Source of the DNA: Deltaproteobacteria bacterium
GTDB lineage: Bacteria; Desulfobacterota; Binatia; HRBIN30; CADEER01
NCBI GenBank assembly: GCA_029262455.1
Contig: JAJCZJ010000088.1
Location: 270,273-334,272 of the forward strand
Reading direction: 5' to 3'
DNA: 64,000 nucleotides
In this document: positions 1 through 64,000 of the stretch, piece by piece
Layout of the letters: each line of letters opens with the position of its first letter
How positions within the stretch are numbered: position 1 is the stretch's first letter
Notes under the pieces: model-generated
The model's input: the letters and a program-made list of their open reading frames with translations, nothing else
The model's database searches: none
Told to the model about the DNA's origin: nothing
Position numbers and translations under genes: made by a program

Positions 1-1546
1 CGAAGGTTTTCGTATAGGCCAGCGGAGTGAAGAGTTTTCCCTCGGCCGCTTCCATCGTGAAGACGGGAAGGAAACTCACGACCGTCGTCGACACTGCAGT
101 CAGGACAGCGCCTCCCACCTCGGAAGCAGCACGGTGAATCGCATCGAGCCGGCTCTGCTCAGGCGGCCGGTTCTCCAGCTTCTGTAGAATGTTCTCACAA
201 AGGACAATCCCCATATCGACCATCGTTCCAATCGCGATGGCGATCCCCGAGAGAGCGACAATGTTCGCGTCCACTCCAAAGCGCTTCATCCCGATGAACG
301 TCATGAGGATCGCAAGCGGGAGCAGCCCGGCGATGAGAAGGGAAGAGCGCAAGTGAAGCACCATCATCGCGACAACGATGATGGTCACAAGGATCTCCTC
401 GACAAGCGCCGTGTTGAGCGTCCCGAGGGTTTCGTAGATCAATCCCGTGCGATCGTAGAAGGGTACAATCACCACTTTTGAAACTGTCCCATCAGCCAGC
501 ACCTTCTTCGGAAGTCCGGCCGAGATTTCGGCGATTTTCTTCTTTACGTTCTTGATGACGGCGAGCGGATTCGCCCCGTAGCGGGCAACCACAACACCAC
601 CGACCGCTTCGGCTCCCCCCTTACTCAGAGCGCCGCGACGGAGCGCCGGGCCTTCGGTTACAACCGCCACGTCCTTGACGTAGACCGGAACATTCTCGTT
701 GGCCTTGATGACCGCGTTCTCGATGTCAGCAAGGCTGCGGATGAACCCGAGCCCACGGATGAAGTACTCAACGCCGTTGATTTCGATGTTCCCGGCTCCG
801 ACGTCCAGATTGCTCATCGCCGTCGCTTCCGCGACGTCGCCGATGCTCACGCCGAACGCTCGCATTGCGTCTGGGTCGACATCGATCTGGTACTCGCGAA
901 CGAACCCTCCAACGCTCGCAACCTCGCTGACGCCCTCAGCCGCCATCAGCGCATAACGCACATACCAGTCCTGCGCCGTTCGAAGCTCATCCAGATTCCA
1001 ACCCCCGGCGGGTTGGCCCTCTTCGTCACGGCCTTCGAGCGTGTACCAGAAAACTTGCCCCAATGCCGTCGCGTCTGGCCCAAGCGCCGGCTGTACATCG
1101 GAGGGTAGCGTCCCCGCCGGCAGACTGGCGAGCTTCTCGAGCACCCGCGTCCGCGACCAATAGAAGTCAACTCCTCCCTTGAAGATGATGTAGACCGACG
1201 AGAATCCGAAGAATGAGTAGCTTCGAATCGTCTTCACTCCCGGAATGCCGAGGAGAGAGACCGTCAGTGGGTAGGTAATCTGATCCTCGACATCCTGCGG
1301 CGAACGCCCCATCCACTCGGTGAACACAATCTGCTGATTCTCGCCGATGTCCGGAATCGCATCGACCGGCACGGGGTCGCGCGGCAACGATTGAATATCC
1401 CAGTCGAAGGGTGCCACCAGCACTCCCCAACCGATGAAGAGAGCGGTGGTGAGCACGACCACGAGTTTGTTCTCGAGGCAGAACCGAATGATGCTGGAGA
1501 TCGCCCCAGTCGCGGGCGGGCCGGATTGTGGTTCTATCGACGCCAT
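1..1546 (-). CDS. CusA/CzcA-family heavy-metal efflux RND transporter, N-terminal ~515 aa (gene continues past the window start)
   Basis: Reverse translation from the ATG at 1546 gives MASIEPQSGPPATGAISSIIRFCLENKLVVVLTTALFIGWGVLVAPFDWDIQ..., typical of the N-terminus and first TM helix of HME-RND pumps. It lies 9 nt downstream of the adaptor gene on the same strand. Confidence 0.8.
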   Translation of the reverse strand, partial: MASIEPQSGPPATGAISSIIRFCLENKLVVVLTTALFIGWGVLVAPFDWDIQSLPRDPVPVDAIPDIGENQQIVFTEWMGRSPQDVEDQITYPLTVSLLGIPGVKTIRSYSFFGFSSVYIIFKGGVDFYWSRTRVLEKLASLPAGTLPSDVQPALGPDATALGQVFWYTLEGRDEEGQPAGGWNLDELRTAQDWYVRYALMAAEGVSEVASVGGFVREYQIDVDPDAMRAFGVSIGDVAEATAMSNLDVGAGNIEINGVEYFIRGLGFIRSLADIENAVIKANENVPVYVKDVAVVTEGPALRRGALSKGGAEAVGGVVVARYGANPLAVIKNVKKKIAEISAGLPKKVLADGTVSKVVIVPFYDRTGLIYETLGTLNTALVEEILVTIIVVAMMVLHLRSSLLIAGLLPLAILMTFIGMKRFGVDANIVALSGIAIAIGTMVDMGIVLCENILQKLENRPPEQSRLDAIHRAASEVGGAVLTAVSTTVVSFLPVFTMEAAEGKLFTPLAYTKTF

Positions 1547-1555
1547 CACCGCCCC

Positions 1556-3046
1556 CTAGTGTCCCGCGTGCTGATGGCCACCGGCCGCCGCTGGGGCACC
1601 ATCGGCGCTCATCATACTCGGGCGAGCCTGGATCTGCAGCGAGCTATCGATTTTGAAGCTGCCCTTCACCACGACCTGTTCCCCCACCTCGAGACCGCTT
1701 CGAATCACATAGTGCTCGCCTGCCCGGGGGCCAAGCACGACAACGCGTCCCTCGAAAGTCGGCCGATCTTCGCCGGGTACGCGCACGTAAACCACCGCGC
1801 GCTCCCCGGTAATGAGCAAAGACTCATAGGGCACGACAATCGGCGCATGCTGCTCGTCCGCCGGCGCATACCCGAGGTCCTCCGCCTTGACCAGCGCCAT
1901 GCCACAAATCGGACACGACCCAGCTTCGTCTCGAACCACTTCAGGATGCATCGGGCCAATCCATTTACCCTCGAGGGTTGGGTCCATGACCCGACCGCCC
2001 TGCGCGACACCGGCGCGCACGACAGCGCGCACAAACATCTCAGGCTTGAGTCGCCCATCCGGATTGTCGACGTTGACGCGAATCTTGACCGTGCGAGTTT
2101 TCGGATTGAGAATCGGGTCGATGAACGCGATCCTGCCGTGGAAGGGTTCACCCGGGTAGGCCTCCGTGGTGAACTCCACGTCTTGGCCAAAACGAATCCA
2201 AGACATGTCGGATTCGTAGGCATCGAGCTGCACCCAAACCTTTGAGAGATCCGCAATCTTGTAGATCGGGGTGCCGGTGTCGACGTACAAGCCTTCGACC
2301 GCGCTCTTGTGCACCACCGTGCCACTTGCCGGCGCATAGATGGTCAAGTGGTCCGTAGCGCTACCGCGCTGCTCGATGCCGCGAACTTGCTGTTGGGTCA
2401 ACCCGAGAAGGCGAAGCTTCTCGCGCGCAGAATCAATCGTTGCGCGGGTGGACTCGCGCAACACCGATAGACCACTCCCCTTGAGCTCCGCGGTCGCCCG
2501 CTTGGCCTGCAAGAGCTCCTCCTGAACCGTGACTAGCTCTGGGCTGTAGAGCGACACCAGATGGTCGCCCTTCTTCACCTGGACGCCGGTGTAGTCGACG
2601 AAGAGACGGTCGATTCGGCCAGGCACCCAGGCAGCGATGTTGCGTAGTCGCGTCTCGTCGTAGTCGACTTTGCCGACCATCCGAACCGCGCGAGTGACCA
2701 ACATGCGCTTCACTGGTGCCGTCTCGATCTCAGCGATGGCAACCGCTGCCTGGCTCATGGCCAGGCGCCGCGGATGCTTCTCTCCATCGGCGGCCCTGTC
2801 CCCGGTTTTGACAGGTATGAGGTCCATCCCGCAGATGGGACATTTTCCGGGACCGCTCAACTTGATCTGCGGATGCATCGAGCAGCTCCAAAACTCATCG
2901 GCCGCCGCAGCCGCGGCGCCGTGCCCGGCGTGTTCGTCCATCTCCGTCACCTGATGAGTTCCGTGTGACATCGACGACAGGCGGCCGAGAACAAAGCTCA
3001 CCGAAACTAACACAACAAGGCCAATGGCTAGTCCACTTCGATTCAT
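1556..3046 (-). CDS. Efflux RND periplasmic adaptor (CusB/CzcB-like) with two heavy-metal-binding CPICGM modules and a C-terminal His-rich tail
   Basis: 496-aa ORF with HlyD/MFP-like beta-barrel and lipoyl regions. Two copies of W/GxMHPxxxxxxxxxCPICGMxL (SCSMHPQ...CPICGMDL and GPMHPEV...CPICGMAL). Ends in GGHQHAGH. Confidence 0.85.
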   Translation of the reverse strand: MNRSGLAIGLVVLVSVSFVLGRLSSMSHGTHQVTEMDEHAGHGAAAAAADEFWSCSMHPQIKLSGPGKCPICGMDLIPVKTGDRAADGEKHPRRLAMSQAAVAIAEIETAPVKRMLVTRAVRMVGKVDYDETRLRNIAAWVPGRIDRLFVDYTGVQVKKGDHLVSLYSPELVTVQEELLQAKRATAELKGSGLSVLRESTRATIDSAREKLRLLGLTQQQVRGIEQRGSATDHLTIYAPASGTVVHKSAVEGLYVDTGTPIYKIADLSKVWVQLDAYESDMSWIRFGQDVEFTTEAYPGEPFHGRIAFIDPILNPKTRTVKIRVNVDNPDGRLKPEMFVRAVVRAGVAQGGRVMDPTLEGKWIGPMHPEVVRDEAGSCPICGMALVKAEDLGYAPADEQHAPIVVPYESLLITGERAVVYVRVPGEDRPTFEGRVVVLGPRAGEHYVIRSGLEVGEQVVVKGSFKIDSSLQIQARPSMMSADGAPAAAGGHQHAGH

Positions 3047-4443
3047 TGCTTGTCCTCCTCCGAGGAAGATTCGGTTGCCACCCCATCACGCAGTGATCGT
3101 CCAACCAGCATCTCGCTCTCGGCCAGGCGCTGCTCTTGATCAGCCAGAGCGCGTTGGTACGCGAGACGAAAATCGAGCAGGGTGCGTTGCGCGTCGAGCA
3201 AGTCCAGTGAATCTGCCTCACCGGACTCGTACGCCGTGAAAGTCGCGGCGAGGGACTCGTTGCCTTTGGGCACCAGCCCGTTTCCGTAGAGATTGACCTT
3301 GCGCACGGCGTCCTGAAACTTGTAGAGCGCAAGAGCCACCCCGCTTGCGAGTTCGCGCTCACGGTCGGCCCTGCGTTCGCTGGCGGCAGCGCGGCGTGCT
3401 TCTGCTTCACGCACCCCGGCACCGTACTTGTTCCCCCAAACCGGTAGGTTGACTGAAAAACTGCCGATGACGGCGTCTTTGCCGTTGTCGCCGAGGCCAT
3501 CCACCGACCTCGACGCGGTGTCGATCCACTGCAGCCCAAAGGTCACATCCGGAAAGAAGTCTTTGCGCGCAAGCGCGATCGCGTGCTCTTCTTTCGCTAC
3601 CGCGGCGTCGAGCGCGCGAAGCTCAGGGCTCGTGCTGCCGAGCTGCCCAATCACACTACGCGTATCGACTGAGACCTGCGCCTCGGCGATGATCTTCGGC
3701 CACGGCAAGGCTCCACCCGGGCGATTGAGCGCAGCGTTGAGCCCCGCAACAAGCGGCCCTCGCAGCTCTTCGAGAGTCCGCTCTCGATCATCGAGTTTGC
3801 CGAGCTCGACTTGGACTTTGATCACATCGGGATACCGGCCCATGCCTACCCGATACTTGGCCAGCGCAAGCTTCTCCCAGTATCTGAGCAGCTCAATGTT
3901 CTCCCGGGTGATCGAGAGCGCCTGGCCCAGGTAGTAATATTCTGCGTAGGCCTCGGTCACTCGGTAGAACAAGCCGAGCTTCAAGGCCTCAAACCGCTCT
4001 CTCTTTTCCTCCGCTGCCGCTGCGGCGACATCGCCGCGCAGACCCCGCTTGCCGAGCCAAGGGACCATCTGCGAAGCCCCCAAACGATGGCGCTGAGCGC
4101 CCACACGGGTCTCCACGGAGCGAAGATAATAGCCGTAAGACAAGTTTGGATCCGGCAGCGCTTCCGCCTGCGGTACTCTCTCCATCGCTGCAATCCAGTC
4201 GTAGTAAGTCGCCCGAAGTCCTGCGTTGCGGAGCGCCGCGTAGCGGAGGTAGTCCTCCAGCGTCGGCTCTTCCGGGAGCGCTTGCAAATCGCTGGCGACA
4301 GCTCCCCCAGGCTCGAGAACCTCGGCGAGCGCGTGCGCGGGAGTTTGAACTTCGCTCGCCGACGCAGCGCAACTCGCCAGAACGAGGGCTCCGCCAATCA
4401 ATACCCGAATAGCTTGATTCCGGATCATTGGATGTACTCCCAA
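3043..4443 (-). CDS. Outer membrane efflux protein (TolC/CusC family) of the RND system
   Basis: 466 aa with an N-terminal signal peptide (MIRNQAIRVLIGGALVLASCAASAS) and coiled-coil Ala/Leu/Arg-rich OMF repeats. Overlaps the adaptor gene by 4 nt (ATGA), as in an operon. Confidence 0.8.
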   Translation of the reverse strand: MGVHPMIRNQAIRVLIGGALVLASCAASASEVQTPAHALAEVLEPGGAVASDLQALPEEPTLEDYLRYAALRNAGLRATYYDWIAAMERVPQAEALPDPNLSYGYYLRSVETRVGAQRHRLGASQMVPWLGKRGLRGDVAAAAAEEKRERFEALKLGLFYRVTEAYAEYYYLGQALSITRENIELLRYWEKLALAKYRVGMGRYPDVIKVQVELGKLDDRERTLEELRGPLVAGLNAALNRPGGALPWPKIIAEAQVSVDTRSVIGQLGSTSPELRALDAAVAKEEHAIALARKDFFPDVTFGLQWIDTASRSVDGLGDNGKDAVIGSFSVNLPVWGNKYGAGVREAEARRAAASERRADRERELASGVALALYKFQDAVRKVNLYGNGLVPKGNESLAATFTAYESGEADSLDLLDAQRTLLDFRLAYQRALADQEQRLAESEMLVGRSLRDGVATESSSEEDKQ

Positions 4444-4813
4444 ACCAGCTCCGCATCCATGCGATTCACGGCTATGTTTCTCATCTCGAGAAGTTGCCTC
4501 TTTCCATTGTGAATGTGTTCAGATCCCTTCCACGCAGGCACTAGGAGCTGCTCAGGTCGAAGCGACCCCACGGCCTCGGCATCTCTCCCTTTCGTCGGAG
4601 CAGTACCCCACCTTGGAAATGGCAGGGGAGTCCGATGCGTCGGCGACTTTCGTCAACGCAGAGCGAGACACTCAGCGAGAAGGGCGCACTTGTCCTTTAG
4701 ACGGAGCGACACTCTACGCAGCGGATGCACTGCGGCACCCACGGAGCCATCGCCTCCCCGTTGTCGACCCGAGCGGGGTCAACTACAGACGGATTGCGCC
4801 CGCCGTCGGCTCC

Positions 4814-5245
4814 TCAGCAGAGAATGGTCTGGAGAAGCAGGTAGCGGGGTGGAGAGTGCGAATGGGGCGCCTGGACGGGACCCTTCGCAACAAGACGTCT
4901 TCCCTCAATCGCAGTAGCAGTGAGGGGAGTTACCAAAACCGCTACCGCTGCTGGGGTTCCAAGCCCGACGGCCGCAGAGTCCGCAACTGTAACCTGGAGC
5001 GACGGCCGACAGCAGTCAGATCCGGGAGTGTGATCGTGACCGTCGGCAGGAGCCGGCACCTGGTGATCCTCACCGTGATGTCCGTCTGGCGGGACCGCCT
5101 CCGGAGCCGACGCGCAGTGGGCAAGGGGCGTTTCAGCAGCCGTACAATTCGGGCACAGGACGACCAAGTAGGGCAACCAGGCCACGACGAGTGCTACCGG
5201 GAGCAAGCGCCGGGAACGGAGTTTATGGAAACCGGTCCTCACCAT
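4814..5245 (-). CDS. Hypothetical small membrane-anchored His/Cys-rich protein upstream of the cus operon (speculative)
   Basis: Internal ATG of ORF 4814..5353 gives MVRTGFHKLRSRRLLPVALVVAWLPYLVVLCPNCTAAE...DGHHGEDHQVPAPADGHDHTPGSDCC: an n-region, a TM/signal segment, CxxC and His clusters. The C-terminal half is low complexity. Confidence 0.25.
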   Translation of the reverse strand: MVRTGFHKLRSRRLLPVALVVAWLPYLVVLCPNCTAAETPLAHCASAPEAVPPDGHHGEDHQVPAPADGHDHTPGSDCCRPSLQVTVADSAAVGLGTPAAVAVLVTPLTATAIEGRRLVAKGPVQAPHSHSPPRYLLLQTILC

Positions 5246-5359
5246 CACGGGAGCAATGGTAGCAGAGGGCGTGTCCGGCCTCCAATCGAAATAACGCCTC
5301 CGAGAAATCGTCGGGAACGAGAGTCTCCTGGGATCGAAGGCCCCGGAGGACACACAACG

Positions 5360-6910
5360 TCAGACCGGCTGGAGGACGATTGCGTTGGTCGGCGAGATCT
5401 CGCCCCGAAACACCTGTCCCTCATCCGGCAGCTTCGTACTCACTGCGACCTGATAGTCGCCGTCTAAGTCGATCGTTCGCTGCTCATCGGCAAACGAGAT
5501 GATCACGACTCGCTCGTCGGAATCGGTCCCGCGACGCCAAGCGAGTAGGTGCTCATCGGTCGGCAGCCATTCGAAGGAACCGCTCCACAACGCCGGCGAC
5601 TGACGACGGTGCACAAGCAAGCGTCGATAAAAGTGCAGGACGGAGTCGGGATCGCTGCGCTGCGCCTGCCAGCTTCGTTCAGCCGGTTTGGGGGAAAAGG
5701 GGAGCCAGGGCTCCTTCTGCCAGCCGTGTGGCGATTCGACTTCCCAGGGGATCGGTGCGCGACAGCCGTCGCGCCCACCGGGGTCGACGCGGGCCTCCTC
5801 GGGAACGTCGGCATCCTCGAGGCCGAGCTCTTCTCCCATGTACATAAACGGTGTACCGCGCAGCCCGAGTAGAAGAACCGCCGCGGCGCGGGCGCGGTCT
5901 TCTCCGCCGCCGAAGCGAGTACGTTGCCGACTGAAATCGTGGTTGGAGACTACCCAAGTCGGCCATGCTCGATGGCGCTCGAGTACGCCGTAGGTCGTAT
6001 CGATGCAGTTTCGCCAAGCAGCGGCGTCCCACGGTAGAAAGATCGCTGGAAAGTTGAACGCCAAGTGAAGTTCGTCACCGCGCCCGTGGTAGGTCGCCAT
6101 GCGCTCGACGTCCAAGAGAAAGACCTCGCCGACCATCATTCGCTGATCGGCGTACGATCCGAGCAGTTCGCGAATGTCGCGCAGGAAATCGTGCGTGACG
6201 TCTGCATCGTTGAGCGCGCAGTGAGGGATCTTTTCCAGCTTCGCTGGAACCGAGGCCAGAGCCGCATCTTTCCCGATGTTGTGCACGACGTCAGCGCGGA
6301 ATCCGTCGACACCGCGATCGAGCCAGAAGCGCAGGGTGTCGTGCATCGCCGCGCGGAGATCGGGGTTCGCCCAATTCAAGTCGGGCTGCTCGGACAGGAA
6401 CGAGTGCAGGTAGAACTGGCCCGTGTGCTGATCGAGAGTCCAAGCCGGCCCGCCATCTGAGAAAGCCGATGCCCAATTGTTCGGCACCTCTCCGTTCGGA
6501 CCCGGATCGCGCCACACATACCAGTCGCGTCGCGCGCTATCGCGCGAAGAGCGCGCATCGAGAAACCAAGCGTGGTCACTCGAGGTGTGGGCCGGCACCC
6601 AATCGATGATGACTCGCAGCCCGAGCGCGTGGGCGTTCTCGATCAACCGGTCGAAGTCCGCGAGCGTCCCGAACAACGGATCAACCTCGCAGTAGTCCGA
6701 GACGTCATACCCGAAGTCGCGCATCGGTGATTTGAAGAACGGCGATATCCAGAGCGCATCGACGCCGAGCCAAACCAGATCATCGAGGTGCGCGGTGATC
6801 CCGCGCAAATCGCCGACCCCGCTGCCCGACGAATCCGAAAAAGAGCGCGGGTAGATCTGGTAGAAAACCGCCTCCTCCCACCACGCAACCGAGCTCACCG
6901 CTTCCGCCAT
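5360..6910 (-). CDS. GH13 alpha-glucosidase (oligo-1,6-glucosidase / trehalose-6-phosphate-hydrolase-like)
   Basis: WWEEAVFYQIYPRSF, GDLRGITAHLDDLVWLGVDALWISPFFKSPMRDFGYDVSDY and GLRVIIDWVPAHTS are GH13 signature blocks. The ATG at 6910 is preferred over the TTG at 6958. Confidence 0.85.
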   Translation of the reverse strand: MAEAVSSVAWWEEAVFYQIYPRSFSDSSGSGVGDLRGITAHLDDLVWLGVDALWISPFFKSPMRDFGYDVSDYCEVDPLFGTLADFDRLIENAHALGLRVIIDWVPAHTSSDHAWFLDARSSRDSARRDWYVWRDPGPNGEVPNNWASAFSDGGPAWTLDQHTGQFYLHSFLSEQPDLNWANPDLRAAMHDTLRFWLDRGVDGFRADVVHNIGKDAALASVPAKLEKIPHCALNDADVTHDFLRDIRELLGSYADQRMMVGEVFLLDVERMATYHGRGDELHLAFNFPAIFLPWDAAAWRNCIDTTYGVLERHRAWPTWVVSNHDFSRQRTRFGGGEDRARAAAVLLLGLRGTPFMYMGEELGLEDADVPEEARVDPGGRDGCRAPIPWEVESPHGWQKEPWLPFSPKPAERSWQAQRSDPDSVLHFYRRLLVHRRQSPALWSGSFEWLPTDEHLLAWRRGTDSDERVVIISFADEQRTIDLDGDYQVAVSTKLPDEGQVFRGEISPTNAIVLQPV

Positions 6911-7146
6911 GAGAACGTCGTAGTTGATTGTAGGCGCATCACCAAACTCTGCGGACAAAAAGGGTCATCTCGATCGGCTACGAGGATGGGAACGACAAGT
7001 CGTTGACGAGTTGGTGATCTGAGCGGGGAGGGACGACCGGCTACGTGACCCATCAAAGATGCTGGCATGCTGATTGCTGTTCACTAGTCCAATCTCACTT
7101 CGTCATCAGTTCTTGGACCTGCCTCTCACCTTTGGGATAGACCACC

Positions 7147-7494
7147 ATGTCGATCGATTTATGCCCCGCCCTCGTCTCAATGACCGCAGAGCTCGAAAAG
7201 TGCGATGTAGTTCGCGTCAAAGAGATTCTCTTCGCGGCCCTGCGATGGTCGGACGACCATTCTCTCACTCCGGAGTCTCGCAAGGGCGCCGGCCACGTAA
7301 TCGAGTTGGCGCGTCTCGAACTCTCCGTGCGACGGCGCCCTCCGACAAGCGAAAAGCAGGCCCAGCTCATCGCCCGACTCCGAGAAACGCTGCCGCCATC
7401 CATGCGGACGATCGCCGCGGGCATCCAGGCACGTGACCAGCCGTCACAGGAGAAAACCAATCGCCAGGTCGGCAGCACCGAGGAAGACGCCTAG
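7147..7494 (+). CDS. Hypothetical 115-aa protein upstream of the MoxR-VWA pair
   Basis: ATG-initiated ORF with a coding-like composition and no recognisable motif. Confidence 0.3.
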   Translation: MSIDLCPALVSMTAELEKCDVVRVKEILFAALRWSDDHSLTPESRKGAGHVIELARLELSVRRRPPTSEKQAQLIARLRETLPPSMRTIAAGIQARDQPSQEKTNRQVGSTEEDA

Positions 7495-7754
7495 CGATCC
7501 GACTTCTCCCGCATCGCGATCCAGGATTCAGCGAGGATTCATTGAATCGAGGGCAGCCTTTGCTGGGCTGTCCGTTTCTACATGAGGAACTCAGAGTTTT
7601 CCCCCGGCTTTCACCCTGGGCGTAGGACTCTCCACCCCGTCAGGACGGTTGCCCGGGAGGCTCTGCCGATGGCCCCAGGCGTAGCTCGCACGTGCCACCT
7701 AACAGGCGACCCTCGTCCTTGCGCCGCCGTGGCGCTGCCGATAGGGGTTATCGG

Positions 7755-8636
7755 ATGGAGATGAACGACGAATTCCTTCGTTTTAAGGGCACTGAGGGCT
7801 ACATCGCCTCCGGTCCTTTGGTCGACGCTGTCAACTGTGCCATCGCCCTCGAGCGACCGCTTCTTCTAAAAGGCGAGCCTGGCACAGGAAAAACCGTGCT
7901 AGCTCGGCACGTTGCCGAGGGACTCGATATGCCGATGTTGTCTTGGCACATCAAGTCAACCTCGAAAGCGGCGGACGGCTTGTACGTCTACGACACCGTG
8001 CAGCGACTCAACGACAGTCGCTTTGGTGGCGGTAATGTGTCGGACATCAACCACTACATCAAACTCGGCCCGCTTGGGCAGGCCTTCGAGGCGAAGCAAC
8101 GTCAAGTCTTGCTGATCGACGAAATCGACAAAGCCGACCTCGAGTTTCCCAACGACCTCCTGCGCGAGCTCGACGAGATGCGTTTCACGATCAACGAAAC
8201 CAGCCGTGAAGTCGTCGCCGCCGAACGACCGGTGATGCTGATCACTTCCAACAACGAGAAGGAACTGCCCGACGCTTTTCTCCGCCGTTGCGTGTTCTAC
8301 TTCATCGAATTTCCGAACGTTGAGCTGATGCGCCAGATCATCGCCGTTCACCATCCCAACCTCGACGCGCAACTGCTCGATCAAGTCCTGATCAAGTTCT
8401 ACTGGCTGCGCGAGCAAAGCGAGTTGCGCAAGAAGCCTTCCACATCAGAGCTCATCGACTGGATCAGTGCGCTGTTACGTTCGGGAATCTCCATGGAGCA
8501 GCTCGAGTCCCACATTCCGTTCATCGGCGCGCTGCTCAAGACCGAGCAGGACGTCGAGTCGCTCAGCGAGTACAACAAGCGCGACGGACGCTTTCCGAGC
8601 AACTGGGAAGATTTGGGTCCGCGCTACAACCAGTAG
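7755..8636 (+). CDS. MoxR-like AAA+ ATPase (AAA_5; CoxD/CbbQ/NorQ-type)
   Basis: Walker A GEPGTGKT, Walker B LLIDEIDKAD and the sensor region LITSNNEKELPDAFLRRC. The ATG at 7755 is preceded by AGGGG. Confidence 0.85.
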   Translation: MEMNDEFLRFKGTEGYIASGPLVDAVNCAIALERPLLLKGEPGTGKTVLARHVAEGLDMPMLSWHIKSTSKAADGLYVYDTVQRLNDSRFGGGNVSDINHYIKLGPLGQAFEAKQRQVLLIDEIDKADLEFPNDLLRELDEMRFTINETSREVVAAERPVMLITSNNEKELPDAFLRRCVFYFIEFPNVELMRQIIAVHHPNLDAQLLDQVLIKFYWLREQSELRKKPSTSELIDWISALLRSGISMEQLESHIPFIGALLKTEQDVESLSEYNKRDGRFPSNWEDLGPRYNQ

Positions 8637-8659
8637 CCCGTACCCCGTACCCGAAAACA

Positions 8660-9862
8660 ATGTTTCTCGACTTTTTCTACGGACTGCGCGACGAAGGCGT
8701 GCCGATCGGCATCCAGGAGTGGCGTTCATTTCTCGAGGCCCTCGAGAAGGGCCTGCACGGCGCCAGCCTGTTGCGATTCTACCACCTCGGTCGGACGTGT
8801 TTGATCAAGAGCGAAACATATTTCGACGCATACGACCGAGTCTTCGCGCGTATCTTCAAGGGTATCGAAGGACAGTTCGGCGACGACGTCACCAACGAGG
8901 TGATGGACTGGCTCAACAATCCCGAGAACTTCAAAGGCCTCACCGAGGAACAACGAGCACAGCTAGAAGCTCTGTCGCGCGATGAGCTCATGCAGCGTTT
9001 TCTCGAGACCCTGCAAGAACAGGACGAGCGCCACGACGGCGGCGACAAATGGGTCGGCACCGGCGGTCGTTCACCGTTTGGCAACAACGGCGAACACCCA
9101 AGCGGCATCCGGGTCGGTGGCAAGAGCAAGAACCGGTCAGCAATGAAAGTCGCCGAAGAGAGGCGCTTCGAGGACTACCGCACGGATCAGCAACTCGATG
9201 TGCGCCAACTGAAGGTGTCGCTGCGCCGCTTACGCCAGCTCACCCGCACGGGGCAGGCGACAGAGCTCGACCTCGACGAGACCATCGACGAAACTTGTCG
9301 CAATGCGGGCGAGATCGAACTCGTCTTCCGGGCACCGCGTCGCAACAATGTTCGACTACTGCTGTTGATGGATGTCGGCGGGACCATGGACCCGTACTTC
9401 GAACCGGTCAGCCGTCTCCTCACGGCACTGCACGAGTACCACGGTCTGCGCGAGCTCAAGTCGTACTACTTCCACAACTGTATCTACGACAACGTCTACT
9501 CGAGCGGCCGACTGACCAAGGCCAACGCCGTCCCGACCGCAGACATCCTGCGCCGCCTCGATAGCCGTTGGAAAGTCGCCATCGTTGGCGATGCCGGCAT
9601 GCACCCCGCCGAGCTGCTCGAGCCTTACGGCTGCATCGACCCGCGCCAGGAGTCGGCAACCCCCGGCATCGTCTGGTTACAGCGGATCGCTGATCACTTT
9701 GAACGCATTGCCTGGATCAATCCGGACAATCGCGCCTACTGGAACGGCTCACACACATGTCGCATCGTGCAGCGCCAGTTCCCAATGTTCCACCTCAGCG
9801 TCGACGGTATCACCGAAGCAATGCAGGCCCTCGTCGGCGCCCGCCGCGCAAACGCTGCGTAG
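8660..9862 (+). CDS. VWA domain protein (CoxE-like), partner of the MoxR ATPase
   Basis: N-terminus MFLDFFYGLRDEGVPIGIQEW resembles the VWA_CoxE family. A C-terminal VWA/MIDAS-like region (LLLMDVGGTMDP) is present. It lies 24 nt downstream of the AAA gene. Confidence 0.75.
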   Translation: MFLDFFYGLRDEGVPIGIQEWRSFLEALEKGLHGASLLRFYHLGRTCLIKSETYFDAYDRVFARIFKGIEGQFGDDVTNEVMDWLNNPENFKGLTEEQRAQLEALSRDELMQRFLETLQEQDERHDGGDKWVGTGGRSPFGNNGEHPSGIRVGGKSKNRSAMKVAEERRFEDYRTDQQLDVRQLKVSLRRLRQLTRTGQATELDLDETIDETCRNAGEIELVFRAPRRNNVRLLLLMDVGGTMDPYFEPVSRLLTALHEYHGLRELKSYYFHNCIYDNVYSSGRLTKANAVPTADILRRLDSRWKVAIVGDAGMHPAELLEPYGCIDPRQESATPGIVWLQRIADHFERIAWINPDNRAYWNGSHTCRIVQRQFPMFHLSVDGITEAMQALVGARRANAA

Positions 9863-9933
9863 ACTCGATGCAGCGTGCCGTTCAAAGTCGTCAGGCTCGC
9901 AACATCGAGACTTGAAAGAGAGGCGACGAGGGT

Positions 9934-10806
9934 ATGTCGCGACTCTTCCAACGGACGGCCTATTCCGCCGGCAGGATTCGGAGAGCGGAAGTGATCCGCG
10001 GGCCGACGGGCTCATTGCCGCGTTCGCGATCTGCACCGGCATTGGCCGCAGTGCTGAGCACGCTCGGGCTCACTGCGGTGGTTTACGGGCAGGTCGTAGA
10101 GCCGGTCGTGATCGCACCGACATGGACAGAATACGTCGATGCCCTGGGAGTGTTGGAGGCTAGAAGCGCCGACGCCGACGCGGTCGCCACGGCGCTCTTT
10201 CGGGTGCAGAACGAAATCGGCCGGCGAAGGCCCAGTTCTAGGAACAGGCCGCCGTGCGACGACGAGGGGCTGGCGTCCCTGGCGCCTCGCGCCGAGGTCC
10301 TCGGTGTCGCGTTGCGAGACCGATTGCAAGCTGCACGGGCGCAGGCGCGTCGCGTCGATCGGCTCGCTGCGGCGCCCACGGTCGCACCGTTGGTGGACGG
10401 CCGAACCGGCCATCGACGGGCGGTCGTCACGGATCGCGTGACCTCTTCGACCGACATGTACCTGGAAGCCGTGGCCTGGCACGAAGGCCAGGTCGCCGAC
10501 TTCATTCGTCGTTGCAATCCGCCGCTTGCCCTCGCTGAGGGATTGGCCGTACCAGGGCCGTCGGGGCTCGATCCCAACCCAGACGGCGAACGGCCGCGGG
10601 TCGCGGTCATCGCACTACAAGGAGGTCGGATTTGCCCCGCCGGGGCGGTCACCTCGGGTGTCGCAATCACGGACGGACAGGCCTGTTACGGGGACGAGGA
10701 CTGCTCGTGCGAGCCCGCAGTCGTACTTCCAGCCGCCGTGCTCGGACCCTCCGAAGGCCAAGCACCCGAGCCCTCACCGATCGCCAGCGCCGGGTCGGCG
10801 AAGTAA
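9934..10806 (+). CDS. Hypothetical Ala-rich protein, possibly secreted
   Basis: 290-aa ORF with a possible signal segment (PALAAVLSTLGLTAVVYGQV). Its 3' end overlaps the convergent gene by ~120 nt, which lowers confidence. Confidence 0.35.
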   Translation: MSRLFQRTAYSAGRIRRAEVIRGPTGSLPRSRSAPALAAVLSTLGLTAVVYGQVVEPVVIAPTWTEYVDALGVLEARSADADAVATALFRVQNEIGRRRPSSRNRPPCDDEGLASLAPRAEVLGVALRDRLQAARAQARRVDRLAAAPTVAPLVDGRTGHRRAVVTDRVTSSTDMYLEAVAWHEGQVADFIRRCNPPLALAEGLAVPGPSGLDPNPDGERPRVAVIALQGGRICPAGAVTSGVAITDGQACYGDEDCSCEPAVVLPAAVLGPSEGQAPEPSPIASAGSAK

Positions 10807-12332
10807 GCCTTGCGCAGGCTCTCGTCTGCTTCGGCCTGGCGGCCCGAGAGCTGGAGCGCCGTCGCGCGCAGGACCAGTGCCTCAGGATCCCAACGATCTC
10901 GCTCGAGAACTTCACTGGTGAAATCGAACGCTTGTTCGGGGCTCTCGGGTAGCACTGCGGCCGCCGCGACGAGGGAGTCCTCTCGACTTCGCGACGCAGG
11001 CAGACCCTCCCGCACGTGGAGATCGCCGGCTTTCAGCCGTGCCTTCCACCGGAGGCGCCGCGCAAGGTCGAAACGATGCAGCGACTCCGCCTCACGGGCG
11101 GCGTCCTCGTGCCGCCCGAGATCGTTTGCGAGAGCCATGCGCAAGGTTTTCGCCTCGGCGATCGCTCCGCGTGTGATGAGCTCTTCGAGCAGGTCATAGG
11201 CTTCGCGAAGGCGTCCCTCGCGCACTTGCAGCGCCACCCGGCGACGAATCGGCTCTGGAGCGTCGCGGTCTACGTCCGCCCACTCGGCCAGCAGGCGCTC
11301 GTAGTCGGCGCCCGGCCCCTCCCGTTCCGCGATGTCGACGCGCAACGCGACCACGGCGGGGTCACGCTCGTGGTGTCGCGACAGCCCGTCGAGAAGCGAC
11401 CGTGCAACTCGGGGCTCGCCGACGTCTAGATACGCGGCGGCGCGCGCCACGGGGAAACGGCTGTCCTCCGACCACTGCGTTGCCAACGACTCCCACGCCT
11501 GCAGCGCGCCCGCTGCGTCCCCCGACGCGGACAGTGCGGCAGCGACTCCGGCGCGAAGGGCGAGCCAGTCTCCCCCCGTCACGACACCCGCTTCGAAGGC
11601 CAGGCGCGCGCCTCCCGGGTCGTTGGCGGCGAGCCGGCGGCGGCCGGCGAGCCATTGCGCTGCGACCATCGTCGGGTCGACTCGCAGCGCAGCAGCCAGC
11701 GGCCCGAGGCGTCCGTAGGTGACGCCGGCCGGAAGCGGCAGGTCGTAGTCAGCGACGGCCGCCCTGCCCAGGAGCAAGCGCGCGTACCGGTCGGCGGACA
11801 CCGGTCGCCGCCACTTCTCGATCATCGCAGGCCCGGCCGGGCGGTGCAGAGTCGCCGCGCACCAGACGAGCGCCTCGGCGACACCTTGGCCAAGCTCCTC
11901 CGCGTCGCCCGACCAAGTCGTCTCAGCGTACGACGCGTCAGGCGGCGAGAGCCGCAGCCGGATCTCCAGTGCGCCGCCGGTCGAGAACGAGGAAACGATC
12001 ACCGCCAGGCCCCAGTGCTCGACCCCGTGGCGCAGCCAGCGGTCCAGACCGGGGGCAGATCGCCCGTTGTTCCACGAAACGACGACGCCGTCGATCTCGA
12101 TCAGCCCCATTTCCATCAAGACGGCCACCAGACCGGCTCTCTCGACGCGCCAACGATGGTCACCGCGGACCTCCGGCCTTTCGACCAGGATCCTGGCGAT
12201 TGGCGGAGGACGACCGGGCTCGAGACCGCCGGCACCGTCCGCGATCGTGCTGGTCTCGCTGCGACAGCCTGTGCCGACGGCGCTTGCCGCCACGGTCATC
12301 AGGATGTAGGCGCGTAGGGTGCGCAAGCTCAT
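10686..12332 (-). CDS. Putative lipoprotein with TPR-like helical repeats
   Basis: N-terminus MSLRTLRAYILMTVAASAVGTGC is a signal peptide with a lipobox-like Cys. The Ala/Leu/Arg-rich body is helical-repeat-like. Confidence 0.5.
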   Translation of the reverse strand: MSLRTLRAYILMTVAASAVGTGCRSETSTIADGAGGLEPGRPPPIARILVERPEVRGDHRWRVERAGLVAVLMEMGLIEIDGVVVSWNNGRSAPGLDRWLRHGVEHWGLAVIVSSFSTGGALEIRLRLSPPDASYAETTWSGDAEELGQGVAEALVWCAATLHRPAGPAMIEKWRRPVSADRYARLLLGRAAVADYDLPLPAGVTYGRLGPLAAALRVDPTMVAAQWLAGRRRLAANDPGGARLAFEAGVVTGGDWLALRAGVAAALSASGDAAGALQAWESLATQWSEDSRFPVARAAAYLDVGEPRVARSLLDGLSRHHERDPAVVALRVDIAEREGPGADYERLLAEWADVDRDAPEPIRRRVALQVREGRLREAYDLLEELITRGAIAEAKTLRMALANDLGRHEDAAREAESLHRFDLARRLRWKARLKAGDLHVREGLPASRSREDSLVAAAAVLPESPEQAFDFTSEVLERDRWDPEALVLRATALQLSGRQAEADESLRKAYFADPALAIGEGSGAWPSEGPSTAAGSTTAGSHEQSSSP

Positions 12333-14643
12333 TGGGTACCTCGCCGTCGTCTTGTCACTAGCCTTCCTTGTCGGCGCTGGCTACGGGCTGCATTGGTTCA
12401 ACCTGCACGTGTGGTCGGAGTTGCCGAGCGACCTGAGCTCGCTGCGCGACTTCCGCCCGCTGTCCAGCTGCCTCGTCTACGCGGCCGACGGTAGCCGCAT
12501 CGACCAATTCTACATCGAGCGCCGTATCTGGGTCCCCATCGACGAGATCCCACCGATCGTCTGGCAGGCCTTCGTCGCAATCGAAGACCGACGCTTCCTC
12601 GATCACAAGGGAATCGACCCCGTTGGCATCATGCGCGCGGCCGTGCGCAATATGCAAAGCGGCAACGTGATGGAAGGCGCCTCGACGATCACCCAGCAGA
12701 TCGTCAAGAACCTCTTGGTCGGCAACGATCGAACGTACCGCCGCAAACTCAAGGAAGCCGTTCTGGCGCTTCGCCTCGAGCGCGAGCTCGACAAGATGAC
12801 GCTGCTCGAGATCTATCTGAATCTGGTCTACCTGGGTGACGGAAACTACGGCGTCGGGGCGGCGGCAGAGGATTACTTCGGCCGGCCGGCACGCGAGCTC
12901 GACCCCGGACAAGCCGCAACTCTCGCCGGTCTGGTGGCGGCGCCGTCGCGACGCTCTCCGCGCAAGCACCCGCGGCGCGCCGCGGCGCATCGGCTCCAGG
13001 TGCTTGCAAGCATGGTCACCGGCGGCTACCTGTCCGCGGCGGCGGCGGCGGGCTACGAGGGTGATCCGGTGTACGCTCCCTTGCAGGCCGCGGAGCCGCG
13101 CACGCGAGCCGCGGCCTACCAGACCGTCGTGCGGCGGGAGATCCGCACGCTGCTCGGCCGGCAGGCGCCGTTTCGTCTCGGACTGCGTGTACACACCGCC
13201 CTCGACCTGGATATTCAAGAAACCGCCGAAGACGCTCTGCGGAAGGCGCTGCAGGCAATCGACGAACGGCAGGGCCGCCGCGGGCGGGTGGCCGTGTTGT
13301 CGCAGTCGGAGGTCGAGGCCTTCCTGCGGCGAGCGCCTGGACTGCCGGCGCCGGCCGGGCATGACGCCCCGCCCGAACCGCAGGCAGGGAGCTGCTTTCC
13401 CGCTGTGCTCGGCCGAGCCGGGCTGGACGAGCTGCGTGCCGCGTCTTGGTCGTATCGGATGCGGGACGATCAGCGCGAGGTTCTCGTGTACGCTGGAGAG
13501 CGCGGCGAAGCTCCCTTGCGGGAGATGGTCCGCGAAGGCGACATTCTGCAGGTATGTCTCGACCAGAACGGCGAGGCAGGGTTGGACACGACGCCGCGCG
13601 CAGAGGGAGCAGTGGTCGTGATCGAGAACCAGACCGGCTACGTCCGCGCGATCGTCGGCGGATATCGTGACCGACTCGAAGGGTTTGTCCGAGCCACACA
13701 GGCACGCCGGCAACCCGGCAGCAGCTTCAAGCCCTACGTCTACGCCACCGCACTGGTGGCAGGGCGCCGGCAGACTTCGCGTGTGCTCGACGGCCCGTTG
13801 TCGCTGCCGGCGGGAAACGGCAAGGTCTGGAGCCCAGGCAACTTCGGCGATCGGTATCTCGGGTGGGTGCGAATGCGCGAGGCGTTGGCAGCCAGCCTCA
13901 ACTCGGTGGCAGTCCGCCTGGCTGTGGAGGTCGGCGTCCCTGCGGTGGTGCAGACGGCTCGGGCGATGGGTGTTCGTTCGCCGCTCGAGAGCAATGCGGC
14001 GCTGGCACTCGGCGCCAGCGAGGTGACCCCGATGGATCAGGCGCTCGGATACGCCACGATTGCTCGTCAGGGAGTCCCCACTGATCCAATTTTCATCCTC
14101 TCGCTGCAGGATGATCGGGGCGGCGTCGTTGCGCAGGCCGGCCAACGGTTACCGAGCGATCTCGGCGGTGCGCGGCTACCCGGCGGCCCTCTGCCACGAG
14201 CCCTGCCTGCAGGAGTGGCCTACGAGCTCGCCGACATGCTGCGCAACGTCGTCGAGTCGGGAACGGGCAGGCGGGCCTTCGATCCGGATGGTGATCGCGC
14301 TGGCAAGACGGGTACGACCAACGGTTTCGCAGACGCATGGTTCGTCGGATTCACCTCGCGCTATACGATCGCAGTCTGGATCGGCACCGACGACCGGGAG
14401 CCGTTGGGCCACGGGGAGACCGGATCGCGCGCCGCTCTCCCGGCCTGGCTGCGAATCGTCGAATCGCTGCCCCACCCTCAAGGCGCACGCTTTGCCGTCC
14501 CCGACGAGGCCGTTATCGTTCGCGTCGGCGAACGCTGGCTCGGCTTTCCTCGCGGCCGCGCCCCGCGCGATAGCCTACCACGGGCGACAGCTTCGGACGC
14601 CCCGCTTCCTCCCTTCCTCCGTCGGTCGGCGCTCAGGCACTGA
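12319..14643 (+). CDS. mrcA: Penicillin-binding protein 1A (bifunctional transglycosylase/transpeptidase)
   Basis: An N-terminal TM anchor, the GT51 motifs AFVAIEDRRFLDHKGIDP and EGASTITQQIVKNL, and a transpeptidase region with GSSFKP. GTG start. Confidence 0.85.
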   Translation: MRKLIGYLAVVLSLAFLVGAGYGLHWFNLHVWSELPSDLSSLRDFRPLSSCLVYAADGSRIDQFYIERRIWVPIDEIPPIVWQAFVAIEDRRFLDHKGIDPVGIMRAAVRNMQSGNVMEGASTITQQIVKNLLVGNDRTYRRKLKEAVLALRLERELDKMTLLEIYLNLVYLGDGNYGVGAAAEDYFGRPARELDPGQAATLAGLVAAPSRRSPRKHPRRAAAHRLQVLASMVTGGYLSAAAAAGYEGDPVYAPLQAAEPRTRAAAYQTVVRREIRTLLGRQAPFRLGLRVHTALDLDIQETAEDALRKALQAIDERQGRRGRVAVLSQSEVEAFLRRAPGLPAPAGHDAPPEPQAGSCFPAVLGRAGLDELRAASWSYRMRDDQREVLVYAGERGEAPLREMVREGDILQVCLDQNGEAGLDTTPRAEGAVVVIENQTGYVRAIVGGYRDRLEGFVRATQARRQPGSSFKPYVYATALVAGRRQTSRVLDGPLSLPAGNGKVWSPGNFGDRYLGWVRMREALAASLNSVAVRLAVEVGVPAVVQTARAMGVRSPLESNAALALGASEVTPMDQALGYATIARQGVPTDPIFILSLQDDRGGVVAQAGQRLPSDLGGARLPGGPLPRALPAGVAYELADMLRNVVESGTGRRAFDPDGDRAGKTGTTNGFADAWFVGFTSRYTIAVWIGTDDREPLGHGETGSRAALPAWLRIVESLPHPQGARFAVPDEAVIVRVGERWLGFPRGRAPRDSLPRATASDAPLPPFLRRSALRH

Positions 14644-14684
14644 TTGATGCGAGGAGCAACCTCCGATCAGCAGGAAGCTACGCC

Positions 14685-15956
14685 ATGAGGGCCACCCTGG
14701 CACCTGTAGCTGCTCTGCTGCTCAGCGTCGCACTCCTGCTGATGGGCAACGGCCTTCAGGGGACGCTACTGCCGGTCCGCGCTCAACTCGAGAAGTTCTC
14801 GACGTTCGATATCGGTGTTCTTGGGTCGTGCTATTTCCTCGGCTTTGCGGCCGGGTGCTATCTGGGGCCCTACGTGGTGCGGCGTGTCGGGCACATCCGC
14901 GCTTTTACGGCGACGGTTTCGCTCGCCTCGACCTTGGTGCTCGTCCACGCCTTGGTAGTTCAACCGTCTCTCTGGTGGTCGATAAGGGCGCTGACCGGGT
15001 TTTGTTTTGCCATCCTCTACATGGTGATTGAGAGTTGGCTTAGTGAAAAATCGACCAACGAGAACCGCGGCGTTGTGTTTTCCTTGTACACGATCATCAA
15101 TTTCACCGTCGTGACACTTGGGCAGATGATGTTGACGCTCGGCGACCCTACGGCCTTCCCCCTTTTTGCTGCGGCTTCCATCCTGGTGTCACTCGCTGCC
15201 CTCCCGGTTGCGCTGACCAGTGCACCGGCGCCGGCGCCGATCGCGACCGTAAAAATCCGCGTTCGTCACCTCTACGAATCCTCGCCCGTCGCGGTTGCCG
15301 GTGTCCTGGTCGTAGGATTTGCGAACGGCTCGTTCTGGGCGCTTGGGCCAGTCTTCGCATTAAGCAATCCTTTCATCTCGGGAACGACTGGAATCGCGTT
15401 GTTCATGAGCACCGCCGTTATTGCGGGCGCTGCCGGGCAGTGGCCGCTTGGACGTCTTTCGGATAAGATCGATCGCCGCAAGGTCATTGTGATTTCTTGT
15501 GCTGGTGCGGCCTTGGCAGGTATCGGGATGAGCATTTTCGCAGACCGGTGGGAACAGGCTGTGTATGCTTTCGCATTTCTCTTCGGAGTTTTCGCGTTTC
15601 CGCTGTATTCCTTGTCTGCCGCGCACATGAACGATTCCGTGGAACCGGGTGGCTTCGTGGAGGCCTCCAGCGGCCTCCTCTTGCTCTATGCCGTCGGGGC
15701 CGTTCTTGGCCCGCTGATGGCCGCGTCGACCATGCGTATCGCGGGGCCGAATGGACTGTTCCTTTACACTGCGGCGGCACACGCCGTGATGGTCCTGTTC
15801 GCCGCTTACCGACTTCATCGCAGCCCGCGCCCGACAGACGATCAACGCGAGCCCTTCATGGATTCGGTTCGCGTCGCGCAGACCATCGTCCCGCTCGATC
15901 CTCTCGACCCACTCGACCCACTCGTGGAGCATCCGCCAGAGAGGCCGGAAGAGTAG
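14685..15956 (+). CDS. MFS transporter
   Basis: 12-TM-like hydrophobic profile. An AGGAAG RBS precedes the ATG. Confidence 0.8.
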   Translation: MRATLAPVAALLLSVALLLMGNGLQGTLLPVRAQLEKFSTFDIGVLGSCYFLGFAAGCYLGPYVVRRVGHIRAFTATVSLASTLVLVHALVVQPSLWWSIRALTGFCFAILYMVIESWLSEKSTNENRGVVFSLYTIINFTVVTLGQMMLTLGDPTAFPLFAAASILVSLAALPVALTSAPAPAPIATVKIRVRHLYESSPVAVAGVLVVGFANGSFWALGPVFALSNPFISGTTGIALFMSTAVIAGAAGQWPLGRLSDKIDRRKVIVISCAGAALAGIGMSIFADRWEQAVYAFAFLFGVFAFPLYSLSAAHMNDSVEPGGFVEASSGLLLLYAVGAVLGPLMAASTMRIAGPNGLFLYTAAAHAVMVLFAAYRLHRSPRPTDDQREPFMDSVRVAQTIVPLDPLDPLDPLVEHPPERPEE

Positions 15957-16076
15957 CGGGCAGGTGAAAGGCTTGCGAGTCCCGGGCAGGCGGGTATCCG
16001 TTTGCTCTGGATGCGGGTGCCCTCGACCTGATAGACGGGAGCTGGAGTTCCGGCATCGCTGGAGCCCAAACTCCTC

Positions 16077-16913
16077 TTGAGACTTCTCCCCTCAGCGTCG
16101 CTTTTTCACCGCAGTGAACGCAAACGGACCCCAGCAATCGCCAACAGACCGAGGACTGAATTGCACCCAACCCTATTCGGAACCGTTGCATCGTACTCCG
16201 TGTTTTTCACACTGGCCGTCGGAGTTGGCTTGGTTGTCTCTTTCATTTTGGCACATCGCTCCGGAGTCCTCACCCGCGACTATGCGCTCGCGATCATCGT
16301 CGTCGCCGCCGCGACCCTTGTCGGAGCGAAGCTGTACGGATCGATCGAACGCGGGGGTGAGTTCGCACCACTCTCGGCTGAACTGTTCGCCGGCTATCGA
16401 GCTCCGGGAGCGGTACTCGGTGCTGCCTTGGCGCTCTCACTGTTACAAAGATTCCTCGCCGTTCGACCCTGGGCCGTTGCTGACATTCTCGCTCCTGGCG
16501 CAGCCTTTGGAATGGCCGTGTTCAGAATCGGGTGCTTGCTAGCAGGGTGTTGCGTAGGATCCGTCTGCGAGCTTCCGTGGGCAATTCGGCTCCCCCGAGA
16601 GACCTTGCTCTGGCACAAGCACGTTGGAGAAGGATTGCTTCCGAGCACCGCTGGCGCGAGTTTGCCGGTACACCCATTCGCTCTCTACCTCGGCGGATGG
16701 TCGATGATCGTTGGGCTCGCAGTTTCCTTGTACTTGCGAAGCAAGCCCAAAGAAGGCCAGGTCTTTCTCGCGTACATTGCGCTCGCCGGCCTCGGAAAAT
16801 TCGTGATCGAGAACTACCGATCCACAAACCTTCCCCATATCCAGTACGCGGCACTGGCGAGCGGCCTAATCGGCGCAGCACTCTTCCTCTACCGGCGGCC
16901 CGTGATCCACTAG
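16077..16913 (+). CDS. lgt: Prolipoprotein diacylglyceryl transferase (Lgt-like)
   Basis: LHPTLFG near the N-terminus, FRIGCLLAGCCVG (compare Lgt GRLGNFINGELWG), HPFALYL and GLGKFVIENYR match conserved Lgt blocks. The start codon is uncertain. Confidence 0.6.
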   Translation: MRLLPSASLFHRSERKRTPAIANRPRTELHPTLFGTVASYSVFFTLAVGVGLVVSFILAHRSGVLTRDYALAIIVVAAATLVGAKLYGSIERGGEFAPLSAELFAGYRAPGAVLGAALALSLLQRFLAVRPWAVADILAPGAAFGMAVFRIGCLLAGCCVGSVCELPWAIRLPRETLLWHKHVGEGLLPSTAGASLPVHPFALYLGGWSMIVGLAVSLYLRSKPKEGQVFLAYIALAGLGKFVIENYRSTNLPHIQYAALASGLIGAALFLYRRPVIH

Positions 16914-16957
16914 AAGGAGGGAGCGTCAGACGGCGCCAAGCGTGCTATTTGTTCACC

Positions 16958-17821
16958 ATGCGCGCTTTCATAGTTTTCTCGCTGGCCGGCGCATTGGCCG
17001 GATTCGCTCCCGTCCATGCCCTCACAAAAAGCATAGGGTGCGGCACTGCCGGTACCTTCGGTCGCCGCATCGAACGACAAATCGAGGTTACCGGGACAAC
17101 GCGGCACTTCATTCTCGACGTCCCAAAGGGCATCGACGCCGAACATCCCGCTGCCCTGCTGTTTGACTTCCACGGTTTCGGACACAGCGGGGCCGGAGTA
17201 TGGAGTGTTTCGGAATTCCGCAAGCTCGCCGAATCCAAGCGCTTCGTCACCGCATATCCGACCGGACTGCCGATCAAGATCGAACTACGCGGTCAATCGC
17301 ACACCGGACCCGGTTGGGAGATGGAGGCGATCGAGGGCAACCGCGACATCGCCTTCACCCGCGCCATGATCGAGGAGATCGGTCGCCAGTACTGCATCGA
17401 TCTCGATCGAGTCTACGCCACCGGATTTTCAAACGGCGCCTTCTTCTCATCACTGCTGGGTTGCGAGATGAGCGATACCTTTGCCGCCGTTGCACCCGTA
17501 TCAGGCGGCGGACTGCGGTCGGCGTGTAAACCGAAGAGAGCGGTTCCGATACTCATCCATCACGGCACCAAGGATGATCTGATCACGATCGACCGGGCGC
17601 GCGCCGGACGCGACCAATGGCTCGAGGCCAACGGTTGCCAGGATCGTGGTAAACCCGCCCCCTCGGCTCCCAATTGCCACAACTACGACCAATGCGCTGC
17701 CGGTGTCGTCTACTGTGAGGAAGACGTCGCACATCGCTGGCCCGCACAGGCAACTGGTCGGATTTGGAGTTTTTTCGAAGCCCGCACGCGGAGCGTTGGA
17801 CGAGCCGGCAATCCAAGATAG
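16958..17821 (+). CDS. Secreted esterase, PHB-depolymerase family (alpha/beta hydrolase)
   Basis: Signal peptide [32 protein letters not shown], a GFSNGA nucleophile elbow and IHHGTKDD. Confidence 0.7.
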
Positions 17822-17900
17822 AAATGGGTACAATGAAGAACCCAGCACGTTGCCAGCCGACCACATCCGGCCCACGAGGAACGCAGAGGTACACCCTGCC

Positions 17901-18983
17901 ATGAGTTCATCGTTCGGCCAATTGTTCCGCATCAGTACCTTCGGGGAATCGCACGGTGGCGGTGTTGGGGTGGTCGTAGACGGATGCCCGCCGCGTCTGC
18001 CGATCACCGTCGAAGAGATCCAACGCGATCTCGATCGACGCAAGCCCGGCCAGAGCAAACTCACGACACCACGTGGCGAAGCCGACGAAGCAGAAATTCT
18101 GTCAGGTGTCTTCGAGGGGCAAACGCTCGGCACACCGATCGGGATCCTCGTCCGAAACAAAGACGCACGACCAAGCGCCTACGAAGACTTCAAAGACGTC
18201 TACCGCCCGTCTCACGCCGACTACACCTACGAGGCGAAGTACGGCATTCGCAATTGGCAAGGTGGCGGGCGCGCTTCGGCCCGCGAAACCATCGGGCGGG
18301 TAGCCGCCGGGGCGATCGCTCGAAAGCTGCTGCAGCAAGAGACTGGCTTGGAGGTTCTCGCCTATGTCAGTCGCGTAAACGACATCCGCGCCGAGATCGA
18401 CACCGACAACGTGACTCTCGAACAGGTGGAGGCGAACATCGCGCGTTGCCCCGACGCCAAAACCGCCGAGGCAATGATCGAACGCATCGACAGTGCACGC
18501 AAGGACGGTGACTCACTCGGTGGGGTCGTCGAATGCGTCTGCCGCAACGTGCCGCCCGGCCTGGGCGAACCCGTTTTCGACAAACTCGAGGCAGATCTCG
18601 CGCACGCTACGATGTCCCTTCCCGCGTCCAAAGGTTTTGAAATTGGCAGCGGGTTCGCCGGCACCGAGTTAACGGGCATCGAGCACAACGATCCTTTTAC
18701 GATCAAGGATGGGCGCGTGCGTACCACGTCGAACCGCTCCGGCGGAGTGCAGGGTGGAATCAGCAACGGCGAATCCATCATCTTTCGTGTTGCCTTCAAG
18801 CCAACCGCAACGATCCGCAAGCCACAAGATACCGTAGACAGCAGCGGCACCGCCCGGGTGCTCGAAGCCAAGGGCCGACACGACCCGTGTGTGTTGCCTC
18901 GGGCCGTGCCAATGGTGGAAGCGATGGCGTGCCTGGTACTCGCAGATCACTATCTGCGCCAGCGCGCGCAGACCGGCAAGTAA
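17901..18983 (+). CDS. aroC: Chorismate synthase
   Basis: [31 protein letters not shown] and [19 protein letters not shown] are AroC signatures. GAGG precedes the ATG. Confidence 0.9.
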
Positions 18984-19000
18984 TTCGTCAGCCGGATCCG

Positions 19001-19411
19001 CTAGTGCAGAGTCTCTTCGTCGTCGGATTGGGTCTCGAACGATGGCGACACCCCGCCGGCTTGATGGTGTACCAGTCGCCAAGCGGCGTCTTCGACGACG
19101 AAAATGTTGGTCGCCACCAGCTTGCCCGAAGGCAGCAGCTCTTCGCAGGTCACGAACGCGGCGTCGCCCAGGATTGCAACCTCCGCATTCCTGCACTGGA
19201 CCGTAGGCGATCCCGGACCGTCAAGAATGCTCCGCCAACTCGCCAAGACACGGTCTCGTCCCCGCAATACAGGCCACCCGGGATGAATGCATGCAACCGG
19301 CGACTGCGCCGCCCACACTTTCTCCAATCCGTCAAAGTCGCACTCGTTGAAAGCGCGATAGAATTCCGCATTGACGGCGAGCACGGCTTCACGTTGCATA
19401 GGTACCGCCAT
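19001..19411 (-). CDS. SnoaL-like / NTF2-like (DUF4440-type) small protein
   Basis: MAVPMQREAVLAVNAEFYRAFNECDFDGLEKVWA...VACIHPGW is a typical NTF2-like fold sequence. Start chosen at an internal ATG. Confidence 0.5.
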   Translation of the reverse strand: MAVPMQREAVLAVNAEFYRAFNECDFDGLEKVWAAQSPVACIHPGWPVLRGRDRVLASWRSILDGPGSPTVQCRNAEVAILGDAAFVTCEELLPSGKLVATNIFVVEDAAWRLVHHQAGGVSPSFETQSDDEETLH

Positions 19412-19448
19412 CTCGCACTGTGGACTCCGGGTCAAGGGAACAACTGAA

Positions 19449-22430
19449 ATGCCTTTATCGCCGCAATCACTTGAGAAACGCCATCGACTGAGGGGCTTCG
19501 CCGAGACTCTCGAGCCTTCCCTCACCCGAAGTCCGGACACCGAACAAGCCTTGCGAGGAATCGCCGACCTGCTGGCCGGCACCAATGCAAAGGATTTGTC
19601 CGCTGCGTGGAAGGCCAACCCCGCTCAAGTCTGCCGCATCCTCGCGACAGTTTGCGGCGGCGCACCGTTCTTGATTAGCCACCTTCTGCATCATCCCGAA
19701 TGGTTGGCGCGCCTGGCGGCCGAAGACCTCGGGAACGAGCGCAGCAGCGAAGCCTACCGGGCACGCTTGGCGCAGTTGACCGACGGTGTCGACAAACGTG
19801 CCGACATCACGCGTATTCTGCGCGAGTTTAAATACTACGAGTTGACGCGTATCACGGTGCGCGATCTTTCGAGCGACCTGGTGCCGCTCGACTCCAGCGG
19901 CGAGGTCTTGGCGGAGCTTTCCCACCTCGCCGATGCGCTGCTAGCAAGAGCCTACGAGTACTCCCAAGCCCGCTTCGATGCGGACGACGATGGCTCTCAC
20001 TTTGCCGTCATCGGCATGGGCAAGCTCGGGTCCGAGGAACTGAACTACTCCTCGGACGTCGACCTAGTCTACGTCTGCGGCGACGAAAGCAATGACGACC
20101 CCGGAGCAACTCCGAACCTGCAGAAAGTCGCGCGATCACTCGGCGAGATCGTGCGACGAAAGACCGAGAACGGCTTCCTCTATCGAATCGATCTCGACTT
20201 GCGTCCAGAAGGGGCCTCCGGGCCCCTGGTTGTCAGTGCATCCGCGCTCGCAGACTACTACGAACGCTGGGCCGAGACCTGGGAAAAGGCCGCCTTGATG
20301 AAAGCGCGACCCGTCGCAGGAGACTTGGCGTTCGGGTGGAGAGTGATCCGTTCGATGGATCCGATTATCTACCGCTCGTCGATGGACCTCGAAGGGGTCG
20401 AAGCGATCCGCGCCATGAAGGACAAGATCGAACGAGCAAAAGGTCGTGAAGGGAAGACCTTCAACGTGAAGATCGGCCGCGGCGGGATCCGCGACATCGA
20501 ATTCATATCGCAAGCACTGCAGATGATGTACGGCGGCAAGCAGCCGCAGGTTCGGCAACGATCCACCCAGGCAGCGTTGCAAGCGTTGGTCGAAACCGGG
20601 GCCCTCGACCAGGACGCTGGCGACGAATTACTCGAAGCCTATCGCTTCCTGCGTCGCATCGAGAATCGCATCCAGATGGAGAACGAGCGGCAGCTCTACC
20701 ATCTACCGACCAGCACGGCCGGCCGGCAACGCCTAGCCCGAGCGATGGCCTCTTTCGAAGACGGCAATCCGGACAAGTTTGACGAAGACCTCACGGCACA
20801 CAGAGATCGGGTCAGAAGAATCTTCAGCAGACTATTCGACAAGGACGAAGGCGAGCGAATTCTCGACCTGTTCCAGGATAGTGCCCCGTCCCTGCTCGCG
20901 AATCCCGCGACCCGCAAACTCGCCGAAGATCTCGCCAAGCAGATGGCGCACCAAATCGAGGCCAGTTCGTCACCCGACCGGGCAATGAACAACCTCGACG
21001 AATTCATACGGGGGGTTGGCCAGCGCAAGTTCTTCTACGAGCTCTTGCTCGACCGGCCCGAGCTCGTCCCCCGGCTGGTCCGATTGTTCGCAGCGTCAGA
21101 ATACTTGTCCAGCTACGTAGCAACCCATCCGCGCCTGATCGAACCGCTGTTCGACGACCCTGACGTTCTTCTGCATTCGCGCGCCGAGCTCGAAGCCAGC
21201 TACGTCGAGATCCGGCAAACTCTCGCCGAGGAACAGTCGAGCAGTGACCCTGAGCTGAGCCTCGATGCCGTGCGGCTGTTTCACAACCGTGAGCTGGTCA
21301 ACGTCGGGCTTCTCGACCTCGACGAGCGTATCGATCGGCGTTCGGCGGAACAATCGCTCACTGAAATTGCGGAGGTCTGTCTCGACCAGGGCGTCGCCAT
21401 CGCGGAGTTGGAGGTTGTCCGAAGGACCAAGAAGAAACCGACTTGGCTGAAGAAGGGCGAGTTTCTCGTAGTGGCGATGGGCAAAATGGCGAGCCACGAG
21501 CTGACGTATGGGAGCGATCTGGACGTCATTTTTCTGTATGACGTGCCCGCGGCCGACGAAGACATGGAACTCGCGGCGCAGAGCGGCTTTGCCGGTCTGG
21601 CCCAGAAAGTGATCTGGGCGCTGCAAACGCGAACCCACGAAGGAACTTGCTACGAGATCGACGCTCGCCTGCGCCCATCCGGAAACCAAGGCCTGCTCGT
21701 TTCCCACATCGCCACCTTCAAGAAGTACCACGCCGGCAAGTCCGAGCTATGGGAACGGCAGGCGTTGCTTCGATCCCGCCCCGTCGCCGGCGCGAAGCGA
21801 TTGGCCGAGGCCTTCCAAGAGATCCGCGCAGAGATCTTGTCCCGTCCGATCTCGACCGACGCACAAACCGAAGTGCATCGAATCCGCATGCGCATGGAAG
21901 CAGAGCTCGCATACGAGTCTGGCGGGCATCGCGACTTCAAGACCGGGCGAGGCGGACTCCTCGACATCGAAACCATCGTGCAGTGCCAGCAGCTGGCAAA
22001 CGGCCACCAGCACCCGTACCTCTTCGAGGTGCATCCCATCGCCGACCACATCCAGTACTTGCTCCAACATCAGCTCATTAGCGAATCCGATTCGGAAACG
22101 CTGCTCGGCGGCTGGGAGTTCTTACAGCGATTGTCGAGCCGCCTCCGAATCATCGAGAATCGCTCCATTTCCGACCTCGACGCCGAGCGCGGGGATCTTG
22201 ACGAGGTCGCGCGCAGGCTGGGCTACCGGTCGACCGGACGCGCCAGCGGAGCGCGCCGTGGCCTTCTCGACGAGTACCATCAACGCACAGGAGACATCCG
22301 AGCCGTCTATGAGGGATACCTCGGAAGAACCGAACCGGTCGTCCACGAAGTCTCGGCCGGCAAAGCCGAGATTCCAAAGCGGCAACGGACCGTGCGCGGC
22401 GCAGCAAGGCGACGACTCGCGAAGAGGTGA
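19449..22430 (+). CDS. glnE: Bifunctional glutamine synthetase adenylyltransferase/adenylyl-removing enzyme
   Basis: ~990 aa with two nucleotidyltransferase domains (GMGKLGSEELNYSSDVDLVYV and AMGKMASHELTYGSDLDVIFLY) plus GlnE-type helical linkers. Confidence 0.9.
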   Translation: MPLSPQSLEKRHRLRGFAETLEPSLTRSPDTEQALRGIADLLAGTNAKDLSAAWKANPAQVCRILATVCGGAPFLISHLLHHPEWLARLAAEDLGNERSSEAYRARLAQLTDGVDKRADITRILREFKYYELTRITVRDLSSDLVPLDSSGEVLAELSHLADALLARAYEYSQARFDADDDGSHFAVIGMGKLGSEELNYSSDVDLVYVCGDESNDDPGATPNLQKVARSLGEIVRRKTENGFLYRIDLDLRPEGASGPLVVSASALADYYERWAETWEKAALMKARPVAGDLAFGWRVIRSMDPIIYRSSMDLEGVEAIRAMKDKIERAKGREGKTFNVKIGRGGIRDIEFISQALQMMYGGKQPQVRQRSTQAALQALVETGALDQDAGDELLEAYRFLRRIENRIQMENERQLYHLPTSTAGRQRLARAMASFEDGNPDKFDEDLTAHRDRVRRIFSRLFDKDEGERILDLFQDSAPSLLANPATRKLAEDLAKQMAHQIEASSSPDRAMNNLDEFIRGVGQRKFFYELLLDRPELVPRLVRLFAASEYLSSYVATHPRLIEPLFDDPDVLLHSRAELEASYVEIRQTLAEEQSSSDPELSLDAVRLFHNRELVNVGLLDLDERIDRRSAEQSLTEIAEVCLDQGVAIAELEVVRRTKKKPTWLKKGEFLVVAMGKMASHELTYGSDLDVIFLYDVPAADEDMELAAQSGFAGLAQKVIWALQTRTHEGTCYEIDARLRPSGNQGLLVSHIATFKKYHAGKSELWERQALLRSRPVAGAKRLAEAFQEIRAEILSRPISTDAQTEVHRIRMRMEAELAYESGGHRDFKTGRGGLLDIETIVQCQQLANGHQHPYLFEVHPIADHIQYLLQHQLISESDSETLLGGWEFLQRLSSRLRIIENRSISDLDAERGDLDEVARRLGYRSTGRASGARRGLLDEYHQRTGDIRAVYEGYLGRTEPVVHEVSAGKAEIPKRQRTVRGAARRRLAKR

Positions 22431-22484
22431 GCCTTCGACCAAGCGAGACCAACGCCCACACCGTTCCACCTCGACAACACGGCC

Positions 22485-22513
22485 TTGACTTGATCCGCCA
22501 AATGGCGTAGTAA
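22485..22513 (+). promoter_or_regulatory. Sigma70-like promoter candidate (TTGACT-17nt-TAGTAA) immediately upstream of the antitoxin gene
   Basis: TTGACT at 22485-22490 and TAGTAA at 22508-22513. The ATG at 22524 implies a very short leader. Confidence 0.3.
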
Positions 22514-22523
22514 CTAGAGCCAT

Positions 22524-22976
22524 ATGGCGGGCATCGGCCACGAAGATTCTCTTGAGAAGGACGGACCACACACCTATGCAGCCTTGCTCGGGTTGCGGAC
22601 GTTCGATTCAACTGGGCTCAAGGAGCGCATCGAGGCCGGACTCTCCTTCCAGTCGCTCGAGCGATTCCGTGAAAAGGTCGAGCTGCCGATGGCGGAGCTG
22701 GCGAAGCTGCTCCAGATACGCATGCGAACCCTCAGCCGACGTAAGGAGGAAGGCCGGTTGCGCCCCGATGAGTCGGATCGCTTGCTGCGCGCCTCGCGAC
22801 TGTTTTCAAAAGCGGTCGATCTCTTTGAGGGCGACATGGGCGCCGCTAGATCGTGGCTCGCGGCTCCGCAGGAGGCGCTCGGCGGGGCGACCCCTCTCGA
22901 CTTTGCACGCACGGACATTGGATCGCGTGAAGTTGAAAACTTGATCGGCCGACTCGAGTTCGGCATCTCCGCATAA
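22524..22976 (+). CDS. Type II antitoxin, DUF2384 (Xre-like/ParS/MbcA family), partner of the RES toxin
   Basis: 150 aa. The C-terminal half (WLAAPQEALGGATPLDFARTDIGSREVENLIGRLEFGI) is the characteristic DUF2384 block. It lies 22 nt upstream of the RES gene. Confidence 0.75.
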   Translation: MAGIGHEDSLEKDGPHTYAALLGLRTFDSTGLKERIEAGLSFQSLERFREKVELPMAELAKLLQIRMRTLSRRKEEGRLRPDESDRLLRASRLFSKAVDLFEGDMGAARSWLAAPQEALGGATPLDFARTDIGSREVENLIGRLEFGISA

Positions 22977-22998
22977 ACCACCGCCGTACCGTACGCCA

Positions 22999-23490
22999 AT
23001 GCCGACCGGGTGGAGAGTTCTCAAGTCAAAGTACGACGCGCACGCCTTCGACGGAGAGGGGTCGCGGCTGTACGGGGGACGGTGGAACAGTCCAGGGCGG
23101 CGCGTAGTCTACGCGGCTCAGAGTATCGCCCTCGCCGCACTGGAGTTGCTGGTGCATCTCGGCAATCGCGAAGTTTTGAACCACTACCGACTGCACGCGA
23201 TTCATTTCGCCGACAACCACGCGATGACCGTGAAGCCTAAGAGCCTTCCCGCGGATTGGCGCAACTCCTCCGGGCCGAATTCGCTCCGCAAGATCGGGGA
23301 TGCTTGGCTCACCGATGGCACATCCGTGATTCTCGCCGTGCCGAGCGCTGTGGTGCCATTGGAACTCAACTATCTGATCAACCCCGAGCACCGCGACTTC
23401 GCCTCCCTAACCACAGAGGGGCCGCTCGACTTTACCTTCGACACTCGCCTCATGACCGTCGAGAGGCCGCCACGGCACCCGCGCTCCTGA
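22999..23490 (+). CDS. RES-domain toxin (NAD+-targeting, ParT/MbcT-like)
   Basis: GGRWNSPGRRVVYAAQSIALAALE...S carries the R-E-S residues in the canonical order and spacing. Confidence 0.8.
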   Translation: MPTGWRVLKSKYDAHAFDGEGSRLYGGRWNSPGRRVVYAAQSIALAALELLVHLGNREVLNHYRLHAIHFADNHAMTVKPKSLPADWRNSSGPNSLRKIGDAWLTDGTSVILAVPSAVVPLELNYLINPEHRDFASLTTEGPLDFTFDTRLMTVERPPRHPRS

Positions 23491-23495
23491 GTCGG

Positions 23496-24227
23496 TCACG
23501 AACGGCGATCGTACGCACCCGCCCGGCGCAACTGGCGGACTTTCCACACTTCGCCCATCACTTCGAGGTACGCGTTGGGAGGAACTTTGCTGTCCGGGTT
23601 GTTGATCCAACGAATGGGGGCCTCTTTCACTTGATAGCCACGGTGTCGGGCAGCGGCGATGAGCTCTACATCGAAACCCCAGCGGTCGATCTGCAAATAC
23701 GGCAACAGATCGTCGAGACAAGCGCCCGTAAACATCTTGAATCCAGCCTGGGTGTCTTTGATACCTGGCGCCGCGAGCATCTGGATGACCATATTCCCGA
23801 TCTTTCCGCCGAGCTCCTTCTGCCAAGATTGATGGACAACTACGTTGGCGTCGGCCACGTCGCGCGAACCAATCACCGCGTCGAAACCATCCTCAAAGTG
23901 CGGCCAAAATCCCTCGATCTGATCGATAGTCGTCGAGTTATCAGCGTCCATGAACAGTCGATACTCACCAGACGCCAAGGCAAACCCGCGTCGGACCGTT
24001 GCCCCTTTACCGTGGTTGCGCCCATCCTCATGGGCAGCCACTCGCAGCGATGTCGTACCGGCATCCCAATCCCGCACCAACGCCGCGGTACCATCGGTTG
24101 AGCCGTCATCGACGACGATAACCTCAGACTCGTAGTCTTGGTTCCCCAAATAACCGATCGCGCTCGCCAGCGTCACCGGGAGTCGCTTCTCTTCGTTTAG
24201 GGCCGGTATGATCACAGAAAGCCGCAT
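23496..24227 (-). CDS. Family 2 glycosyltransferase (polyprenyl-phosphate sugar transferase-like)
   Basis: MRLSVIIPALNEE, VIVVDDGSTDGT and the DxD region LFMDADNST. GAGGA RBS. Confidence 0.8.
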   Translation of the reverse strand: MRLSVIIPALNEEKRLPVTLASAIGYLGNQDYESEVIVVDDGSTDGTAALVRDWDAGTTSLRVAAHEDGRNHGKGATVRRGFALASGEYRLFMDADNSTTIDQIEGFWPHFEDGFDAVIGSRDVADANVVVHQSWQKELGGKIGNMVIQMLAAPGIKDTQAGFKMFTGACLDDLLPYLQIDRWGFDVELIAAARHRGYQVKEAPIRWINNPDSKVPPNAYLEVMGEVWKVRQLRRAGAYDRRS

Positions 24228-24251
24228 GGAAAATCCTCAGCAACGCGCTCT

Positions 24252-25148
24252 TCAGCGCGGCGGTACTGCCTTGGTAGCTGCATCGCTACGCAAAAACATC
24301 ATCTGTGTGCCAGAGGCGATCAGCTTTCCTTCCAGATCCCAGATCTCGACGTCGGCAGTCGCGTATCCAAATCCAGCCCAGCGGGCGCGCACATCCGTAA
24401 GCATCCATTCCGCCCACGTGTCCTCGAGAAAATGCACTGTCAGATCGAGACTCGGGGCGAAGAACGGCGGATGATCCGGCCCCAATTTCTGAATCAACGC
24501 CGGAGGCATGGTGTCCGCGATCGGGGGGATGGCGAGCGGATCGAGGCGTCCATCCGTCAGTTTCTGCGGAACACGATAGCGATACCAACGTGCCATCCGG
24601 GCGCGCCCCGGCTTCCAACCGCTCTCCCACCAAGGCTCACCGACGGCAAGTCTCGTGTCGAGGTTGTTAAAAATCGCTGGCCGCGGCTGTCCGGCAATAT
24701 CGGTTAGAGCATCCATCGGCGGCAGATCATCTGGACGGGGCACATCCGGCACCTCGGCATCCAACATCGCAACCATGGCCGGGCGCCGACGCGCAAACGT
24801 GGCGCTCACCTCCAGCCCCGGCCCCGGTACTACGGTCGAGGAGAGCTGGGCGCGCACCTGAGCCGCGGACCTGCCGTGGCGTAACACTTCGACACGGATT
24901 TCCATCGGTCCGGCCGGCACGGGCGAGCAAAAATGCGTATTCGCAGACAACGGACGCAAATCGTCGTCCCCCAGCTCCTCCGACATCGCCCGCATCGCAA
25001 TCGACATCAGCACTCCGCCGGACGGCGTTTGAAAATTCCACGCCTCACTTAGCGAAGCAGTGTACCAACCCGGGGCCGCCTTCAACCGGGTCACCGCTAT
25101 ATCGACCGCCAAACTACTCGGCTTCTTTTCCTCAACCGCCGCCATCAT
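24252..25148 (-). CDS. Acyl-CoA thioesterase (TesB-like double hot-dog)
   Basis: ~298 aa with two hot-dog halves and TesB-family-like blocks (WYTASLSEAWNFQTPSGGVLMSIA ... TVHFLED). Confidence 0.65.
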   Translation of the reverse strand: MMAAVEEKKPSSLAVDIAVTRLKAAPGWYTASLSEAWNFQTPSGGVLMSIAMRAMSEELGDDDLRPLSANTHFCSPVPAGPMEIRVEVLRHGRSAAQVRAQLSSTVVPGPGLEVSATFARRRPAMVAMLDAEVPDVPRPDDLPPMDALTDIAGQPRPAIFNNLDTRLAVGEPWWESGWKPGRARMARWYRYRVPQKLTDGRLDPLAIPPIADTMPPALIQKLGPDHPPFFAPSLDLTVHFLEDTWAEWMLTDVRARWAGFGYATADVEIWDLEGKLIASGTQMMFLRSDAATKAVPPR

Positions 25149-25309
25149 CCGCTTCCGCTCCGCACGATAAGGTGCAAACCGTCAACATTCCACCCCTCTT
25201 CGCCCGTCCCAGCGAGATTTGGTCCGGTCGTGTCCCACTCGCATCGTGCACCTCGCTTGCAGTCGTCCCATCCACCAGTGACACTCCGGAGCCTTACAAG
25301 GAGGCCCAC

Positions 25310-26251
25310 ATGCCAGAAATTCGTACATTCGAGCTGCTGCTCTCTGAGGTCAAAGCACATGCCAGAAAACGCGTCGCGATCGCCTGCGGAGACATGGAGT
25401 CGGTGGTTGAAGCCGCGGCCCGTGCCGAGGCCGAAGATGTCGCAGACGCGATCCTATTCGGGGACAAGAAGGCGACGGAGACGGCCGCCCGCAACGCTGG
25501 CGTCGACCTAAGCTCGGCAGAATTGATCGATATCCCCGACCGTGACGAGGCTGCCAGCGAAGCCGTCAGGTGGGTCGCCCGCGGCGACGCCGACATCGCC
25601 ATGAAGGGTCGCATCCATACCGACGACTTTCTCCGGGCAGTCCTCCAACGGCAAGACGGCCTGCGTACAGGGAAGTTGTTGAGCCATTGCTTCCTGCTCG
25701 AAGTCGCCCACCTAAACAAGTTGCTGATCGTCACCGACGGCGCGATGAATATCGCCCCCAACTTCGAGCAGAAGGCGCAGATCGCGCGCAACGCGATCTC
25801 CGTTGGACGCCTCCTCGGCATCGACCAACCAAAAGTCGCCGTCCTCGCTGCTGTCGAGCTCGTCAACCCGAAGATGCCGGCAACCCAAGACGCAGCAATC
25901 TTGGCTCTGATGAGCAGTCGGGGCCAATTCGAACAGGGCATCGTCGAGGGACCATTCGCGCTCGACAACGCGATCTCCCAGAAAGCTGCAGCCGTCAAAG
26001 GGATCGACAACCCCGTCGCTGGGCGCGCCGACATCCTCCTGGTGCCCGATATCGAGGCCGGCAATATCCTCACCAAGAGCTTCGTCTATCTCGCCCAGGG
26101 CCGTATCGCTGGCGTCGTCATCGGTGCTGGAGCGCCGGTCGTGCTGACATCGCGTGCGGACACTGCCGAGTCAAAGTTTCTCTCGATCGCAACCGCCGTA
26201 TACAGCGCCCAGATGCAGAGCCTCAGCGTCAAGATCGGCGCCCGACGCTGA
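25310..26251 (+). CDS. ptb: Phosphate acetyl/butyryltransferase (Pta/Ptb family)
   Basis: PF01515-like VAIACGDM, LLIVTDGAMNIAP and ADILLVPDIEAGNIL. AAGGAGG lies 5 nt upstream of the ATG. Confidence 0.8.
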   Translation: MPEIRTFELLLSEVKAHARKRVAIACGDMESVVEAAARAEAEDVADAILFGDKKATETAARNAGVDLSSAELIDIPDRDEAASEAVRWVARGDADIAMKGRIHTDDFLRAVLQRQDGLRTGKLLSHCFLLEVAHLNKLLIVTDGAMNIAPNFEQKAQIARNAISVGRLLGIDQPKVAVLAAVELVNPKMPATQDAAILALMSSRGQFEQGIVEGPFALDNAISQKAAAVKGIDNPVAGRADILLVPDIEAGNILTKSFVYLAQGRIAGVVIGAGAPVVLTSRADTAESKFLSIATAVYSAQMQSLSVKIGARR

Positions 26252-27423
26252 TGCACATCCTGGTCGTCAACGCCGGCTCGACTTCCTTGAAGGTCGACGT
26301 ATTCGCGATGCCCGAGGAAGTGTGCGCAGCGTCGGCAACTGCGGAGAGAATCGGCAAAGGCAGGCCATCCCTCAAAATTTCTTTTGGTGACGAAGAACGT
26401 GTCGATCGCAGCATCGAAGCCGCCACGCACGCCGACGCCCTTCGCGAAGTCCTCACCGAGATCGCCCCGCACTTCGACATCGACGCGGTCGGCCATCGCG
26501 TCGTTCACGGCGGCGAGTCACTCACCGCACCGACCATCGTCGACGACGCCGTCGAACAGATCATCGAGGACTTCGCGAAGTTCGCACCGCTGCACAATCC
26601 GCCGAACTTATCCGGTATCCGCGCCGCGCGTTCCGCGTTCCCGGAGGCCCCCCACGTCGCGGTAATGGACACCGGCTTTCACCGAACCCTCCCGCCGGAA
26701 GCCTTTGTCTACGGCCTGCCATACGACCTGTACGAACAGCACGGCGTCCGACGCTACGGCTTTCACGGCACCAGTCACGAGTATGTTGCCCACGAAGCCG
26801 CAAAAACTCTCGGCCGCGACTTGAGCGAACTCAAGCTCATCACGTGTCACCTCGGCGGTGGCGCCAGTGTCTGCGCCATCGAGCACGGTCGCTCGGTCGC
26901 CACATCAATGGGCCTCACACCACTCGAGGGCCTGTTGATGGCAACCCGCTGCGGCGATCTCGACCCAGGCGTCGTGGTGTTCCTGCAAGATCAGCTAAAA
27001 ATGTCCTGCGCGGAAATCGACGACCTGCTAAACCGCAAGTCCGGCCTGCTCGGAGTATCGGGAACCAGTCGCGACATGCGCGAGCTACTAAAGGAGGCCG
27101 ACACCGCGGAGAGAGCGCGTCTGGCAATCAATATCTTTTGCCGGCGGGTCCGCTTTTACCTAGGCGCCTATACTGCCGAACTCGGCGGTGCTGACGCGTT
27201 CGTGTTCACCGGCGGAATCGGCGAGAACTCCGCCCAGATCCGGCAAGAAATCCTCGCACCCCTGCAAGGCCTCGGAGTTGCCCTCGACCCCGAGAGCAAC
27301 CAGATCCGGGCCGAGTCTGGACGGGTCATCAGTATGCCCGACAGCCGCGTTTCGGTTCTCGTCGTGCCAACCGACGAAGAGCTACAGATCGCCCGTTGCG
27401 TCGCCGAGATCCTGGCGCGCTAA
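26251..27423 (+). CDS. ackA: Acetate (or short-chain acyl) kinase
   Basis: MHILVVNAGSTSLKVDVF, VGHRVVHGG, FHGTSH and TCHLGGGASVCAI are acetate-kinase signatures. TGATG stop/start overlap with ptb. Confidence 0.9.
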   Translation: MHILVVNAGSTSLKVDVFAMPEEVCAASATAERIGKGRPSLKISFGDEERVDRSIEAATHADALREVLTEIAPHFDIDAVGHRVVHGGESLTAPTIVDDAVEQIIEDFAKFAPLHNPPNLSGIRAARSAFPEAPHVAVMDTGFHRTLPPEAFVYGLPYDLYEQHGVRRYGFHGTSHEYVAHEAAKTLGRDLSELKLITCHLGGGASVCAIEHGRSVATSMGLTPLEGLLMATRCGDLDPGVVVFLQDQLKMSCAEIDDLLNRKSGLLGVSGTSRDMRELLKEADTAERARLAINIFCRRVRFYLGAYTAELGGADAFVFTGGIGENSAQIRQEILAPLQGLGVALDPESNQIRAESGRVISMPDSRVSVLVVPTDEELQIARCVAEILAR

Positions 27424-28436
27424 CCTGGCTTAGACACCCAGAACTCCGTCGTCGCGTGGCGCGAAAGAAGCGACCCGACGGCCTCTGCGGCGGGAATCCC
27501 TTCGTGCAGAAACTGCCGCACCTGTTCACAGATCGGCAACTCAACGCCAAGTTTTTCGGCTAGGGCGATGACCGTCTGACTGTTCCGTACCCCTTCCGCG
27601 ACCATCTTCATATCGGCCAAGATAGCGTCCAGGGTTTCGCCGCGCCCGAGGCGAAGGCCGAGCGTCCGGTTGCGGCTCAGGTCACCAGTACATGTTAGGA
27701 TCAGGTCGCCAGCGCCGGCCAAACCGGCGGAAGTCTGCGGATCGCCGCCCGCTCGAGCAACCAGACGCGCCGTCTCAGCGATACCTCGGGTAATGACCGC
27801 AGCACGCGTACTGTGGCCGAAGCCCAAGCCGTCGCCGACTCCTGCGGCAATCGCGATCACATTTTTCGACGCGCCGCTGAGTTCAACCCCAACCACGTCC
27901 AAGCTACTGTAGACGCGAAAGTTCGGAGCCGAAAAAAGCTTCTGAATAGCCGCGGCAGCACTCGCATCGGGCGCCGCCACAGTCACCGCCGTCGGCATGC
28001 CAGCCGCAACTTCGCGCGCAAAGCTCGGGCCCGACAAGACTCCGACCCGTGGTCGATGGACCTCCCCGACTACGTCGACGAGCACATCGGTCATCATCTT
28101 GAGGGTGCCGGCTTCGATCCCCTTCGAAGCACTAACCACCAAAGACCCGGCCCTCAGCAGCGGCGCGACCGGCGAAAACACCTCGCGCATGACGTGCGAA
28201 GGGCAAGCGGCCACGACAGCATCGGCCTCGACCACCGCCTCGGCAAGGTCAGTCGTCGTCCGCAGACTTGACGGAAACGAAAAACCCGGAAGATAGATCT
28301 GATTCTCGCCGGCAGAAGCGGCAATTTTCTCAACCGCCGGGTCGTGAAACCACAAAACGACCTCGTGCCCGGCCACAGCCAGCAAGCGAGCCAACGCCGT
28401 CCCCCAGCTCCCTCCACCAATGACTCCAACGCGCAT
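27420..28436 (-). CDS. gpsA: NAD(P)H-dependent glycerol-3-phosphate dehydrogenase
   Basis: MRVGVIGGGSWGTALA Rossmann motif and GpsA C-terminal blocks. Start chosen at the ATG with an AGAGGA RBS. Convergent 4-nt overlap with ackA. Confidence 0.9.
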   Translation of the reverse strand: MRVGVIGGGSWGTALARLLAVAGHEVVLWFHDPAVEKIAASAGENQIYLPGFSFPSSLRTTTDLAEAVVEADAVVAACPSHVMREVFSPVAPLLRAGSLVVSASKGIEAGTLKMMTDVLVDVVGEVHRPRVGVLSGPSFAREVAAGMPTAVTVAAPDASAAAAIQKLFSAPNFRVYSSLDVVGVELSGASKNVIAIAAGVGDGLGFGHSTRAAVITRGIAETARLVARAGGDPQTSAGLAGAGDLILTCTGDLSRNRTLGLRLGRGETLDAILADMKMVAEGVRNSQTVIALAEKLGVELPICEQVRQFLHEGIPAAEAVGSLLSRHATTEFWVSKPG

Positions 28437-28704
28437 GTCGATCATTCCTCTGCGAGCTATTCTGCCAGGATACCGCCCCGAAAGGCAGAGAGCGACTGAC
28501 GAAGTCCCGCCCGTGCACCTGTCGAACGCAGCCAAATCCTGCCGGTTTCCAGATCGCAAGCTCTTTCGCAAGCCGGCCTACCCGACGGACCGGTCTCCTC
28601 CGAATGTTGTTTTCCCATTGATCTACAACAATCTAGCGGAGACAATTTCCTTGACCCAAGACGCCTGGGTTGAGAGGATTCACGCTTGGGAAGATGCCAT
28701 TTTT

Positions 28705-28738
28705 GGGCCCACGATCCACAACGGACGGGCCTTTTTGT
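28705..28738 (+). terminator. Terminator-like GC hairpin (GGGCCC...GGGCC) followed by TTTTTGT, 27 nt upstream of the large secreted-protein gene
   Basis: Seen directly in the sequence. A plus-strand hairpin plus U-tract lies in a divergent 330-bp intergenic region. Confidence 0.3.
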
Positions 28739-28764
28739 ACGAGTAAGCGATCGAGGGGGTAAGT

Positions 28765-31700
28765 ATGTCCAGTTCCGTACGCCTTGCAGGTGTCGCATCG
28801 GCGATGTTGCTGATTTTCAGCGCGTCGTACGCAGCAGCGATTCCGCTCACTTCTGACGAAGCAAAATGTCAGAAAACCGTTGCCACCCAAGGCCGCGTCT
28901 TCTTCAAGAAGCGCATCAAAGCCCTACAAAAGTGCAACGACGACATCATCAAGGGCAAGCTTGCCTCCGGCACGGATTGTACACTCGAATCCAAGGCAGC
29001 CAGCAAGATCACCAAGGCCGAGACTAAGTTCAGCGCCAAGGTCGGTGGCAAGTGCACCGATGCTTTGGTCGCAGCACTCGATTTTGGCGGCCAATGCGCC
29101 GGCGCGGCGACAACCGCCACGTTGACCTCGTGCCTTCGGCAAGACCATAGCAGTGCAGCCGACTCGCTGATCGCAACCGTCTACCCGACAACCGCGGTCA
29201 AGCAATGCGCCGGCGGAGCAAACGACGGTCTCGTGTGCACCGGGAACCCCGGATGCCCAGGCGGTACATGCGCCCTCCCGGGTCACGCATGTGACGGTGG
29301 AGACAACGACGGCACCGCTTGCGATATCGACGCAGACTGTACCGGCGGCGGCTCCTGTCTTCAGGGCAAGGACCACGCAAATTGCATCAAGACTGTCGGC
29401 AAGACAGTTGCCAAGCAAGCCAACAAGCGCATGGCCCTCGTACAGAAGTGCAAGAAGTCTGTCGGCAAAGGCAAGCTGCCGATCGGCACCGATTGCGTCG
29501 CCGAGTCGCAAGCGAAGCTCGACAAGCTGATGACCAAATCGATTCAGAAGATTCAGGACAAGTGTCCTACTTCGATCGCTTCGGGTCAGTTGTTCGGCGG
29601 CTCGTGTAAAGGTTCCGACACCACCGACAACGTCGCTTTCTGTGCCCTGTGCGAAACGAATAGCGGAGCCGACGACTTGATCGTCGTCCAGCACGGCTCC
29701 GGATCGAACGGCGGCGCAGCGGGTGCGATTCAGATCACCGACACCGCGGACTGTGTCGACGGCCCACAGAGTCGTTGCCGGATCGGCGACTACCTCCTAT
29801 CGAACGGCAACATTCGCGTCGTCGTACAGGACATCCAACGCCAGTACCTCGCGGGGATCGGCCAGTTTGGCGGTCAAATCATCGACGCCGACTTGGTTCG
29901 CACCGTAGGTGCCGACCGCGACAGTTTCGAAGAGTGGGCCGTTTCGCTCAACATCGAGTCCACCGCTCACTACACAAACCTCACGATTATCAACGATGGC
30001 ACCAACGGCGGTCCGGCGATCCTTCGCGCGACCGGCGTCGACGACCTTCTCGACCTGCTCAACCCGAGCGCAACCATTGCCAGCTTCGGACTTCTCTTGC
30101 CCCCTACGGCCGACGACTTTGATATCCCGGTAACGGTCCAAACGGATTACATCCTCGATCCGGGCTCGAATGCGGTCGAAGTCGAGACCACCGTTCTAAA
30201 CACCAGCGGCGCCTCTATCGACATCTTCTTCGGGGAGTTCATCAACGGCAGTGGCCAAGTCGAGCTCTTCCAATCCGGCTATGGCTTCGGCGAGCCACTG
30301 ATCGCGTCACCGTGCGGCGGCCGATCCAAATGCAACCAGCTCGCCAACATGATCGGTTACAGCGGAGAGCTGGAGTCTGCCGGAGTCTCCTACGCGTATG
30401 CTTCGGATACCCCCAACTCGTCATCGTTTTCGACCTCCGGAGTGTCCGTCGAACTCCTCGGTGTCGACGCGCTCGGTGCGCTGATTGGCGCCGCAACAGC
30501 CAACTTCACGCTCGAAGCAAACGGTACTACCGGCGATAGCCTCACCTTCTCCCGCCTATTCATCGTCGGGGACGGGACCATTTCCTCCCTGATTGACACC
30601 AGGATCGCGACTCAATGCCTGCCGTTCGGAACAGTCGACGGCACCGTGGATCTCGGAGGCAGCGTCATAGCCGACGCCGACGTGGTGGTTCTTGGTACCC
30701 CCGCCAACGGCCCCGGTGGCGGCCTGCACAACAATCTAACCCGCAACGTCGTGACACATACCCGCACCGACGCTGCGGGAGCCTTCTCACTGACACTGCC
30801 ACCGGGCAGCTACACCCTGGCAGCAAACTTTCAAGGCGCCCTGTACGAAGGTGCTGGAACATCGCCGACCGAGCACAGCATCACGGTGGTCGCGGCGACC
30901 ACCGTAACCCAGAACGTAAGCCTCCCGACGACGGGCGCGTTGCGCGTCATCGTGGACGACGAAAATACCGATCCGATCGCCGCCAGAATCGCCGTGGTCG
31001 GATTCGATCCGTCCCCGGATCCCAAGAACAATCAGAATCTTCTGGGACTGATCTTCAACACAACCGGCGTGTTTGGCGACCAAAACGAAGACGGCTTCCC
31101 GTTTGGCGTCGCACACAATCGCTACGCCGATGCGTCGGGCGACACCGGAGAGTTTCCAATGGAGCCGGGATCGTACCGCGTTTATGTCTCCCACGGCACC
31201 GAGTACTCCATCGACTTCGAAGACGTAACGATTACGGCCGGGGCCACGACGACGGTCAACGCTACGGTCGAACGGGTCATCGACTCCACCGGGTTCGTTT
31301 CCGGTGATTTCCACGTCCACTCGATCGATAGCCCAGACGCCGCTATCAGCCGCACCGATCGAGTCATCGCCATGCTCGGAGAAGGTGTCGATTTCTTTGC
31401 CACCACCGACCACGGCTACCGTGCCGACTTCTCTTCCGCCATCACCAGCCTCGGGGTTGGTGGACTGGTCTCCACCGCCATCGGACAGGAGATCACAACC
31501 TTTGACTACGGGCACTTCAACGCGTGGCCGCTCGACCTGAACACGTCGCTGGCCAACGGCGGTTTCGTGGACCACGGCGGCGCCGCTCCGGATGGATTGG
31601 ACTACCCGTCCGCCGGCTTCTACAGCGAAACGCCGGCAACCATCGTAGCGCTCGCCCACGCCGACTACACAGGCACCAACACCGTCCAGATCAACCACAT

Positions 31701-32781
31701 CCACAGTCACTTCGGTGTGGATGGTGGATCCGGGCTCGGCATCGACACCGGACTGACACCGCCAGCATCTGTCGTACCGGCTGCGGCCCGTCGGCTGAAT
31801 CCGGCCGTCACCAACTACTTCACCGACACCTTCGACGCTCTCGAAGTGTGGATCGGCGAAAGCTTAGGCCAAATCGACGATAACTTCCTCGGGCAGAACG
31901 CTGGTGACTGGATGAACATGATCAACCAGGGAATCATTTCGACGGGTGTCGCCAACTCGGACACGCACCGTCGCTTCATCACACAGTCGGGTTTTCCACG
32001 CAGCATGGTCGCCTCGCTCGAGGACGATCCCGGGCTGCTTTCGCAAGACGATGTCTCGTCGAGCGTCAACGCCGGGCGTGTGATTGGGACCAACGGGCCG
32101 CTGCCGCGGATTACGGTCCACTCTGCCGCAACCGGCGAAAGTGGTGGCCTCGATCTCGGACGCTGTACCGGAGTCGTGGCGTGCACCAACACGACGACAT
32201 GCCCGCCGTGCACGGACACCAGTCAATGCGCAATCGGCGAGACATGTACGACGCTTCCGACAACGATTACCTCCACTTCCGGGACCGATGTCGACATCAC
32301 CGTCGACGTGCAAAGTCCCGAATGGGCGCCGTTCGACAGGATCGAGTTCTACATCAACACCACAACTACCAAGACCACCACGATGGACGTCGAAACCGGG
32401 TCTGGAGAAGTTGATGTCAATCGCTATTCACTGACACCGGATCTCGTACACACCGCCGGAGTCGACTTCGCCGTCTCGACGGTCGCCGTGCCCGGTACGG
32501 GCTCCTCGCGACTCGTCGCAACGACCAGCACGACTCTGACTGGCCTGACCACCGACTCATGGGTAAGCGTCATGGTCGTCGGCACTGACGGTGTTTCCAA
32601 TCCGCTGTTTCCGGTCGTGCCAAACAGCCTCACGCAAGCCGGCAACACCACTCTGGCGAACCTGATCGACGGCAACCTTGGTGAGTCGGGTATGCCTGCG
32701 TTGGCGTTCACGAACCCGATCTTCATCGATACGGATGGCTCGGCCGGCTGGGACGCGCCGGGTGTACAGATTGCACCGTAG
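28765..32781 (+). CDS. Large secreted multidomain protein: duplicated Cys/Lys-rich N-terminal modules, a Cys-rich linker, a carboxypeptidase-regulatory-like domain and a PHP-type metallophosphoesterase domain
   Basis: Signal peptide MSSSVRLAGVASAMLLIFSASYAAA. Two ~75-aa modules with an identical Cys spacing (CQKTV...KC...GTDC...KC...GGQC and CIKTV...KC...GTDC...KC...GGSC). TDAAGAFSLTLPPGSYTL (CarboxypepD_reg-like). DFHVHSIDSPDAAISRTDRVIAMLGEGVDFFATTDHGY (PHP domain HxH...D...TDH). Confidence 0.8.
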   Translation: MSSSVRLAGVASAMLLIFSASYAAAIPLTSDEAKCQKTVATQGRVFFKKRIKALQKCNDDIIKGKLASGTDCTLESKAASKITKAETKFSAKVGGKCTDALVAALDFGGQCAGAATTATLTSCLRQDHSSAADSLIATVYPTTAVKQCAGGANDGLVCTGNPGCPGGTCALPGHACDGGDNDGTACDIDADCTGGGSCLQGKDHANCIKTVGKTVAKQANKRMALVQKCKKSVGKGKLPIGTDCVAESQAKLDKLMTKSIQKIQDKCPTSIASGQLFGGSCKGSDTTDNVAFCALCETNSGADDLIVVQHGSGSNGGAAGAIQITDTADCVDGPQSRCRIGDYLLSNGNIRVVVQDIQRQYLAGIGQFGGQIIDADLVRTVGADRDSFEEWAVSLNIESTAHYTNLTIINDGTNGGPAILRATGVDDLLDLLNPSATIASFGLLLPPTADDFDIPVTVQTDYILDPGSNAVEVETTVLNTSGASIDIFFGEFINGSGQVELFQSGYGFGEPLIASPCGGRSKCNQLANMIGYSGELESAGVSYAYASDTPNSSSFSTSGVSVELLGVDALGALIGAATANFTLEANGTTGDSLTFSRLFIVGDGTISSLIDTRIATQCLPFGTVDGTVDLGGSVIADADVVVLGTPANGPGGGLHNNLTRNVVTHTRTDAAGAFSLTLPPGSYTLAANFQGALYEGAGTSPTEHSITVVAATTVTQNVSLPTTGALRVIVDDENTDPIAARIAVVGFDPSPDPKNNQNLLGLIFNTTGVFGDQNEDGFPFGVAHNRYADASGDTGEFPMEPGSYRVYVSHGTEYSIDFEDVTITAGATTTVNATVERVIDSTGFVSGDFHVHSIDSPDAAISRTDRVIAMLGEGVDFFATTDHGYRADFSSAITSLGVGGLVSTAIGQEITTFDYGHFNAWPLDLNTSLANGGFVDHGGAAPDGLDYPSAGFYSETPATIVALAHADYTGTNTVQINHIHSHFGVDGGSGLGIDTGLTPPASVVPAAARRLNPAVTNYFTDTFDALEVWIGESLGQIDDNFLGQNAGDWMNMINQGIISTGVANSDTHRRFITQSGFPRSMVASLEDDPGLLSQDDVSSSVNAGRVIGTNGPLPRITVHSAATGESGGLDLGRCTGVVACTNTTTCPPCTDTSQCAIGETCTTLPTTITSTSGTDVDITVDVQSPEWAPFDRIEFYINTTTTKTTTMDVETGSGEVDVNRYSLTPDLVHTAGVDFAVSTVAVPGTGSSRLVATTSTTLTGLTTDSWVSVMVVGTDGVSNPLFPVVPNSLTQAGNTTLANLIDGNLGESGMPALAFTNPIFIDTDGSAGWDAPGVQIAP

Positions 32782-34093
32782 CAAAACGTATCTCGCGACT
32801 ACCCCGCGGAACCTGGACGTAACCAGGTTCCGCGGGGCCACCTCCGCCCTGCGGGCTGCCACGAATCTGCTGCTCGCTCTGGTACTGTTGGCGCCAGCTT
32901 CAGCTTACGGCGCCTTTGCACCAAAGACCCGTGAGATGCTGCGCAAGGCTACGTTCGTCGGCGGCGGCGAGATCCTTGCGACGTCCGAGTACGACGACGG
33001 TCGCATTGGCGTAGTCCATATTCGCATCGACGAAATGTTCAAACCGGGCAAGACCAAAGGTCCCCACAGTGTGCGCGTCGTTTCGATCACCGATGAACCG
33101 GGCGCGGTTCAACCCGAAGTCGGCGCCAAAGGGCTGCTCTTTGTCCAGCCTCTGCGACGCACCTCCTACATCGATCGACACGTGCCGGACAGCACCAGCA
33201 CCTACTCTTTCGTCGATGGACGCGATGGCTGGCGCCAAGCACGAGCCAACCAGATGGAAAAGTTGGCCGCCCCTATCCGACAGCTGGTCGCGAACAGCCG
33301 CGGAAAACAGAAAGATCCATCGGCTCAGACCGCCCAGCGCACGATTACGTTTCAGCTCATCTCTTCGCTCGACCCAATCCTGGTGCCTGACGGACTCGTC
33401 GTGCTTGCGGAACTCCCGGATCTCGCTAATTCCCTTAGTGAAGCAGAGGTCGACAGCCTCAAGGCCGCCCTCCACTCCGACACGCTGCCGACGAAAGTCC
33501 GCAAGACCGTCATCAGCGCGATCGCCGACAATCGACTCACCGTGCTTGCCGACAGCTTGCGCAAGATCGACGACACAGAGCTTCAACGTGACGCCTGGGG
33601 CGCGTTGCGCCGACTCGGGCATCCGATAAACGTCGACACTTTGCACGAAGATCTAAAAAGCGAAAAGCCGGGAGTTCGCACCGCGGCTGCTTTGGAACTT
33701 CTCGACCGGGATCCCGAAAAGGAGATCGCGACCGTGTCGAAACAGCTCCTGAAGGATCCCGATCCCGAGGTCAGGCTCGAGGTAATCGAAGCACTAGGCG
33801 CAACCGGCTCGGCACAGGCGGCTACGGTGCTCGAACCGGTCTTCTCCGACTCCGACCTGAAGCAGCGCCAAGCAACGGCGCGGGCCCTACTTGCGATCGG
33901 CGGACCCACCGCCGCAGACTCGTTTCACCGCCTTGCCTTCGAGGGTTCAATTCAAGCCCAACGGTTTGCAGTATTCGGACTGTTCTCGCTCGGCGTCGGG
34001 CGCGAGGATGGCCGCCTGCAGGACATCGCAAGACGCCACACCGACAAGAAAATCAAGGAACTGATCGAACATGGCATCGAGCACGGCCACTGA
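32735..34093 (+). CDS. Secreted HEAT-repeat (PBS-lyase-like) protein
   Basis: Signal peptide LLLALVLLAPASAYG and C-terminal HEAT-like repeats (VRTAAALELL..DPEVRLEVIEALGATG..LKQRQATARALLAIG). The first ATG (32735) overlaps the upstream gene by 47 nt; in-frame GTG 32762 or TTG 32771 are alternatives. Confidence 0.6.
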   Translation: MARPAGTRRVYRLHRSKTYLATTPRNLDVTRFRGATSALRAATNLLLALVLLAPASAYGAFAPKTREMLRKATFVGGGEILATSEYDDGRIGVVHIRIDEMFKPGKTKGPHSVRVVSITDEPGAVQPEVGAKGLLFVQPLRRTSYIDRHVPDSTSTYSFVDGRDGWRQARANQMEKLAAPIRQLVANSRGKQKDPSAQTAQRTITFQLISSLDPILVPDGLVVLAELPDLANSLSEAEVDSLKAALHSDTLPTKVRKTVISAIADNRLTVLADSLRKIDDTELQRDAWGALRRLGHPINVDTLHEDLKSEKPGVRTAAALELLDRDPEKEIATVSKQLLKDPDPEVRLEVIEALGATGSAQAATVLEPVFSDSDLKQRQATARALLAIGGPTAADSFHRLAFEGSIQAQRFAVFGLFSLGVGREDGRLQDIARRHTDKKIKELIEHGIEHGH

Positions 34094-34142
34094 CACTCCG
34101 CGGAAATTTCGAACTCCCAGACCATTCTCCCCAACCGCATTA

Positions 34143-34541
34143 ATGATTGCGTTGACTGCAGCAGCGATCTTTGCGGCAGCGACAACCTCGGCTCATACCA
34201 AGCCACGCGCCGCGAAAGAGCTGGTGCGAATTCACGGAACCATCGCCGCCGGCGGAACTTGCGAAAAGGCGACCCTGGTGAAGCTGGCAGTGTTGGGGCG
34301 AGCCCTGCAGATCTGCGCCAGTGATCTGAGGCGCATCGTGGTTGCAACAGAGGAAGGGGCCGACGAACCAGCTCCAACCGAGCTGGATTTGCAGGGAGAG
34401 AGGTCCTCCCTGGCTCGCTTGCGCAAAGCACAGCCACCACAGACGGTATCGATCCTCGGTGAATGGCGGCCCGGCCGACGGGACCTGTTCCTGATCTCGC
34501 TCGATCTTTGTGATTGCGGAGATCCGCCTCCAGACAATTGA
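34143..34541 (+). CDS. Hypothetical small secreted protein
   Basis: MIALTAAAIFAAATTSAHT is a signal peptide. ~130 aa with a C-terminal CDCG. Immediately precedes the LRAT-family gene. Confidence 0.35.
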   Translation: MIALTAAAIFAAATTSAHTKPRAAKELVRIHGTIAAGGTCEKATLVKLAVLGRALQICASDLRRIVVATEEGADEPAPTELDLQGERSSLARLRKAQPPQTVSILGEWRPGRRDLFLISLDLCDCGDPPPDN

Positions 34542-34553
34542 GGCTTTTCTCGT

Positions 34554-35105
34554 TTGGGTCACCGCTCGGTTCACGGTATGATCGCTGCCATGGCAGCAGG
34601 GGACCACATCCGCGTTCTACGGCGACGGCTATACTGGCACCACGGAATCGACCTCGGCGATGGCTCAGTGATCCACGCCAGCGGCGAGCCCGGTCGTAGA
34701 AATATCGATGCCGAAGTACGACACTCTTCGATTGAGGAGTTCGCGCGCGGTGGCGAGATCGAGATCGTCGATGATGGAGGCCTGCTCTCCGGTGACGAAG
34801 TGGTCGCCCGCGCAAGGCAGGCGCTCGGGACCAAGGACTACAGTCTGCTTTCCAACAACTGCGAGCACTTCGCACGCTGGTGCCGTACTGGTCGCGGCAA
34901 CAGCGAGCAGATCGACGCCTTTGCGATCGCCGGAACAGTTCTCGGGTTGGCAGCACGACTCGCCATCGCTGGGATCGCCCGAAAGGGCGGAACTTCGTTG
35001 GCGATCCGCGCACTCCCGTTGGCGGGGCCGCTGGCGACCGGACTGGCTGTCGCCGCCGCAGCCGTCGCAGTGGGCACTCGCGTCCTACGCGCTGAAGAGA
35101 ACTGA
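34554..35105 (+). CDS. LRAT/PLAAT-family protein (NlpC/P60 superfamily papain-like acyltransferase/phospholipase) with a C-terminal hydrophobic anchor
   Basis: GDHIRVLRRRLYWHHGIDLGDGSVIHASGEP (the catalytic His region) and LLSNNCEHFARWCRTG (the catalytic NCEHF Cys motif). An Ala/Gly-rich hydrophobic tail follows. The start may be the ATG at 34578. Confidence 0.7.
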   Translation: MGHRSVHGMIAAMAAGDHIRVLRRRLYWHHGIDLGDGSVIHASGEPGRRNIDAEVRHSSIEEFARGGEIEIVDDGGLLSGDEVVARARQALGTKDYSLLSNNCEHFARWCRTGRGNSEQIDAFAIAGTVLGLAARLAIAGIARKGGTSLAIRALPLAGPLATGLAVAAAAVAVGTRVLRAEEN

Positions 35106-35124
35106 GATCCAGGGGACGCGTCGG

Positions 35125-35496
35125 ATGGGAGCACGTATCTTGTTGGGCGTGTCAGCCGCCGTATGGCTCCCCTATGGCCTGCTCTGCCTCGCGTTACCCG
35201 ACACCCTCCAAACCGCTGCCGGCGTCGCATTCTTCAGCCCGACCGGGCGTACCGAGATCCGCGCGATGTACGGTGGCTTGCAAATTGCGATCGGCGTTCT
35301 CTGTTGCATCGGTCTGGTGCGGGCGAGTTGGCAGCAGACCGCGCTACGAACCCTGTTGGTCCTTGCAAGTGGGTTGATCGGAGCCCGCCTCCTCGGCGGA
35401 TTCATTGACGCCTCGTTCTCGGCCTACACGGTATTCGCCGCGCTCTTCGAAGCGATCACGGTCGGATTCTCAGCCTGGCTGCTGCGCGAACCATAG
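35125..35496 (+). CDS. DUF4345-like small integral membrane protein
   Basis: MGARILLGVSAAVWLPYGLLCLALPDTL... has four predicted TM segments. An AGGGGA RBS lies 20 nt after the LRAT gene stop. Confidence 0.6.
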   Translation: MGARILLGVSAAVWLPYGLLCLALPDTLQTAAGVAFFSPTGRTEIRAMYGGLQIAIGVLCCIGLVRASWQQTALRTLLVLASGLIGARLLGGFIDASFSAYTVFAALFEAITVGFSAWLLREP

Positions 35497-35530
35497 TCGG
35501 AGTCGCGTTGGTTGGGCGTTCTTATGATGA

Positions 35531-36382
35531 CTAGGCTACCTCAGCCGTCACCATCCAGGTAGACGCACTCATCCGCAATCCGTTGTCGCCTTGGAACGGC
35601 TGCAGTGCCTCCGCGATGGACGCTGCTACGCGTTCCTTGACGTCGTCCGAAGCCTCCTGCAGCAACCGGCCGGTCGGCCCCATCTGCATCACCACCCGGA
35701 CAGTCTCTTCGAGCGAACGCCCCGCGCCGATCGCGACTTTCGTGTCGAAGCGATCAATCGCAACCGCCCCAAAGTCCGCCTCTTCCAAAATTCGGCGCAA
35801 ACGATCCCCATCGGCAAACGCAAACGGTCCTGGGGCACCAGGGGCAGGGATCTCCGGCGGCGGCAAGTGTTGCAACGCTGCCGCAACCGGGACCGTCATC
35901 CACTCGTTGTCTTCGACCCCGCGCCAACACGCGAAGGACAGCCTCGCTCCAGATCGTGCAGCGCGACCCAGGTTCGCAAACGCCGCTTTCGGGTCCGAGA
36001 AAAACATCACACCGAAGCGCGAGAAGATCGCATCGAACGCCGTCTCGAACGCGCGACTCTGAGCATCGGCTTCGAGGAAGGTAAGACCGGCCGCTAACTC
36101 AGCCGACGCGGCACTAGCTCGCGCGCGAGCTAACATGGGTGCCGATAGATCGATCCCAACAACTGTCCCGCCCGCGCCGACCCGGCGTGCCAGCTCGAGC
36201 GAAGTCGCCCCACAACCGCAGCCGACATCCAGGACACTCGACCCCTCAATCGCGCCGAGCCGACTCATCGCCTCAAGACCCAGGGGCTCGAGCTGCGCGT
36301 CGATGAAGGCTTGTAACTCGACCCACTTTGGGCCCGCTTGTTCACTCCAGTAGAGCGCCTGCTCGGAATTCTGATCGGTCAT
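35531..36382 (-). CDS. Class I SAM-dependent methyltransferase
   Basis: The SAM-binding motif [17 protein letters not shown] and motif II/III spacing. Confidence 0.8.
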
Positions 36383-36783
36383 TCATCCATGTCGTCGCTG
36401 TGACGCAGCGACACCGAATTCATGCAGTACCGCTGCCCCGAAGGACCCGGACCATCGGGAAAGACGTGCCCCAAATGGGCATCGCACCGAGCACAAAGAA
36501 CCTCGACTCGGCGCATCCCGTGACTCTCGTCTGCTTCCGTGCGGACAGCCCCTTCTGTCAGTGGATTCCAAAAGCTCGGCCATCCGGTGCCGGAGTCGAA
36601 CTTGGTCTCCGACGAGAACAATTCATGACCACAGCATCGGCAGTGGAAGACCCCAACGCCCTTGTAGTCGTTGTACTTACCGGTGAAGGCAGGCTCAGTC
36701 CCTTTTTGGCGACAGACCGAATATTCCTCTGCCGAAAGCTCTTGCCGCCATTCCTCGTCGCTCTTCTCAAGCTTCTCAGTCAT
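36379..36783 (-). CDS. msrB: Peptide-methionine (R)-S-oxide reductase
   Basis: Two CxxC pairs ([21 protein letters not shown]) and GTGWPSF form the MsrB signature. 4-nt overlap with the methyltransferase gene. Confidence 0.9.
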
Positions 36784-36898
36784 CCCGAGTGCTCCCTCTC
36801 AAGTGAAGTCCACAGGATACGGTGGCTGCGACAGACGGTCCAGCGCGGAACGCCAAGTTTTGCTTTGGTCAGCGCGGAACCACCGCTACGAAACGAAG

Positions 36899-38368
36899 CT
36901 AGGGACAGCTCGTAAACACTGGAGCATCGAATTCAGCGTCGCTGATCTCAATGGTGCCGCCAGCGTCGATTGCGATACAACCGAGACCGTCTGTTTGGAA
37001 ATCGCCGTCCGCGGTCAAGCTTCCATTCCGCGACTTGGCAACGATCGTGCCGCCACCACGAACACGAAAGTCGCTGCGCATCAGAAGGTCACCCTCGGTT
37101 TCGATCCGGATCGTACCGCTACCGTCCTCGCCGTCGGCGCGAACATCGACGCGAGACTCGAACACAGCGTCATCGGCATTGACAGCGATGGAACCTCCAC
37201 TCATACCTTGCGCCAACAAACTGGTCCGGCGATCGACCCTCAACGATCCAACGTCGATTGTGATCTCACCGCCATCGGTCCGGCCACCGGTCGAGATCGA
37301 AGCGTCGACAATGGTATCACCAGCACTAATCGCCACGCCCCCGCCACTCCCAACTTTCCCAGTCGCCACGATGCGTCCCCGCGCTTCCAATGATCCGCCG
37401 CCCAATGCGACGTGACCGCCCTCAGCGCCGTCGACAAAAATCGTGTCGCGAACGAACAGCGAGTCCTGACCAAAAAGCCAGACTGTGCCACCTTGCGCGT
37501 CCCGCAATCCACTTCGCGCACGGATCAAATCTAAGCTCAGAGTATCCTGCCCGGAGAGCGCAACGAAACCACCGACCGTAGCACCGTTGGCATCGATCCG
37601 CCGATCCGTACGGAGTACGCGCGCCGCACTAAGTAAGACGACGCCGCCGCGTTTACTTCTTCCGCTCGCGTCGAGCTTCTGCATGATCACCACATCGCCC
37701 GCCGAGCTATCGATACGAATGCTGCCGCCCTCGCCTCCGCGAGCGTCGACAACTCCGCTGAGGCGGACTCCCTCATCGCCCGATATCGTAACCAGGCCGC
37801 CCCTGCGGTTCACTCCAGAACGCGCTTGAATTCTCGCTCGCCCGACGGTCGACACTAATCCAGTCGCATGAATGTCGATCGTACCGCCGTCAAAGATTGT
37901 ACCTGTCCCGGTCGCCGACGCACGCAGCGGCGCGCGGATTTCAATATTGTCTCCGGCATCGAGGAGTATCGATCCAGCGCCCTTCTGACCCGAAACATCC
38001 AGACGCCAGCGAATGTTAATGTCGTCTGTCGCGCGAAGCTCGATCGTGCCTCCAAGAGAAGTGGCGGCTTGCGCCGGGCGCGCGACAATTGCGCGTCGGA
38101 CATCGAACGAACGCGCGGAGAAGGCAATTTTTCCGCCGTCTTCAGTTCGCAAAGTGCCGGCTACGACAACGTGACGATCGCCGAAGTCAACTTCACACGG
38201 GTCCGCCAGAGTTGCGCTGCGAATCTCGCACGGATCTCCAACACAGAGCTTGTCCGGACTGTCACAAATCAGCGCCGACACCGACCGACCACCGAGGCCG
38301 ATCAGCCCGACAGCTAGCAAAACCGTCAGTCCGCCAATGCGTCTCCTAGCGTTTTCAGCTTCCATCAT
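36899..38368 (-). CDS. Secreted Gly-rich parallel beta-helix repeat protein
   Basis: Signal peptide, then repeated G-x-I/V-x-I/L-x-A/S-x-x motifs (GGTIDIHATG, GGSIRIDSSAGD, GGEITIDVGS, GSGTIRIETEGD). Confidence 0.6.
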   Translation of the reverse strand: MMEAENARRRIGGLTVLLAVGLIGLGGRSVSALICDSPDKLCVGDPCEIRSATLADPCEVDFGDRHVVVAGTLRTEDGGKIAFSARSFDVRRAIVARPAQAATSLGGTIELRATDDINIRWRLDVSGQKGAGSILLDAGDNIEIRAPLRASATGTGTIFDGGTIDIHATGLVSTVGRARIQARSGVNRRGGLVTISGDEGVRLSGVVDARGGEGGSIRIDSSAGDVVIMQKLDASGRSKRGGVVLLSAARVLRTDRRIDANGATVGGFVALSGQDTLSLDLIRARSGLRDAQGGTVWLFGQDSLFVRDTIFVDGAEGGHVALGGGSLEARGRIVATGKVGSGGGVAISAGDTIVDASISTGGRTDGGEITIDVGSLRVDRRTSLLAQGMSGGSIAVNADDAVFESRVDVRADGEDGSGTIRIETEGDLLMRSDFRVRGGGTIVAKSRNGSLTADGDFQTDGLGCIAIDAGGTIEISDAEFDAPVFTSCP

Positions 38369-38491
38369 CTCCCCCGTGAAGCAAAGCCCTCAAACTACGG
38401 GCGAATCCTCGCTCACTCGGACTACAGATGTCAAGCAACCAATCCCCAGGAACCAATCCGCCAAGCCCCTGCAATCCAACAACTTTGGTGT

Positions 38492-39265
38492 TTAAGGAGG
38501 TGCGGACTGGCGAGGGAACTTGCGGACCTGCCGGTAGCGCCGCAGCAAAGCTGCGAACCCGTTTGGAAGACTCGCGGCGTACCCGATAAACCCGGGTAGA
38601 GTGGCAAAACATTCTTCAGCAGCCACGTAAGCCGGATCATCCCGCAACGCGCTCTGCGCCCGACGCGGCGGCTCCGCGCCCGGATCGACTCGAAAGTCTC
38701 GGACATAAGCGAGGAGGCGCCGGTGGTAGTCCGGATCCTCGACGATCGCGCCAATGGTCCCCTGGCGGGGATGCCGCCCTTCGACCATCGCCAGCACCTG
38801 GTCCTCTAGAGCACCGACTCCATTTGGAAACATCTGCAATATTTGAAGGTCGTAGACCGGGTTTAAGTGGACCACTTGCATTAGGTGACCAATGATCGTG
38901 TCGCGATCAGAGTAGAATCCGGTCGGATCTATCATCGAAACCGGGTCATCAAGGATCCGCAAGAGTTGATGGAAGCCGAAATTGATACCCTTCGATTCAT
39001 AGTACTCGCGTGCCGCCGGTTCGATGACGAAACGGAGCATGTCGAAACCGCCGAAAAGTAGCTGGCGACGACTGGGGCGCTGCTCGACGACGTTCTGGGC
39101 AACCAGCGAGTCGAGCCGCCGCGGCACTTCGCGGGGATCCAAGTAGATTCGGACAGTGCGCGCCAGTCGGCGCACCTTGCCCGCCAGCTGCCGAGGCCCC
39201 CCGATCGCTGCCAGCAACAAGCGCAACGGCCCGGCACTCGTCCTCGTCAAGCGCTCTTCGCCCAT
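38492..39265 (-). CDS. Hypothetical protein (family not recognised)
   Basis: Long ORF with protein-like composition. Start set at an internal ATG to avoid overlap with the divergent DCC gene. Confidence 0.4.
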   Translation of the reverse strand: MGEERLTRTSAGPLRLLLAAIGGPRQLAGKVRRLARTVRIYLDPREVPRRLDSLVAQNVVEQRPSRRQLLFGGFDMLRFVIEPAAREYYESKGINFGFHQLLRILDDPVSMIDPTGFYSDRDTIIGHLMQVVHLNPVYDLQILQMFPNGVGALEDQVLAMVEGRHPRQGTIGAIVEDPDYHRRLLAYVRDFRVDPGAEPPRRAQSALRDDPAYVAAEECFATLPGFIGYAASLPNGFAALLRRYRQVRKFPRQSAPP

Positions 39266-39365
39266 CAAGGCCTCAGCATGCCGCAACCTCGACCGGCGTT
39301 TCAATCCTGACAACCCAGTCCATGACCTTTGCGGCCTACCTGCGGCGTGTATGATGGAGGTACCG

Positions 39366-39836
39366 ATGGAATCAACGGCACGCGAAATCCCAGCCGGTAG
39401 CGTCATCGTATTCTACGATGGAGTCTGCGGTTTTTGTAACCGAACCACTCAGTTCGTCGGCAGGCACGATACCGAGAATCACTTTCGCTTCGCTCCGCTC
39501 CAAGGAGGTCTCGCTGCCGAGCTCCTCCTCGCTCACGATGTAGACCCATCCGGCCTCGACACAGTGTATGTTCTCACCTCTTACGGTCTACCCGACGAGA
39601 CGGTCTACACACGAGCACACGGGATCCTCCGCATCCTCACGGAACTCGGCGGTCTCTGGCGGTTGTTCGCGATTTTTTCCTTTATACCAAAGGCTATTCT
39701 CGACCCGTTCTACCTCGCTTTCGCCAAGCGTCGCTATGACTTCTTCGGCCGGTACGATGAATGCCCTATCCCAGATCCGTCACTGCGGGCTAAGTTCGTC
39801 GACGTCGGCAACGGAAACAACGAATCCGAAGCGTAA
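39366..39836 (+). CDS. DCC1-like thiol-disulfide oxidoreductase family protein (DUF393)
   Basis: VIVFYDGVCGFCNRTTQFV is the DCC-family signature. GGAGG lies 6 nt upstream of the ATG. Confidence 0.75.
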   Translation: MESTAREIPAGSVIVFYDGVCGFCNRTTQFVGRHDTENHFRFAPLQGGLAAELLLAHDVDPSGLDTVYVLTSYGLPDETVYTRAHGILRILTELGGLWRLFAIFSFIPKAILDPFYLAFAKRRYDFFGRYDECPIPDPSLRAKFVDVGNGNNESEA

Positions 39837-39887
39837 CAATCGCCGCGCAGGAAAGTACTAGTGAAGGAACCAACAGGAGATCACTCA

Positions 39888-40868
39888 ATGGCAGTCCTGA
39901 TTCGCTCGAAGACTCCCGCAGATCTGTCCGAGCGCGACGTAACCAACGAGAAACACTACTGGCACCGCCGAGATTTTATCAAGATCGCCGGCGCAAGCGC
40001 CGCACTCGTCGGAAGTGGGTTGATCGGTTGCGAAAACGGCGGGGAGTCCGCCCAGGCGAGCGCTGAACCTCCGGCCGCCGTAACCGGCTTGACGAAATCA
40101 CCGCTGAGTACGGCTGAGGATCAGACCGACTACGCCGACGCAACGAGCTACAACAACTTCTACGAGTTCGGCACCGACAAGTCCGATCCGGCACGATACG
40201 CCCACTCGCTCGTCACCGACCCTTGGACAATTGAAATCGGCGGCGCGGTCAATAAACCCGGAAAGATCGCCCTCGAGGACCTCCTGGCGCAACACTCCCT
40301 CGAGGAACGGATCTACAGACTCCGGTGCGTCGAAGCATGGTCGATGGTCATTCCGTGGATCGGCATACCGCTGGCGTCGGTTCTCCCGCGATTTGAACCG
40401 ACCGGAAACGCGAAGTACGTCGCCTTCAAAACCCTTCACGACCCGAAACAAATGCCCGGCCAAAATCGACGCGCCCTGCAATGGCCGTACCGCGAGGGAC
40501 TTCGTATGGACGAAGCGATGCACCCTCTCACGATCCTCGCCACGGGGATGTACGGACGTGAAATGCCGAATCAGAATGGAGCCCCGCTGCGGCTGGTCGT
40601 CCCTTGGAAATACGGGTTCAAGAGTATCAAATCGATCGTCAGCATCGATTTGGTCGCGAACCAGCCTGACACCTCCTGGAACATGCAAGCCGCGCGCGAG
40701 TACGGATTCTACTCCAACGTCAACCCAGAGGTGGATCACCCGCGCTGGAGCCAGGCCAAGGAAAGACGGATCGGCGAATTCCGACGCCGTAAGACGCTGC
40801 CGTTCAACGGCTATGGGGAACAGGTCGCTTCCCTGTACAGCGGAATGGACCTCAAGAAGCACTTCTGA
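39888..40868 (+). CDS. msrP: Protein-methionine-sulfoxide reductase catalytic subunit (molybdopterin, YedY)
   Basis: Tat-like N-terminus [35 protein letters not shown] and [22 protein letters not shown]. Confidence 0.9.
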
Positions 40869-41059
40869 CTCAGATTCGTCAAAAGGCTTGCCTCCAACCA
40901 CCGCGCGGAGTTAAAGCAGAATTCGCACTCGGCATGTAACTGTCGATATCGACGGGCTCGGCCAGGTAACCGGGGGGTCCACGGGTTCTACCCTCCGCGA
41001 CACCTGCGCCGCGCCCGTCGAAGCCGGATCTCGTGACAGTCGCACTGCGAACTTGGCCC

Positions 41060-41632
41060 ATGATCGACAAACGTTCTCAACAGCTGGCCGCAGCTGCACT
41101 TGGCCTTCTCCCCGCCACCTTTCTGCTATTCCGATTTCTCACCGACTCGCTGGGCGCCAATCCGATTGAGGAGATCACACACGAGACAGGAGAGTGGGCG
41201 CTACGGCTTCTACTCCTGAGTCTCTCCATCACTCCGCTGCGCCGGATCACCGGACGCAACTCTCTGGTGCCTTTTCGCCGAACCTTCGGCCTCTTGTCTT
41301 TTTTCTACGCACTTCTGCATTTTTCGACGTGGCTCGGTCTCGATCACTTCTTCGACTGGCAAGGGATCATCGAAGACATCTTCGAGCGGCCCTACATCAC
41401 CGCCGGCTTCACCGCATTCGCGAGTCTCACTCCACTCGCCATTACCTCGACCCGGGGCTGGATTCGCAGGCTCGGCAAAAAGTGGACTCACCTGCACCGG
41501 TTGGCCTACTTCGCGGCCATCGCGGCAGTGGTTCATTTCTGGTGGCTGGTGAAGTCAGACGTCACCGAGCCGCGCTACTACGCGGCAGCGCTGGGAGTGC
41601 TCTTGGCAGCACGCCTGGTCCCGCGCCGTTAG
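41060..41632 (+). CDS. msrQ: Protein-methionine-sulfoxide reductase heme-binding subunit (YedZ)
   Basis: Ferric-reductase-like TM protein (ALRLLLLSLSITPLRR, HRLAYFAAIAAVVHFWW), paired with msrP. Confidence 0.85.
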   Translation: MIDKRSQQLAAAALGLLPATFLLFRFLTDSLGANPIEEITHETGEWALRLLLLSLSITPLRRITGRNSLVPFRRTFGLLSFFYALLHFSTWLGLDHFFDWQGIIEDIFERPYITAGFTAFASLTPLAITSTRGWIRRLGKKWTHLHRLAYFAAIAAVVHFWWLVKSDVTEPRYYAAALGVLLAARLVPRR

Positions 41633-41733
41633 CAGCCCGTCGAAAGTGGACACGCGCTTTTCAAGTGACCGTCAGGCGACGGGGCGCGGCCGAGGCCATT
41701 CGTTGCACCCGCGAGACCGGGAAGCTCTAAGAC

Positions 41734-43089
41734 CTAACGCCGACGCGGAGGCCTCGCGGGCGGGACCGGACGCTCCGGGCGCGGTGGCCGCTCGGGACGT
41801 TGCGGTCTTGCCGGCCGCTGTGGGCGCTCAACGCGAGCCGGCCGTTGGGCGCGAGCCGGAAGATCAGGGTGCCGGTCCTGTCGCGCCCTGGGAGGGGACG
41901 CCGGCCGAAGCCCGTCTCCATTCGTCGGTCGATGGCGGCCAGAGCCAACGCCCGCAGCCGCTCCATCCAAACCCCTGTCGGTTTCGTCAGGTCGGCCCCG
42001 CAGGGCCCCGCCACGGTGCTGTCTTGCCGGAGGATGCTTCAGCGGCGTCAACCGTTCCACCACCGGTACGGCGCCATCCAACCGCGCATCGATTCGCACT
42101 CGCTCGCCACTTTGAAGCTCGACACCGGGAGCGGCAACGTCAATCCGCACTCCTCCCACCGCCGCGAACGAACGGCCATCGATGCGCCGTACAACCGCTT
42201 CGATCTGGACCCGCTCGACTCGCCCATCAAACAGCCGGCGCGGGGCAACATGGAATTCATCGGCCTGCAGACGACCACCGATCCAACGTCCGACCACTTC
42301 GACCTCACGACCGAGGTCCGGCGAATCGCGTCCCCCGGCCCAGGAAATAACCGTGCCTCCCACCGTCCACTTCCCGACCTGCGCCGCGGTCACGACGCCG
42401 CGCACGTAGGAAGGCGCAGCTGCATCGATCCGCTCAACTCGCGAGGCAACGAGAGCCCGCTCGCCGACGCGCAGACCGCTGACGCGAACCGCTTCACCAA
42501 CACGATACTCCAACACGTCCGCCTTGCTTGGCTCGCCGGCGCGACCTTCCCAAGTCCCGGCGTCGAGACGGATCGTCTCGCCGAGCACCGTCAATTCACC
42601 GCGACTCGGATCGATCGCCGAGATCGGCCCAGACACCTCGTGGCGGACCTCAATGCGCTGTGCCTGCAAGGTACCGCCTCGGCTCGGTGACGCCACCACT
42701 TCCACCACCTGGCCGACAGCGAGATCCGCAACCCCCAGTCCTGAAACGATTGTCGTGGCGCCGTCGTAGTGAATCTCCGTACCGCCGACACAGATACTGG
42801 CGAATCCGGTCACGGTGCCGAGGACACCGACCTTGGCCGACTCGACGCCGGTCCCACCGATACCGCCTTCATCGGGTTCGTTAGGACCGCGACCGGTTCC
42901 GCCGATGCCGTCGGCGCTATCGTCTTCGATACCGGTACCGCCGACGCCGTCGGCGGTGGCTGCGATCGGGGTCAGTCGACCCCCATCGGCACACGGATTG
43001 TCGACAGCAGCGACTGACGCAACAATGGTCACGCTCACAAACGTCCACAACAACGTATACCGGGCGAGCGTCACGAACTCAGCTTTCAC
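41734..43089 (-). CDS. DUF5666-domain secreted protein with N-terminal GIGGTG repeats and a C-terminal Pro/Arg-rich tail
   Basis: Signal/TM segment, GVGGTG/GIGGTG x3, repeated VSGxIxxIDxxxGxLTVLGxxIxxDxxT modules and an RPARPQRPERPPRPERP tail. Confidence 0.6.
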   Translation of the reverse strand: MKAEFVTLARYTLLWTFVSVTIVASVAAVDNPCADGGRLTPIAATADGVGGTGIEDDSADGIGGTGRGPNEPDEGGIGGTGVESAKVGVLGTVTGFASICVGGTEIHYDGATTIVSGLGVADLAVGQVVEVVASPSRGGTLQAQRIEVRHEVSGPISAIDPSRGELTVLGETIRLDAGTWEGRAGEPSKADVLEYRVGEAVRVSGLRVGERALVASRVERIDAAAPSYVRGVVTAAQVGKWTVGGTVISWAGGRDSPDLGREVEVVGRWIGGRLQADEFHVAPRRLFDGRVERVQIEAVVRRIDGRSFAAVGGVRIDVAAPGVELQSGERVRIDARLDGAVPVVERLTPLKHPPARQHRGGALRGRPDETDRGLDGAAAGVGSGRHRPTNGDGLRPASPPRARQDRHPDLPARAQRPARVERPQRPARPQRPERPPRPERPVPPARPPRRR

Positions 43090-43948
43090 TCTCGTCTTGC
43101 GAATCCGGCTTCATATCCTCGGAGAAGAAGTAGACGCCGAAATTGATTCGATGTTTTGCCCCGTCCTGCTCGCCATCGCGCCGTTGGAGCTCGGCAGCGC
43201 GCTCGTTCACCGCTCGCAATCCCCGCATCCCCTCTGTGCGCGCAAGCTCTTCGAGTTCACGCACTGACTCGGCGCTTAGATTGTTGTAGTAGACACTTCG
43301 CTCGAGCAGCGGATCGCCTTCGGCCAACAGATTGTGCGCGCCTGCGGCGATGTGATCGTGAAGGTTGCGACCGAAGTAGTAGGAGAGTTCCTCTTCGCCC
43401 TGGGCCGGGACAAAGGCGTCCACGTCGAGATGCACGACGTCCTCGCCATCCACATGCACCAAGCCCAGCCGCTCCCATTCATCGAGGACAACGCGGGGTC
43501 GAATGTCCGTACTGACCGAACGAACCAACGTCTCGAACGTTGCAGGTTTCGCCTCGGCGGACGCGTAAGCAAGGGCCCGCGGCGCTCCCTGAGGGTCGAC
43601 GTACTCCGGCAACGTCGTCCAACGCGAGACCAGCTGAACCCCGAGAGTCGCACTCTTCGGAGCCCGGAACGCGGGCGAAGCACGTCGGCGCAAACGCTTC
43701 ACCTCGCGCCGGTGAACGCCCGTCAATAAGCTGACCCGACTATCCGTCTGCGGCTTTCCCTCGATGCGAAAGTCGTTGCTCGCCACATCGACGTAAACCC
43801 ATCGGAGCAGGTCGGCGAAGTTCGTGTACGGAATCGACCGAGCAACCAAGAGCCGTACGAGAGGCCGCAACATTCTGCGCAATGCCCGCATCAGGGGCGC
43901 GCCTTCGTCGCTTTGAACTGCTGTTGGCCTCTCCATCCTTCGTTCCAC
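43079..43948 (-). CDS. Hypothetical conserved protein
   Basis: 289-aa ORF with coding-like composition, co-directional with the DUF5666 gene and overlapping it by 11 nt. Confidence 0.5.
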   Translation of the reverse strand: MERRMERPTAVQSDEGAPLMRALRRMLRPLVRLLVARSIPYTNFADLLRWVYVDVASNDFRIEGKPQTDSRVSLLTGVHRREVKRLRRRASPAFRAPKSATLGVQLVSRWTTLPEYVDPQGAPRALAYASAEAKPATFETLVRSVSTDIRPRVVLDEWERLGLVHVDGEDVVHLDVDAFVPAQGEEELSYYFGRNLHDHIAAGAHNLLAEGDPLLERSVYYNNLSAESVRELEELARTEGMRGLRAVNERAAELQRRDGEQDGAKHRINFGVYFFSEDMKPDSQDESES

Positions 43949-43988
43949 TCGATCTTCCTACCATGGAGATTTTTCTTATTCTAGATTG

Positions 43989-44038
43989 ACGTGGGACATT
44001 ATTCCACATACAAGTACGGCGTGGGATAAAATCCCACG
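43989..44038. promoter_or_regulatory. Operator-like site: half-site ACGTGGGA (43989-43996) plus perfect inverted repeat ACGTGGGA-TAAAA-TCCCACGT (~44018-44038) in an AT-richer divergent intergenic region
   Basis: Seen directly in the sequence: 8-bp arms, 5-bp spacer, ~65 nt upstream of the ATG at 44102. Confidence 0.45.
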
Positions 44039-44101
44039 TAGAACCGAGGGGTCGGCATGGTGCCGGCGCCGCAGGACAACTAGCCCCAGGAGGTATTGGG
44101 A

Positions 44102-44527
44102 ATGAAAATCAGTATTCGAGGACTCGCTCTGATCAGTTTGGCAGTGGCCGCACTACTCGCGACACCTGCATTCGCACAGGACGGAATCGACAATGAGTGC
44201 GTCGCGTCCTGTCGCGACGAACACCGCGACTGTCGATTCGACGCCCGCGAGGCTGCCTCGCAATGCCTCGAAGAGGCCGGTTGCACGGCCCTACGCGAGG
44301 ACTACCGAGCCGCGTGCTTCTCCGACGACCGCGACGAAGACGTCTGCGCAGCCGCTCGCGGTGCTTACCGTGAATGCAAAGAGCCTTGCCGAGACGAACA
44401 ACGCGACGCGGCCGGTGAGTGCCGTGACGAAATCACCTCGTGCCTGGCAGACGAATGCGGAATCGACGAACCACTACGACGCCCTGGTCGTCGCGGTGGG
44501 CGCCGAGGGTTCGGCGGCAGACGCTAG
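44102..44527 (+). CDS. Small secreted acidic Cys-rich protein with a C-terminal RGG-like basic tail
   Basis: AGGAGG lies 8 nt upstream. Signal peptide MKISIRGLALISLAVAALLATPAFA, 12 Cys in repeated CRDE/CxxEC contexts, and the tail RRPGRRGGRRGFGGRR. Confidence 0.55.
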   Translation: MKISIRGLALISLAVAALLATPAFAQDGIDNECVASCRDEHRDCRFDAREAASQCLEEAGCTALREDYRAACFSDDRDEDVCAAARGAYRECKEPCRDEQRDAAGECRDEITSCLADECGIDEPLRRPGRRGGRRGFGGRR

Positions 44528-44542
44528 CCGAACCACCCACTC

Positions 44543-44590
44543 CAGCCGGGGCGGTGCTGCCCCCTCCCTGATAAGCGCCGCCCCGGCTGG
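44543..44590 (+). terminator. Strong GC hairpin (13-bp perfect arms CCAGCCGGGGCGG / CCGCCCCGGCTGG) between the Cys-rich gene and the outer-membrane-barrel gene
   Basis: Seen directly in the sequence. There is no clear U-tract, so it may be an attenuator or stabiliser rather than a full terminator. Confidence 0.4.
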
Positions 44591-44669
44591 AGCCCCCCCA
44601 ACGGCCTCGGCCGAAAGAAAATGTACGCAACGATTTGAACCACACCCGACCGACTGACAGGTTGCCGGG

Positions 44670-45446
44670 ATGTCGATGATGGTAGCGATAGCGTTCGTGC
44701 TCCTGTCATCTGCAACCTGCATTCTCGCCGACGAGGAAGAGGTGGGTAGCGCGCTACAACTGTCCGGCAGCCTCGGCTACCACTATTCGACGGGAAAGTA
44801 CGGAAGCAGCGAACGAACAGACATCTCGTTCGTGCCGCTCACCCTGACCGCCCGCGATGTCAGCTGGATGGCGCGCCTAACACTTCCGTACATCAACGTA
44901 AGTGGACTGCCCGCGCTCGACGGGACGGCGGTCGGGGACACGGTCGTCACCGGCACCGGAAGCGGTATCGGCGACATTGTCCTCGAAGGCGTCTACACCG
45001 TCACACCTCTCGAAGACTGGATGCCGTACTTGGATGTTGGCGCACGCGTCAAGTTCCCAACCGCCGATGACGAGCGCGGCCTGGGAACCGGCAAATTCGA
45101 CTATCAACTCAATCTCGAAGTCGCACGCGTCTTCGGCAACGTGACACCGTTCGCTTCCGTCGGCTATCGCTTCGTCGGCGACCCCGCCAGCTTCGACCTA
45201 CGCAATGTTTGGCTCGCTTCGGTCGGCACTGTGCTCCAGGTCGCCTCGGGCGTAAACGCTGGGGCGTTTCTCTTTTACCAACAGTCAGCCTCGACGACAT
45301 CCGAAGACCAACTCGACATCATGCCGTACATCGACTGGAAACCGACGACCGACTGGTCGATCTCGCTCTACACGACCGCCGGCCTACAAGACGGCAGCCC
45401 GGACTTCGGTACCGGAGTGCAGCTGACCTATTCCGTTGGTCGATAG
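44670..45446 (+). CDS. Outer-membrane beta-barrel protein (MetA-pathway/phenol-degradation-like OMP family)
   Basis: Signal peptide, alternating amphipathic beta-strands, a C-terminal aromatic-rich last strand (QLTYSVGR) and family-like LSGSLGYHYSTGKY. Confidence 0.6.
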   Translation: MSMMVAIAFVLLSSATCILADEEEVGSALQLSGSLGYHYSTGKYGSSERTDISFVPLTLTARDVSWMARLTLPYINVSGLPALDGTAVGDTVVTGTGSGIGDIVLEGVYTVTPLEDWMPYLDVGARVKFPTADDERGLGTGKFDYQLNLEVARVFGNVTPFASVGYRFVGDPASFDLRNVWLASVGTVLQVASGVNAGAFLFYQQSASTTSEDQLDIMPYIDWKPTTDWSISLYTTAGLQDGSPDFGTGVQLTYSVGR

Positions 45447-45448
45447 AA

Positions 45449-47035
45449 TTAGCGACCTCGCTTCTTCTTCGCCGCAGCTCTCGTTCCTTTTCGTTTCGCT
45501 GCGGTTTTCTTCGTCGCTACCCTTTTCTTCGCGCTACGCACCGGCAACTGCCGCACCTTCTTAGCCCCTTTGGACCCCGCCGCCTTGGCCACTTTTGGCC
45601 CGTCCGCAGCATTCTCCCGCTTTGCTACCGGGCGCAGCGATGCAAGTTTGAGCAGTGCCTGAAAAGCCGAGCGAACCTCCTGAACAAAGACCGGAAGATC
45701 TGTGACCAGGTCCGGATCACAATTGAAGCCCCAAAAAATCTTGCCGTTGTAACTGACCAGCGCGATCCCAAGCCCGGTATTCTCCAACAACGGGACTTGA
45801 GGAAACATCTCCAAGAGCTCCGCCCCCATGTTGTAGAGCGGCATCTGGGGGCCCGGAACATTTGTCACGATCATGTTGATGGGGCCGGAAGTAGCCTGAG
45901 AACCCAGTGATAGCAGCTGGGCCGGGGCCCATTCGGCAGCGGCCATGAGCATTTGCACGCCGAGCGCTTGCTTGGAGGTCTTCAACTCCTCGGTGCGCTT
46001 ATGCAGCGCCCGCAACTGTTCTAGGGGATCGGCACAGCCGAGTGGCAGCTGAAGAATCCAGCTCGAAACCTTATTGCCCAGTTGTCCTCGATCTTCTTCG
46101 CGGCGAACACTCACAGGCGCTGACACGCGAAAATCGAGCGAGGCAGGGTCCACCCTGCGCCGCACCATGTAGCTGCGAACCGCTCCGGTGACCGTCGCCA
46201 AGACGACATCGTTGACGGTGCACCCCAGCGCACGCCGTACAGACTTGACCTCCTCGAGATCCATCTGCAGCCAGTCGAGATAACGGTGCGGTCCGAGTTC
46301 GCCATTCAGCGGCGTATCCGACGCACCGCTGATCGCATATCCCGCCAGCTCCTGCAGAGCCTTCAGCCTCAGCGTCAGATCGTCGCGGATCGACCCCGCC
46401 TCATCGGTGAGCGAACGGATCCCACGCAGTGCTTGCAGCGGGAGACTCAAACGCCGTGCCAGCTGATCGGCGAAAAGCTCAGATCCGCGCGGTGCAGGGC
46501 GCGGGATGTACGGCAACGGGTCCGGCAGACTTCGATCGCGCGTCGTCGACATCATGATCTGCGCCAAGTCGACGCCAGAGCTGCCGTCGATCATGCAATG
46601 GTGAATCTTGGTCACGACTGCGAAGCGATCATCCTCCAGCCCCTCGATAACCCAATACTCCCAAAGCGGCTTTCCACGATCCAACTGCTGCGCCATGATC
46701 CTCGCCCCGAGGCGCTTCAGCTGATCGATCGATCCAGGGCGGGGCAGGCTCGTATGGCGAACGTGGTACTCTAAATCAAAACGATCATCGTCGACCCAAA
46801 CCGGAACACCCGCGACCGGAACCCACTGCAAGACTTGCCGATAACGCGGGATGAGATGCAGTACGGCCTCGATGGAGCGTCGAATCGAGGCGAAGTCGAT
46901 GCCACCTTCCGCGGTGCGCAACGGTCCAGCTTCGTAGATCGAGGTCGCCGCCACGTGCATGTGGACGTTGGGCCTCTCCATGGCCAAGAACGAGTGGTCC
47001 TGGGCCGACAATCGGTCGAAGCTATAACTGGGCAT
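45449..47035 (-). CDS. Wax ester synthase/diacylglycerol acyltransferase (WS/DGAT) with a Lys/Ala-rich histone-like C-terminal tail
   Basis: Catalytic HHCMIDGSSG (HHxxxDG) and WS/DGAT N- and C-terminal blocks. A ~55-aa tail (KAAGSKGAKKVRQ...KKTAAKRKGTRAAAKKKRGR). GGAGG RBS before the ATG at 47035. Confidence 0.85.
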   Translation of the reverse strand: MPSYSFDRLSAQDHSFLAMERPNVHMHVAATSIYEAGPLRTAEGGIDFASIRRSIEAVLHLIPRYRQVLQWVPVAGVPVWVDDDRFDLEYHVRHTSLPRPGSIDQLKRLGARIMAQQLDRGKPLWEYWVIEGLEDDRFAVVTKIHHCMIDGSSGVDLAQIMMSTTRDRSLPDPLPYIPRPAPRGSELFADQLARRLSLPLQALRGIRSLTDEAGSIRDDLTLRLKALQELAGYAISGASDTPLNGELGPHRYLDWLQMDLEEVKSVRRALGCTVNDVVLATVTGAVRSYMVRRRVDPASLDFRVSAPVSVRREEDRGQLGNKVSSWILQLPLGCADPLEQLRALHKRTEELKTSKQALGVQMLMAAAEWAPAQLLSLGSQATSGPINMIVTNVPGPQMPLYNMGAELLEMFPQVPLLENTGLGIALVSYNGKIFWGFNCDPDLVTDLPVFVQEVRSAFQALLKLASLRPVAKRENAADGPKVAKAAGSKGAKKVRQLPVRSAKKRVATKKTAAKRKGTRAAAKKKRGR

Positions 47036-47280
47036 GACGTACCTCCTAGTGAATCGAGCCGCATGAACGACCAAACACCGATCAGCATCTCCTGAACAGG
47101 CAGAAGAATCATGGCGGCGCCACGCTGGCAAGCCACCGATCCGGCCGTCCAATCCATTATGCTCCTCCTGACAAGACCTGAATATCTCTTCACGACCGGG
47201 CTACCTGCGATTTCATGTGGACGACCAGCAAATGCGCCGGTAGTTTCTAAAGCGTTTGGCTTCCCAAACACCGATCCCCC

Positions 47281-49149
47281 ATGGAAGAAGACCGAAAAGC
47301 CAACTCTTTGCTGCCTCCGATGCCGCTCGATTCCGAGCGGCTCGACCCATTGTCGAGCGCTGAACTAGAGGAACAACGGTCAGCTCTCGCTGAACGTCTG
47401 CAGAAAAGCCTCGATGCGCGCGAGTTCGACGGTCTTGTAGAGCTCGCGCAACAACTCGCCGACATGGAGCTTACTCTCGGTATGCGCGACGCTGCGCTAG
47501 GTAGCTACCGCCGGGCCTCCCAACTCCTCCGGGATCAGGGGAATATCGCGGGTCTGGCCGCCAACCTTTACGCAATCGCCGAAATCGAGCGGGCAAAGGG
47601 GCGCTATGGCGAGGCCGAAACGAGCTACGTCGAAGCCGGCGTCGCTTACCGTGAGGCCGAAGATCCCTGTGCCCGCATCACATGCCTCCTGTGCGCCGGC
47701 GAGATGCGTGCTCTTACCAATCGCGCCGAAGCCGCAATCGATCTTTACGGCCAGGCCACTACGATTGCCGAAGAACTTCAGATCCCCTTGGCGCGAGCAT
47801 ATCTGCTCCTGCGAACGGCAGAGTCATTGGTAAGCGTCGACCCGGAGGGAGCCAAGGCCCAGTTTGCAGAGGCCGAGAAGCTCTTCGTTCAAGTCGACAA
47901 AGACATCACCATCGACCCCGGCGATCGCGTCGCGAATCCAACTCTCCCGACATCAAGAAGCGATCTGCGTAAGTTTGAGCCCTGGGTCCTAGCCAAACTC
48001 TGCAAATTCAAATCCGAGCAACCGAACTTCGGCGCAGCGCCGAAGGCAACGAAGCTGGCTCCGCCGAAGGCGTCCGCAAACGACCAAAAGAAGCTCATGG
48101 GAATGGGCGCACTAGCCGCAGCAATGCTCTTGTTCGCGTTGGGCTACCCGATGCTGACCTCGACCAACGACTTCACGACCAGCGGCTCGGGCACCAGCGC
48201 CGTCCCGGCAAGACCGGCCCAGCCACCCGCGGCCGAACGAGCCGTCGGCTTTCGCAACAAGGCGGCTGCCGCTTTCACCGCCGGTGACTCGGAGAAGGCT
48301 CGGGAGCTCTACGCGCAAGCCCTCGCTCTGTTTGAAAAGCTGAGGAATCGCAAAGGTCAGGCTACCGTCCTGCTCGCCCTCGCAAAGATCGAGGAGAGCG
48401 TCCCCGAGGAAAGCGGCGACCGGTCCGAGCGCGTGCGCGAACTCTACCAACAAGCACTCGCCTTGTTCGTGGCAGTTGGGAATACCAAGGGGCGGGCGGA
48501 GTCAATCGCAGCCATCGTCGAGATCGACGAAGCGGGACAGGACCGCGCACGAATGCGGTCAAGCTACGAACACGCCCTGAGTCTCTACGAGTTTCAGGAT
48601 GATCTCGACGCACAGATTCAAACCCTGCAGCGAATCGCCGCACTCGACCTGCAAGAGAAAGATCTCGCACAATCACACGAGACCCTGTTGCACCTGCTCC
48701 AGCTCCAGGAAAGCGCAAACACGACCCGCGGCGTCGCAACCACCCTCGAGCGTCTCGCAGCAATCGAGGCCATCACCGACAGCGAGCACAAAGCGCGTAT
48801 CAAGCTCGAGCGCGCATACACCCTGCATCGCGAGAACAACCACATCGAGGGGCAAGCGCGTTCGCTGATCGCCCTTGGCGACCTCGACATGTCAGGAAAG
48901 AACCCCCGTCAAGCCCGCGCGTCCTACCGGCAGGCGCTTAGTCTCGTCGACAACTCCGGTCTCGATTCGCAACGCGAAGCACTCGTCAAGCTCGGCAACG
49001 CAGAGATCACGCTTGGCCGAAACGACCGCGCCGCCGAACTCTTCCAACGGGCGTTCGAGAGCTGCGCATCCAGCGAAGATGCCGACTGTACCGCAACTGT
49101 CCAATCGCACATCGACGGCGCCGTCCCGGAGGTAGCGACCCTCGGTTGA
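47281..49149 (+). CDS. TPR-repeat protein with a central transmembrane segment
   Basis: N-terminal and C-terminal TPR-like repeats flank the hydrophobic segment ALAAAMLLFALGYPMLTST. Confidence 0.6.
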   Translation: MEEDRKANSLLPPMPLDSERLDPLSSAELEEQRSALAERLQKSLDAREFDGLVELAQQLADMELTLGMRDAALGSYRRASQLLRDQGNIAGLAANLYAIAEIERAKGRYGEAETSYVEAGVAYREAEDPCARITCLLCAGEMRALTNRAEAAIDLYGQATTIAEELQIPLARAYLLLRTAESLVSVDPEGAKAQFAEAEKLFVQVDKDITIDPGDRVANPTLPTSRSDLRKFEPWVLAKLCKFKSEQPNFGAAPKATKLAPPKASANDQKKLMGMGALAAAMLLFALGYPMLTSTNDFTTSGSGTSAVPARPAQPPAAERAVGFRNKAAAAFTAGDSEKARELYAQALALFEKLRNRKGQATVLLALAKIEESVPEESGDRSERVRELYQQALALFVAVGNTKGRAESIAAIVEIDEAGQDRARMRSSYEHALSLYEFQDDLDAQIQTLQRIAALDLQEKDLAQSHETLLHLLQLQESANTTRGVATTLERLAAIEAITDSEHKARIKLERAYTLHRENNHIEGQARSLIALGDLDMSGKNPRQARASYRQALSLVDNSGLDSQREALVKLGNAEITLGRNDRAAELFQRAFESCASSEDADCTATVQSHIDGAVPEVATLG

Positions 49150-49279
49150 AGCAGGATTTTCACCGAGAAGCCTCCCATCGCCACCTCGGCACAGCGCTTG
49201 AGGCTTTACCTCGACCTCGGGGCACCATACGATGCCAGGTTCCATTTCGGGGCCATTCTAAACCAGACGAGGTCGGACG

Positions 49280-50401
49280 ATGCGTACAGAACTATGCGAC
49301 AAACTCGGGATCGAGCTTCCAATCTTCGCCTTCACCCACTGCCGCGACGTCGTCGCAGCGGTCAGCCAGGCAGGCGGATTCGGGGTTCTCGGCGCCGTAG
49401 GATTCACTCCCGAGCAACTCGAGGTCGAGTGTAAATGGATCGACGAACATGTCGGAGACAAACCGTACGGAGTCGATATCGTCATTCCCGGCAAGTACGA
49501 GGGGATGGATGAGCTCGATCCGGAAAAACTCGAAGAACAACTGCGCGCCGCCATTCCCGAGCAGCATCGCCACTTCGCCGCCAAGCTCTTGTCCGACCAC
49601 GGTGTTCCGGAGCTCCCTGCCGAAGAAAAGCACCACGAGCTGCTGGGTTGGACCGCGGCGACCGCGACACCGCAAGTCGAAGTAGCCCTCAAACACGAGA
49701 AGGTACGGCTCATCGCCAACGCGCTGGGCACTCCGCCAACCGACGTGATCGACATGATCCACGATGCTGGCCGGCTGGTATCGGCGCTTTGCGGGCGACC
49801 GGAACAGGCATTGAAACACAAGGAAGCCGGCGTCGACATCATCATCGCACAAGGCTACGAGGGCGGCGGTCACACTGGCGAGATCGGCAGCCTGGTTCTT
49901 TGGCCCCAAGTCATCAAAGCCGTCGCTCCCACTCCAGTCCTTGCGGCCGGAGGCATCGGCAGCGGCCACCAGATCGCGGCCGCTCTCGCAATGGGCGCAC
50001 AAGGCGCCTGGACCGGATCTCTGTGGCTCACCGTTCGCGAGGCCGAATCACCCCCAGCACAAATGGATTCGTACATCTCCGCTACGAGTCGTGACACGAT
50101 TCGCTCGCGATCCTACACAGGCAAGCCATGCCGCATGTTGCGCAACGAATGGACCGACGCCTGGGAAGGACCGGACTCACCCGGTTACCTCGGCATGCCA
50201 CTACAAGGCATGGTGACCATGGACGCGGTACAACGCACGCACCGCTACGCTGAGAAGGCGCAGTCGGTGGCGTTCAACCCAGTCGGACAGGTCGTCGGCA
50301 TGATGAACGAGGTGCGCACCGTGCGCGACCTAGTCTACCAGCTGGCCGAAGAGTACCTCGAAGCGACCGAACGGCTACAGGGATTGACCCCGCAAGAGTA
50401 G
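49280..50401 (+). CDS. Nitronate monooxygenase (NMO/2-nitropropane dioxygenase-like; FabK-like FMN TIM barrel)
   Basis: LGIELPIFAFTHCRDVVAAVSQAGGFGVLGA, IIAQGYEGGGHTG and VLAAGGIGSG. Confidence 0.85.
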   Translation: MRTELCDKLGIELPIFAFTHCRDVVAAVSQAGGFGVLGAVGFTPEQLEVECKWIDEHVGDKPYGVDIVIPGKYEGMDELDPEKLEEQLRAAIPEQHRHFAAKLLSDHGVPELPAEEKHHELLGWTAATATPQVEVALKHEKVRLIANALGTPPTDVIDMIHDAGRLVSALCGRPEQALKHKEAGVDIIIAQGYEGGGHTGEIGSLVLWPQVIKAVAPTPVLAAGGIGSGHQIAAALAMGAQGAWTGSLWLTVREAESPPAQMDSYISATSRDTIRSRSYTGKPCRMLRNEWTDAWEGPDSPGYLGMPLQGMVTMDAVQRTHRYAEKAQSVAFNPVGQVVGMMNEVRTVRDLVYQLAEEYLEATERLQGLTPQE

Positions 50402-50457
50402 GGCTTCAGCAACGGGTGGGCGAAAGCCCACCCTCGGTCACGTCGATTCCCGACGGC

Positions 50458-51465
50458 TCAACGTGCCGCCTTCATCAACTCTGACGCCGCGTCCGCTTCG
50501 CCGGTCTCATTGTAGAGAATGATACTCGTTCGATCCGCAAAGTGGTTGCGCTGACGCAGCTTCGCACCAGCTTCTGCCGGGGTCCCGCAAACACCGATCA
50601 CCTCGAGCATGTCGTCGGGGATGAAGCTCATCATGTCGAGCCACTTGCCCTGTTTCGACAGGCGGTTGAGTTCCGGTTGAATATCGCCCCAACCGTGGTG
50701 ATCGAGCACGACCTTGTAGGCCGGTGTCGATGAGTAGAACGATAACTGCGCTCGCGCGCCGTCGCGTGCCTTGGCGAGCTGCTCGTCGTTGTTCCCGATC
50801 ATCACAATGGTCTGACAGGAGATCTGCACATCCGACTCCTGCCGACCCGACTTCACCAGGCCTTCGCGCAGCGCCGGCATCGTGACTTCATCGATGAACG
50901 ACGGCGAGTGGAGGGGGTGCAGGATCCAACCATCGGCGACTTCACCGGCAACCCGCACCATGCTCGGACCGAAGCCGGCGAGAAAGATCGGCGGTGTGCC
51001 GTGCGGGTTCTTTCCCGGGTTGAAGATCGGCGTCATGAGGGTGTGGCTGTAGAACTCGCCGCGAAAGTCGAGCTTCTCGCCATCGTTCCAGCTGCGCCAA
51101 ATGGCCCGGATCGCTTGAACGAACTCGCGCATGCGCGCGTTGGGCTTCGACCACGTCTGCGAGAATCGTCGCTCGATGTGCGGTCGAATCTGCGTACCCA
51201 AGCCGAGAATGAATCGCCCTTTGGCAATCAACTGCAGATCGTTGGCCAACTGCGCGCAGTTCATTGGGTTGCGCGCGAAGGCGATCGCAATCGCCGTCGT
51301 CAGCTCGACACGCTCGGTCGCACTCGCCGCCAAAACGAGTGGCAAAAACGGATCGTGCGGGCCTTCAAAGCTCAACACCCCATCATAGCCAAGATCCTCG
51401 GCAGCGCGCGCCGCCACTCCGGTTTCCCCGATCTCACTCGGCATCAACGCCGCTTCAAACTTCAT
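50458..51465 (-). CDS. LLM-class (luciferase-like) F420-dependent oxidoreductase
   Basis: MKFEAALMPSEIGETGVAARAAEDLGYDGVLSFEGPHDP and RFILGLGTQIRPHIE are typical of F420-dependent LLM TIM-barrel enzymes. GGAGGA RBS. Confidence 0.65.
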   Translation of the reverse strand: MKFEAALMPSEIGETGVAARAAEDLGYDGVLSFEGPHDPFLPLVLAASATERVELTTAIAIAFARNPMNCAQLANDLQLIAKGRFILGLGTQIRPHIERRFSQTWSKPNARMREFVQAIRAIWRSWNDGEKLDFRGEFYSHTLMTPIFNPGKNPHGTPPIFLAGFGPSMVRVAGEVADGWILHPLHSPSFIDEVTMPALREGLVKSGRQESDVQISCQTIVMIGNNDEQLAKARDGARAQLSFYSSTPAYKVVLDHHGWGDIQPELNRLSKQGKWLDMMSFIPDDMLEVIGVCGTPAEAGAKLRQRNHFADRTSIILYNETGEADAASELMKAAR

Positions 51466-51550
51466 CGATCCTCCAGCCGCTGCGCGGCAATTCCAAGCGC
51501 GAGCGCCGCGCGCAGTCCACTGCTCCCAACGAGTGTTCCACCGACATTGT

Positions 51551-52381
51551 TTACTTTGGCTTTGAGTCCGGCAGTTTCGGTTCTGGCGGGAGCTCTTTTG
51601 CGACACTGCCACTCCACTCCGGCTGACGGCGCTCCAAGTACGCCATTGGACCCTCGATCGCATCTGGATGCTTCATCAAGAGGTGGTGCAACTCGGTTTC
51701 GCGCCGCTCGATCTCGTCCGCCGACAATGCGAAACTCTCCCACAACAACTGCTTGCTCACCGCCGCCGACAGTGGGGCGGCATTGTCCGCAATGTCGCGT
51801 GCAATATCTCGGGCAGTGGTCAGTACATCGTCGGCTGCAACAACTCGACTCGCCACCCCGAGCTCGCCGGCCTCCTCGCCGCGAAATGTTCGACCGGTGA
51901 GCAGAATATCCGCAGCCCGCGCCATCCCGACGATCCTGGGCAGAGTCCAATGCGAGTACGCGTCCCCCATCATGCCGCGCCGGACCTGAAGAATGCCGTA
52001 CTTTCCTTCCCTCGCCATGACCCGGATGTCACATTGCAACGCCAAGGTGAGGCCCAATCCCACCGCGTGGCCGTTGACTGCAGCGATCACAGGTTTCCGC
52101 ACTCGCCAGGCCGGAAAAGCAACCGCAGCAGCACTGAAGGTGCTCTGATCCTGCGGCGCAAACGTCTCCGCTCCGCCGCTCAGATCCGCACCGGCACAGA
52201 AAGCACGGCCTGCTCCCGTGAGAATCACGACGCGCACTGCGTCATCGCCATCGCACCTTCGGTAGGCCTGCTCCAAATCAGGGCCCATGGCCCCGGTAAA
52301 GGTGTTGAGTTGGTCCGGCCGGTTTAGGGTGATCTCGGCGATCCCCCCGTCAAGGGCAAACTCGATGTCGGTGTAGCTCAT
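51551..52381 (-). CDS. Enoyl-CoA hydratase/isomerase (crotonase family)
   Basis: ITLNRPDQLNTF, VVILTGAGRAFCAGADL and AAVNGHAVGLGLTLALQCDIRV. Confidence 0.85.
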   Translation of the reverse strand: MSYTDIEFALDGGIAEITLNRPDQLNTFTGAMGPDLEQAYRRCDGDDAVRVVILTGAGRAFCAGADLSGGAETFAPQDQSTFSAAAVAFPAWRVRKPVIAAVNGHAVGLGLTLALQCDIRVMAREGKYGILQVRRGMMGDAYSHWTLPRIVGMARAADILLTGRTFRGEEAGELGVASRVVAADDVLTTARDIARDIADNAAPLSAAVSKQLLWESFALSADEIERRETELHHLLMKHPDAIEGPMAYLERRQPEWSGSVAKELPPEPKLPDSKPK

Positions 52382-52752
52382 CTAGCCCCCGGTATCCGTC
52401 GGCCTGGGTTTTCTCTTGAAATCATCGTCGTCACAATCTGTGAGTTGATCCCTCTGGCGACGACAACCAATATCCCGCCAGCACCACAACAAACAGAGAC
52501 CATCGAGCGGGGCAAATGGTTCCTCTCAATAACGAAGTCGCTCACGACCAGTTGATTGCCAAGCGGAGGGTGCTCGACCGGCCACGGTCACACTCACTAG
52601 CAGCCCGATGATAAACACGACACGCGCTGCAACTGGTCTTTTCTCGCTTGCAGACCTGTTTCTCAAGAGACTAGTCCAGCCACGTAGCGGCACTCTCGGG
52701 GCCCTCGTCCGTGGCAACGAACGACGATGTCCGCTAGGCTGCGGCGGTTGTG

Positions 52753-53733
52753 ATGAAGAAATTTCTGGCAGCCCCACCCACTCATTTTGTCTTGCTCGGG
52801 GCCCTCTTATTCGCATGGCAAAGCGTTCGTGAGGACGCTCCCAGCAGGGTCCCTGCCGACCCCGCCCGCTACCAGATCGTCGTCGAGCCGACGACAATGG
52901 AAGAACTGCGCAACAACTACCGCAAAGCAACCGGCCGCGAACCATCTCCTAAGGATGAGAAGGCACTCGTCCGCGACTATGCGGATCGGGAAATTCTCTA
53001 TCGGGAAGCACGATCCCGTGGCCTCGATCAGGCCGACCGCAGCGTCAAATGGCGCCTCGTGCAGAAGATGCAATTCCTCGAGGGTCGCGAGAACGACGAC
53101 CCTGACGATCTTTACAAAGAGGCCCTCGCCCTCGGTCTCGATCGCGACGACCTCGTGATCCGCCGCTTGTTGATCGAGAAGATGCGGCTGCTCATCAAGC
53201 TCGGCGCCGTCCGCGAGGCGCCGTCCGAACAAACCCTGGTCGAGTTCTACGAGACCAACGCCGAAGACTACCGCCAGCCGGCGCGCGTCTCCCTGCGCCA
53301 CGTCTTCCTCTCCTCCGACAAGCGAGGAGAGACGATGCACGGCGATGCCGAACAACTCCTGGAAACGCTCCGGGACTCCTCGGCAACCCCGAAAGAGGCG
53401 GTGGCGCTCGGCGACGTCTTCGCGCTCGGCCACCACCTGCGAAGCAGCTCCGAACGAAATCTGGCCAAACTTCTCGGGCCGGATTTTGCCAAGGCATCAA
53501 TCGACTTAGAAGCCGGCAAGTGGCACGGCCCAATCCGCTCCGCCTACGGCACCCACCTGGTATGGGTTGAAGACCGTACGGAGTCGTCGCTGCCCGGTCT
53601 CGAACCGGTCCGCAATCAGGTCCTGCAACGCTATCTGGCAGAACGGCGCGAGATCGCGATGCGCGAGGAACTCGAGCGAATGCGAAAAGAGTATGCAGTA
53701 TCGGTGCGAGAAGAGGGAGCCGCCCAGGGATGA
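52753..53733 (+). CDS. Parvulin-like peptidyl-prolyl isomerase (SurA/PpiC family) with an N-terminal anchor
   Basis: N-terminal hydrophobic segment and the C-terminal parvulin-like GKWHGPIRSAYGTHLVWVEDR. Confidence 0.5.
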   Translation: MKKFLAAPPTHFVLLGALLFAWQSVREDAPSRVPADPARYQIVVEPTTMEELRNNYRKATGREPSPKDEKALVRDYADREILYREARSRGLDQADRSVKWRLVQKMQFLEGRENDDPDDLYKEALALGLDRDDLVIRRLLIEKMRLLIKLGAVREAPSEQTLVEFYETNAEDYRQPARVSLRHVFLSSDKRGETMHGDAEQLLETLRDSSATPKEAVALGDVFALGHHLRSSSERNLAKLLGPDFAKASIDLEAGKWHGPIRSAYGTHLVWVEDRTESSLPGLEPVRNQVLQRYLAERREIAMREELERMRKEYAVSVREEGAAQG

Positions 53734-54734
53734 GCTTGCGATCTCTCATCTGTGTCGTCTGGATTATCGCAACAACGGCGACCTCGGGATTGGCCCACCC
53801 TCTATCTCCCACGCTGCTCGAAGTGATCGAGCGCGATTCATCTCCGGGAACATACGACGTGCGGTGGAAGACTTCCGTCCTCCGAGTACCAGGCAGCGAT
53901 CTCCAACCCGATATCCCTCAACGCTGCACCCAAGTCAGAGAAATGACCGCACGCGAGGAGGGCGACAGCCTGTATCGCGAATGGGCCATCGACTGCGGCG
54001 ACACTGGCATCGTCGGCGCCGCCGTCGGGTTCAGCGGTCTCGGACCCGCCAAAATCGACGGTTTGGTTCGCGTGCAGCTCGCCAACGGCCACACCGTGCG
54101 CGGTGTGGTTCGGCCAACAGCGCCCACCTTGACCATCACCAAGGCCCAAGGCCGCTTCGACGTTTTCGTCTCTTACGTACGTCTCGGGTTCGAACACATT
54201 CTCAGCGGCCTCGACCACTTGCTCTTCGTGTTCGGCCTGCTTCTCCTAGTCGACAACCGACGTCTGCTAATTCAAACGATCACCTCTTTCACCTTCGGAC
54301 ACAGTGTCACTCTATCGCTGGCCGCTCTCGGAGTGGTCAGCTACCCGACCCGGCCGATCGAGCTCGTCATCGCTCTGAGCGTCTTCTTCCTTGCCGTCGA
54401 GCTGAGCAGGGGAGGCAAAGGTCGGCACTCGATGATGCGCCGATGGCCGTGGGCAGTGGCGATGGGCTTTGGCCTACTCCACGGCCTCGGATTCGCTGGC
54501 GCGCTCGCACAGGTCGGACTTCCCGCACACGAGATTCCCCTGGCGCTCTTTTCGTTCAATGTCGGGATCGAGCTCGGCCAGCTCCTGTTTGTCGCCGTCG
54601 TTTTCGTCGCGCGCGCTCTGAGCCGGCCTCTGACAAACAACCTGCCGCGTTGGGCAGAGATGATCCCGCTCTATGTGATGGGATCGCTAGCGGCATTCTG
54701 GTGTTTCGAACGCTTGGCGGAGGTGCTGGCGTAA
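53730..54734 (+). CDS. HupE/UreJ-family membrane protein (Ni/Co transporter-like) with an extended N-terminal periplasmic domain
   Basis: FEHILSGLDHLLFVFGLLLL (the HupE/UreJ HxxxGxDH motif), six TM segments and a signal peptide. ATGA overlap with the PPIase gene. Confidence 0.7.
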   Translation: MSLRSLICVVWIIATTATSGLAHPLSPTLLEVIERDSSPGTYDVRWKTSVLRVPGSDLQPDIPQRCTQVREMTAREEGDSLYREWAIDCGDTGIVGAAVGFSGLGPAKIDGLVRVQLANGHTVRGVVRPTAPTLTITKAQGRFDVFVSYVRLGFEHILSGLDHLLFVFGLLLLVDNRRLLIQTITSFTFGHSVTLSLAALGVVSYPTRPIELVIALSVFFLAVELSRGGKGRHSMMRRWPWAVAMGFGLLHGLGFAGALAQVGLPAHEIPLALFSFNVGIELGQLLFVAVVFVARALSRPLTNNLPRWAEMIPLYVMGSLAAFWCFERLAEVLA

Positions 54735-54862
54735 TGCACGACAACTCATCAGCCAATCTCGTTACGACCAAACGACGCACGCAGGCCGAGCGCAGTGCCA
54801 CCACGCGCGCCAAAGTGATCGAAGCAGCCGCTGGCCCGGCCTACAACGACGGATTGCGCATT

Positions 54863-56263
54863 CTACTCAGCGACCGCAGTTGACCCATCTCCAGCGTCGA
54901 GCTCCCGCAAGATTTCGACCAGGCGCCTGATACCGGCGCCGAGCTCGGCAACAGGGACGCGTTCGTCGACCCCGTGCATGCGGCGGGTCTCCTCGTCCGC
55001 TAGAACCACCGGGACAAACCCGTACGTGGTGATTCCCTTTTCCCGAAAAAAGTGACTGTCGGTGAAACCACGCACGACGTTCGGCACAACGTACGCTTTC
55101 TCCCGCGCCGCAACTCGCTCGATGGCTCGATACAATGGAGTGTCGATACTCGACGAAGTCGGCGCAAAATTGAGCAACACCTCGATCTCGATCTCGTCGT
55201 CAATAGTTTCACGAAGACTCTGGAGAAACTCGTCGGGTGTTTCCCCCGGCAGCAAGCGGCAATCGAGCTCGGCAGAGGCTGACGCTGGAACGACATTGGT
55301 CTTGGTACTCGCTTTGAGAACCGTCATGGAAATCGTCGATTCGACAAGCGCAGCATCCTCAGCGCGGGCGAGAAACTCGGCCTTCGTCGTTTTGTCCTCG
55401 AGCGCCTTGGCGAGGTCGCTGTAGCGCGTGCGGAGCTCGCCCGTCTCGCGCTTCGCCAACGCCTTGTAATAGACATCCACTTCGGGAACGACGCGGATCC
55501 GCCTGGTGCGCGTGCGGATCTTCTCCAACGCTCGCACTAATCGCTCGACGGACGACATTCCGCGCGGCGTCGAGCCGTGACCCGGTGGTCCTTTCGCCGT
55601 GAGCTTCAACCAATAGGGCGTCTTCTCAACTCCGCTGACTTCATAGACAACCGTCCCGTCGGCGAGCCGTCGGCCGTGTCCGCCCTCGTTGAAAACAAAC
55701 TCCGGATCGCCCAACAGATCGAAATGTTTCGCGACAAACCAGCCCGCTCCAAGAGCGCCGCCGCGCTCTTCGTCTGCGGTTCCGAGAAAGATCAAGTCGC
55801 GGTCGAGTCGCTGACCGGATCGACCGATCGCCGCCATCGCCATGGCTTCGACTGTCGCCATTCCCTTGCAGTCAATCGCGCCCCGCCCATAGAGAAATCC
55901 GTCAGAGATTTCCGCGCCAAACGGTGGGTGGCTCCACTCGTCAGGATTCACCCCGACGGTGTCGAGGTGATTGAGCAGAACGATTGGACGACCTTTCCCG
56001 CTGCCTTCGAGGCGGGCCAGAATCGTCGCGCGCCCAGGCTCGGACTCGAAGATTTGGCTCTCGATCCCATGCCGATCAAACCAACCTGCCAAGTAGCGCG
56101 CCGCCGCAATCTCATTCCCCGGCGGGTTGACCGACTCGACGCGCACATATTCCTGCAGCAGCGCGGTCGCTTCACTGCTCACCGATGTCCAATCGATCTC
56201 GTCGCCGGCCGCCAAAAAAGGTAGGAGAACAAATGATGCGATAGCCCCTAGAACTCGTCTCAT
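54863..56263 (-). CDS. M20-family metallopeptidase (ArgE/DapE/carboxypeptidase-like), secreted
   Basis: Signal peptide MRRVLGAIASFVLLPFLAAG. LLNHLDTVG and GRGAIDCKG metal-binding blocks, and GTADEERGG. Confidence 0.8.
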   Translation of the reverse strand: MRRVLGAIASFVLLPFLAAGDEIDWTSVSSEATALLQEYVRVESVNPPGNEIAAARYLAGWFDRHGIESQIFESEPGRATILARLEGSGKGRPIVLLNHLDTVGVNPDEWSHPPFGAEISDGFLYGRGAIDCKGMATVEAMAMAAIGRSGQRLDRDLIFLGTADEERGGALGAGWFVAKHFDLLGDPEFVFNEGGHGRRLADGTVVYEVSGVEKTPYWLKLTAKGPPGHGSTPRGMSSVERLVRALEKIRTRTRRIRVVPEVDVYYKALAKRETGELRTRYSDLAKALEDKTTKAEFLARAEDAALVESTISMTVLKASTKTNVVPASASAELDCRLLPGETPDEFLQSLRETIDDEIEIEVLLNFAPTSSSIDTPLYRAIERVAAREKAYVVPNVVRGFTDSHFFREKGITTYGFVPVVLADEETRRMHGVDERVPVAELGAGIRRLVEILRELDAGDGSTAVAE

Positions 56264-56484
56264 CGCGGGATACTTAGCCAAAAACTGTGCAGTGAAGCAA
56301 AGCTCAGAGCGGCATACGCGCTTCGCACACTCGAACCAGCGGGCTGGAACCCTATCTACCCGAGGTCTACCCGTACCAAGGGCTCGTCTCACGACCATCT
56401 TCGTACTCCCAGCGAAAGTTGGCATCGAAGCTGCCCGCGACTACGTCGTCCACTGCCGTAGGCATTCCGTATCGGTCCCTCTGC

Positions 56485-57093
56485 TCAAGCCGGAATCCGC
56501 ACGCTCTTTCGCGCCGTCTCGACGACCCCGCGAGAACGACAATCGGGCAGGTGATCGTTGACCAAGCCCATCGCCTGCATGAAGGCATAGGCCGTCGTCG
56601 GACCAACAAAGGTCCAGCCGCGATTGCGCAGGTCCGAGCTGAGCTCCTTGGATCGCGGCGTCTGCGAGACCACCCCCTCGAACTCCCGCCGATCCTCGAA
56701 CTCCCAAAAATACGCCGCCAGGCTACCTTTCTCACCGACGAGATCGATGGCACGGCGCGCATTGTTGATCGTCGACTCAATCTTGCCGCGGTGCCGCACG
56801 ATCCCAGCATCCTGCAACAAGCGCTCCACACTCCGAGAATTGAAGCGGGCCACCTTCTCGAACTCAAAGTTCTTGAAGGCCCTCCGAAAGTTCTCCCGCT
56901 TGCGCAATATCGTCAGCCAACTCAAGCCCGCCTGAAACCCCTCCAAACAAATCTTCTCAAACAAGCGGTCATCATCGACAGTCGGCAAGCCCCACTCCGA
57001 GTCATGGTAGTCGACATACTGCTCATCATCACCGCACCACCAACACCGCCGAACACCATCCGCACCCACGATCGTCTTACCGACAAAGCTCAT
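56485..57093 (-). CDS. tag: DNA-3-methyladenine glycosylase I
   Basis: RCWWCGDDEQYVDYHDSEWGLP and EGFQAGLSWLTIL are Tag signatures. The C-terminal Cys/His zinc ligands are present. Confidence 0.85.
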   Translation of the reverse strand: MSFVGKTIVGADGVRRCWWCGDDEQYVDYHDSEWGLPTVDDDRLFEKICLEGFQAGLSWLTILRKRENFRRAFKNFEFEKVARFNSRSVERLLQDAGIVRHRGKIESTINNARRAIDLVGEKGSLAAYFWEFEDRREFEGVVSQTPRSKELSSDLRNRGWTFVGPTTAYAFMQAMGLVNDHLPDCRSRGVVETARKSVRIPA

Positions 57094-57132
57094 TCATTCC
57101 CTCTCGATCGCACCGCCGATCGCCAAAAGAAG

Positions 57133-57226
57133 AAACCGCAGATGAGCGCTGGTGAACGCTGATAGTCTTCAATATTTTGAGTCGTAGCCACCCTTGTCAG
57201 CGTTTATCAGCGTTCATCTGCGGTTT
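57133..57226 (-). terminator. Intrinsic terminator of the acyl-CoA synthetase gene: imperfect ~23-bp inverted repeat (AAACCGCAGATGA...TCATCTGCGGTTT) followed on the minus strand by a TTTCTTCTTTTGG tract
   Basis: Seen directly in the sequence. The hairpin starts right after the stop codon (57225) of the minus-strand gene. Confidence 0.45.
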
Positions 57227-58850
57227 AAGAAGGAAGCTCATACCCCTCAAACTGCTTACGCAACTCCAACTTCTGAATCTTTCCCGTCGCGGTGTGCGGG
57301 ATCTCGTCGACGAAGGCGACGTCATCCGGCATCCACCACTTCGCGATCTTGCCTTTCATGAACGACAGCACGTCCTCCTTCGAGGGACTGGCTCCTTCTG
57401 CGGGCACGATGATCAAGAGCGGTCGCTCATCCCATTTCGGGTGGTAGACACCAATAACGGCGGCCTCGGCAACTCCCGGATGGCCGACCGCAACGTTCTC
57501 GATTTCGATCGACGAAATCCACTCGCCACCGGACTTGATCACGTCTTTGGCGCGGTCGGTGATCTGCATGAAACCGAGCTCGTCCAAAGTCGCCACGTCG
57601 CCGGTGTCGAACCATCCCTCATCGTCGAGTACCGTACCGCCTTCGCCTTTCAAGTATGACGCCGCGATGGCCGGACCCCGAACCATCAGATGACCGAAGG
57701 CTTTGCCATCGCGCGGCAACTCCTTGCCGTCGTCATCCGTGATCTTCATCTCGACGGTGTACATCGGACGGCCCTGCTTGACCTTGATGTCCATGCGCTC
57801 ATCAAAGGTCAGGTCCTCCATGCCAGACTTGAATGAGCCCAAGGTGCCGATTGGGCTCAGCTCGGTCATGCCCCACGCATGCGCTACATCCACTTCGTAG
57901 TCGCGCTCAAACGCCTCCAGCATCACACGCGGCACGGCCGAGCCTCCGATCACCACACGCTTGAGATGCGGTAACTTCGAGCCCGTCTTTTCGAGATGCT
58001 GCAACAGCATCGACCAAACCGTCGGCACGGCCGCCGTCACCGATACCTTCTCTGTGTCGAGCAACTCGTAGATGCTCGCTCCGTCCAGTTTCGGCCCTGG
58101 CATGACCAATTTGCAGCCGGCCATCGGACCGGCGAAGACCAAACCCCAAGCGTTGGCGTGAAACATCGGAACGACCGGTAGGATGTTGTCGACACTGCGG
58201 GCGCCGATTGCATCCGGAGCGTTCCCGGCCAGGCCGTGAATTACATTCGAGCGATGTGAGTACACGACACCCTTCGGGTTGCCCGTAGTCCCCGACGTGT
58301 AACACATCCCGCTGGCATCGGTCTCGTCGACTGGAACCCACGCGAAGTCGCCGCTTTCCGCACCAACCAGCTCCTCGTAGCAATGGCAATTCGCCAGCTT
58401 TGTATCTGGCATGTGGGCGCGGTCCGTCATCAAGACGTAACCCTTGACCCCCGGCAACTGATCTTGAATCGCTTCCAGGATCGGGACGAAAGTCGTGTCG
58501 ATGAGCAGGAGCTTATCTTCCGCATGGTTGATGATGTAGACCAACTGCTCGGCGAAGAGCCGCGGATTGAGGGTATGGCAAACAGCGCCGACCCCCATGA
58601 TCGCATACCAGGTCTCGAAGTGGCGGTGCGTATTCCAGGCCATGGTTGCAACGACGTCACCCTTGGCGACGCCGAGCTTCTGCAAAGCCTGCGCGAGTTT
58701 TCGCGAACGCAGATGGAGCTCTGCGTAATTCGTACGGTGAATCGGTCCCTCTACGGTCCGCGTCACCATCTCGCGCTCGCCATGCCACTGCGCCGCGTGG
58801 TCGATGACCGAGGTCACGACCAACGGCCAATCCTGCATCAATCCGTTCAT
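57225..58850 (-). CDS. Acyl-CoA synthetase (AMP-dependent fatty-acid--CoA ligase, medium/long-chain)
   Basis: The AMP-binding motif [19 protein letters not shown] and the C-terminal GEWISS/ATGKIQK blocks. AAGGAG RBS before the ATG at 58850. Confidence 0.85.
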
Positions 58851-59098
58851 CAGGTCCGTCTCCTTACATCCTGTTCCGCACCTCCTCCCATAGAGCGCCG
58901 CCGCCAGCAACCGCAACGCGCAAAGCGCGGCGCCACAGCATCGCTGGTGCGAAAAAGAACCGGCAAACGTCCAGTTTGCGACGCCGCATAACAGGTAGAA
59001 ACCCCGGTCGCTGGCGAAAATCTACCGTGCACTACGGTCCAGCCAGGTGGCATGGCCGCTGCATATCCAAAGAGATAGTTCAGCAGTGGAATGAATCC

Positions 59099-60331
59099 GT
59101 GAGAGTCCTACTTTCCGTCGCAATACTCCTCGCTTGCGCACCAGCTGTGTCAGCACGCATGTTGTTCGTAGCCGGCCAACCCGTACCGGTATCGTCGCGG
59201 CCACGATACCTCGCGACCGACGATATCGATCAGGACGGCCTTGCCGACGCCATTGTCGTCAGCACGCGCGACACTCTCTCGATCCTCTACGGCTCCGAGA
59301 CCTCGCAGACGCTCTTCAGCGCGCCGCAGGTCGTCACCTTCGGCCGCCGTTTGCGCAGACCCAACACCGGTGACGTCAACGCCGACGGAATTACCGACAT
59401 CGTCGTGCCCGACGAAAGCAGCGGGGCCGTGTGGGTCCTGCTCGGCGAGGGAACTCGCGGCTTCGCCGCACCGCGGCTTATTCCTGTGGGAAGCAAGATG
59501 AGGCCATACGCAGTCGCGATCGGAGACATCGATGGCATCGGCGGCAACGATATCGTCGTCGGCGAACGGCGCAGCGGGCAAATCCACGTGCGACTCAACA
59601 CCGCCGCTTTCTCCTTTCGCAACGGGCCGGTCATGAACACCCGGGGCGGACTCGAACAGATCGAATGTGAGGATCTAAACGGCGACGGTCTGCCTGAACT
59701 GATCAGCGTCTCAGCCGGGCGCGTCGGACGCGTTTCAGTATTCCCCGCCACGGCACAGGCCAATGGTTCCCTCACCTACGGCGACCCGATGTCATTCAAC
59801 ACCGATTCGACCAAAGCGAGCTTCGCCACCGGCGACTTCGACAACAATGGTACGCGCGATCTAGCCGTCCTTTCCAGAACCCGCGGCGGCAAGAACAGCA
59901 TCCTCGGCATCAGATCGACGAACCCGGATCACAGTGTCGGCGCGTCTTTGTCCCTCGAAGCACCCTGTCCCGATCAGGGCCGCCGCCGCTTCTGCAGAGC
60001 CCGAGGCATCGCGGCGGCCGACTTCGATAGAGACGGCATCATCGACCTGGCGATCGGCCTGCGCAATCGCGCCGTCCTCGGAGCCTTGGGAACGAGACGT
60101 TCCGGCGTCGTCGCAATCATGCGCGGCCGCGGCGACACCTTCGTCGCCGCCGACAGCGCCCCGTGGCTGGAAAAAGCACCCGCCGAGATCGACTCAGGCG
60201 ATTTCGACGGCGACGGCCGCCCCGACATCGTCGCCATCAGCAAGTCGAGCAGCCTCCTACAAGCAATGCGAAACATCTCCTCACCCGGCCCAACCGTGCG
60301 CAGAAAGCGCCGCGTCGAGCCTCGCAGGTAA
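59099..60331 (+). CDS. Secreted FG-GAP/VCBS-repeat beta-propeller protein
   Basis: A GTG start gives the signal peptide MRVLLSVAILLACAPAVSA. Repeated DxDxDGxxD Ca-binding loops (TDDIDQDGLADAIVV, GDVNADGITDIVV, EDLNGDGLPELISV, GDFDGDGRPDIVAI). Confidence 0.6.
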   Translation: MRVLLSVAILLACAPAVSARMLFVAGQPVPVSSRPRYLATDDIDQDGLADAIVVSTRDTLSILYGSETSQTLFSAPQVVTFGRRLRRPNTGDVNADGITDIVVPDESSGAVWVLLGEGTRGFAAPRLIPVGSKMRPYAVAIGDIDGIGGNDIVVGERRSGQIHVRLNTAAFSFRNGPVMNTRGGLEQIECEDLNGDGLPELISVSAGRVGRVSVFPATAQANGSLTYGDPMSFNTDSTKASFATGDFDNNGTRDLAVLSRTRGGKNSILGIRSTNPDHSVGASLSLEAPCPDQGRRRFCRARGIAAADFDRDGIIDLAIGLRNRAVLGALGTRRSGVVAIMRGRGDTFVAADSAPWLEKAPAEIDSGDFDGDGRPDIVAISKSSSLLQAMRNISSPGPTVRRKRRVEPRR

Positions 60332-60364
60332 GATCCTATTATCGCGAGCTTTGAGGATGGCGAG

Positions 60365-60652
60365 TTACAGCTTCGGCGATCGCTGGGCACTGTGCCAGAC
60401 GCGGACGATCTCAAGCGGGTCGGAGTCCGGCAAAAAGATTATTTGGTACGAGTAAACCGGGTGAAACCGGTACTTCGGATCAATCTTCGGCCGCGTGTAG
60501 CCAATACGGGGTTTTGCGGCCAAGAGACGAAATGCGTCGTGGAACTCTTGCTCGACACGGAGCGCCGAATCGAGGTTGTCCTCGGCGATGTACGCGAAGA
60601 TCTCAGCGACATCGACCTCAGCTCGCGGGGCGAGCCGATAGGTCTTGCTCAT
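60365..60652 (-). CDS. parE: ParE/RelE-family type II toxin
   Basis: 95 aa. YQIIFLPDSDPLEIVRVWHSAQ is the typical ParE C-terminus. ATGA overlap with the upstream antitoxin gene. Confidence 0.8.
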   Translation of the reverse strand: MSKTYRLAPRAEVDVAEIFAYIAEDNLDSALRVEQEFHDAFRLLAAKPRIGYTRPKIDPKYRFHPVYSYQIIFLPDSDPLEIVRVWHSAQRSPKL

Positions 60653-60894
60653 TGCCGCTGACGGAAAGACTCCGCTAGCTCCGCCATGTGCTGGCGAAAC
60701 TGCTCTTCGGTGACGTACTCGCCCCGGTCGAGCTCGGCCTGACCTTCAGCGATCGCTTCGCGAATCGCATCGGTTTCGGCCTCTTGCTGCTCCCGTTGGT
60801 CGAGCAACTCGGTGAGGTATTCTTCGGCCGACGCGTAGCGGCCAGCCTTGACTGGCGCGGCAAGTCGGTCCTCGAGTTTCTTGTCCAGCTTCAT
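60649..60894 (-). CDS. parD: ParD-family type II antitoxin
   Basis: MKLDKKLEDRLAAPVKAGRYASAEEYLTELLDQRE...AIAEGQAELDRGEYVT is the ParD (PF03693-like) pattern. Confidence 0.7.
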   Translation of the reverse strand: MKLDKKLEDRLAAPVKAGRYASAEEYLTELLDQREQQEAETDAIREAIAEGQAELDRGEYVTEEQFRQHMAELAESFRQRQ

Positions 60895-61001
60895 GCCGGT
60901 AGAGTCTACAACAGGTTCGGAAACGTGAAAAGCGTCGTATCCCAATTGAGTTCAACAGGGGAGGCCCTTGATCACACAAGCCCGGGCTGGGAAAAGCTTC
61001 C

Positions 61002-61139
61002 GGCGATTTCGACGGCGACGGCCGCCCCGACATCGTCGCCATCAGCAAATCGAGGAACCTCTTACAGCAATGCGAAACATCTCCTCACCAGGGCTCACGG
61101 TGCGCAGAAAGCGCCGCGTCGAGTCGCGACGGTAAGATC
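61002..61139 (+). pseudogene. Duplicated, frameshifted copy of the last 138 bp of the FG-GAP gene (copy B; ~90% identical to 60197-60334)
   Basis: Direct alignment: GGCGATTTCGACGGCGACGGCCGCCCCGACATCGTCGCCATCAGCAA...GCGCCGCGTCGAG...GGTAAGATC. Copy B has a 1-nt deletion that breaks the frame. Confidence 0.6.
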
Positions 61140-61194
61140 TCTATCGCAATCTGCGCCCTTGCCTCACTCAGCGGACCTGGTGCGGAAAAAGAGT

Positions 61195-61343
61195 CAACAC
61201 GAAGACACAAGGACACGAAGACACGAAGATTGCGCGACTTGTCATGGCCGCACGGACCCTTTTCGAAACGGAGTCCATGGAGTGGCTAGCTCCTGGTCCG
61301 AAAAACCCTAACAACCCCTTTGTGTCTTCGTGTCTTTGTGTTG
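61195..61343. repeat. AT-richer inverted-repeat element: arms built from GAAGACAC/AAGGACAC octamers (61195-61228 versus 61314-61343) enclose an ~85-nt structured spacer. A T-run follows on the minus strand
   Basis: Seen directly in the sequence. It could be a MITE-like element, a structured sRNA or a minus-strand terminator. Confidence 0.4.
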
Positions 61344-61458
61344 AAAATAACGAACCACCGGTTCATCTGAGATGCCACTGAGACTGTGCTCTGACGGTGC
61401 GGGACGACGCAATCCCGTTACCTAGAGGCTCGGCCGTAGGCAATCAAATCACCGCGCC

Positions 61459-61527
61459 GCGAAACATTTCGTCTCCCGTCCCAACGGTATGCAGAATGCG
61501 CCGCGTCGAGCTTCGTGGGTAAGATCC
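61459..61527 (+). repeat. Third, more degenerate copy (copy C) of the FG-GAP gene 3'-end repeat
   Basis: GCGAAACAT...GCGCCGCGTCGAGCTTCGTGGGTAAGATCC aligns with 60266-60336 at ~80% identity. It shares the 3' flank ATCTGCGCCC with copy B. Confidence 0.45.
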
Positions 61528-61986
61528 CCGATCTGCGCCCGCTGCCCCAATTGTTGAGGTTCCTGCTACGGCCGAGCAGGGTTAGAGAGTCACTAGCCCA
61601 GGGTTCGAACCAGGGCCGACCCAGGGCTTCCGATGGTTGAGACGAACAGCAATGTGAAGTGGCTGTGCGCGATTCGATGAATCAACCAGTCTCAACCCGG
61701 CCCTGCGCAATGCGTCCGCAGATCGATCGATGCTCCCTCGGATAAACCTGGGCCCTTCGACTACAGCCCATGTCGGAGCAAGTCGGCATCGCGGGTCCCT
61801 GTCCCGGCAAAAGCAGAGGAGTAGTTTCCTCGGCAAAAACGAGATCTGCCCCTTAGCGGCGTAGAGTCTCCTCAGCAGCCTCCCGTAGGTTTCCCCCGAG
61901 CTGGCCTGGGACACACGACTTGGCAACACGCAATGTCAGCGGCATAACGGTAGCCGAGAAGAACGTCCCCGACGAAAGGCCAATGT

Positions 61987-63990
61987 ATGGCAAAAAGCAA
62001 AGCCTATCAGCGAGCGAAACAGAAAATCGAAGAGGCACGAGGCTCAGCGGCCTGGCGACTCGATCTCGCAGGGTTGGGTCTCACAGCTCTCCCTGACTCC
62101 CTGGCTCAGCTCACCAACTTGCAGAGCCTCTATCTCAGCTCCAACCAACTCACCGCTCTCCCTGACTCCCTGGCTCAGCTCACCAACTTGCAGAGCCTCT
62201 ATCTCAGATCCAACCAACTCACCGCTCTCCCTGACTCCCTGGCTCAGCTCACCAACTTGCAGATCCTCGATCTCAGATCCAACCAACTCACCGCTCTCCC
62301 TGACTCCCTCGCTCAGCTCACCAACTTGCGGATCCTCTTCCTCAGTTCCAACCAACTCACCGAGTTACCGGCGTCGCTGCGGCACTTGGCCGACAACGCC
62401 GTATTGCGCGAGCTCTACCTTCACGATAACCCGGCCCTCGAACTGCCCAGCGAGTTGCTGGGGCCAGAGCACGCACGGGACACTTACAATCCACCGAAGC
62501 CGCCAAAGGAGATCCTGGATTACTACTTCTCAACCCGCGGTGACGCCGGGCAGGCGCTGCGGGAACTTCGGCTGATCGTCGTCGGCCGCCCCAAGGTTGG
62601 GAAGACGACTCTGATCAAGCGACTGCGCGGCCATCCGATGGACCCGCACGAGGCCGAGACCCACGGCATCGACATTCTACCGATGGATCTGAAGTGTCCG
62701 GACGGCCCCCTCCGAGCGCGGGTCTGGGACTTCGGTGGACAGCACGTGTTGCATGCCATGCACGAGTTCTTTCTGCGCAACCGCTGCCTCTACCTGTTGG
62801 TGGTCGAACAACGCGCCAACGACGTCGAACGGGAGCTGACGTACTGGCTCCAACTGATCCGCAGCTACGCTGGCGATGCGCCGGTGGTCGTCGCGCTGAA
62901 CCAGAGCAAGGGTATCCCACGCTCCTTGGCGAGAGCAGCGCTGGAGCGAGACTACGGGCCGATTCTCGCCTGGGTTCCCACCGAGTGCGCGTCGGAAGAC
63001 GAAGTCCCCGGTGCCGACGCCACCATCGAGGCGCTGCGCGCTGCACTCACCACAACCGCAGCCGCGATGCCCGAGCCGAAGAAGCTTTTTCCGAAGAAGT
63101 GGTTGGCGATCAAGCAATGGCTAGAAGCCATGCAAGAGCCATACCTGGACTACGCCACCTACGCCGAGCATTGCGCAGAGTTGAACGAGCGCGATCCGCA
63201 GCAGCAAGCCGCCCTCGCAGCCGCCATGGATGAACTCGGCGTGGCACTCAACTACGCCCGCGATCCCCGCCTGCGCGACACCACCGTGTTGCGGCCGAAC
63301 TGGCTGGCCAACGGCATCTACGCGTTGCTGCGCGCCAACATTCTGGCGCCCGAACCGCTGGCGCCTGAGGGCGTGCTGACAGAGTCAATGGTCGGGACAG
63401 TCCTGAAGGTTGCGGGCCAGGCGAAGGTACTCGATGCGGCCGAGTACCCGCCCGAGAAGTGGTCGTTCTTGCTGCGGCTGATGAACCTCTTCCAGCTGAG
63501 CTTTCCACTCGACGAAGAGGGCGAGCGCTATCTAGTGCCGGCCTTGCTACCCGCCGATGAGCCGGTGGACAGCGGCGAACCGGGCGGCCCGAACCAAGTG
63601 AAGCTGCGCTACGAATTCGACGTCGTCCCAGGCCCGCTGATCGGGCGCTTGCTCGTACGCCTGTTCGCGATCATCGACGGCCGCAAGGTTTGGCACCGCG
63701 GTGCGCGGCTGCGCTACGGCGATGCAAAAGCGCGCGCGTGGGCCGATCTGGAAGAGAAGTACGTCTTCGTCAGCGTTGCCGGCGACGCGAACGATGCCGC
63801 GGAGCTGCTCGAGATGATTCGCGAAACGCTCAAAGAGTTGTTCCGTGAATACGAACGACTGCGCGTCGTCGAGCAGTGGTGGCACGGCGACAACTGGGTG
63901 CCGCGCGGCACCCTGGAGCAGATCGGCGTGCTAGCCCGCGAAGTGGTCAGCGAAGGCAAGCAACCGGGCGGACAGGAGGTGCGCGATTAA
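61987..63990 (+). CDS. ROCO-family GTPase: LRR - Roc (Ras-of-complex G domain) - COR
   Basis: At least five LRRs (LTALPDSLAQLTNLQSLYLSSNQ). The P-loop RLIVVGRPKVGKTTLIKRL and switch II WDFGGQ. A long COR-like C-terminal region. Complete ORF ending in TAA at 63990. Confidence 0.85.
   Translation: MAKSKAYQRAKQKIEEARGSAAWRLDLAGLGLTALPDSLAQLTNLQSLYLSSNQLTALPDSLAQLTNLQSLYLRSNQLTALPDSLAQLTNLQILDLRSNQLTALPDSLAQLTNLRILFLSSNQLTELPASLRHLADNAVLRELYLHDNPALELPSELLGPEHARDTYNPPKPPKEILDYYFSTRGDAGQALRELRLIVVGRPKVGKTTLIKRLRGHPMDPHEAETHGIDILPMDLKCPDGPLRARVWDFGGQHVLHAMHEFFLRNRCLYLLVVEQRANDVERELTYWLQLIRSYAGDAPVVVALNQSKGIPRSLARAALERDYGPILAWVPTECASEDEVPGADATIEALRAALTTTAAAMPEPKKLFPKKWLAIKQWLEAMQEPYLDYATYAEHCAELNERDPQQQAALAAAMDELGVALNYARDPRLRDTTVLRPNWLANGIYALLRANILAPEPLAPEGVLTESMVGTVLKVAGQAKVLDAAEYPPEKWSFLLRLMNLFQLSFPLDEEGERYLVPALLPADEPVDSGEPGGPNQVKLRYEFDVVPGPLIGRLLVRLFAIIDGRKVWHRGARLRYGDAKARAWADLEEKYVFVSVAGDANDAAELLEMIRETLKELFREYERLRVVEQWWHGDNWVPRGTLEQIGVLAREVVSEGKQPGGQEVRD
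62080..62355 (+). repeat. Four near-identical 69-bp tandem DNA repeats encoding the LRR units of the ROCO gene
   Basis: Seen directly in the sequence: CTCACCGCTCTCCCTGACTCCCTGGCTCAGCTCACCAACTTGCAGAGCCTCTATCTCAG(C/A)TCCAACCAA is repeated with 1-3 substitutions per unit. Confidence 0.8.
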
Positions 63991-64000
63991 ACCTCGGAAC

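Follow-up and report, generated by a model that had tools for sequence, protein, structure and literature searches.

Three FG-GAP gene ends in series point to a probable successive 3'-end displacement at an FG-GAP/ogt junction in an uncultured bacterium

The 3' end of an FG-GAP/VCBS repeat gene is present three times in series and in the same orientation near the end of the window, by which we mean the whole 64,000-nucleotide stretch of DNA that was analysed. The explanation we favor, with a probability of roughly 0.6, is that two successive recombinational displacements of the gene's 3' end stacked three haplotypes of one convergent FG-GAP/ogt junction on top of each other. The locus is most likely an ordinary record of gene transfer and not a new integration system. 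As such it offers a readable record of how chromosomal DNA may be gained without a dedicated integration enzyme, with three alleles of one junction standing serially and both joints intact.

Results

Table 1. Features of the FG-GAP 3' region and their positions in the window
Feature	Position	Strand	Evidence or remark
Intact FG-GAP/VCBS repeat gene	59099-60331	+	410 aa; signal-like N-terminal sequence
Copy A: last ~175 nt of the FG-GAP gene, stop and ~15 nt of spacer common with copy B	60158-60347	+	Alignments
parDE block, including 77 nt upstream of parD	60348-60971	-	Probable cargo of the newest event
parE	60365-60652	-	Pfam ParE_toxin 4.8e-14, 53.2 bits (cut-off 23)
parD	60649-60894	-	Pfam ParD_antitoxin 5.2e-05, 24 bits (cut-off 21)
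Copy B: displaced FG-GAP 3' end, ~175 nt, stop and spacer	60972-61150	+	89% identity to A
Hairpin element with tandem-octamer arms (ACACGAAG / ACACAAGG) and a loop of ~89 nt	61193-61347		RNA folding
ogt 3'-end fragment: last 4 codons, stop and 5 nt beyond	61438-61457	-	Directly left of copy C
Copy C: displaced FG-GAP 3' end, last 69 nt, stop and ~27 nt of spacer	61458-61553	+	84% identity to A
Distal inserted block, start: 433-nt non-coding stretch, then ROCO gene	61554-63990	+	Pfam
ROCO gene (LRR-Roc-COR)	61987-63990	+	LRR_8 1.3e-24, Roc 1.3e-21, COR-A 4.6e-27, COR-B 2.8e-13

The gene that heads the region is the allele functional at present. Its product matches the Pfam families FG-GAP_3 (1.8e-33) and FG-GAP (8e-22), is probably exported, and is identical to protein P0001 encoded on a 623,648 bp NCBI contig; the orthologs keep the tail NISSPGPTVR..RRR of this protein. 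A blastn search with positions 60100-60400 as query against the whole 64-kb window confirmed the two additional gene ends that the first-pass annotation had described, namely copy B (matched at 60999-61144, 89.1% identity over 147 nt, E 9e-50), in which the frame is shifted by a 1-nt deletion, and copy C (61459-61527, 84.1% over 69 nt, E 4e-16), and it returned no further copy in the 64 kb. The fall in identity from A to B to C agrees with the earlier reading of serial acquisition with growing decay, and copy C would be the oldest displaced end. When a 15-nt deletion is bridged, copy B reaches left to ~60972, beyond the start first assigned to it.

All three copies end alike at GGTAAGATC. Past the stop, copies B (61150-61159) and C (61531-61540) carry ATCTGCGCCC within a common flank that reads ATCTGCGCCC..TGCC.CA, so that the two spacers are related, and copy A is without it, as had been noticed before. 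The left boundaries differ, lying at -175 nt from the stop in copy B and -69 nt in copy C, and each of them adjoins unrelated DNA. At the first joint, between positions 60971 and 60972, DNA from upstream of parD stands against copy B. At the second, between 61457 and 61458, a 3'-end fragment of ogt stands against copy C; this fragment is 19/20 identical to the real ogt 3' end (contig L088, reverse complement, 1111-1130; z 9.1, 0 of 200 shuffles as good), and the sole mismatch is synonymous in ogt. A weak protein-level leftward extension of copy C was dropped in favor of this nucleotide match. Neither joint shows clear microhomology, and a tblastn search of the spacers for hidden pieces of ogt, ada or FG-GAP pseudogenes found none besides the known copies. 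The ogt-to-FG-GAP joint at copy C reads as a permuted, illegitimate joint. Base composition across the region deviates only mildly and is not decisive.

Between copies A and B lies the complete parDE pair reported in the first-pass annotation, with both domains above their Pfam cut-offs. parD is placed upstream of parE on one strand with a 4-nt overlap, which fits the gene order of type II toxin-antitoxin systems, and 60365-60894 is, as judged from the sequence, an intact, predicted ParDE type II module. The nearest ParE homolog is 56% identical and comes from an unrelated genome, where its context is uninformative, and PADLOC and PHROGs gave no matches for ROCO, ParD, ParE or ORF168, a gene of the distal block. 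Addiction to the predicted module could disfavor recombination events between copies A and B that would delete the newest segment.

Substitution pattern among the three gene ends

The substitutions between the copies are of the coding type. Copies A and B differ by 14 substitutions, 10 of which are synonymous (pN/pS 0.14, pS 0.29), and none of 5000 random placements had as many synonymous changes (P <0.0002); pN/pS is 0.39 for A and C (P 0.034) and 0.36 for B and C (P 0.004), with just 14-19 substitutions behind each comparison. Because the differences between A and B are mainly synonymous, the copies come from distinct working alleles, and A, B and C diverged inside working genes of different lineages.

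This pattern bears on the possibility that the FG-GAP/ogt junction was duplicated locally in tandem, by slipped or unequal recombination, and that parDE and the ROCO block were inserted later into the duplicated spacers and the working gene was changed by allelic replacement or gene conversion. The permuted ogt-to-FG-GAP joint is exactly as expected of a duplication junction, and the flank sequence common to B and C points the same way. Duplicates start out identical, however, and the dead copy then decays neutrally, for which a pN/pS of at least ~0.5 is expected, a value that is rejected for A and B (about P 0.014, binomial estimate), so that the observed ratio and pS are a misfit unless an extra allelic replacement is invoked. 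Such a history also requires that three or more units were duplicated, that cargo was inserted twice independently and that large stretches were deleted. An intermediate stage is found in no relative, and we regard this history as unlikely.

The residue differences between the tails are minor (P/L, P/S). This matters for the idea that copies B and C are silent cassettes, maintained so that gene conversion can draw on them to diversify the C-terminal tail of a secreted FG-GAP protein. In its favor, an expressed gene with a probably exported product is followed by partial copies that share its direction and differ at a few residues of the tail. Just two fragments exist, one with a shifted frame, their tails scarcely differ, the relatives carry no such copies, and the fragments are bordered by parDE and a piece of ogt with no recombination signal, all of which makes a role as silent cassettes extremely improbable. 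A 47-nt block identical in A and B, the longest exact repeat, was considered as a crossover site and set aside; it encodes the family's most conserved motif and is near-invariant in distant orthologs too.

Related genomes and independent assembly

In six relatives (L003, L004, L085/L086, L087, L089 and L090) a convergent ogt lies directly 3' of FG-GAP; the spacer between them measures 6-300 nt and contains neither a further gene-end copy nor protein-coding cargo. It follows that the present genome has extra DNA at this position. The parDE module is missing from the position in 6/6 relatives, and none of the six (0/6) has a ROCO gene within 10 kb of FG-GAP, which supports the proposal that ROCO belongs to the inserted stretch. 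The relatives also lack the extra gene ends, in line with the expectation that these are not parts of a paralogous gene family. The six syntenic relatives have no variable protein-coding cargo at the site and so lend no support to a clade-wide insertion hotspot. The 10 kb upstream of FG-GAP is syntenic with the relatives and recombinase-free.

No genome or contig turned up with any of the three haplotypes presumed to be donors. A metagenome scan for the invariant repeat core gave no matches, and a scan of the genome collection, by ortholog alignment and generic FG-GAP motifs, gave distant paralogs of 23-34% identity and no syntenic locus among the matches listed.

A Logan assembly of the same sample holds contigs 100% identical to 49323-60210 and 60223-61340. 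The second of these (L001) covers parDE, the joint of parD-upstream DNA with copy B, copy B itself and the hairpin; the second joint lies outside the Logan contigs and is supported by the deposited contig only. A metagenome assembler might have joined three co-existing strain haplotypes serially into a chimera, given that the copies resemble alleles of different strains, each with different downstream DNA, that the contig is metagenome-assembled and that the Logan assembly is broken at the repeat. Against this, the sequences that meet at either joint are unrelated and offer a graph assembler no common k-mer to follow in error, the first joint, parDE, copy B and the hairpin stand on a single independent contig at 100% identity, and the longest exact repeat, at 47 nt, is shorter than a sequencing read. 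We consider a chimera very unlikely.

The hairpin between copies B and C

The arms of the hairpin lie at ~61193-61229 and ~61316-61347, and its RNA fold has a minimum free energy of -62.2 kcal/mol (z -5.8). The right arm is 19/23 identical to the hairpin in the FG-GAP/ogt spacer of relative L090 (z 7.4, 0 of 1000 shuffles as good) and the left arm 19/27 identical (z 3.3, 7 of 1000 shuffles as good), with the same substitutions on both arms. The same holds for a second pair of hairpins at another shared position (25/30 and 29/30 identical), whereas no relatedness is seen between hairpins that occupy different positions of a single genome. Judged by this homology, the hairpin between B and C is a native element of the FG-GAP/ogt spacer and not cargo; the long inverted repeat that had been reported there is present, and its description as a cassette falls away. 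Since the hairpin is homologous to the one at the same position in L090, 60972-61457 represents a complete displaced older FG-GAP/ogt junction.

As a separate observation, at least 120 metagenome contigs contain the arm motif, and the arm sequence of the family is conserved across bacteria of 41-71% GC. The family is widespread; we found no published description of it, and Rfam searches of the region and of 19 hairpin loci returned only sub-threshold matches to generic hairpins. This side observation may outweigh the gene-end finding in importance.

Distal boundary

The far side of the insertion is known from a 3.4 kb contig (L088) that was reached via the genome's Ada protein. The distal block begins with the ROCO gene, the product of which has the domain order of a ROCO protein (N-terminal LRRs, Roc GTPase, COR), and probably runs past the window to ORF168, with ogt directly beyond; ORF168 shares the 623,648 bp contig with ogt/ada, and this together with the synteny in relatives suggests that L088 adjoins the window. 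Homologs of ORF168 are found on 166 plasmids and 2 phages, with genes for recombinases and integrases in their vicinity.

No copy of the FG-GAP end was found in the 1.1 kb adjoining ogt (blastn, word size 7). In agreement with the earlier remark that no integrase is visible, no recombinase was found at 49-64 kb (Pfam) or in L088, including the same 1.1 kb; one is possible between 64000 and L088, where it would serve the ROCO block only.

These results can be set against the proposal of serial site-specific integration, in which elements carrying a surrogate FG-GAP 3' end are integrated by a tyrosine or serine recombinase at an att site in the gene end, so that the gene is made whole again and the older end becomes distal, and in which the small units of today are decayed or trans-mobilised elements. 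The topology of gene end, cargo and gene-end copy, with all copies ending at the same sequence, is what such integration would leave, and the coding-type divergence also fits gene ends borne on elements. The plasmid and phage homologs of ORF168 beside ogt are a further point for it, as is the stretch between 64000 and ORF168/ogt, which lies outside the sequence read. Yet the left boundaries at -175 and -69 give no constant crossover point, one joint is permuted, the distal boundary at ogt has no gene-end copy, the interval from B to C is the native spacer, whose hairpin has a homolog at the same position in L090, no recombinase is found in the parts read, and the units are just ~620 and ~310 nt long. 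Restoration of the gene end at an att site is thus not borne out, and we regard serial site-specific integration as quite improbable.

Discussion

Successive 3'-end displacement, the reading we prefer, would proceed as follows. One side of a DNA fragment from a close relative recombines by homology, the simplest location being FG-GAP itself or the sequence upstream of it, and the other end is joined illegitimately inside the 3' end of the resident FG-GAP; in an equivalent route, the fragment would form a circle and enter through one crossover within the gene's 3' end. By both routes the complete gene end that is brought in would take over as the working one, and the resident end would be shifted downstream as a dead fragment. 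The oldest haplotype may have been FG-GAP(C), the block from ROCO to ORF168, and ogt. A fragment from a 'plain' relative would then have arrived, consisting of FG-GAP(B), the hairpin spacer and the first 12 nt of the ogt 3' end, displacing 69 nt of C and creating the joint between 61457 and 61458. In a last event, a fragment of FG-GAP(A) and parDE would have pushed 175 nt of B downstream, giving rise to the joint between 60971 and 60972.

One might go further and view the junction as an integrase-independent capture site, at which the hairpin drives breakage and illegitimate joining, haplotypes and parDE-like modules accumulate repeatably, and toxin-antitoxin addiction fixes the arrivals; we hold this to be a decidedly doubtful extension. 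The locus also carries a caution, namely that direct repeats of a gene end around cargo do not by themselves identify an att site or an integrative island.

Comparison with known systems

Chromosomal integron arrays and integrase-less attC clusters (CALINs) often carry toxin-antitoxin cassettes, and the locus resembles them in having small units, one of them a toxin-antitoxin module, separated by a recurring repeat of ~70-140 nt. Unlike theirs, the repeat here is coding, evolved under purifying selection and has no hairpin fold; when folded as DNA, the three copies and the reverse strand had z values of 0.01, -0.98, 0.41 and 0.55 against shuffles, and integron-like cassette accretion is not upheld by a repeat that lacks an attC-like fold. 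No intI, attI or attC features were found, and the array is headed by a conserved FG-GAP gene with a recombinase-free upstream 10 kb.

Genomic islands and cis-mobilizable elements that insert at the 3' ends of genes or tRNAs carry an att that restores the gene. As at the present locus, direct repeats of the gene end bracket acquired DNA, tandem accretion is possible and the newest end is the one that works. In contrast to such islands, the locus has no recombinase in the parts read, no constant crossover point and no distal repeat, and one of its units is a native spacer.

Single-crossover integration of a gene-end fragment leaves direct gene-end duplications of 109-950 bp that flank the insert (Amarir-Bouhram et al. 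2011, PMC3240628), and homology-facilitated illegitimate recombination is described in de Vries and Wackernagel 2002, Prudhomme et al. 2002 and Meier and Wackernagel 2003, as these are cited in PMC3240628 and PMC5361080. Both kinds of event combine one-sided homology with a joint to unrelated DNA, as proposed here, and we match the copies of 69 and 175 nt to the 109-950 bp duplications. Those events differ from the present case in having been produced in the laboratory, with Acinetobacter, Streptococcus, Pseudomonas and E. coli, whereas here scars are seen in an uncultured bacterium, with no clear microhomology.

[quoted passage not shown] 2017, PMC5361080; Jackson et al. 2009 as cited in that paper). 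In those arrays, as at this locus, an intact gene is followed by orphan 3' fragments of earlier alleles in the same orientation (copies B and C, both on the + strand), and the orphans derive from diverged functional alleles and not from local duplication, as the ratios of 0.14, 0.39 and 0.36 indicate here. The incoming DNA is anchored in the conserved part of the gene with the illegitimate joint at its far end, which is probably also the case here, and new cargo comes to lie beside the gene while older material is moved downstream, with no integrase. The locus departs from these arrays in that its tails are homologous (RNISSP.PTV.R.RRVE) and carry neither a Pfam toxin domain nor an immunity gene, its cargo is parDE, and one displaced unit bears the end of a downstream convergent gene. 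It works like a 3'-end displacement array but is no polymorphic-toxin locus, and the comparison indicates that 3'-end displacement, mainly known at toxin loci, shapes an ordinary gene too and can import a toxin-antitoxin pair.

Gene-end copies and the parDE module

Direct reading of the window together with a whole-window comparison showed that the 3' end of the FG-GAP gene is repeated twice downstream in the same orientation, and no further copy of it was found within the 64-kb window. Copy B reaches leftward to approximately 60972 across a 15-nt deletion and has its reading frame broken by a 1-nt deletion, while copy C is more decayed than B; the sequence ATCTGCGCCC after the stop codon is common to B and C and absent from the working end, copy A. 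The parD and parE genes overlap by 4 nt, and the gene downstream of the copies was identified by Pfam as encoding an LRR-Roc-COR (ROCO) protein. The LRR region of this protein is encoded by a tandem array of 69-nt units, the central copies of which are 93% to 97% identical at the DNA level, suggesting that the repeats were recently expanded or homogenised.

A Logan assembly of SRR15505514, the sample behind the window, contains contigs 100% identical to 49323-60210 and 60223-61340, and the run from parDE across joint 1 (60971|60972, parD-upstream DNA against copy B) through copy B and the hairpin was thus independently assembled. The three gene-end copies and the parDE module described in the first-pass annotation are confirmed. 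That the arrangement is an assembly chimera is unlikely, since both joints link unrelated sequence and so offer no shared k-mer to mislead an assembler; joint 1 is present on an independent Logan contig, while joint 2 (61457|61458, ogt fragment against copy C) is known from the deposited contig only.

Features of the FG-GAP/ogt locus, its relatives and the hairpin family
Feature	Location	Strand	Remarks
FG-GAP gene	window 59099-60331	+	
Copy B	window 60999-61144	+	89.1% over 147 nt, E 9e-50
Copy C	window 61459-61527	+	84.1% over 69 nt, E 4e-16
parE	window 60365-60652	-	intact, above Pfam cut-off
parD	window 60649-60894	-	intact, above Pfam cut-off
ogt match	window 61438-61457		directly left of copy C
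B-to-C hairpin	window 61193-61347		
Second hairpin	window 57133-57226		directly after AMP-binding gene stop codon
ROCO LRR array	window 62011-62424		
FG-GAP/ogt hairpin	L090 3928-4085		fills entire spacer
tag/AMP-binding hairpin	L003 7917-8092		just downstream of a stop codon
Further hairpins	L003 11189-11267, 11325-11450		in FG-GAP/ogt spacer
Further hairpins	L003 13544-13678, 20008-20187		just downstream of a stop codon
Early FG-GAP stop	L085 11195-11270, L089 7219-7290		
PIN/PhdYeFM pair	L085 5302-5945, L089 1326-1969		between HupE and M20 peptidase genes
VapBC pair	L004 1145-1776		
PIN fragment	L087 6773-6961		
ORF168	L088 2329-2835	- in L088, + in window orientation	adjoins ogt
Solitary repeat	L088 reverse complement 140-190		in AT-richer stretch at left end
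Acido-Lenti-1 matches	L110 237-434, L151 237-282, L172 440-484		sub-threshold

The FG-GAP/ogt junction in relatives

A protein search with FG-GAP returned an identical protein on an NCBI contig of 623,648 bp and seven orthologs at 46% to 57% identity, comparison of which gave ...NISSPGPTVR..RRR as the tail of the family's native C-terminus. The gene order AMP-binding (-), FG-GAP (+), ogt (-), ada-alkA (-) and 4HBT (-) was found in all six ortholog loci compared (L003, L004, L085/L086, L087, L089 and L090), with an FG-GAP/ogt spacer of 6 to 300 nt, and the gene order upstream in L085 is that of the window. Because the two genes directly adjoin in the six relatives, the extra DNA of the window genome sits exactly between FG-GAP and ogt. 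None of the six carries an extra copy of its own FG-GAP end or a protein-coding gene in the spacer; the copies are therefore no paralogous family, and these six loci give no support to a hotspot across the clade. The three stacked haplotypes nevertheless differ in what follows FG-GAP, with three downstream contents, and this points to variability among very close relatives.

In the closest ortholog (L085 and L089), the FG-GAP gene stops early at ...NLSSPD*, and the sequence past the stop resembles, by eye, a remnant of the basic tail, from which the C-terminal tail would seem dispensable or decaying in this lineage. Toxin-antitoxin genes are scattered through the same syntenic neighbourhood of the relatives as presence/absence differences, including a PIN/PhdYeFM pair that is absent at that place in the window, a VapBC pair and a PIN fragment.

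The B-to-C unit and the hairpin family

The 20 nt directly left of copy C (GGCAATCAAATCACCGCGCC) agree at 19 positions with the 3' end of the genuine ogt gene in this genome, taking in its final four codons, its stop codon and the next 5 nt (z 9.1; none of 200 shuffles as good). The order of ogt end and FG-GAP end at joint 2 is the reverse of the native one, and the joint connects two unrelated points and is not a product of conservative att-site recombination. The inverted repeat between B and C forms a stable hairpin (-62 kcal/mol, z -5.8), the arms of which are homologous to those of the L090 hairpin, with 19/23 identical for the right arm (z 7.4, 0/1000 shuffles as good) and 19/27 for the left (z 3.3, 7/1000), and with the same substitutions on both arms. 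Given the ogt end beside copy C and the homologous hairpin at the same position in L090, 60972-61457 is an older junction displaced in full, comprising FG-GAP end, spacer, hairpin, spacer and ogt end. The unit had first been read as a cassette; it holds no cargo, its hairpin being native to the FG-GAP/ogt spacer.

The second hairpin of the window (arms AACCGCAGATGAGCGCTGGTGAACGCTGA, z -10.6) has a counterpart in L003, both in the tag/AMP-binding spacer, and their arms agree at 25/30 and 29/30 positions (z 11 and 19.5). Within one genome, by contrast, hairpins from separate positions are unrelated to each other. Further hairpins with other tandem-repeat arms were observed in L003. The B-to-C hairpin is one member of a widespread family: TCAMCACRRAGRCACMRRGACACGRAG, the consensus of its arms and those of L090, matches at least 120 metagenome contigs (L094-L213), in comparison to a chance expectation that we estimate at far less than 1, and about half of the matches listed have an inverted partner within 400 nt. 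Among the matches listed, element length runs from 70 to 350 nt; the termini are TTCACCAC...GTGGTGAA, each arm consists of three tandem octamers, and the loops differ in both length and sequence; the host contigs have 41% to 71% GC, and some carry two or three elements, in tandem in L152, which has three. No Rfam family was above threshold for the elements, and no description of the family sequences was found in the literature searched. Either mobility or a structural role behind genes, for instance as terminators or stabilisers of RNA, may account for them. In three contigs the Rfam Acido-Lenti-1 RNA gives matches below its gathering score of 37 (26 to 33 bits) within approximately 60 to 400 nt of hairpin arm matches, which could reflect chance or a linked element.

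The ogt side of the insertion

ParD, ParE, ROCO, FG-GAP, Ada and ORF168 are all encoded on the contig of 623,648 bp. The source genome's Ada protein (P0129) led to L088, a 3.4-kb Logan contig from the same sample, which does not overlap the window ending at 64000. In window orientation, L088 carries an AT-richer stretch followed by a 168-aa ORF (ORF168) and by ogt and ada, both on the minus strand, and no copy of the FG-GAP end was found in the 1.1 kb adjoining ogt. ORF168 had no match in Pfam, PHROGs or PADLOC; full-length homologs at about 50% identity were found on 166 plasmids (Rhizobium, Sinorhizobium, Klebsiella, Escherichia and others) and in two Burkholderia phages, where they lie in accessory DNA with Abi genes and a recombinase or integrase gene close by. 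ORF168 is uncharacterised and linked to mobile elements, and from the settings of its homologs the block adjoining ogt is plausibly derived from a mobile element. L088 also contains three tandem units of GGAGCACCTA, arm-like but with no inverted partner, and these may represent one half of a further hairpin element truncated where the contig ends.

Divergence of the copies and proposed mechanism

Copies A and B differ by 14 substitutions, of which 10 are synonymous (pN/pS 0.14; this number of synonymous changes was reached in none of 5000 random placements). The pN/pS was 0.39 for A and C (randomisation P 0.034) and 0.36 for B and C (P 0.004), in comparison to at least about 0.5 expected for a dead duplicate decaying in place, and by our own binomial estimate in-place decay is rejected for A and B at about P 0.014. 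The values indicate that most of the divergence accrued while each copy still terminated a working gene, in separate lineages that are closely related. Local tandem duplication of the junction accounts for the permuted joint, but it leaves the pN/pS of 0.14 unexplained unless allelic replacement is added.

Serial site-specific integration at the FG-GAP 3' end, as favoured in the first-pass annotation, fails for B and C in four predictions: the crossover point is not constant, no repeat lies at the distal boundary, cargo is not present between every pair of copies, and no recombinase is visible in the parts read. It remains only for the block from ROCO to ORF168, if a recombinase lies between 64000 and L088. 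The other reading offered there, integron-like accretion of tandem cassettes, is rejected, since folding of the repeat gives no hairpin (z from -1.0 to 0.55) and a conserved gene stands at the head of the array. Little speaks for a silent-cassette variation system.

The simplest account of the locus is one kind of event occurring twice. Homologous recombination at one end, most economically placed in FG-GAP or upstream of it, would bring in DNA from a close relative, and the opposite end of that DNA would be joined illegitimately within the 3' end of the resident FG-GAP gene; equivalently, the fragment could circularise and enter the gene end through a single crossover. The incoming end would become the working end and the resident end would be shifted downstream. 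In the first event, a plain junction on a fragment ending 12 nt into ogt would have displaced 69 nt of allele C, which then stood before the ROCO to ORF168 block, and in the second, FG-GAP(A) with parDE would have displaced 175 nt of allele B; the side of the homology, the order of the events and the pathway are those that we infer. Two such displacements would explain why the left boundaries differ, why the joint is permuted and why a native spacer lies between B and C, and also the coding-type pattern of divergence, the greater decay of C than of B and the absence of a gene-end copy beside ogt. Addiction to parDE could, by inference only, make it less likely that the newest segment is lost when A recombines with B.

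[quoted passage not shown] On this account the locus is a new example of a known process, instructive and not surprising to a specialist: it shares with the T6SS, rhs and CDI arrays the displacement of 3' ends by recombination, and differs from them in that FG-GAP is a non-toxin gene and the cargo is a toxin-antitoxin pair.

Follow-up and report, generated by a model that had tools for sequence, protein, structure and literature searches.

A short palindrome near the right-hand end of a 64-kb window (the whole 64,000-nucleotide stretch of DNA analysed here) raises the question of what kind of element it represents. The original prediction, made from the DNA sequence, saw in it a MITE-like element or a structured RNA that sat as a cassette of its own between att-like repeats and might also terminate minus-strand transcription. 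Here, we describe a computational analysis of this element, of its surroundings and of its relatives in other genomes. We propose that it is probably a gene-less 'solo', a MITE- or REP-like copy of a widespread family of octamer-arm palindromes that is associated with GxxExxY genes and is perhaps driven by a nuclease.

A repeat finder places an imperfect inverted repeat of 151 bp at 61194-61344, where it had been predicted, with arms at 61194-61220 and 61318-61344 that are 27 nt long, 85% complementary and 97 nt apart. An alternative register pairs 61205-61228 with 61318-61341 (24 nt, 92% complementary), and the distance between the arms is 89-97 nt depending on the register chosen. The building block of both arms is an 8-nt unit, ACACRAAG or CTTYGTGT, direct copies of which the repeat finder reports at 8-nt spacing at 61197, 61205 and 61213 (n=3). 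The left, purine-type arm (61194-61229) reads TCA, then ACACGAAG ACACAAGG ACACGAAG ACACGAAG, then A, and holds four units of the skeleton N-C-R-C-N-R-A-G. The right, pyrimidine-type arm (61318-61344) reads CTTTGTGT CTTCGTGT CTTTGTGT followed by TGA; its three units are the reverse complement of ACACAAAG ACACGAAG ACACAAAG. The element is therefore ordered with ACACGAAG... on the 5' side and ...CTTTGTGT on the 3' side, around a spacer of about 88 nt (61230-61317) that contains neither a gene nor a recognisable gene remnant; no strand is assigned to the arms or the spacer. The stacking of octamers is borne out by the double octamer GAAGACACGAAGACAC, which at up to 3 mismatches has five matches, all within the element, where 0.81 are expected and none of 100 shuffles reaches five. 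Segments of period 8 are found in the 64-kb window solely in the two arms, and the window thus carries one copy of the element. The predicted contrast in composition also holds: the element has a GC content of 0.517 (0.41-0.47 in the arms) against 0.614 for the window, which places it within the lowest ~1% of 151-nt windows. Elsewhere in the window, positions 10001-15000 have a GC content of 0.66-0.72, above the ~0.61 found outside them.

A 24-mer from the spacer had no match in metagenome contigs, and blastn of the spacer against all fetched loci (200+ related loci) matched a single contig from the same genome, L121. This Logan contig (SRR15505514_976973, from the source sample) corresponds to window positions 60223-61340; one of its ends breaks inside the right arm, a hint only that the arm sequence is repeated in that sample, and the other stops inside an FG-GAP repeat.

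The element lies in about 850 nt of non-coding DNA strewn with gene relics. Repeats of the kind taken for att sites are indeed present, in three copies (A, 60262-60335; B, 61066-61139; C, 61453-61526). They consist, however, of the final ~22 codons of FG-GAP genes (...RNISSPxPTVRRKRRVExRR*) and of a short stem across the stop codon. Copy A is the 3' end of an intact FG-GAP gene (58976-60331). Copy B is a frameshifted relic of such an end (60968-61135, plus strand), which over ~140 nt (60999-61139) is 93% identical to copy A and differs from it by a 1-nt frameshift; the element begins 58 nt past its stop codon, and the open reading frame directly upstream of the element is this relic. Copy C consists of the C-terminal codons alone (PRNISSPVPTVCRMRRVELRG*), the rest of the FG-GAP gene being absent, and about half of the changes that set it apart from copy A are synonymous, suggesting that it derives from a paralogue that was formerly functional. 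The stem, GCGCAGA...TCTGCGC, lies across the FG-GAP stop codon at 61102-61156 and in the corresponding parts of the other copies; copies B and C both conserve it. Since the repeats are relics of FG-GAP 3' ends, the idea of a cassette between att sites is unsupported.

Between copies A and B lies a ParE/ParD toxin-antitoxin pair (60365-60945, minus strand), and this arrangement of parDE between two FG-GAP 3' ends (60194-61139) looks like the outcome of either a target-duplicating insertion or recombination between paralogues. The sole sizeable minus-strand reading frame to the right of the element, orf115 (61582-61929), lacks both a GC3 signal and a Pfam match and for this reason is treated as non-coding; on the same grounds we rejected it as a gene that the element might end. 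The next real gene (61987-64000, plus strand) is of the Roco type, encodes LRR, Roc and COR domains and runs past the end of the window. A series of 69-nt tandem repeats at 62011-62424 corresponds to the leucine-rich-repeat units of this Roco-type protein (LRR, Roc GTPase, COR-A, COR-B).

The arms have many relatives in other genomes. With each species represented by one genome, a scan for three units in a row (ACACRARGACACRARGACAC), for which about 17 matches are estimated by chance, returned at least 120 loci, and the matches listed come from Bacteroidota, Acidobacteriota, Verrucomicrobiota, Chloroflexota, Planctomycetota, Latescibacterota, Cyanobacteria, Chlamydiae, sphingomonads and others. 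Of the 120 seeds listed, 67 are matched within 400 nt by an inverted partner (15 or more of 20 bases), as against 3 of 234 random 20-mers, and among these matches the purine-type arm stands first in 61 and second in 6. Spacers of the matches listed measure 4-175 nt (median 47), with one group at 100-120 nt, like that of the window; they are unrelated between members. Neighbouring palindromes use other units built on the same N-C-R-C-N-R-A-G skeleton, among them GCACAAAG, CCACAAAG, GCGCAAAG, ACGCGGAG and ACACAGAG, and long rods consist of nested modules of differing unit types. By crude calling of reading frames, the palindromes are intergenic and usually lie ~5-30 nt (to 100 nt) past a stop codon, often occupying the entire gap between convergent genes; where both neighbours were called, these were convergent in 11 cases, tandem in 24 and divergent in 3. 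Most calls that put a palindrome inside a reading frame fall in high-GC loci, which are rich in spurious frames. The family exists, is present in multiple copies and lies just 3' of genes, and the arms in the window belong to it.

Several of the matches listed contain at least 3 elements per 8 kb. At one locus (L008), three copies have an identical outermost A:C mismatch, with no target-site duplication evident at these copies, and two copies in a single acidobacterial genome (L003 and L013) have irregularities of their arms in common. Such common mismatches and irregularities point to copying of the elements from one another and would be unexpected of hairpins that had evolved independently. 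The pattern is rare in viral contigs (10 loci).

A gene is associated with this family. At two of the loci selected by their arms, ~400-500 nt separate the arms and a single small gene lies in the interval; the two gene products both score against TIGR04256 ('GxxExxY protein') and PF13366 (PDDEXK_3) at E values of ~1e-43 (2e-43 for TIGR04256). A tblastn search found a GxxExxY gene at 6 of the 120 arm-selected loci listed, at 5 of which the arms enclose or immediately adjoin it, and it is the sole type of gene found inside the palindromes of these loci. Among the arm-selected loci listed, gene-less loci outnumber gene-bearing ones by about 20:1, so that ~95% have no gene. The window element resembles the majority: tblastn found no GxxExxY homologue in the 64-kb window, and a six-frame profile search found no remnant of one in its spacer or in the other gene-less copies. 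A decayed GxxExxY gene as the origin of the window's spacer was rejected on the result of this search.

The palindromes are tightly and specifically linked to GxxExxY genes. In a reverse test, 80 metagenome loci were fetched by GxxExxY protein alignment alone, of which 73 were testable; they represent the closest relatives of the proteins from the arm-selected loci, and more distant PF13366 members may differ. At least three C-R-C-N-R-A-G motifs occur in the 160-nt flanks at 69 of the 73 loci, where by our own calculation ~0.16 would be expected. At 52 of the 73, the two flanks form an inverted repeat with a score of 12 or more (median 17), compared with 12 of 73 mismatched flank pairs (median 8.5). 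The 5' arm often touches the ATG, and the 3' arm often lies 0-30 nt past the stop codon. The order arm-gene-arm is found at 40 loci and a reversed order of the arms at 12, and a hairpin-gene-hairpin layout also occurs. When the intervals bounded by arms and filled by a reading frame are considered, 39 of 46 encode GxxExxY. The remaining seven comprise five ordinary host genes that stand between separate hairpins and two intervals (L067 and L179) without a convincing reading frame. Proteins are 56% identical within a unit type (CAC or CGC) and 51% identical between types, and some alignment columns correlate with the unit, a comparison that is confounded by phylogeny. In literature of limited coverage we found no published description of a link between palindromes and GxxExxY or of repeats flanking these genes, and a similarly limited body of literature on the arm sequences, the octamer, palindromes and terminators contained nothing relevant.

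Two further observations concern the layout of these loci. In a Planctomycetaceae bacterium (GCA_003532715.1; L203, 2871-3482), a GxxExxY gene lies between two complete hairpins of the CTCACAAAGGCACAAAG type in direct repeat, a layout whose sequence is reminiscent of the integration of a cassette beside a resident hairpin. In some arms flanking GxxExxY genes (L131, L152, L167 and L186), 9-nt units such as GGACACCAAG replace the 8-nt units, and the period is therefore not fixed across the family.

The cassette also occurs at a common site in diverged genomes. In six of them (L124, at 1477-1950, and L123, L132, L125, L088 and L084), a GxxExxY cassette lies between the two methylmalonyl-CoA mutase genes; these genes form the flanks, which are 65-80% identical in nucleotide sequence among the six loci. 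The unit types of the six cassettes differ, yet the two arms of each match. A shared site in genomes this diverged suggests that the cassette is stably inherited and does not move often, and argues that at least some copies may be long-lived residents and not active movers.

The GxxExxY product is a protein of ~125 amino acids with a predicted minimal PD-(D/E)XK nuclease fold and putative nuclease activity. The cargo gene matches TIGR04256 and PF13366 only; defence and phage family libraries gave just weak Cas4-like matches, and no solved structure related to GxxExxY by sequence was found. Its relatives are numerous, with 7999 of 8000 scored candidates below an E value of 1e-10 (at least 7999), and the best 120 matches are 75-83% identical, their named sources including Chloroflexota, Planctomycetaceae, Nitrospirota and Deltaproteobacteria. 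A survey lists PF13366 as a domain of unknown function with multiple transfers (PMC3424549), and Pfam likewise gives no function for it. Within the limited literature covered on GxxExxY/PF13366 and on the protein family of 23S intervening sequences, we found 'function unknown' and incidental mentions only.

The window arms were aligned with the arms of 17 gene-bearing copies and fit them column by column. Compared with one gene-bearing copy, L149, the left arm has 1 mismatch in 24 positions and the right arm 2 in 24, and the end sequences TCAACAC...GTGTTGA recur at three other loci (L033, L035 and L091). Across this alignment, the arms of which were picked for complementarity, pairing is found in 91% of cells, and 12 of 24 pairs have changed on both sides, values that none of 500 shuffles reaches; covariation of this type is also expected from simply homogenised inverted repeats. 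Unit positions C2, C4, A7 and G8 are invariant. Position R3 co-varies across the arms and across all units together (A-U in 9, G-C in 9, none unpaired), and at each of its three columns N5 is left unpaired by 5-8 of the 18 sequences; it is mismatched in ~40% of cells. Mismatches between the arms show no sense-strand G:U bias, with 34 G:U against 38 A:C and 72 transversions. Invariant positions that are neutral for stability, combined with an N5 that mismatches freely, fit protein-binding sites better than a stable RNA stem.

On the strength of the arm match to L149, the order of the arms, the ends, the spacer length, the position past a stop codon and the absence of a gene, we file the window element as a gene-less member of the family. 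A full-length member carries a single GxxExxY gene of ~125 codons in its loop, between arms made of octamer arrays. These arrays may be symmetric recognition sites for the GxxExxY nuclease acting in trans. Cutting or resolution of the palindrome by this nuclease, in duplex, hairpin or cruciform form, could in turn drive copying or homing. On this view, the copy in the window would be a relic or a target that is not autonomous, in the manner of a MITE or REP. As a likely by-product, any transcript that crosses the element would form a hairpin of ~24 bp, which might stop or stabilise the upstream FG-GAP mRNA, an effect that is plausible as a side function. Against this explanation, no empty and filled pair of sites was found, and no target-site duplication is visible at the element, whose edges (AAAGAG|TCAACAC...GTGTTGA|AAATAA) show no clear direct repeat. 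The occurrence of one copy in 64 kb, the lack of a GxxExxY gene in the window and of a gene remnant in the spacer, and the constant site of the cassette between the mutase genes likewise count against it.

Readings in which the element acts through RNA need to be weighed against this proposal. The whole element folds much more stably than shuffled sequence, at -62.2 kcal/mol (z -5.9) on the plus strand and -62.7 kcal/mol (z -4.6) on the minus strand, and this would suit a stand-alone non-coding RNA gene (an sRNA, or a riboswitch-like or retron-like RNA) in which the arms form the closing stem and the spacer the functional core. The spacer by itself folds no better than shuffles, however (z -0.23 and -0.69), so that the signal comes from the arms alone and the internal complementarity that had been noted in the spacer (CGGACC/GGTCCG) is at chance level. 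Rfam returned nothing at gathering thresholds in the window, nothing at the element up to an E value of 10 and, at 18 family loci, nothing except one tRNA; a promoter consensus scan found no promoter-like site at the element; the metagenome scan and the 200+ related loci yielded no homologue of the spacer, family spacers of 4-175 nt are unrelated to each other, and the arms lack a strand-specific G:U bias. The structured-RNA half of the original prediction is on these grounds extremely improbable. It is unlikely, if considerably less so, that the element is a host-selected hairpin at the 3' end of the FG-GAP mRNA, serving as a terminator without a U-tract, a barrier to 3' exonucleases or an RNase III site, with GxxExxY genes merely lodging there. 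Such a role would account for the placement of elements 5-30 nt past stop codons, often filling convergent gaps, for the maintenance of complementarity while unit types change (12 of 24 pairs on both sides, against 0 of 500 shuffles) and for the complete pairing of the 24-nt register on the plus strand, which includes two G:U pairs; as a by-product it is also compatible with the explanation that we prefer. An intrinsic terminator has a G+C-rich stem, a 3-8-nt loop and a U-tract directly after the stem, however, and the element differs from this form, with a loop of 89-97 nt, no U-run on its plus strand, where the stem is followed by GAAAATAAC, and no site in a terminator consensus scan. It also counts against this reading that no sense-strand G:U bias is seen, that N5 is mismatched in ~40% of cells while positions irrelevant to stability are invariant, and that one sequence recurs across phyla with mismatches common to several copies, unlike independently evolved terminators. 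As to termination on the minus strand, the predicted tail TCTTTTTCC is present beside the element and a loose form of termination is possible, but the run of five T residues begins 5 nt past the stem, the consensus scan reports no terminator there and the minus-strand reading frame downstream has no coding signal.

Two other readings make the arms a binding site for a different protein. The commonest unit of the pyrimidine-type arm, GTCTTTG(T), found for instance at 61318-61341 of the window, equals the preferred heptamer of Bacillus subtilis CspB, 5'-GTCTTTG/T-3' (PMC1904285). An array of sites for a host protein of the cold-shock type that binds single-stranded nucleic acid could therefore be imagined, in which the hairpin would melt on binding, so that termination or mRNA decay would depend on temperature, and the spacing of the units would make such sites abut. 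The likeness to the heptamer is one of resemblance only, common variants (CTCTGCG, CTTGGCG and CTTAGTG) deviate from it, and the exclusive link to GxxExxY is left unexplained; moreover, the family is present in Cyanobacteria, which largely lack CspA-type proteins. We consider this reading very unlikely. Scarcely to be credited is a local DNA site, whether a boundary of an integron-type cassette (attC) or an operator or iteron array, for example for the ribbon-helix-helix antitoxin ParD. In its favour, the ends of the element, AGTCAAC and GTTGAAA, are each one base off the attC core consensus (RYYYAAC / GTTRRRY), the parDE pair is adjacent with ParD encoded 250 nt away, and ribbon-helix-helix proteins bind tandem repeats of 7-9 bp. 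The flanking repeats are gene relics and not attC sites, however, the copy-B relic separates the element from the start of parD, and relatives elsewhere lie 3' of unrelated genes and have no association with parDE or integron genes.

Returning to a nuclease-associated palindrome as the preferred reading, we put forward more tentatively a broader possibility, that octamer palindromes and GxxExxY genes together make up an unrecognised mobile or self-propagating element found across phyla. The nuclease would read the tandem 8-nt sites that make up the two arms, act upon the hairpin or cruciform once extruded, and spread both the gene and thousands of gene-less palindromes, of which the window element would be a non-autonomous copy; such an element would be distinct from IS/MITE, REP/RAYT and integron systems and from introns and homing endonucleases. 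Small palindromic repeats such as REPs and MITEs affect transcription, mRNA stability and genome rearrangement. To our knowledge, each known class of small palindromes stays within one lineage and goes with an IS-type or HUH transposase; in the present family, a single unit grammar spans Bacteroidota to Planctomycetota and is tied to a very large, highly conserved and uncharacterised protein family. The link supplies that family with a concrete candidate substrate, the octamer arms, and offers a possible account of intergenic hairpins of a common type that go unannotated by current pipelines. For the window itself, a more ordinary and testable reading supplants both the 'att cassette' and the 'novel RNA'.

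The family can be set beside several known systems. Like integron attC sites, its members are imperfect palindromes that can border single-gene cassettes, as in the hairpin-gene-hairpin arrangement of L203; unlike them, they show no association with an integrase, deviate from the core sites, have periodic arms and are dispersed rather than arrayed. With the intervening sequences of 23S rRNA that carry a small reading frame, and with homing-endonuclease genes, they share a small gene for a nuclease fold in the loop of a long stem that leaves no room for a promoter, and a position that may fall within an operon, here between methylmalonyl-CoA mutase genes. In contrast to those systems, the host sites of the family are intergenic instead of rRNA genes or introns, and its repeats are octamer arrays; the reading frame family usually named for intervening sequences is, in addition, a four-helix-bundle protein. 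MITEs such as the Correia elements of Neisseria and ERIC resemble the family in being intergenic, non-coding elements of ~100-150 bp whose terminal inverted repeats give a long hairpin in transcripts, and 'MITE-like' is the better half of the original interpretation. The window element has terminal inverted repeats (27-nt arms, 85% complementary), and its arms belong to a multi-copy family present in many phyla, with gene-less copies in ~20-fold excess among the arm-selected loci listed. Gene-bearing relatives exist, but their product has a predicted PD-(D/E)XK fold and is no known transposase, nor is an IS-type partner known; no target-site duplication is seen. The arms, furthermore, consist of repeated subunits and the spacers are unconserved between copies. 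REP and REPIN sequences with their RAYT genes are likewise short intergenic palindromes in many copies, mostly 3' of genes and often paired or nested, with one small associated gene that is flanked by the repeats and far outnumbered by gene-less copies. A REP, however, is a 20-40-nt palindrome headed by GTAG, where the arms of the present family are tandem arrays of 8-nt units, and REP sequences are lineage-specific, where the unit skeleton of this family recurs across phyla; finally, RAYT is a Y1 HUH transposase, and the gene of the octamer-arm palindromes encodes a predicted PD-(D/E)XK nuclease.

Follow-up and report, generated by a model that had tools for sequence, protein, structure and literature searches.

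For the Roc–COR switch of LRRK2 the main structural models come from bacterial Roco proteins, and we know of no demonstrated physiological role for any of them. The window analysed here, the whole stretch of 64,000 nucleotides, ends on one such gene, and the question that it raises is what a protein of this kind does in a bacterium and through which output it acts. Our analysis points to the ORF as the sensor or switch subunit of a compact two-gene Roco–TIR module with a predicted defence role and a TIR effector of NADase type, so that the module would be the analogue in bacteria of a TIR-type NLR, with a Ras-like GTPase where the latter has a STAND ATPase; we assign this joint reading a probability of roughly 0.6.

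The ORF encodes a genuine bacterial Roco protein, a relative of the Parkinson's protein LRRK2, and this assignment is confirmed. The original prediction of a complete 667-residue LRR–Roc–COR architecture is borne out by the ORF call and by Pfam, in which LRR_8 scores 86.1 bits against a gathering cut-off of 27 and Roc, COR-A and COR-B likewise exceed their thresholds (Table 1), removing the doubt that these domains might fail their models. Together with G1, the G2 threonine (T225, invariant in alignment A1) and the DxxGQ of G3, these domains supply the sequence features expected of a Roco protein. The AlphaFold model (pLDDT 85.2, pTM 0.71) leads to the same assignment, its best PDB fold matches being CtRoco (6hlu), RocCOR (3dpu, TMt 0.74), MbRoco2 (4wnr, TMt 0.77), LRRK1 and LRRK2, with the COR part matching 3dpt at TMt 0.73–0.75. 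Pfam detected no STAND NTPase domain (NACHT or NB-ARC) in the protein, whose NTPase is Ras-like, and no sigma-70-like promoter for the gene was found on the plus strand between 60300 and 62100. The top NCBIfam matches are the secreted LRR virulence effectors XopAC, XopL, XopAE and SlrP, which might suggest a type III effector of the XopAC, XopL or SlrP kind. We give that origin almost no credence and regard it as ruled out by scores and domain coverage, as these matches stay within the LRR region (aa 9–155), leaving the remainder of the protein as Roc–COR, and fall far under their cut-offs (93.3 bits against 450, 68 against 500 and 45 against 1113).

Table 1. Positions of the features in the window discussed in the text.
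Feature	Position	Strand	Evidence
Direct repeat, three copies	60194-60335; 60999-61139 (89%); 61459-61526 (84%)	+	repeat search, blastn
ParE toxin	60365-60652	-	PF05016, 53.2 bits against 23
ParD antitoxin	60649-60945	-	PF03693, 25.7 bits against 21
Roco gene (LRR-Roc-COR-A-COR-B)	61987..63990	+	ATG start, 667 aa; Pfam, PDB sequence matches to CtRoco/MbRoco2, model and fold search
LRR array, five 23-residue LRRs and a capping unit (aa 21-158)	62047..62460	+	tandem repeat and motif analysis
Roc G domain (aa 195-306)	62569..62904	+	Pfam Roc (PF08477), 77.4 bits against 27; motif table
G1 GRPKVGKT (aa 200-207)	62584-62607	+	motif table; invariant in alignment A1
G3 DFGGQ (aa 248-252)	62728-62742	+	motif table; invariant in alignment A1
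Non-canonical G4, N-Q-S-K instead of N-K-x-D (aa 305-308)	62899..62910	+	alignment to 4wnr and 3dpu
G5 region T-E-C (canonical Roco: I-S-C)	62980..62988	+	T332, E333 and C334 invariant in alignment A1
COR-A (aa 369-521) and COR-B (aa 536-630), directly C-terminal to Roc	63091..63876	+	Pfam COR-A (PF16095), 95.1 bits against 35.3, and COR-B (PF25497), 50.3 bits against 27; 3dpu/3dpt fold matches
Junction with TIR partner gene: Shine-Dalgarno AGGAGG (63974-63979), ATT AAA CCT CGG AAC (63986-64000), I-K-P-R-N	63974..64000	+	compared with junctions in L001, L005, L065-L071

The partner gene that had been suggested to lie beyond position 64000 is present in essentially every relative, and it encodes a TIR domain. 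Within the clade of close relatives that carry the motif NQS[KR]G, a TIR gene of 163–174 aa was found in all 12 that could be assessed, its start codon overlapping the stop codon of the Roco gene, and each of six annotated close-homologue contexts has a TIR_2 gene with such an overlap, of 4 or 11 nt. The next clade (NK[SN]xG) has a TIR gene at the Roco stop in about 51 of 52 loci, the single miss in the tally having been recovered separately, and the distant clades have a TIR in 21 of 26 loci, fused to the Roco C-terminus in 18 (all tallies count non-redundant loci and use a rebuilt TIR profile). Pfam shows the fused TIR_2 in L032, L037, L043 and P0113, and the distant relatives L031–L060 carry LRR–Roc–COR–TIR fused in single genes. 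Read from the junctions, the overlapping Roco stop and TIR start represent translational coupling. The linkage supports the earlier suggestion of a conflict or signalling system but assigns the effector role to the TIR gene, so that the idea of the ORF itself as an LRR-GTPase effector does not hold and the Roco protein takes the place of sensor or switch subunit.

The TIR family has an invariant glutamate (E83) at the catalytic position, aligning with the EVE of TIR-SAVED 7qqk. The partner model (pLDDT 90.8) adopts a TIR fold, with best PDB matches to SPARTA TIR-APAZ, plant NLR TIRs, TIR-SAVED, SARM1 and AbTir, and also to EcThsB. SPARTA (short pAgo/TIR-APAZ) and TIR-SAVED (type III CRISPR/CBASS) are its nearest matches in both sequence and structure, and in both of them the active NADase forms when a sensor brings TIRs together. 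The sensor is an Argonaute with guide RNA in SPARTA and a cyclic-oligonucleotide-binding SAVED domain in TIR-SAVED, whereas in the Roco–TIR pair it would be an LRR-GTPase. The best PADLOC matches of the partners include ThsB-like models (E 1e-10 to 1e-12, a domain-level similarity only) as well as SAVED-TIR effector models, which, with EcThsB and plant signalling TIRs among the fold matches, could be taken for Thoeris-like signalling, in which Roco activation would lead the TIR to make a second messenger of cADPR type and a separately encoded effector, not NAD+ depletion, would execute the response. This arrangement appears quite improbable, in that no third gene common to the loci lies within 2.5 kb across 112 non-redundant loci, SIR2, SLOG, Macro and other ThsA-type domains are absent from the six annotated contexts, and LRR–Roc–COR–TIR fusions exist as single genes. 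The relatives thus have a ThsB-type TIR, at domain level only, and no adjacent ThsA-type effector, and a two-gene module with an NADase-type TIR remains our preferred reading. Our literature search found no experiment tying any Roco–TIR pair to phage defence, counter-invader activity or NADase activity.

The general architecture is already on record. Kaur, Iyer, Burroughs and Aravind (eLife, 2021; PMC8195603) predicted on computational grounds that LRR–AP-GTPase(Roc)–COR–effector proteins, TIR fusions among them, are counter-invader systems, with TIR, caspase, GT4 and other effectors. The original remark that bacterial ROCO proteins have no established function is therefore true of experiment, but a counter-invader role had been predicted. 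The AP-GTPase conflict systems (e.g. Npun_F6039) resemble the window family in their variable N-terminal LRRs, Roc–COR core and type of TIR effector; their TIR fusions carry the TIR domain at the C-terminus, whereas about 64 related loci, and probably the window, have a separate TIR gene whose start overlaps the stop of the Roco gene. Among the sampled entries of their table, some lack an effector and are followed by unannotated genes, and no split TIR is listed. The LRR–Roc–COR–TIR architecture is a conflict system predicted in 2021 (PMC8195603), to which the window locus adds a member, probably in a split two-gene form.

In the window itself the sequence ends five codons into a TIR-like reading frame, so that of a conflict-type effector in the sense of Kaur et al. 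only the Shine-Dalgarno sequence and these five TIR-like codons are visible. Comparison of TIR N-termini shows IKPRN to be homologous to the MKPRT/MKARN starts of the relatives' TIR genes, and the AGGAGG is conserved in relatives. A single G→T at 63988 leaves the Roco protein two residues shorter and converts the TIR ATG into an ATT that overlaps the Roco stop (ATTAA); the relatives' TIR genes start with ATG, GTG or TTG at the junctions read. A likely continuation of the gene is P0329, a 155-aa TIR of the partner family (sequence segment MLFRKLIESLLRW) on an NCBI contig of 623,648 bp, the same size as the contig whose GlnE is 100% identical to the window's GlnE. From this equal contig size and the five terminal codons we infer that P0329 adjoins the window Roco ORF; the 623,648-bp contig contributes no other Roco to the best 120 Roco matches.

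The TIR effector of the window genome is probably either weakly translated, from an AUU start or by termination-reinitiation, or recently silenced. Carried to its end, silencing would mean that the G→T change removed the TIR start and left the Roco protein orphaned and without an output, a recently inactivated remnant of a module whose family-level explanation would be unaffected. In keeping with this, the ATT replaces the start codons used by relatives, the window sequence offers no alternative in-frame TIR start after the stop at 63932–63934, P0329 starts 19 residues late in the database, without the invariant beta-A motif FVSYAH, and in L007/L070, a member of the clade, the TIR is truncated. 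We nevertheless consider inactivation rather unlikely, given that P0329 reads through 155 codons without a break and keeps every covered invariant residue, that the Shine-Dalgarno sequence is intact at a 6-nt spacing to the ATT, and that the ATTAA overlap allows AUU initiation or reinitiation; a single-base sequencing or assembly error at 63988 is a further possibility.

The switch itself departs from the structurally characterised Roco proteins at a defined place. The GKT, DFGGQ and non-canonical G4 (LNQSK) named in the original prediction are all upheld by the motif table and alignment. CtRoco (6hlu, 3dpu, 8r4b) and MbRoco2 (4wnr) share with the window Roco the LRR–Roc–COR order, the fold (TMt 0.74–0.77) and motifs G1–G3, at a sequence identity of 21–34%, and no TIR domain is reported in their solved constructs. 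They carry a canonical G4 (NKID) and G5 (SCK), whereas the window Roco has NQSK and TEC, the NQSK aligning residue for residue with NKID and the TEC placing an acidic residue at the G5 serine position. The canonical [NT]KxD, which is typical of the superfamily and not a defining feature of Roco proteins, is absent from the window Roco, and NQS[KR]G is kept in the roughly 35 closest homologues listed, so the odd G4 motif, as judged by alignment, is real and clade-conserved. As this G4 lacks both Lys and Asp, GTP specificity and even nucleotide switching are only putative. Across clades, an Asp or Glu tends to appear at G5 where the G4 Asp is gone, a correlation seen in the clade motif table. 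A tentative interpretation, which we hold to be less than even, is that the TIR-linked Roco clade has rebuilt its nucleotide pocket, moving the base-recognising carboxylate from G4 to G5 (Ser to Asp/Glu) with the G4 Lys also lost in the window clade, and that the outcome could be a switch of the Ras superfamily whose nucleotide specificity or kinetics are altered and which licenses a TIR NADase encoded by another gene. If this were so, the Roco–TIR pair would be the first physiological role for prokaryotic Roco proteins, and NAD+ cleavage would offer a simple enzymatic read-out of Roc–COR control over an output domain supplied in trans, a read-out of switching that bears on LRRK2 regulation.

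The LRR array is the plausible sensing surface of the two-gene module. The original count of four to five LRRs agrees with the five canonical repeats and one capping unit found here (about 5–6 LRRs). At the nucleotide level, a tandem repeat at 62080–62362 has a period of 69, 4.1 copies and a 95% match; the 69-nt units at 62116–62322 are near-identical, units 2–4 differing by 1–4 of 69 nt, and all non-synonymous differences among units 2–4 fall at repeat positions 4, 6 and 8 (the x of LxxLxLxx), which are concave-face positions. Among the 37 clade members listed, the LRR motif count ranges from 0 to 8, and the protein shows the variable N-terminal LRR array fused to an AP-GTPase and COR that defines the systems of Kaur et al. 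(PMC8195603).

In the mechanism that we propose, the trigger sensed by the LRRs would most plausibly be an invader protein, and its recognition would shift the nucleotide or oligomeric state of Roc–COR, on the model of CtRoco, whose monomerisation and large conformational change are driven by GTP (PMC11052575). Such a nucleotide-driven dimer–monomer switch may be expected in the window Roco because of its likeness to CtRoco and MbRoco2. The shift would then release the TIR subunit or assemble it into an active oligomer, the subunit being bound, we suggest, at the disordered C-terminal tail of the Roco protein (aa 646–667), the site of the fusion linker in relatives, and the TIR oligomer would hydrolyse NAD+ and lead to growth arrest or abortive infection. 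In LRRK2, LRRK1 and DAPK1, as in the window Roco, a Roc–COR tandem follows the LRRs and the G domain governs an output domain, but that output is a fused kinase, whereas the window Roco probably has a trans-encoded TIR and, by Pfam, has no ARM, ANK, kinase or WD40 domain. Plant TIR-NB-LRR proteins and bacterial TIR-STAND proteins (TIR-NLR/Avs-like) follow the same logic of LRR sensor, NTP switch and oligomerising TIR effector, and the partner's best fold matches include plant NLR TIRs. Their switch is a STAND ATPase and that of Roco–TIR a Ras-superfamily GTPase with COR, which makes the correspondence one of analogy and not homology, and the domain order is reversed in Roco–TIR, with the LRRs N-terminal and the TIR C-terminal or in trans.

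The genomic setting bears on whether this module serves defence. The original prediction placed the gene at the edge of an integration hotspot beside ParDE, and both ParDE and the repeat scars are real and, like the features of the Roco gene, do not arise by chance. The ParE and ParD genes overlap by 4 nt (60649–60652), and ParD probably starts at 60894, which gives it 81 aa, an 81-aa antitoxin having been called in L120. The first repeat copy forms the 3' terminus of an FG-GAP gene (58976–60331); between the copies lie the ParDE cassette and a 320-nt segment devoid of ORFs and containing a 24-nt inverted repeat (61205–61228/61318–61341), and the Roco gene begins 460 nt past the third copy. 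In L001, L005 and L118, too, the module segment lies between direct repeats. The adjacency of ParDE is in itself no evidence, as a search of 119 relatives' loci found a ParE homologue close to a Roco gene at two distinct places only, which rules ParDE out as a functional partner; it is an incidental neighbouring cassette in the variable segment, outside the Roco–TIR module. We place the module in a small variable segment of repeat-bracketed cassettes, of which ParDE is one.

Several other readings of the segment fell away. Blastn across the relatives' loci gave zero matches to the upstream spacer or repeat, and the repeat occurs just three times in the window, ruling out conservation of either with the module, and the 1-kb spacer contains no gene remnant recognised by a Pfam family at cut-off. 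A tRNA-linked island is unsupported, the window having no tRNA, tmRNA or Rfam family, and an integron-like attC reading is countered by the FG-GAP coding sequence inside the repeat, with no integrase in view. A prophage-borne module is likewise unsupported, since no Roco relatives were found among IMG/VR viral contigs. The best relative in a scan of genome contigs is 70% identical, and relatives are scattered over Planctomycetota, Verrucomicrobiota, Acidobacteriota and other phyla.

The relatives' neighbourhoods consist mostly of housekeeping genes, with TA or restriction fragments only occasional, so that the classical defence-island enrichment anticipated for this family is not evident. The flanking genes differ at every annotated locus, with no synteny between loci, and the homologues do not sit in a conserved housekeeping context. 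The housekeeping neighbours, the absence of viral copies, the lack of any PADLOC model matching the Roco protein and the tie that Kaur et al. draw between such systems and bacteria of social or multicellular habit would all suit an endogenous switch, serving stress responses, development or programmed cell death, through which a cellular ligand sensed by the LRRs is coupled to NAD+ metabolism. Such a non-immune function seems improbable to us: the zero synteny, repeat-bracketed insertion and patchy phylum spread fit a fast-evolving accessory conflict gene better, and LRR copy-number variation with occasional TIR decay is likewise more in keeping with a conflict gene than with a core regulator.

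In summary, the value of this locus lies in the family-level pattern and not in anything unique to the window, because the architecture was predicted in 2021 and the window copy may be attenuated by its ATG to ATT change. That pattern is of a large Roco clade coupled in almost every case to a TIR effector, which is part of the same protein or comes from a second gene under translational coupling, and it reduces the question of bacterial Roco function to a two-gene experiment with NAD+ loss, toxicity or phage protection as its outcomes. The correlated change at G4 and G5 adds a specific hypothesis of nucleotide recognition that is testable by mutation. If the proposed role is true, a GTPase-switched, LRR-guided TIR system would join the bacterial immune systems as a convergent counterpart of the plant TIR-NLRs.

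The open reading frame lies exactly where the original prediction had placed it and encodes a member of the Roco family; LRR_8, Roc, COR-A and COR-B all pass their Pfam cut-offs, and the LRR-Roc-COR architecture claimed for it stands. The best solved full-length relatives by sequence are Chlorobium tepidum Roco (CtRoco; 6hlu, 8r4b, 3dpu) and Methanosarcina barkeri Roco2 (MbRoco2) RocCOR (4wnr), the latter matching the Roc-COR part with an E-value of 1.7e-54. A confident AlphaFold2 model based on 35 homologues (pLDDT 85.2, pTM 0.71, with values below 50 at residues 655-667 only) found its best PDB matches in CtRoco LRR-Roc-COR, RocCOR 3dpu (TMt 0.74), LRRK1, LRRK2 and MbRoco2 (TMt 0.77). A reading as a secreted LRR effector was excluded, and no PADLOC 2.0 model covers the Roco protein. 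Its LRR array is made up of 69-nt units that scarcely differ from one another (4.1 copies, 95% match). Units 2-4 are 1-4 nt apart, and three of the differences, a small number, are non-synonymous. All three lie at the x positions of LxxLxLxx (repeat positions 4, 6 and 8), which make up the concave face of the standard LRR fold. LRR motif counts range from 0 to 8 among the clade members listed, and this variation is in line with the 'rapidly evolving LRRs' reported for such proteins (PMC8195603).

Features of the Roco gene, its junction and the surrounding repeats (L001, L005 and L118 are loci of relatives)
Feature	Location	Strand	Details
Roco ORF	61987..63990	+	ATG start, 667 aa
LRR_8	in Roco ORF		Pfam 86.1 bits, cut-off 27
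LRR region	aa 21-158		five canonical 23-residue repeats and a capping unit
Roc	aa 195-306		Pfam 77.4 bits, cut-off 27
COR-A	aa 369-521		Pfam 95.1 bits, cut-off 35.3
COR-B	aa 536-630		Pfam 50.3 bits, cut-off 27
Window 3' end	last 27 bases	+	AGGAGG TGCGCG ATT AAA CCT CGG AAC
Repeat copy 1	60194-60335		142 nt
Repeat copy 2	60999-61139		89% to copy 1
Repeat copy 3	61459-61526		last 68 nt of the 142-nt stretch, 84%
Inverted repeat	61205-61228 / 61318-61341		24 nt, 92% complementary, 89 nt apart, rich in GACACGAAG motifs
L001 direct repeats	8227-8309 / 12714-12796		83 nt
L005 direct repeats	8349-8422 / 14196-14269		74 nt
L118 direct repeats	7840-7879 / 11312-11351		40 nt

Because the window stops 10 nt past the Roco stop codon, the downstream partner gene that had been anticipated was sought in relatives, where it was found. 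All six Pfam-annotated close-homologue contexts (L001, L003, L005, L117, L118 and L119; 70-74% identity) carry a TIR_2 gene of 163-174 aa directly 3' of Roco, with a 4- or 11-nt overlap between its ATG and the Roco stop. A profile made from these partner TIRs was applied to loci from species-representative genomes (58) and metagenomes (52), counting non-redundant loci with an assessable 3' side. A TIR stood at the Roco 3' end in 12/12 loci of the query's own NQS[KR]G clade (one truncated), in 51 of the 52 of the next tier, the NK[SN]xG clade, where the lone miss had a TIR on separate inspection, and in 21/26 more distant relatives, 18 of them fused in the same ORF; Pfam confirms a fused TIR_2 in L032, L037, L043 and the database protein P0113. 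Across 112 non-redundant loci, no third gene within 2.5 kb of the module proved to be conserved, and the biggest cluster of neighbours comprised four loci. The conserved unit is thus Roco plus TIR, fused or split.

Variations on this arrangement were also seen. In L005 a second small TIR gene (9668-9991, 107 aa), with strong PADLOC matches to PDC-S66 and ThsB-like models, lies directly upstream of Roco, so that TIR genes flank it on both sides, and in P0026 a Roco of the window's clade carries a fused TIR fragment at its N-terminus. A Planctomycetota MAG, the closest of the species-representative genomes at 70% identity (L007:12094-12177, = L070), has a TIR gene that ends after 23 conserved residues and gives way to unrelated AT-rich DNA; the effector can therefore be lost. 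Several NK[SN]xG-clade loci (L078, L083, L091, L096, L041) have the TIR frame in two ORFs, which may reflect frameshifts, assembly errors or recurrent effector inactivation. Directly 3' of the TIR gene in L003 (12782-14156) lies an array of 4-5 repeats of ~174 nt, which share 89-95% identity and each contain a GC-rich hairpin (CCCTCTCCCGCTCGGGAGAGGG).

Invariant residues of the TIR family include F11, S13, Y14 and H16 (beta-A), W40, D42, G48 and E83. E83 falls opposite the EVE motif of 7qqk, a TIR-SAVED NADase whose catalytic residue is E84; by this alignment the family retains a Glu at the catalytic position. The family model, a confident one (pLDDT 90.8, pTM 0.87), has as its best PDB matches nearly all TIR domains: SPARTA TIR-APAZ, flax L6, RPS4, RPP1, TIR-SAVED, SARM1 and AbTir. 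We propose that the LRRs would bind a trigger and that the Roc-COR switch would then adopt a different conformation or oligomeric state, in the way that GTP binding alters CtRoco (PMC11052575). The TIR, docked on the disordered C-terminal tail of Roco at the site of the fusion linker in relatives, would assemble into an active NADase, with growth arrest or abortive infection as the predicted output. The PADLOC models nearest to the TIR partner are ThsB-like and a SAVED-TIR effector; a Thoeris-like signalling TIR is a rival reading, against which stands that no effector gene was found. The pair could also form a non-immune cellular switch.

The G domain of the window Roco retains G1 (GRPKVGKT), the switch I Thr T225 and G3 (DFGGQ), all invariant among homologues. 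Its G4, 'LNQSK', is non-canonical as had been noted: NQSK (aa 305-308; window 62899-62910) lines up position by position with NKID of CtRoco and MbRoco2, so that the G4 Lys and the guanine-specifying Asp are both replaced. NQS[KR]G recurs in the ~35 closest homologues listed (66-78% identity) and NK[SN]xG in the next tier (~50-57%), and judged from these alignments the altered G4 is not decay. A cross-clade G-domain alignment pairs NKxD with (I/T)-S-C in G5 in canonical Rocos (CtRoco, MbRoco2 and P0076) and NK[QIH][KR] with T-D-C in the TIR-fused clade, with T-E-C in both split clades, query included (window 62980-62988). Across the window and L031-L060, loss of the G4 Asp (NKxD to NKxK/R, NKSx or NQSK) tracks acidic replacement of the G5 Ser (ISC to TDC/TEC); L040 carries NKID and TDC together. 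In Ras, G5 Ser145 hydrogen-bonds G4 Asp119. Together with the correlated change, this suggests that the base-recognising carboxylate may have shifted from G4 to G5 in the TIR-linked clades, and guanine recognition may survive despite the altered G4.

Relatives have the same Shine-Dalgarno at the junction as the window, followed by ATG AAA GC(T/C) A(A/G)x. Compared with locus L068 (gcgcgATGAAAGCTAG), the window has one G-to-T difference, at 63988, which brings the Roco TAA two codons early (GAT TAA, not GAT GAA AGC TAG) and also turns the TIR start ATG into ATT (63986-63990). The codons after ATT read K-P-R-N, matching how the TIRs of relatives begin (MKPRT, MKARN), and the window holds no alternative in-frame TIR start beyond the stop codon at 63932-63934. 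The window's GlnE (19371-22430) is 100% identical to P0121, which lies on a 623,648-bp NCBI contig. Searching with the NQSK-clade TIR profile recovered, from an NCBI contig of equal length, P0329, a 155-aa TIR_2 protein that begins at family position ~20 (MLFRKLIESLLRW...), 19 residues late and without the invariant beta-A motif, and that retains all invariant residues past its start, E83 included. Such a late start is the expected gene-caller output if the native start is ATT. None of the best 120 Roco matches lies on the contig of P0329, which points to P0329 as most likely the partner of the window Roco and presumably adjacent to it. Weak translation or recent silencing of the effector is probable in this genome; a rival reading makes the module here a dead remnant.

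Ordinary chromosomal genes fill most of the window (CusB-like, alpha-amylase, class A PBP, GlnE, acetate kinase, WS/DGAT, acyl-CoA ligase and FG-GAP protein), and its variable part starts with the FG-GAP gene's 3' end. Repeat copies 1 and 2 precisely bracket a ParE/ParD pair, and copies 2 and 3 enclose an ORF-less segment whose inverted repeat could be what is left of a small mobile element or deleted cassette; 460 nt lie between copy 3 and the start of the Roco gene. Roco flanking genes differ in every relative in the annotated contexts, and in L001, L005 and L118 imperfect direct repeats (86-93% identical) bracket segments with the Roco-TIR module. These differing flanks and repeats support an islet reading, in which the module is, by its genomic contexts, accessory and mobile in character. 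ParDE, however, is an incidental neighbour, since a ParE homologue lies near Roco at only two distinct places among relatives' loci and the window spacer has no counterpart elsewhere in them. The bracketed segments of L001, L005 and L118 contain no integrase; that of L001 also holds a Phd-family antitoxin and a restriction-enzyme fragment. No tRNA or Rfam family was found in the window, and no Roco relatives on viral contigs. Elsewhere in the window, G+C reaches 0.68-0.70 at 10001-14000 (~0.61 elsewhere), a 548-aa ORF without a Pfam match (10686-12332, minus strand) abuts the class A PBP gene (12319-14643), and CarboxypepD_reg is the only domain recognised in a 1338-aa ORF (28765-32781).

The original interpretation of the Roco ORF was essentially right; the TIR partner, the fact that tells the most, is located at the window edge and past it. 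Kaur et al. 2021 predicted 'AP-GTPase' conflict systems in which LRR-AP-GTPase-COR proteins carry one of 24 or more alternative effector domains, TIR among them, at the C-terminus; the window protein appears to fit this class, itself a computational prediction (PMC8195603). The sampled part of their table lists no split Roco plus TIR operon (PMC8195603), and our literature search found no experimental study of any Roco-TIR pair. The kind of system is therefore one already predicted computationally; what is peculiar at the level of these clades is the split, translationally coupled TIR together with the rebuilt G4/G5 motifs, and the oddity specific to this genome is the ATT at the TIR start.

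Follow-up and report, generated by a model that had tools for sequence, protein, structure and literature searches.

Near-identical LRR repeats in a bacterial ROCO gene suggest a fast-evolving sensor in a predicted ROCO-TIR conflict system

A ROCO gene at the end of a 64-kb stretch of deltaproteobacterial DNA (the whole of which is called the window here) carries four almost identical 69-bp units in tandem, each encoding one LRR. We regard it as probable that this array reflects homology-driven gain, loss and homogenisation of units combined with diversifying selection, acting in the sensor arm of a predicted conflict system that pairs a ROCO protein with a TIR-domain protein. In this two-gene cassette the ROCO protein most likely provides both the sensor and the switch. 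The locus resembles a rapidly evolving sensor more than a contingency locus of the classic on/off kind.

The repeat array and the ROCO protein

The preliminary description of this DNA had reported four near-identical 69-bp tandem repeats that encode LRRs within a ROCO gene, and all of this is borne out. Tandem Repeats Finder delimits an array (Table 1) with a period of 69, 4.1 copies, 95% matches and 0% indels (score 496), and a repeat search recovers 138-nt copies at 69-nt spacing with 97% and 93% identity. A chance origin is ruled out, since a 45-nt core of the unit occurs four times with at most two mismatches and none would be expected in 100 shuffles. The array is in frame with the ROCO gene and each unit corresponds to one 23-residue LRR; it begins within the first of six LRRs and extends over 7 nt of a fifth repeat period (62356-62362) to a point within the fifth LRR. 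The LRRs on either side share no more than 30-40% identity with the repeat unit. Units 1 to 4 differ from their consensus by 2, 0, 2 and 6 nt, so that the one to three differences per unit given earlier apply to three of them but not to the fourth, which is the most diverged. Pairs of units differ by 2-7 nt and every unit can be told from the others. Besides the longest exact direct repeat, tracts of 53 nt (62086-62138) and 40 nt (62201-62240) recur exactly at an offset of 69, and these tracts of 40-55 nt are candidate substrates for slippage or unequal recombination. No second copy of the unit that might act as a conversion donor was found elsewhere in the 64-kb window at up to two mismatches to the 45-nt core. 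An antisense ORF of 103 aa across the array (62044-62355) was dismissed as a by-product of the repeats.

Table 1. Positions of the features discussed in the text, counted from the first nucleotide of the window
Feature	Position	Strand	Basis or detail
ROCO gene	61987-63990	+	ORF and translation; product of 667 aa, LRR-Roc-COR-A-COR-B
N-terminal cap helix before the LRR domain	61999-62046	+	Unit parsing and AlphaFold2
LRR domain, six LRRs of 23-26 residues (residues 24-158)	62056-62460	+	Unit parsing and AlphaFold2
Tandem array, 69-bp unit x 4.1 (62080, 62149, 62218, 62287 and 7 nt of a fifth)	62080-62362	+	Tandem Repeats Finder, repeat search, shuffles
Beta-strand segment, LRR unit 1	62122-62139	+	Positions 2, 3, 5, 7 = Q, S, Y, S
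Beta-strand segment, later unit	62191-62208	+	Positions 2, 3, 5, 7 = Q, S, Y, R
Beta-strand segment, later unit	62260-62277	+	Positions 2, 3, 5, 7 = Q, I, D, R
Beta-strand segment, later unit	62329-62346	+	Positions 2, 3, 5, 7 = R, I, F, S
Longest exact direct repeat, 55 nt (62140-62194, again 62209-62263)	62140-62263	+	Unit comparison
Roc GTPase domain (P-loop GRPKVGKT 62584-62607; DFGGQ 62728-62742)	62569-62904	+	Pfam
COR-A (63091-63549) and COR-B (63592-63876)	63091-63876	+	Pfam
Junction of ROCO gene and putative partner gene (AGGAGG 63974-63979)	63974-64000	+	ROCO stop codon 10 nt before the end of the window

The LRR assignment is supported by Pfam (LRR_8, 1.3e-24) and by an AlphaFold2 model with pLDDT 90-97 over residues 11-150, in which the periodic 23-residue pattern LxxLxLxxNxLxxLPxxLxxLxx forms a solenoid with one beta-strand per unit. 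The strands lie at residues 24-26, 47-49, 70-72, 93-95, 116-118 and 142-144, spaced by 23 residues for the first five and by 26 on to the sixth. The rest of the protein is that of a Roco family member, with Roc directly followed by COR. All Pfam matches exceed their thresholds, in the order Roc (1.3e-21; 77.4 bits against a cut-off of 27), COR-A (4.6e-27; 95.1 against 35.3) and COR-B (2.8e-13; 50.3 against 27), and the Roco structures 6hlu, 8r4b, 3dpu and 4wnr in the PDB all match the protein, with 6hlu from C. tepidum aligned over residues 39-629 at E=6.4e-54. Judged by its motifs, Roc is a predicted GTP binder: the P-loop GxxxxGK[ST] (GRPKVGKT) and the switch II motif DxxGQ (DFGGQ) are intact in sequence and invariant across 36 homologues, and the G4 motif NKxD is changed to NQSK. 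The domain search finds no effector domain within the ROCO protein itself. Its translation has no recognisable signal peptide or membrane segment, and the protein appears to be cytoplasmic. An Rfam scan of the upstream region (60300-62100) gave no match, and promoter and terminator scans stayed at chance level.

Age of the units and length variation in relatives

Between adjacent units, 3 of 54.5 synonymous sites have changed (pS 0.055), whereas pS between the Roc-COR part and that of the five closest homologous genes is 0.56-0.82. Because of this difference, the units are more alike than protein constraint explains, which agrees with the earlier view that their identity goes beyond what the function of the protein needs. 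The window units match one another at 96-99% and any unit of other genes at 74% or less; LRR units within homologous genes typically share 45-75% nucleotide identity among themselves. The terminal cap LRR, on the other hand, is 72% identical to its counterpart in another gene and 45% identical to its own neighbours. Similarity within the array is greatest among the central units and lowest at the edges. Sequence comparison shows that the internal LRR units are recent copies of each other.

Length varies in the same part of the family. Roc-COR is constant in length, with 467-471 aa after the P-loop in almost all family proteins. The N-terminal LRR part among the listed proteins, in contrast, reaches 586 aa; its minimum is 110 aa in truncated records and 166 aa in those that seem complete. 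When proteins are clustered at 90% identity, six of the 18 clusters hold alleles that are 99.3-100% identical apart from indels of 23, 46 or 69 aa, and the other 12 keep their length even at 94-98% identity. At the DNA level, near-identical alleles of relatives differ by exact indels of 69, 138 or 207 bp, and this fits the expansion or contraction by slippage or recombination that the preliminary description had read from the array. For example, loci L071 and L072 have no mismatch in 2433 nt and differ by one 69-nt unit, the extra unit of L072 being a perfect duplicate; L075 and L076 have no mismatch in 2556 nt and differ by one 69-nt unit that is 6-7 sites off its neighbours; and L073 and L074, from two samples, differ from L039 by seven mismatches and one 69-nt unit unlike its neighbours. 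Copy-number variation was seen in relatives only, and protein and contig searches found no relative of the window locus above 78% protein identity: an exact look-up of the ROCO protein and a 30-nt repeat probe against metagenome contigs returned no match, and the best overall identity in protein-guided scans of genome and metagenome contigs was about 76%.

Could the window array be an artefact of assembly, collapsed from more true copies or mis-joined? At least 16 of 52 metagenome contigs of relatives start inside the LRR array, and some allele-length differences, such as the perfect duplicate that separates L072 from L071, could be assembly collapses. Against this stand the private differences that mark all four units, a longest exact tract (55 nt) below the usual length of reads and k-mers, a reading frame kept across the whole array, unit differences that obey a positional rule found in 43 other genes (see below) and a source contig that is apparently 623,648 bp long. 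An artefact is thus very improbable for the window. The ROCO family is prone to assembly trouble, and the collapse suspected earlier is possible in principle, yet nothing in the sequence calls for it. Because contigs break there, the array nevertheless marks a fragile spot for annotation and short-read assembly of the ROCO family, and allele-length differences in the family need verification before they are believed.

The preliminary description had further proposed a contingency locus. Classic contingency loci, as in Neisseria and Haemophilus, have units of 1-8 bp, turn expression on and off at rates of 1e-2 to 1e-5 and encode surface or secreted products. Whole units are gained and lost in frame in the LRR-number isoforms of YopM and in the repeats of streptococcal Alp proteins. 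The window array, like all of these, consists of repetitive DNA, which may raise the local mutation rate, but differs from the classic loci in that its units are 69 bp long, its expression would not be switched and its product is apparently a cytoplasmic protein. A contingency locus in the true sense, with programmed, frequent and reversible change of LRR number that yields phenotypic switching in clonal populations, would fit the near-identical repeats with their exact tracts of 40-55 nt and the allele pairs of relatives that differ by a single unit, and to this extent the proposal has partial support. However, the units are long and few (four), two thirds of the near-identical clusters show no change of length, and the product lacks a recognisable signal peptide or membrane segment. 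Moreover, no on/off switch is expected because unit changes stay in frame. In its strict sense the proposal is therefore the least probable of the alternatives considered here, and changes in unit number would amount to structural diversification among alleles of a sensor rather than to phase variation.

Substitutions on the LRR surface

The pattern of substitutions between units was overlooked in the preliminary description. Wherever the repeats differ in amino acid, the difference is at LRR position 2, 3, 5 or 7, in and beside the beta-strand of the concave face, which DSSP on the AlphaFold2 model places at positions 3-5. The concave face is the ligand-binding surface of LRR proteins in general. 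In the window array these positions hold six of the eight variable nucleotides (P=0.002) and all four variable residues (P=5.6e-4). Only 10 substitutions separate the four units, with pN/pS of about 0.8, and dN/dS above 1 is not claimed from the window alone; for this reason the argument for selection leans on the family rather than on the window gene. The family test covered 43 non-redundant homologous genes, which yielded 59 pairs of near-identical units. Of the nonsynonymous differences between paired units, 132 of 231 lie at positions 2, 3, 5, 7 and 8, against 9 of 123 of the synonymous ones (odds ratio 16.9, P=3e-22).

These data bear on a simpler explanation, in which intragenic gene conversion homogenises the units for structural reasons, copy number is stable at the locus and the variation has no adaptive meaning. 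Such pure concerted evolution predicts the observed gradient from similar central units to diverged edges, and it agrees with the 12 of 18 clusters that show no change of length. Neutral conversion does not, however, predict that nonsynonymous differences cluster at five positions of the surface and that synonymous differences are scarce there. In addition, whole-unit indels between alleles with zero or few point differences indicate that in several relatives length changes at least as fast as sequence. We consider pure concerted evolution quite unlikely and prefer gain, loss and homogenisation of units under diversifying selection.

The TIR partner gene

A TIR-domain gene lies directly downstream of the ROCO gene in all 53 informative loci, counting each non-redundant locus whose sequence continues for 300 nt or more past COR-B, and it is visible in the gene tables of five relatives' loci. 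The two are also found fused, with TIR N-terminal in P0026 and C-terminal in L042. The partner in relatives exceeds the Pfam threshold for TIR_2, and at least 90% of 46 sequences retain the Glu of its S-x-Y-I-x-x-V-E motif. In PADLOC the partner scores best against a ThsB-like model (ThsB1, E=1e-11 to 3e-12), and, like ThsB of Thoeris, it is a stand-alone TIR protein of about 160 aa with the conserved Glu in the expected motif. Thoeris was nevertheless rejected as an assignment because none of the five gene tables contains a ThsA-type gene; the invariant partner of this TIR protein is instead the ROCO protein, a class of protein for which PADLOC holds no model.

In the window, this conserved partner would start in the last bases, a feature that the preliminary description missed, and only its putative first codons are included. 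The final 15 nt (63986-64000), ATT AAA CCT CGG AAC, align with ATG AAA GCT AAG AAC at the TIR gene start of L071, the closest homologous locus, with ATT in place of the ATG start codon. A 155-aa TIR_2 protein, P0378, comes from an NCBI contig of 623,648 bp, equal in length to the one that carries a GlnE 100% identical to that of the window, and by this equal length it is putatively from the source contig; as the putative partner it would start about 20 residues later and lack the first beta-strand. From these sequences, the TIR partner of the window may be impaired or unusually initiated.

The association with TIR has to be weighed against the possibility that the ROCO protein is a housekeeping signalling GTPase outside any conflict, with the LRRs as a scaffold and the repeat dynamics as a by-product of repetitive DNA. 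Bacterial Roco proteins serve as structural stand-ins for human LRRK2, and to our knowledge their physiological role is not known. The ROCO gene has housekeeping neighbours in the 64-kb window, as it does in L071, and PADLOC gives no match for the ROCO protein, all of which would suit such a role. The invariant link to TIR, with fusions at either end, argues against it, and so does diversification aimed at surface positions. Furthermore, the ROCO family is patchily spread over Planctomycetota, Acidobacteriota, Verrucomicrobiota and Gammaproteobacteria at 48-70% identity, while GlnE of the host has no match above 66% besides itself, and in some of the relatives the locus has toxin-antitoxin pairs on its flanks or a gasdermin-protease gene nearby. 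A housekeeping role is on balance unlikely, and a sensor and switch that is paired with TIR is the reading adopted here. Our literature search turned up no experiment on any bacterial ROCO-TIR pair.

A model for the ROCO-TIR cassette

In the proposed mechanism, replication slippage or unequal recombination between the exact tracts of 40-55 nt would be the likely source of unit change, and gene conversion may homogenise the units as well, duplication and conversion being indistinguishable here. Scaffold codons would be kept nearly identical while the number of units shifts in whole 69-bp, in-frame steps, and selection would keep or favour residue differences at the exposed beta-strand positions 2, 3, 5 and 7 (and 8) on the concave face. 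Changes in the length of the LRR horseshoe and in its surface may then retune recognition, which would be relayed through the Roc-COR GTP switch to the downstream TIR protein, a presumed NAD-cleaving effector. Taken together, the TIR link, the whole-unit LRR changes and the substitutions on the binding face turn the label of signalling GTPase into a concrete hypothesis of sensor, GTP switch and TIR effector.

Relation to known systems

In plant TIR-NB-LRR and other NLR genes, residues of the xxLxLxx segment are hypervariable and unequal crossing-over alters the number of LRRs, for instance at flax L/M and Arabidopsis RPP5. The ROCO family has in common with plant NLRs the nonsynonymous change on exposed beta-strand residues, the whole-LRR indels and the combination of LRR sensor, NTP switch and TIR. 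In contrast, the ROCO switch is a Ras-like Roc-COR GTPase, where plant NLRs use a STAND NB-ARC ATPase, and TIR is encoded as its own polypeptide; by this analogy the likeness is functional, and homology of the whole systems does not follow. Brown algae provide a closer parallel in domain order, which is the same in their LRR-ROC-COR genes as in the window protein. In these genes single-LRR units are gained, lost and shuffled under diversifying selection, and the products have been proposed as immune receptors (PMC11378527). The algal mechanism, however, uses one exon per LRR and alternative splicing, whereas the window has contiguous DNA repeats in a bacterial gene. Whether ROCO-TIR is a widespread bacterial innate-immune module, in which a Roc-COR GTPase replaces the STAND ATPase of NLRs and the LRR sensor diversifies by gain and loss of units and positive selection as in plant TNLs and brown-algal ROCOs, is in our judgement evenly balanced. 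The window array would then be one snapshot of that process. If true, this would assign bacterial Roco proteins a physiological role as pathogen sensors, and the same role would extend to the ancestral LRR-Roc-COR core of LRRK2.

Systems of this kind were anticipated by Kaur, Burroughs, Iyer and Aravind (2021), who predicted prokaryotic conflict systems that combine LRR, AP-GTPase (Roc) and COR, have "rapidly evolving" LRRs and count TIR among their effectors (PMC8195603). The LRR, Roc and COR core of their predicted AP-GTPase counter-invader system is present in the window protein according to Pfam. TIR differs in being a separate, overlapping or closely abutting downstream gene here rather than a C-terminal domain, and their study is without a unit-level analysis of LRR evolution. 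CtRoco of Chlorobium tepidum (PDB 6HLU, 8R4B-D, 3DPU), a bacterial model of LRRK2, has the same order of LRR, Roc, COR-A and COR-B, and the window protein has the P-loop and DxxGQ as well. In CtRoco, GTP drives a large hinge motion of the LRR (PMC11052575). The window protein, at 667 aa, is shorter than the CtRoco chains of 974-1107 aa; it has six LRRs and lacks an additional region at the C-terminus. Moreover, whereas CtRoco has been studied as an enzyme, the clade of the window protein always has a TIR gene downstream.

A young tandem LRR array in the ROCO gene

The ROCO gene at the downstream end of the window encodes a protein with the Pfam order LRR_8, Roc, COR-A and COR-B, each well over threshold, and its best full-length solved relatives are the structures of Chlorobium tepidum Roco (CtRoco), 6HLU and 8R4B. 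In the protein, a short cap helix precedes the six LRRs, and a conserved linker (KPPKEILDYYFSTRG) leads from these into Roc, COR-A and COR-B; Roc has an intact P-loop and a DFGGQ motif, and the sequence contains neither a recognisable signal peptide nor an effector domain. An AlphaFold2 model built with 36 homologues (pLDDT 90-97 over the LRR part) places one beta-strand in each LRR, 23 residues apart from LRR 1 to LRR 5 and 26 between LRR 5 and LRR 6, at LRR positions 3-5 of the LxxLxLxxN register. More than 2000 homologues reach E<=1e-20, with identities of up to 76-78%, and the protein itself has no entry in a collection of 5.8 billion proteins (best match 78%). The collection does include two proteins that apparently come from the contig of the window, GlnE (P0169, 100% identical to that of the window) and the TIR protein P0378; the source annotation may have missed the ROCO gene or listed it as a pseudogene.

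Features in and around the ROCO gene (window coordinates)
Feature	Position	Strand	Remarks
Region upstream of ROCO, ~1.65 kb	60332-61986		No convincing gene; ORFs of improbable composition
Doubtful ORF	60688-61311		Low-complexity translation
Tandem octamers, GACACGAAG-like	61196-61229		Four copies
Same octamers, reverse complement	61317-61349		Three copies; ~90 nt from the other block
ROCO gene, 667 aa	61987-63990	+	ORF; array in frame inside
Antisense ORF, 103 aa	62044-62355	-	Spans the array
Tandem array	62080-62362	+	Tandem Repeats Finder: period 69, 4.1 copies, 95% matches, no indels, score 496
Probable ribosome-binding site and start of TIR gene	63974-64000		AGGAGG, 6 nt, ATT AAA CCT CGG AAC; the window ends 10 nt past the ROCO stop

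A second repeat search of the window gave the same register for the array. The preliminary description of four near-identical 69-bp units was accurate in position and character, but the fourth unit is more diverged than it stated: the units lie 2, 0, 2 and 6 nt from the consensus and 2-7 nt from one another, adjacent units being most alike. A 45-nt unit core occurs four times at <=2 mismatches, where 0 are expected (100 shuffles), with no further copy elsewhere in the 64-kb window, and the LRRs flanking the array on both sides are unrelated to the unit at the nucleotide level. The antisense ORF was rejected as a gene; it is a by-product of the repeat that could mislead a gene caller.

Synonymous divergence between adjacent units amounts to 3 of 54.5 sites (pS 0.055), whereas Roc-COR stands at pS 0.56-0.82 from the five closest homologous genes, at or near saturation. 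The repeated units are 96-99% identical to another unit of their own gene and at most 74% to units of any other gene, a pattern reversed in the terminal cap LRR (45% within the gene, 72% to its counterpart elsewhere). Thus, the internal units were copied or homogenised long after the split from the nearest known relatives, and the recent slippage or recombination proposed earlier holds.

The side chains at LRR positions 2, 3, 5 and 7 generally line the concave binding face of LRR proteins, and in the AlphaFold2 model these positions lie within or beside the predicted beta-strand. Six of the eight variable nucleotides fall in their codons (binomial P=0.002), as do all four variable residues (Q/R, S/I, Y/D/F and S/R; hypergeometric P=5.6e-4), and only two differences are straightforwardly silent (ACA/ACC and CTG/CTC). 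When 59 near-identical unit pairs from 43 non-redundant homologous genes were pooled, positions 2, 3, 5, 7 and 8 took 132 of 231 nonsynonymous differences against 9 of 123 synonymous ones (odds ratio 16.9, P=3e-22). Argued from the family rather than from the window gene alone, this pattern points to a scaffold kept uniform while selection diversifies the binding face, and the four units of the window match it exactly.

Gain and loss of whole LRRs between alleles

Among the 34 closest proteins, nearly all have 467-471 aa after the P-loop; the N-terminal part reaches 586 aa and is shortest at 110 aa in truncated records and at 166 aa in apparently complete ones, a spread due to differing counts of 23-residue LRRs. 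The window protein is at the short end of this range, and few arrays in the family are shorter than its own. Near-identical units within one gene arise independently, with gene-specific signature residues, for example in the homologous loci L037 (99%) and L035 (19 unit pairs at >=90%), and also in L016, L057, L056 and L032.

In 6 of 18 clusters at 90% identity, each with at least two full-length members, the alleles are 99.3-100% identical apart from internal indels of exactly 23, 46 or 69 residues (P0074/P0146, P0112/P0164, P0001/P0165, P0049/P0121/P0133, P0167/P0168 and P0035/P0294). One divergent C-terminal tail (P0030) apart, no other internal indels were seen in the 18 clusters, and the other 12, some at 94-98% identity, are length-stable. 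At the DNA level, the closest homologue of the window gene differs between two data sets (L071 and L072) by 0 mismatches in 2433 nt and one perfect 69-nt duplicate, a difference that may reflect either very recent change or collapse in assembly. L075 and L076 show 0 mismatches in 2556 nt and one 69-nt unit that is 6-7 sites off each neighbour, with a longest exact tract of 52 nt, and are the closest analogue of the window array. Finally, a short allele found in two samples (L073 and L074) differs from L039 by 7 mismatches in 2160 nt and one 69-nt unit, which is quite unlike its neighbours, with only short microhomology at the junction; collapse of identical repeats does not account for this difference. 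These indels between allele pairs show that whole-LRR gain and loss are real in this family. In several lineages such changes are no rarer than point substitutions across the gene, but with 12 clusters length-stable, they are not a universal fast switch. The Crocosphaera watsonii LRR+AP-GTPase+COR proteins of 674, 674, 715 and 761 aa (PMC8195603, supplementary file 20, part 29) may be another strain-level case, in a cultured organism.

Contingency locus, as the array was termed earlier, claims too much: gain or loss of a unit leaves the reading frame intact, the array consists of a few long units, its product is apparently cytoplasmic, and most near-identical clusters are length-stable. Calling the array a likely assembly-collapse site was a fair caution for the family, where contigs break in the array, but the window sequence gives no sign of collapse: its units can be told apart, no exact tract exceeds 55 nt, and their differences obey a biological rule that would not arise from an assembler. 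At least 16 of 52 related metagenome contigs start within the LRR array (L025, L030, L033, L037, L040-L042, L044, L045, L047, L048, L055, L061, L062, L064 and L065), which, with biased sampling, is only suggestive of these arrays being frequent assembly breakpoints.

A linked TIR gene

In L071, a 167-aa TIR_2 gene begins 11 nt ahead of the ROCO stop codon, and the arrangement is the same in L072-L076. Of the non-redundant loci that extend 300 nt or more past COR-B, all 53 have a TIR gene directly downstream; Pfam TIR_2 is over threshold in four divergent partner proteins, and the top PADLOC matches of the partners are ThsB-type. In some relatives the two are fused, with TIR at the N terminus (P0026 and, from precomputed Pfam hits, P0113) or the C terminus (L042:3-2201), and these fusions constitute Rosetta-stone evidence of a functional link. 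The Glu of an S-x-Y-I-x-x-V-E motif, conserved in >=90% of 46 TIR sequences, is presumably equivalent to the catalytic Glu in NAD-cleaving TIRs.

The last bases of the window match the L071 locus from its ribosome-binding site into the start of the TIR gene (ATG AAA GCT AAG AAC) and probably end in the first five codons of a TIR gene of their own, with ATG replaced by an ATT that shares one base with the ROCO TAA stop. P0378, a 155-aa TIR_2 protein with 74% identity to the TIR of L071, begins about 20 residues in from the start of its homologues, so that the first beta-strand (FISYAH) would be absent, as expected of a gene caller without a canonical start. Initiation here could be non-canonical or coupled, or the partner gene could be damaged; that TIR adjoins ROCO in the source genome is very likely.

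Proposed mechanism and relation to known systems

Sequence comparison shows that the window gene carries young in-frame copies that differ at beta-strand surface positions, and that in its relatives the unit number varies between near-identical alleles and a TIR gene is invariably linked. With exact tracts of 40-55 nt recurring every 69 nt, the array could undergo replication slippage and unequal exchange dependent on RecA, possibly alongside gene conversion; together these would add, remove and homogenise units, with concave-face differences kept by selection. A short array in which four of six LRRs are near-copies argues for cycles of contraction and re-expansion over simple growth. The LRR horseshoe would be the recognition surface and the Roc-COR GTPase would turn recognition into conformational change, with the TIR protein as the likely output; in CtRoco, GTP drives a large LRR hinge motion (PMC11052575). 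We infer an immune role for ROCO-TIR from gene linkage, fusions, the evolutionary pattern and published prediction.

Hypervariability at xxLxLxx and LRR-number changes by unequal crossing-over are known from plant NLR genes and are of the same kind as in the window family. Kaur et al. 2021 (PMC8195603) place prokaryotic LRR + AP-GTPase (Roc) + COR proteins among predicted counter-invader systems, with LRRs described as 'rapidly evolving' and TIR as one of the effectors, and tabulate several hundred fused LRR + AP-GTPase + COR + TIR entries. Brown-algal ROCOs similarly undergo shuffling at the level of single-LRR exons and diversifying selection (PMC11378527). Thus, the window gene belongs to a known, computationally predicted kind, of which we found no experimental test in the literature. 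New here are a TIR that is invariably split off as a translationally coupled gene in the clade of the window gene, and the unit-level evidence of surface-directed diversification together with allele-level indels.

Genomic surroundings

The neighbours (M20 peptidase, acyl-CoA synthetase, 3-methyladenine glycosylase, an FG-GAP protein, GlnE and PBP1A) look like ordinary chromosomal genes. No ORF of the region upstream of ROCO exceeds a curated Pfam cut-off (best DUF6349, 20.1 bits against 25), and the region has no synteny with those upstream of homologous loci; the cassette therefore seems to be placed at different genomic sites in different lineages. Homologues at 48-70% identity (L001-L018) come from MAGs labelled Planctomycetota, Pyrinomonadaceae, several Verrucomicrobiota, Piscirickettsiaceae and Ca. 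Nealsonbacteria, and the host GlnE has no match above 66% except its own record; the patchy spread of homologues suggests horizontal transfer of the cassette.

PIN/PhdYeFM toxin-antitoxin pairs stand on both flanks of the L073 cassette (1979-2643 and 5856-6493), and a Gasdermin_protease-domain gene lies 1.5 kb downstream of that in L076 (4461-5943). In the window, the two octamer blocks pair as a long imperfect inverted repeat (RNA fold -62 kcal/mol, z=-6.5), present in a single copy and without an Rfam match, which lies at the end of the doubtful ORF, about 640 nt upstream of the ROCO start.
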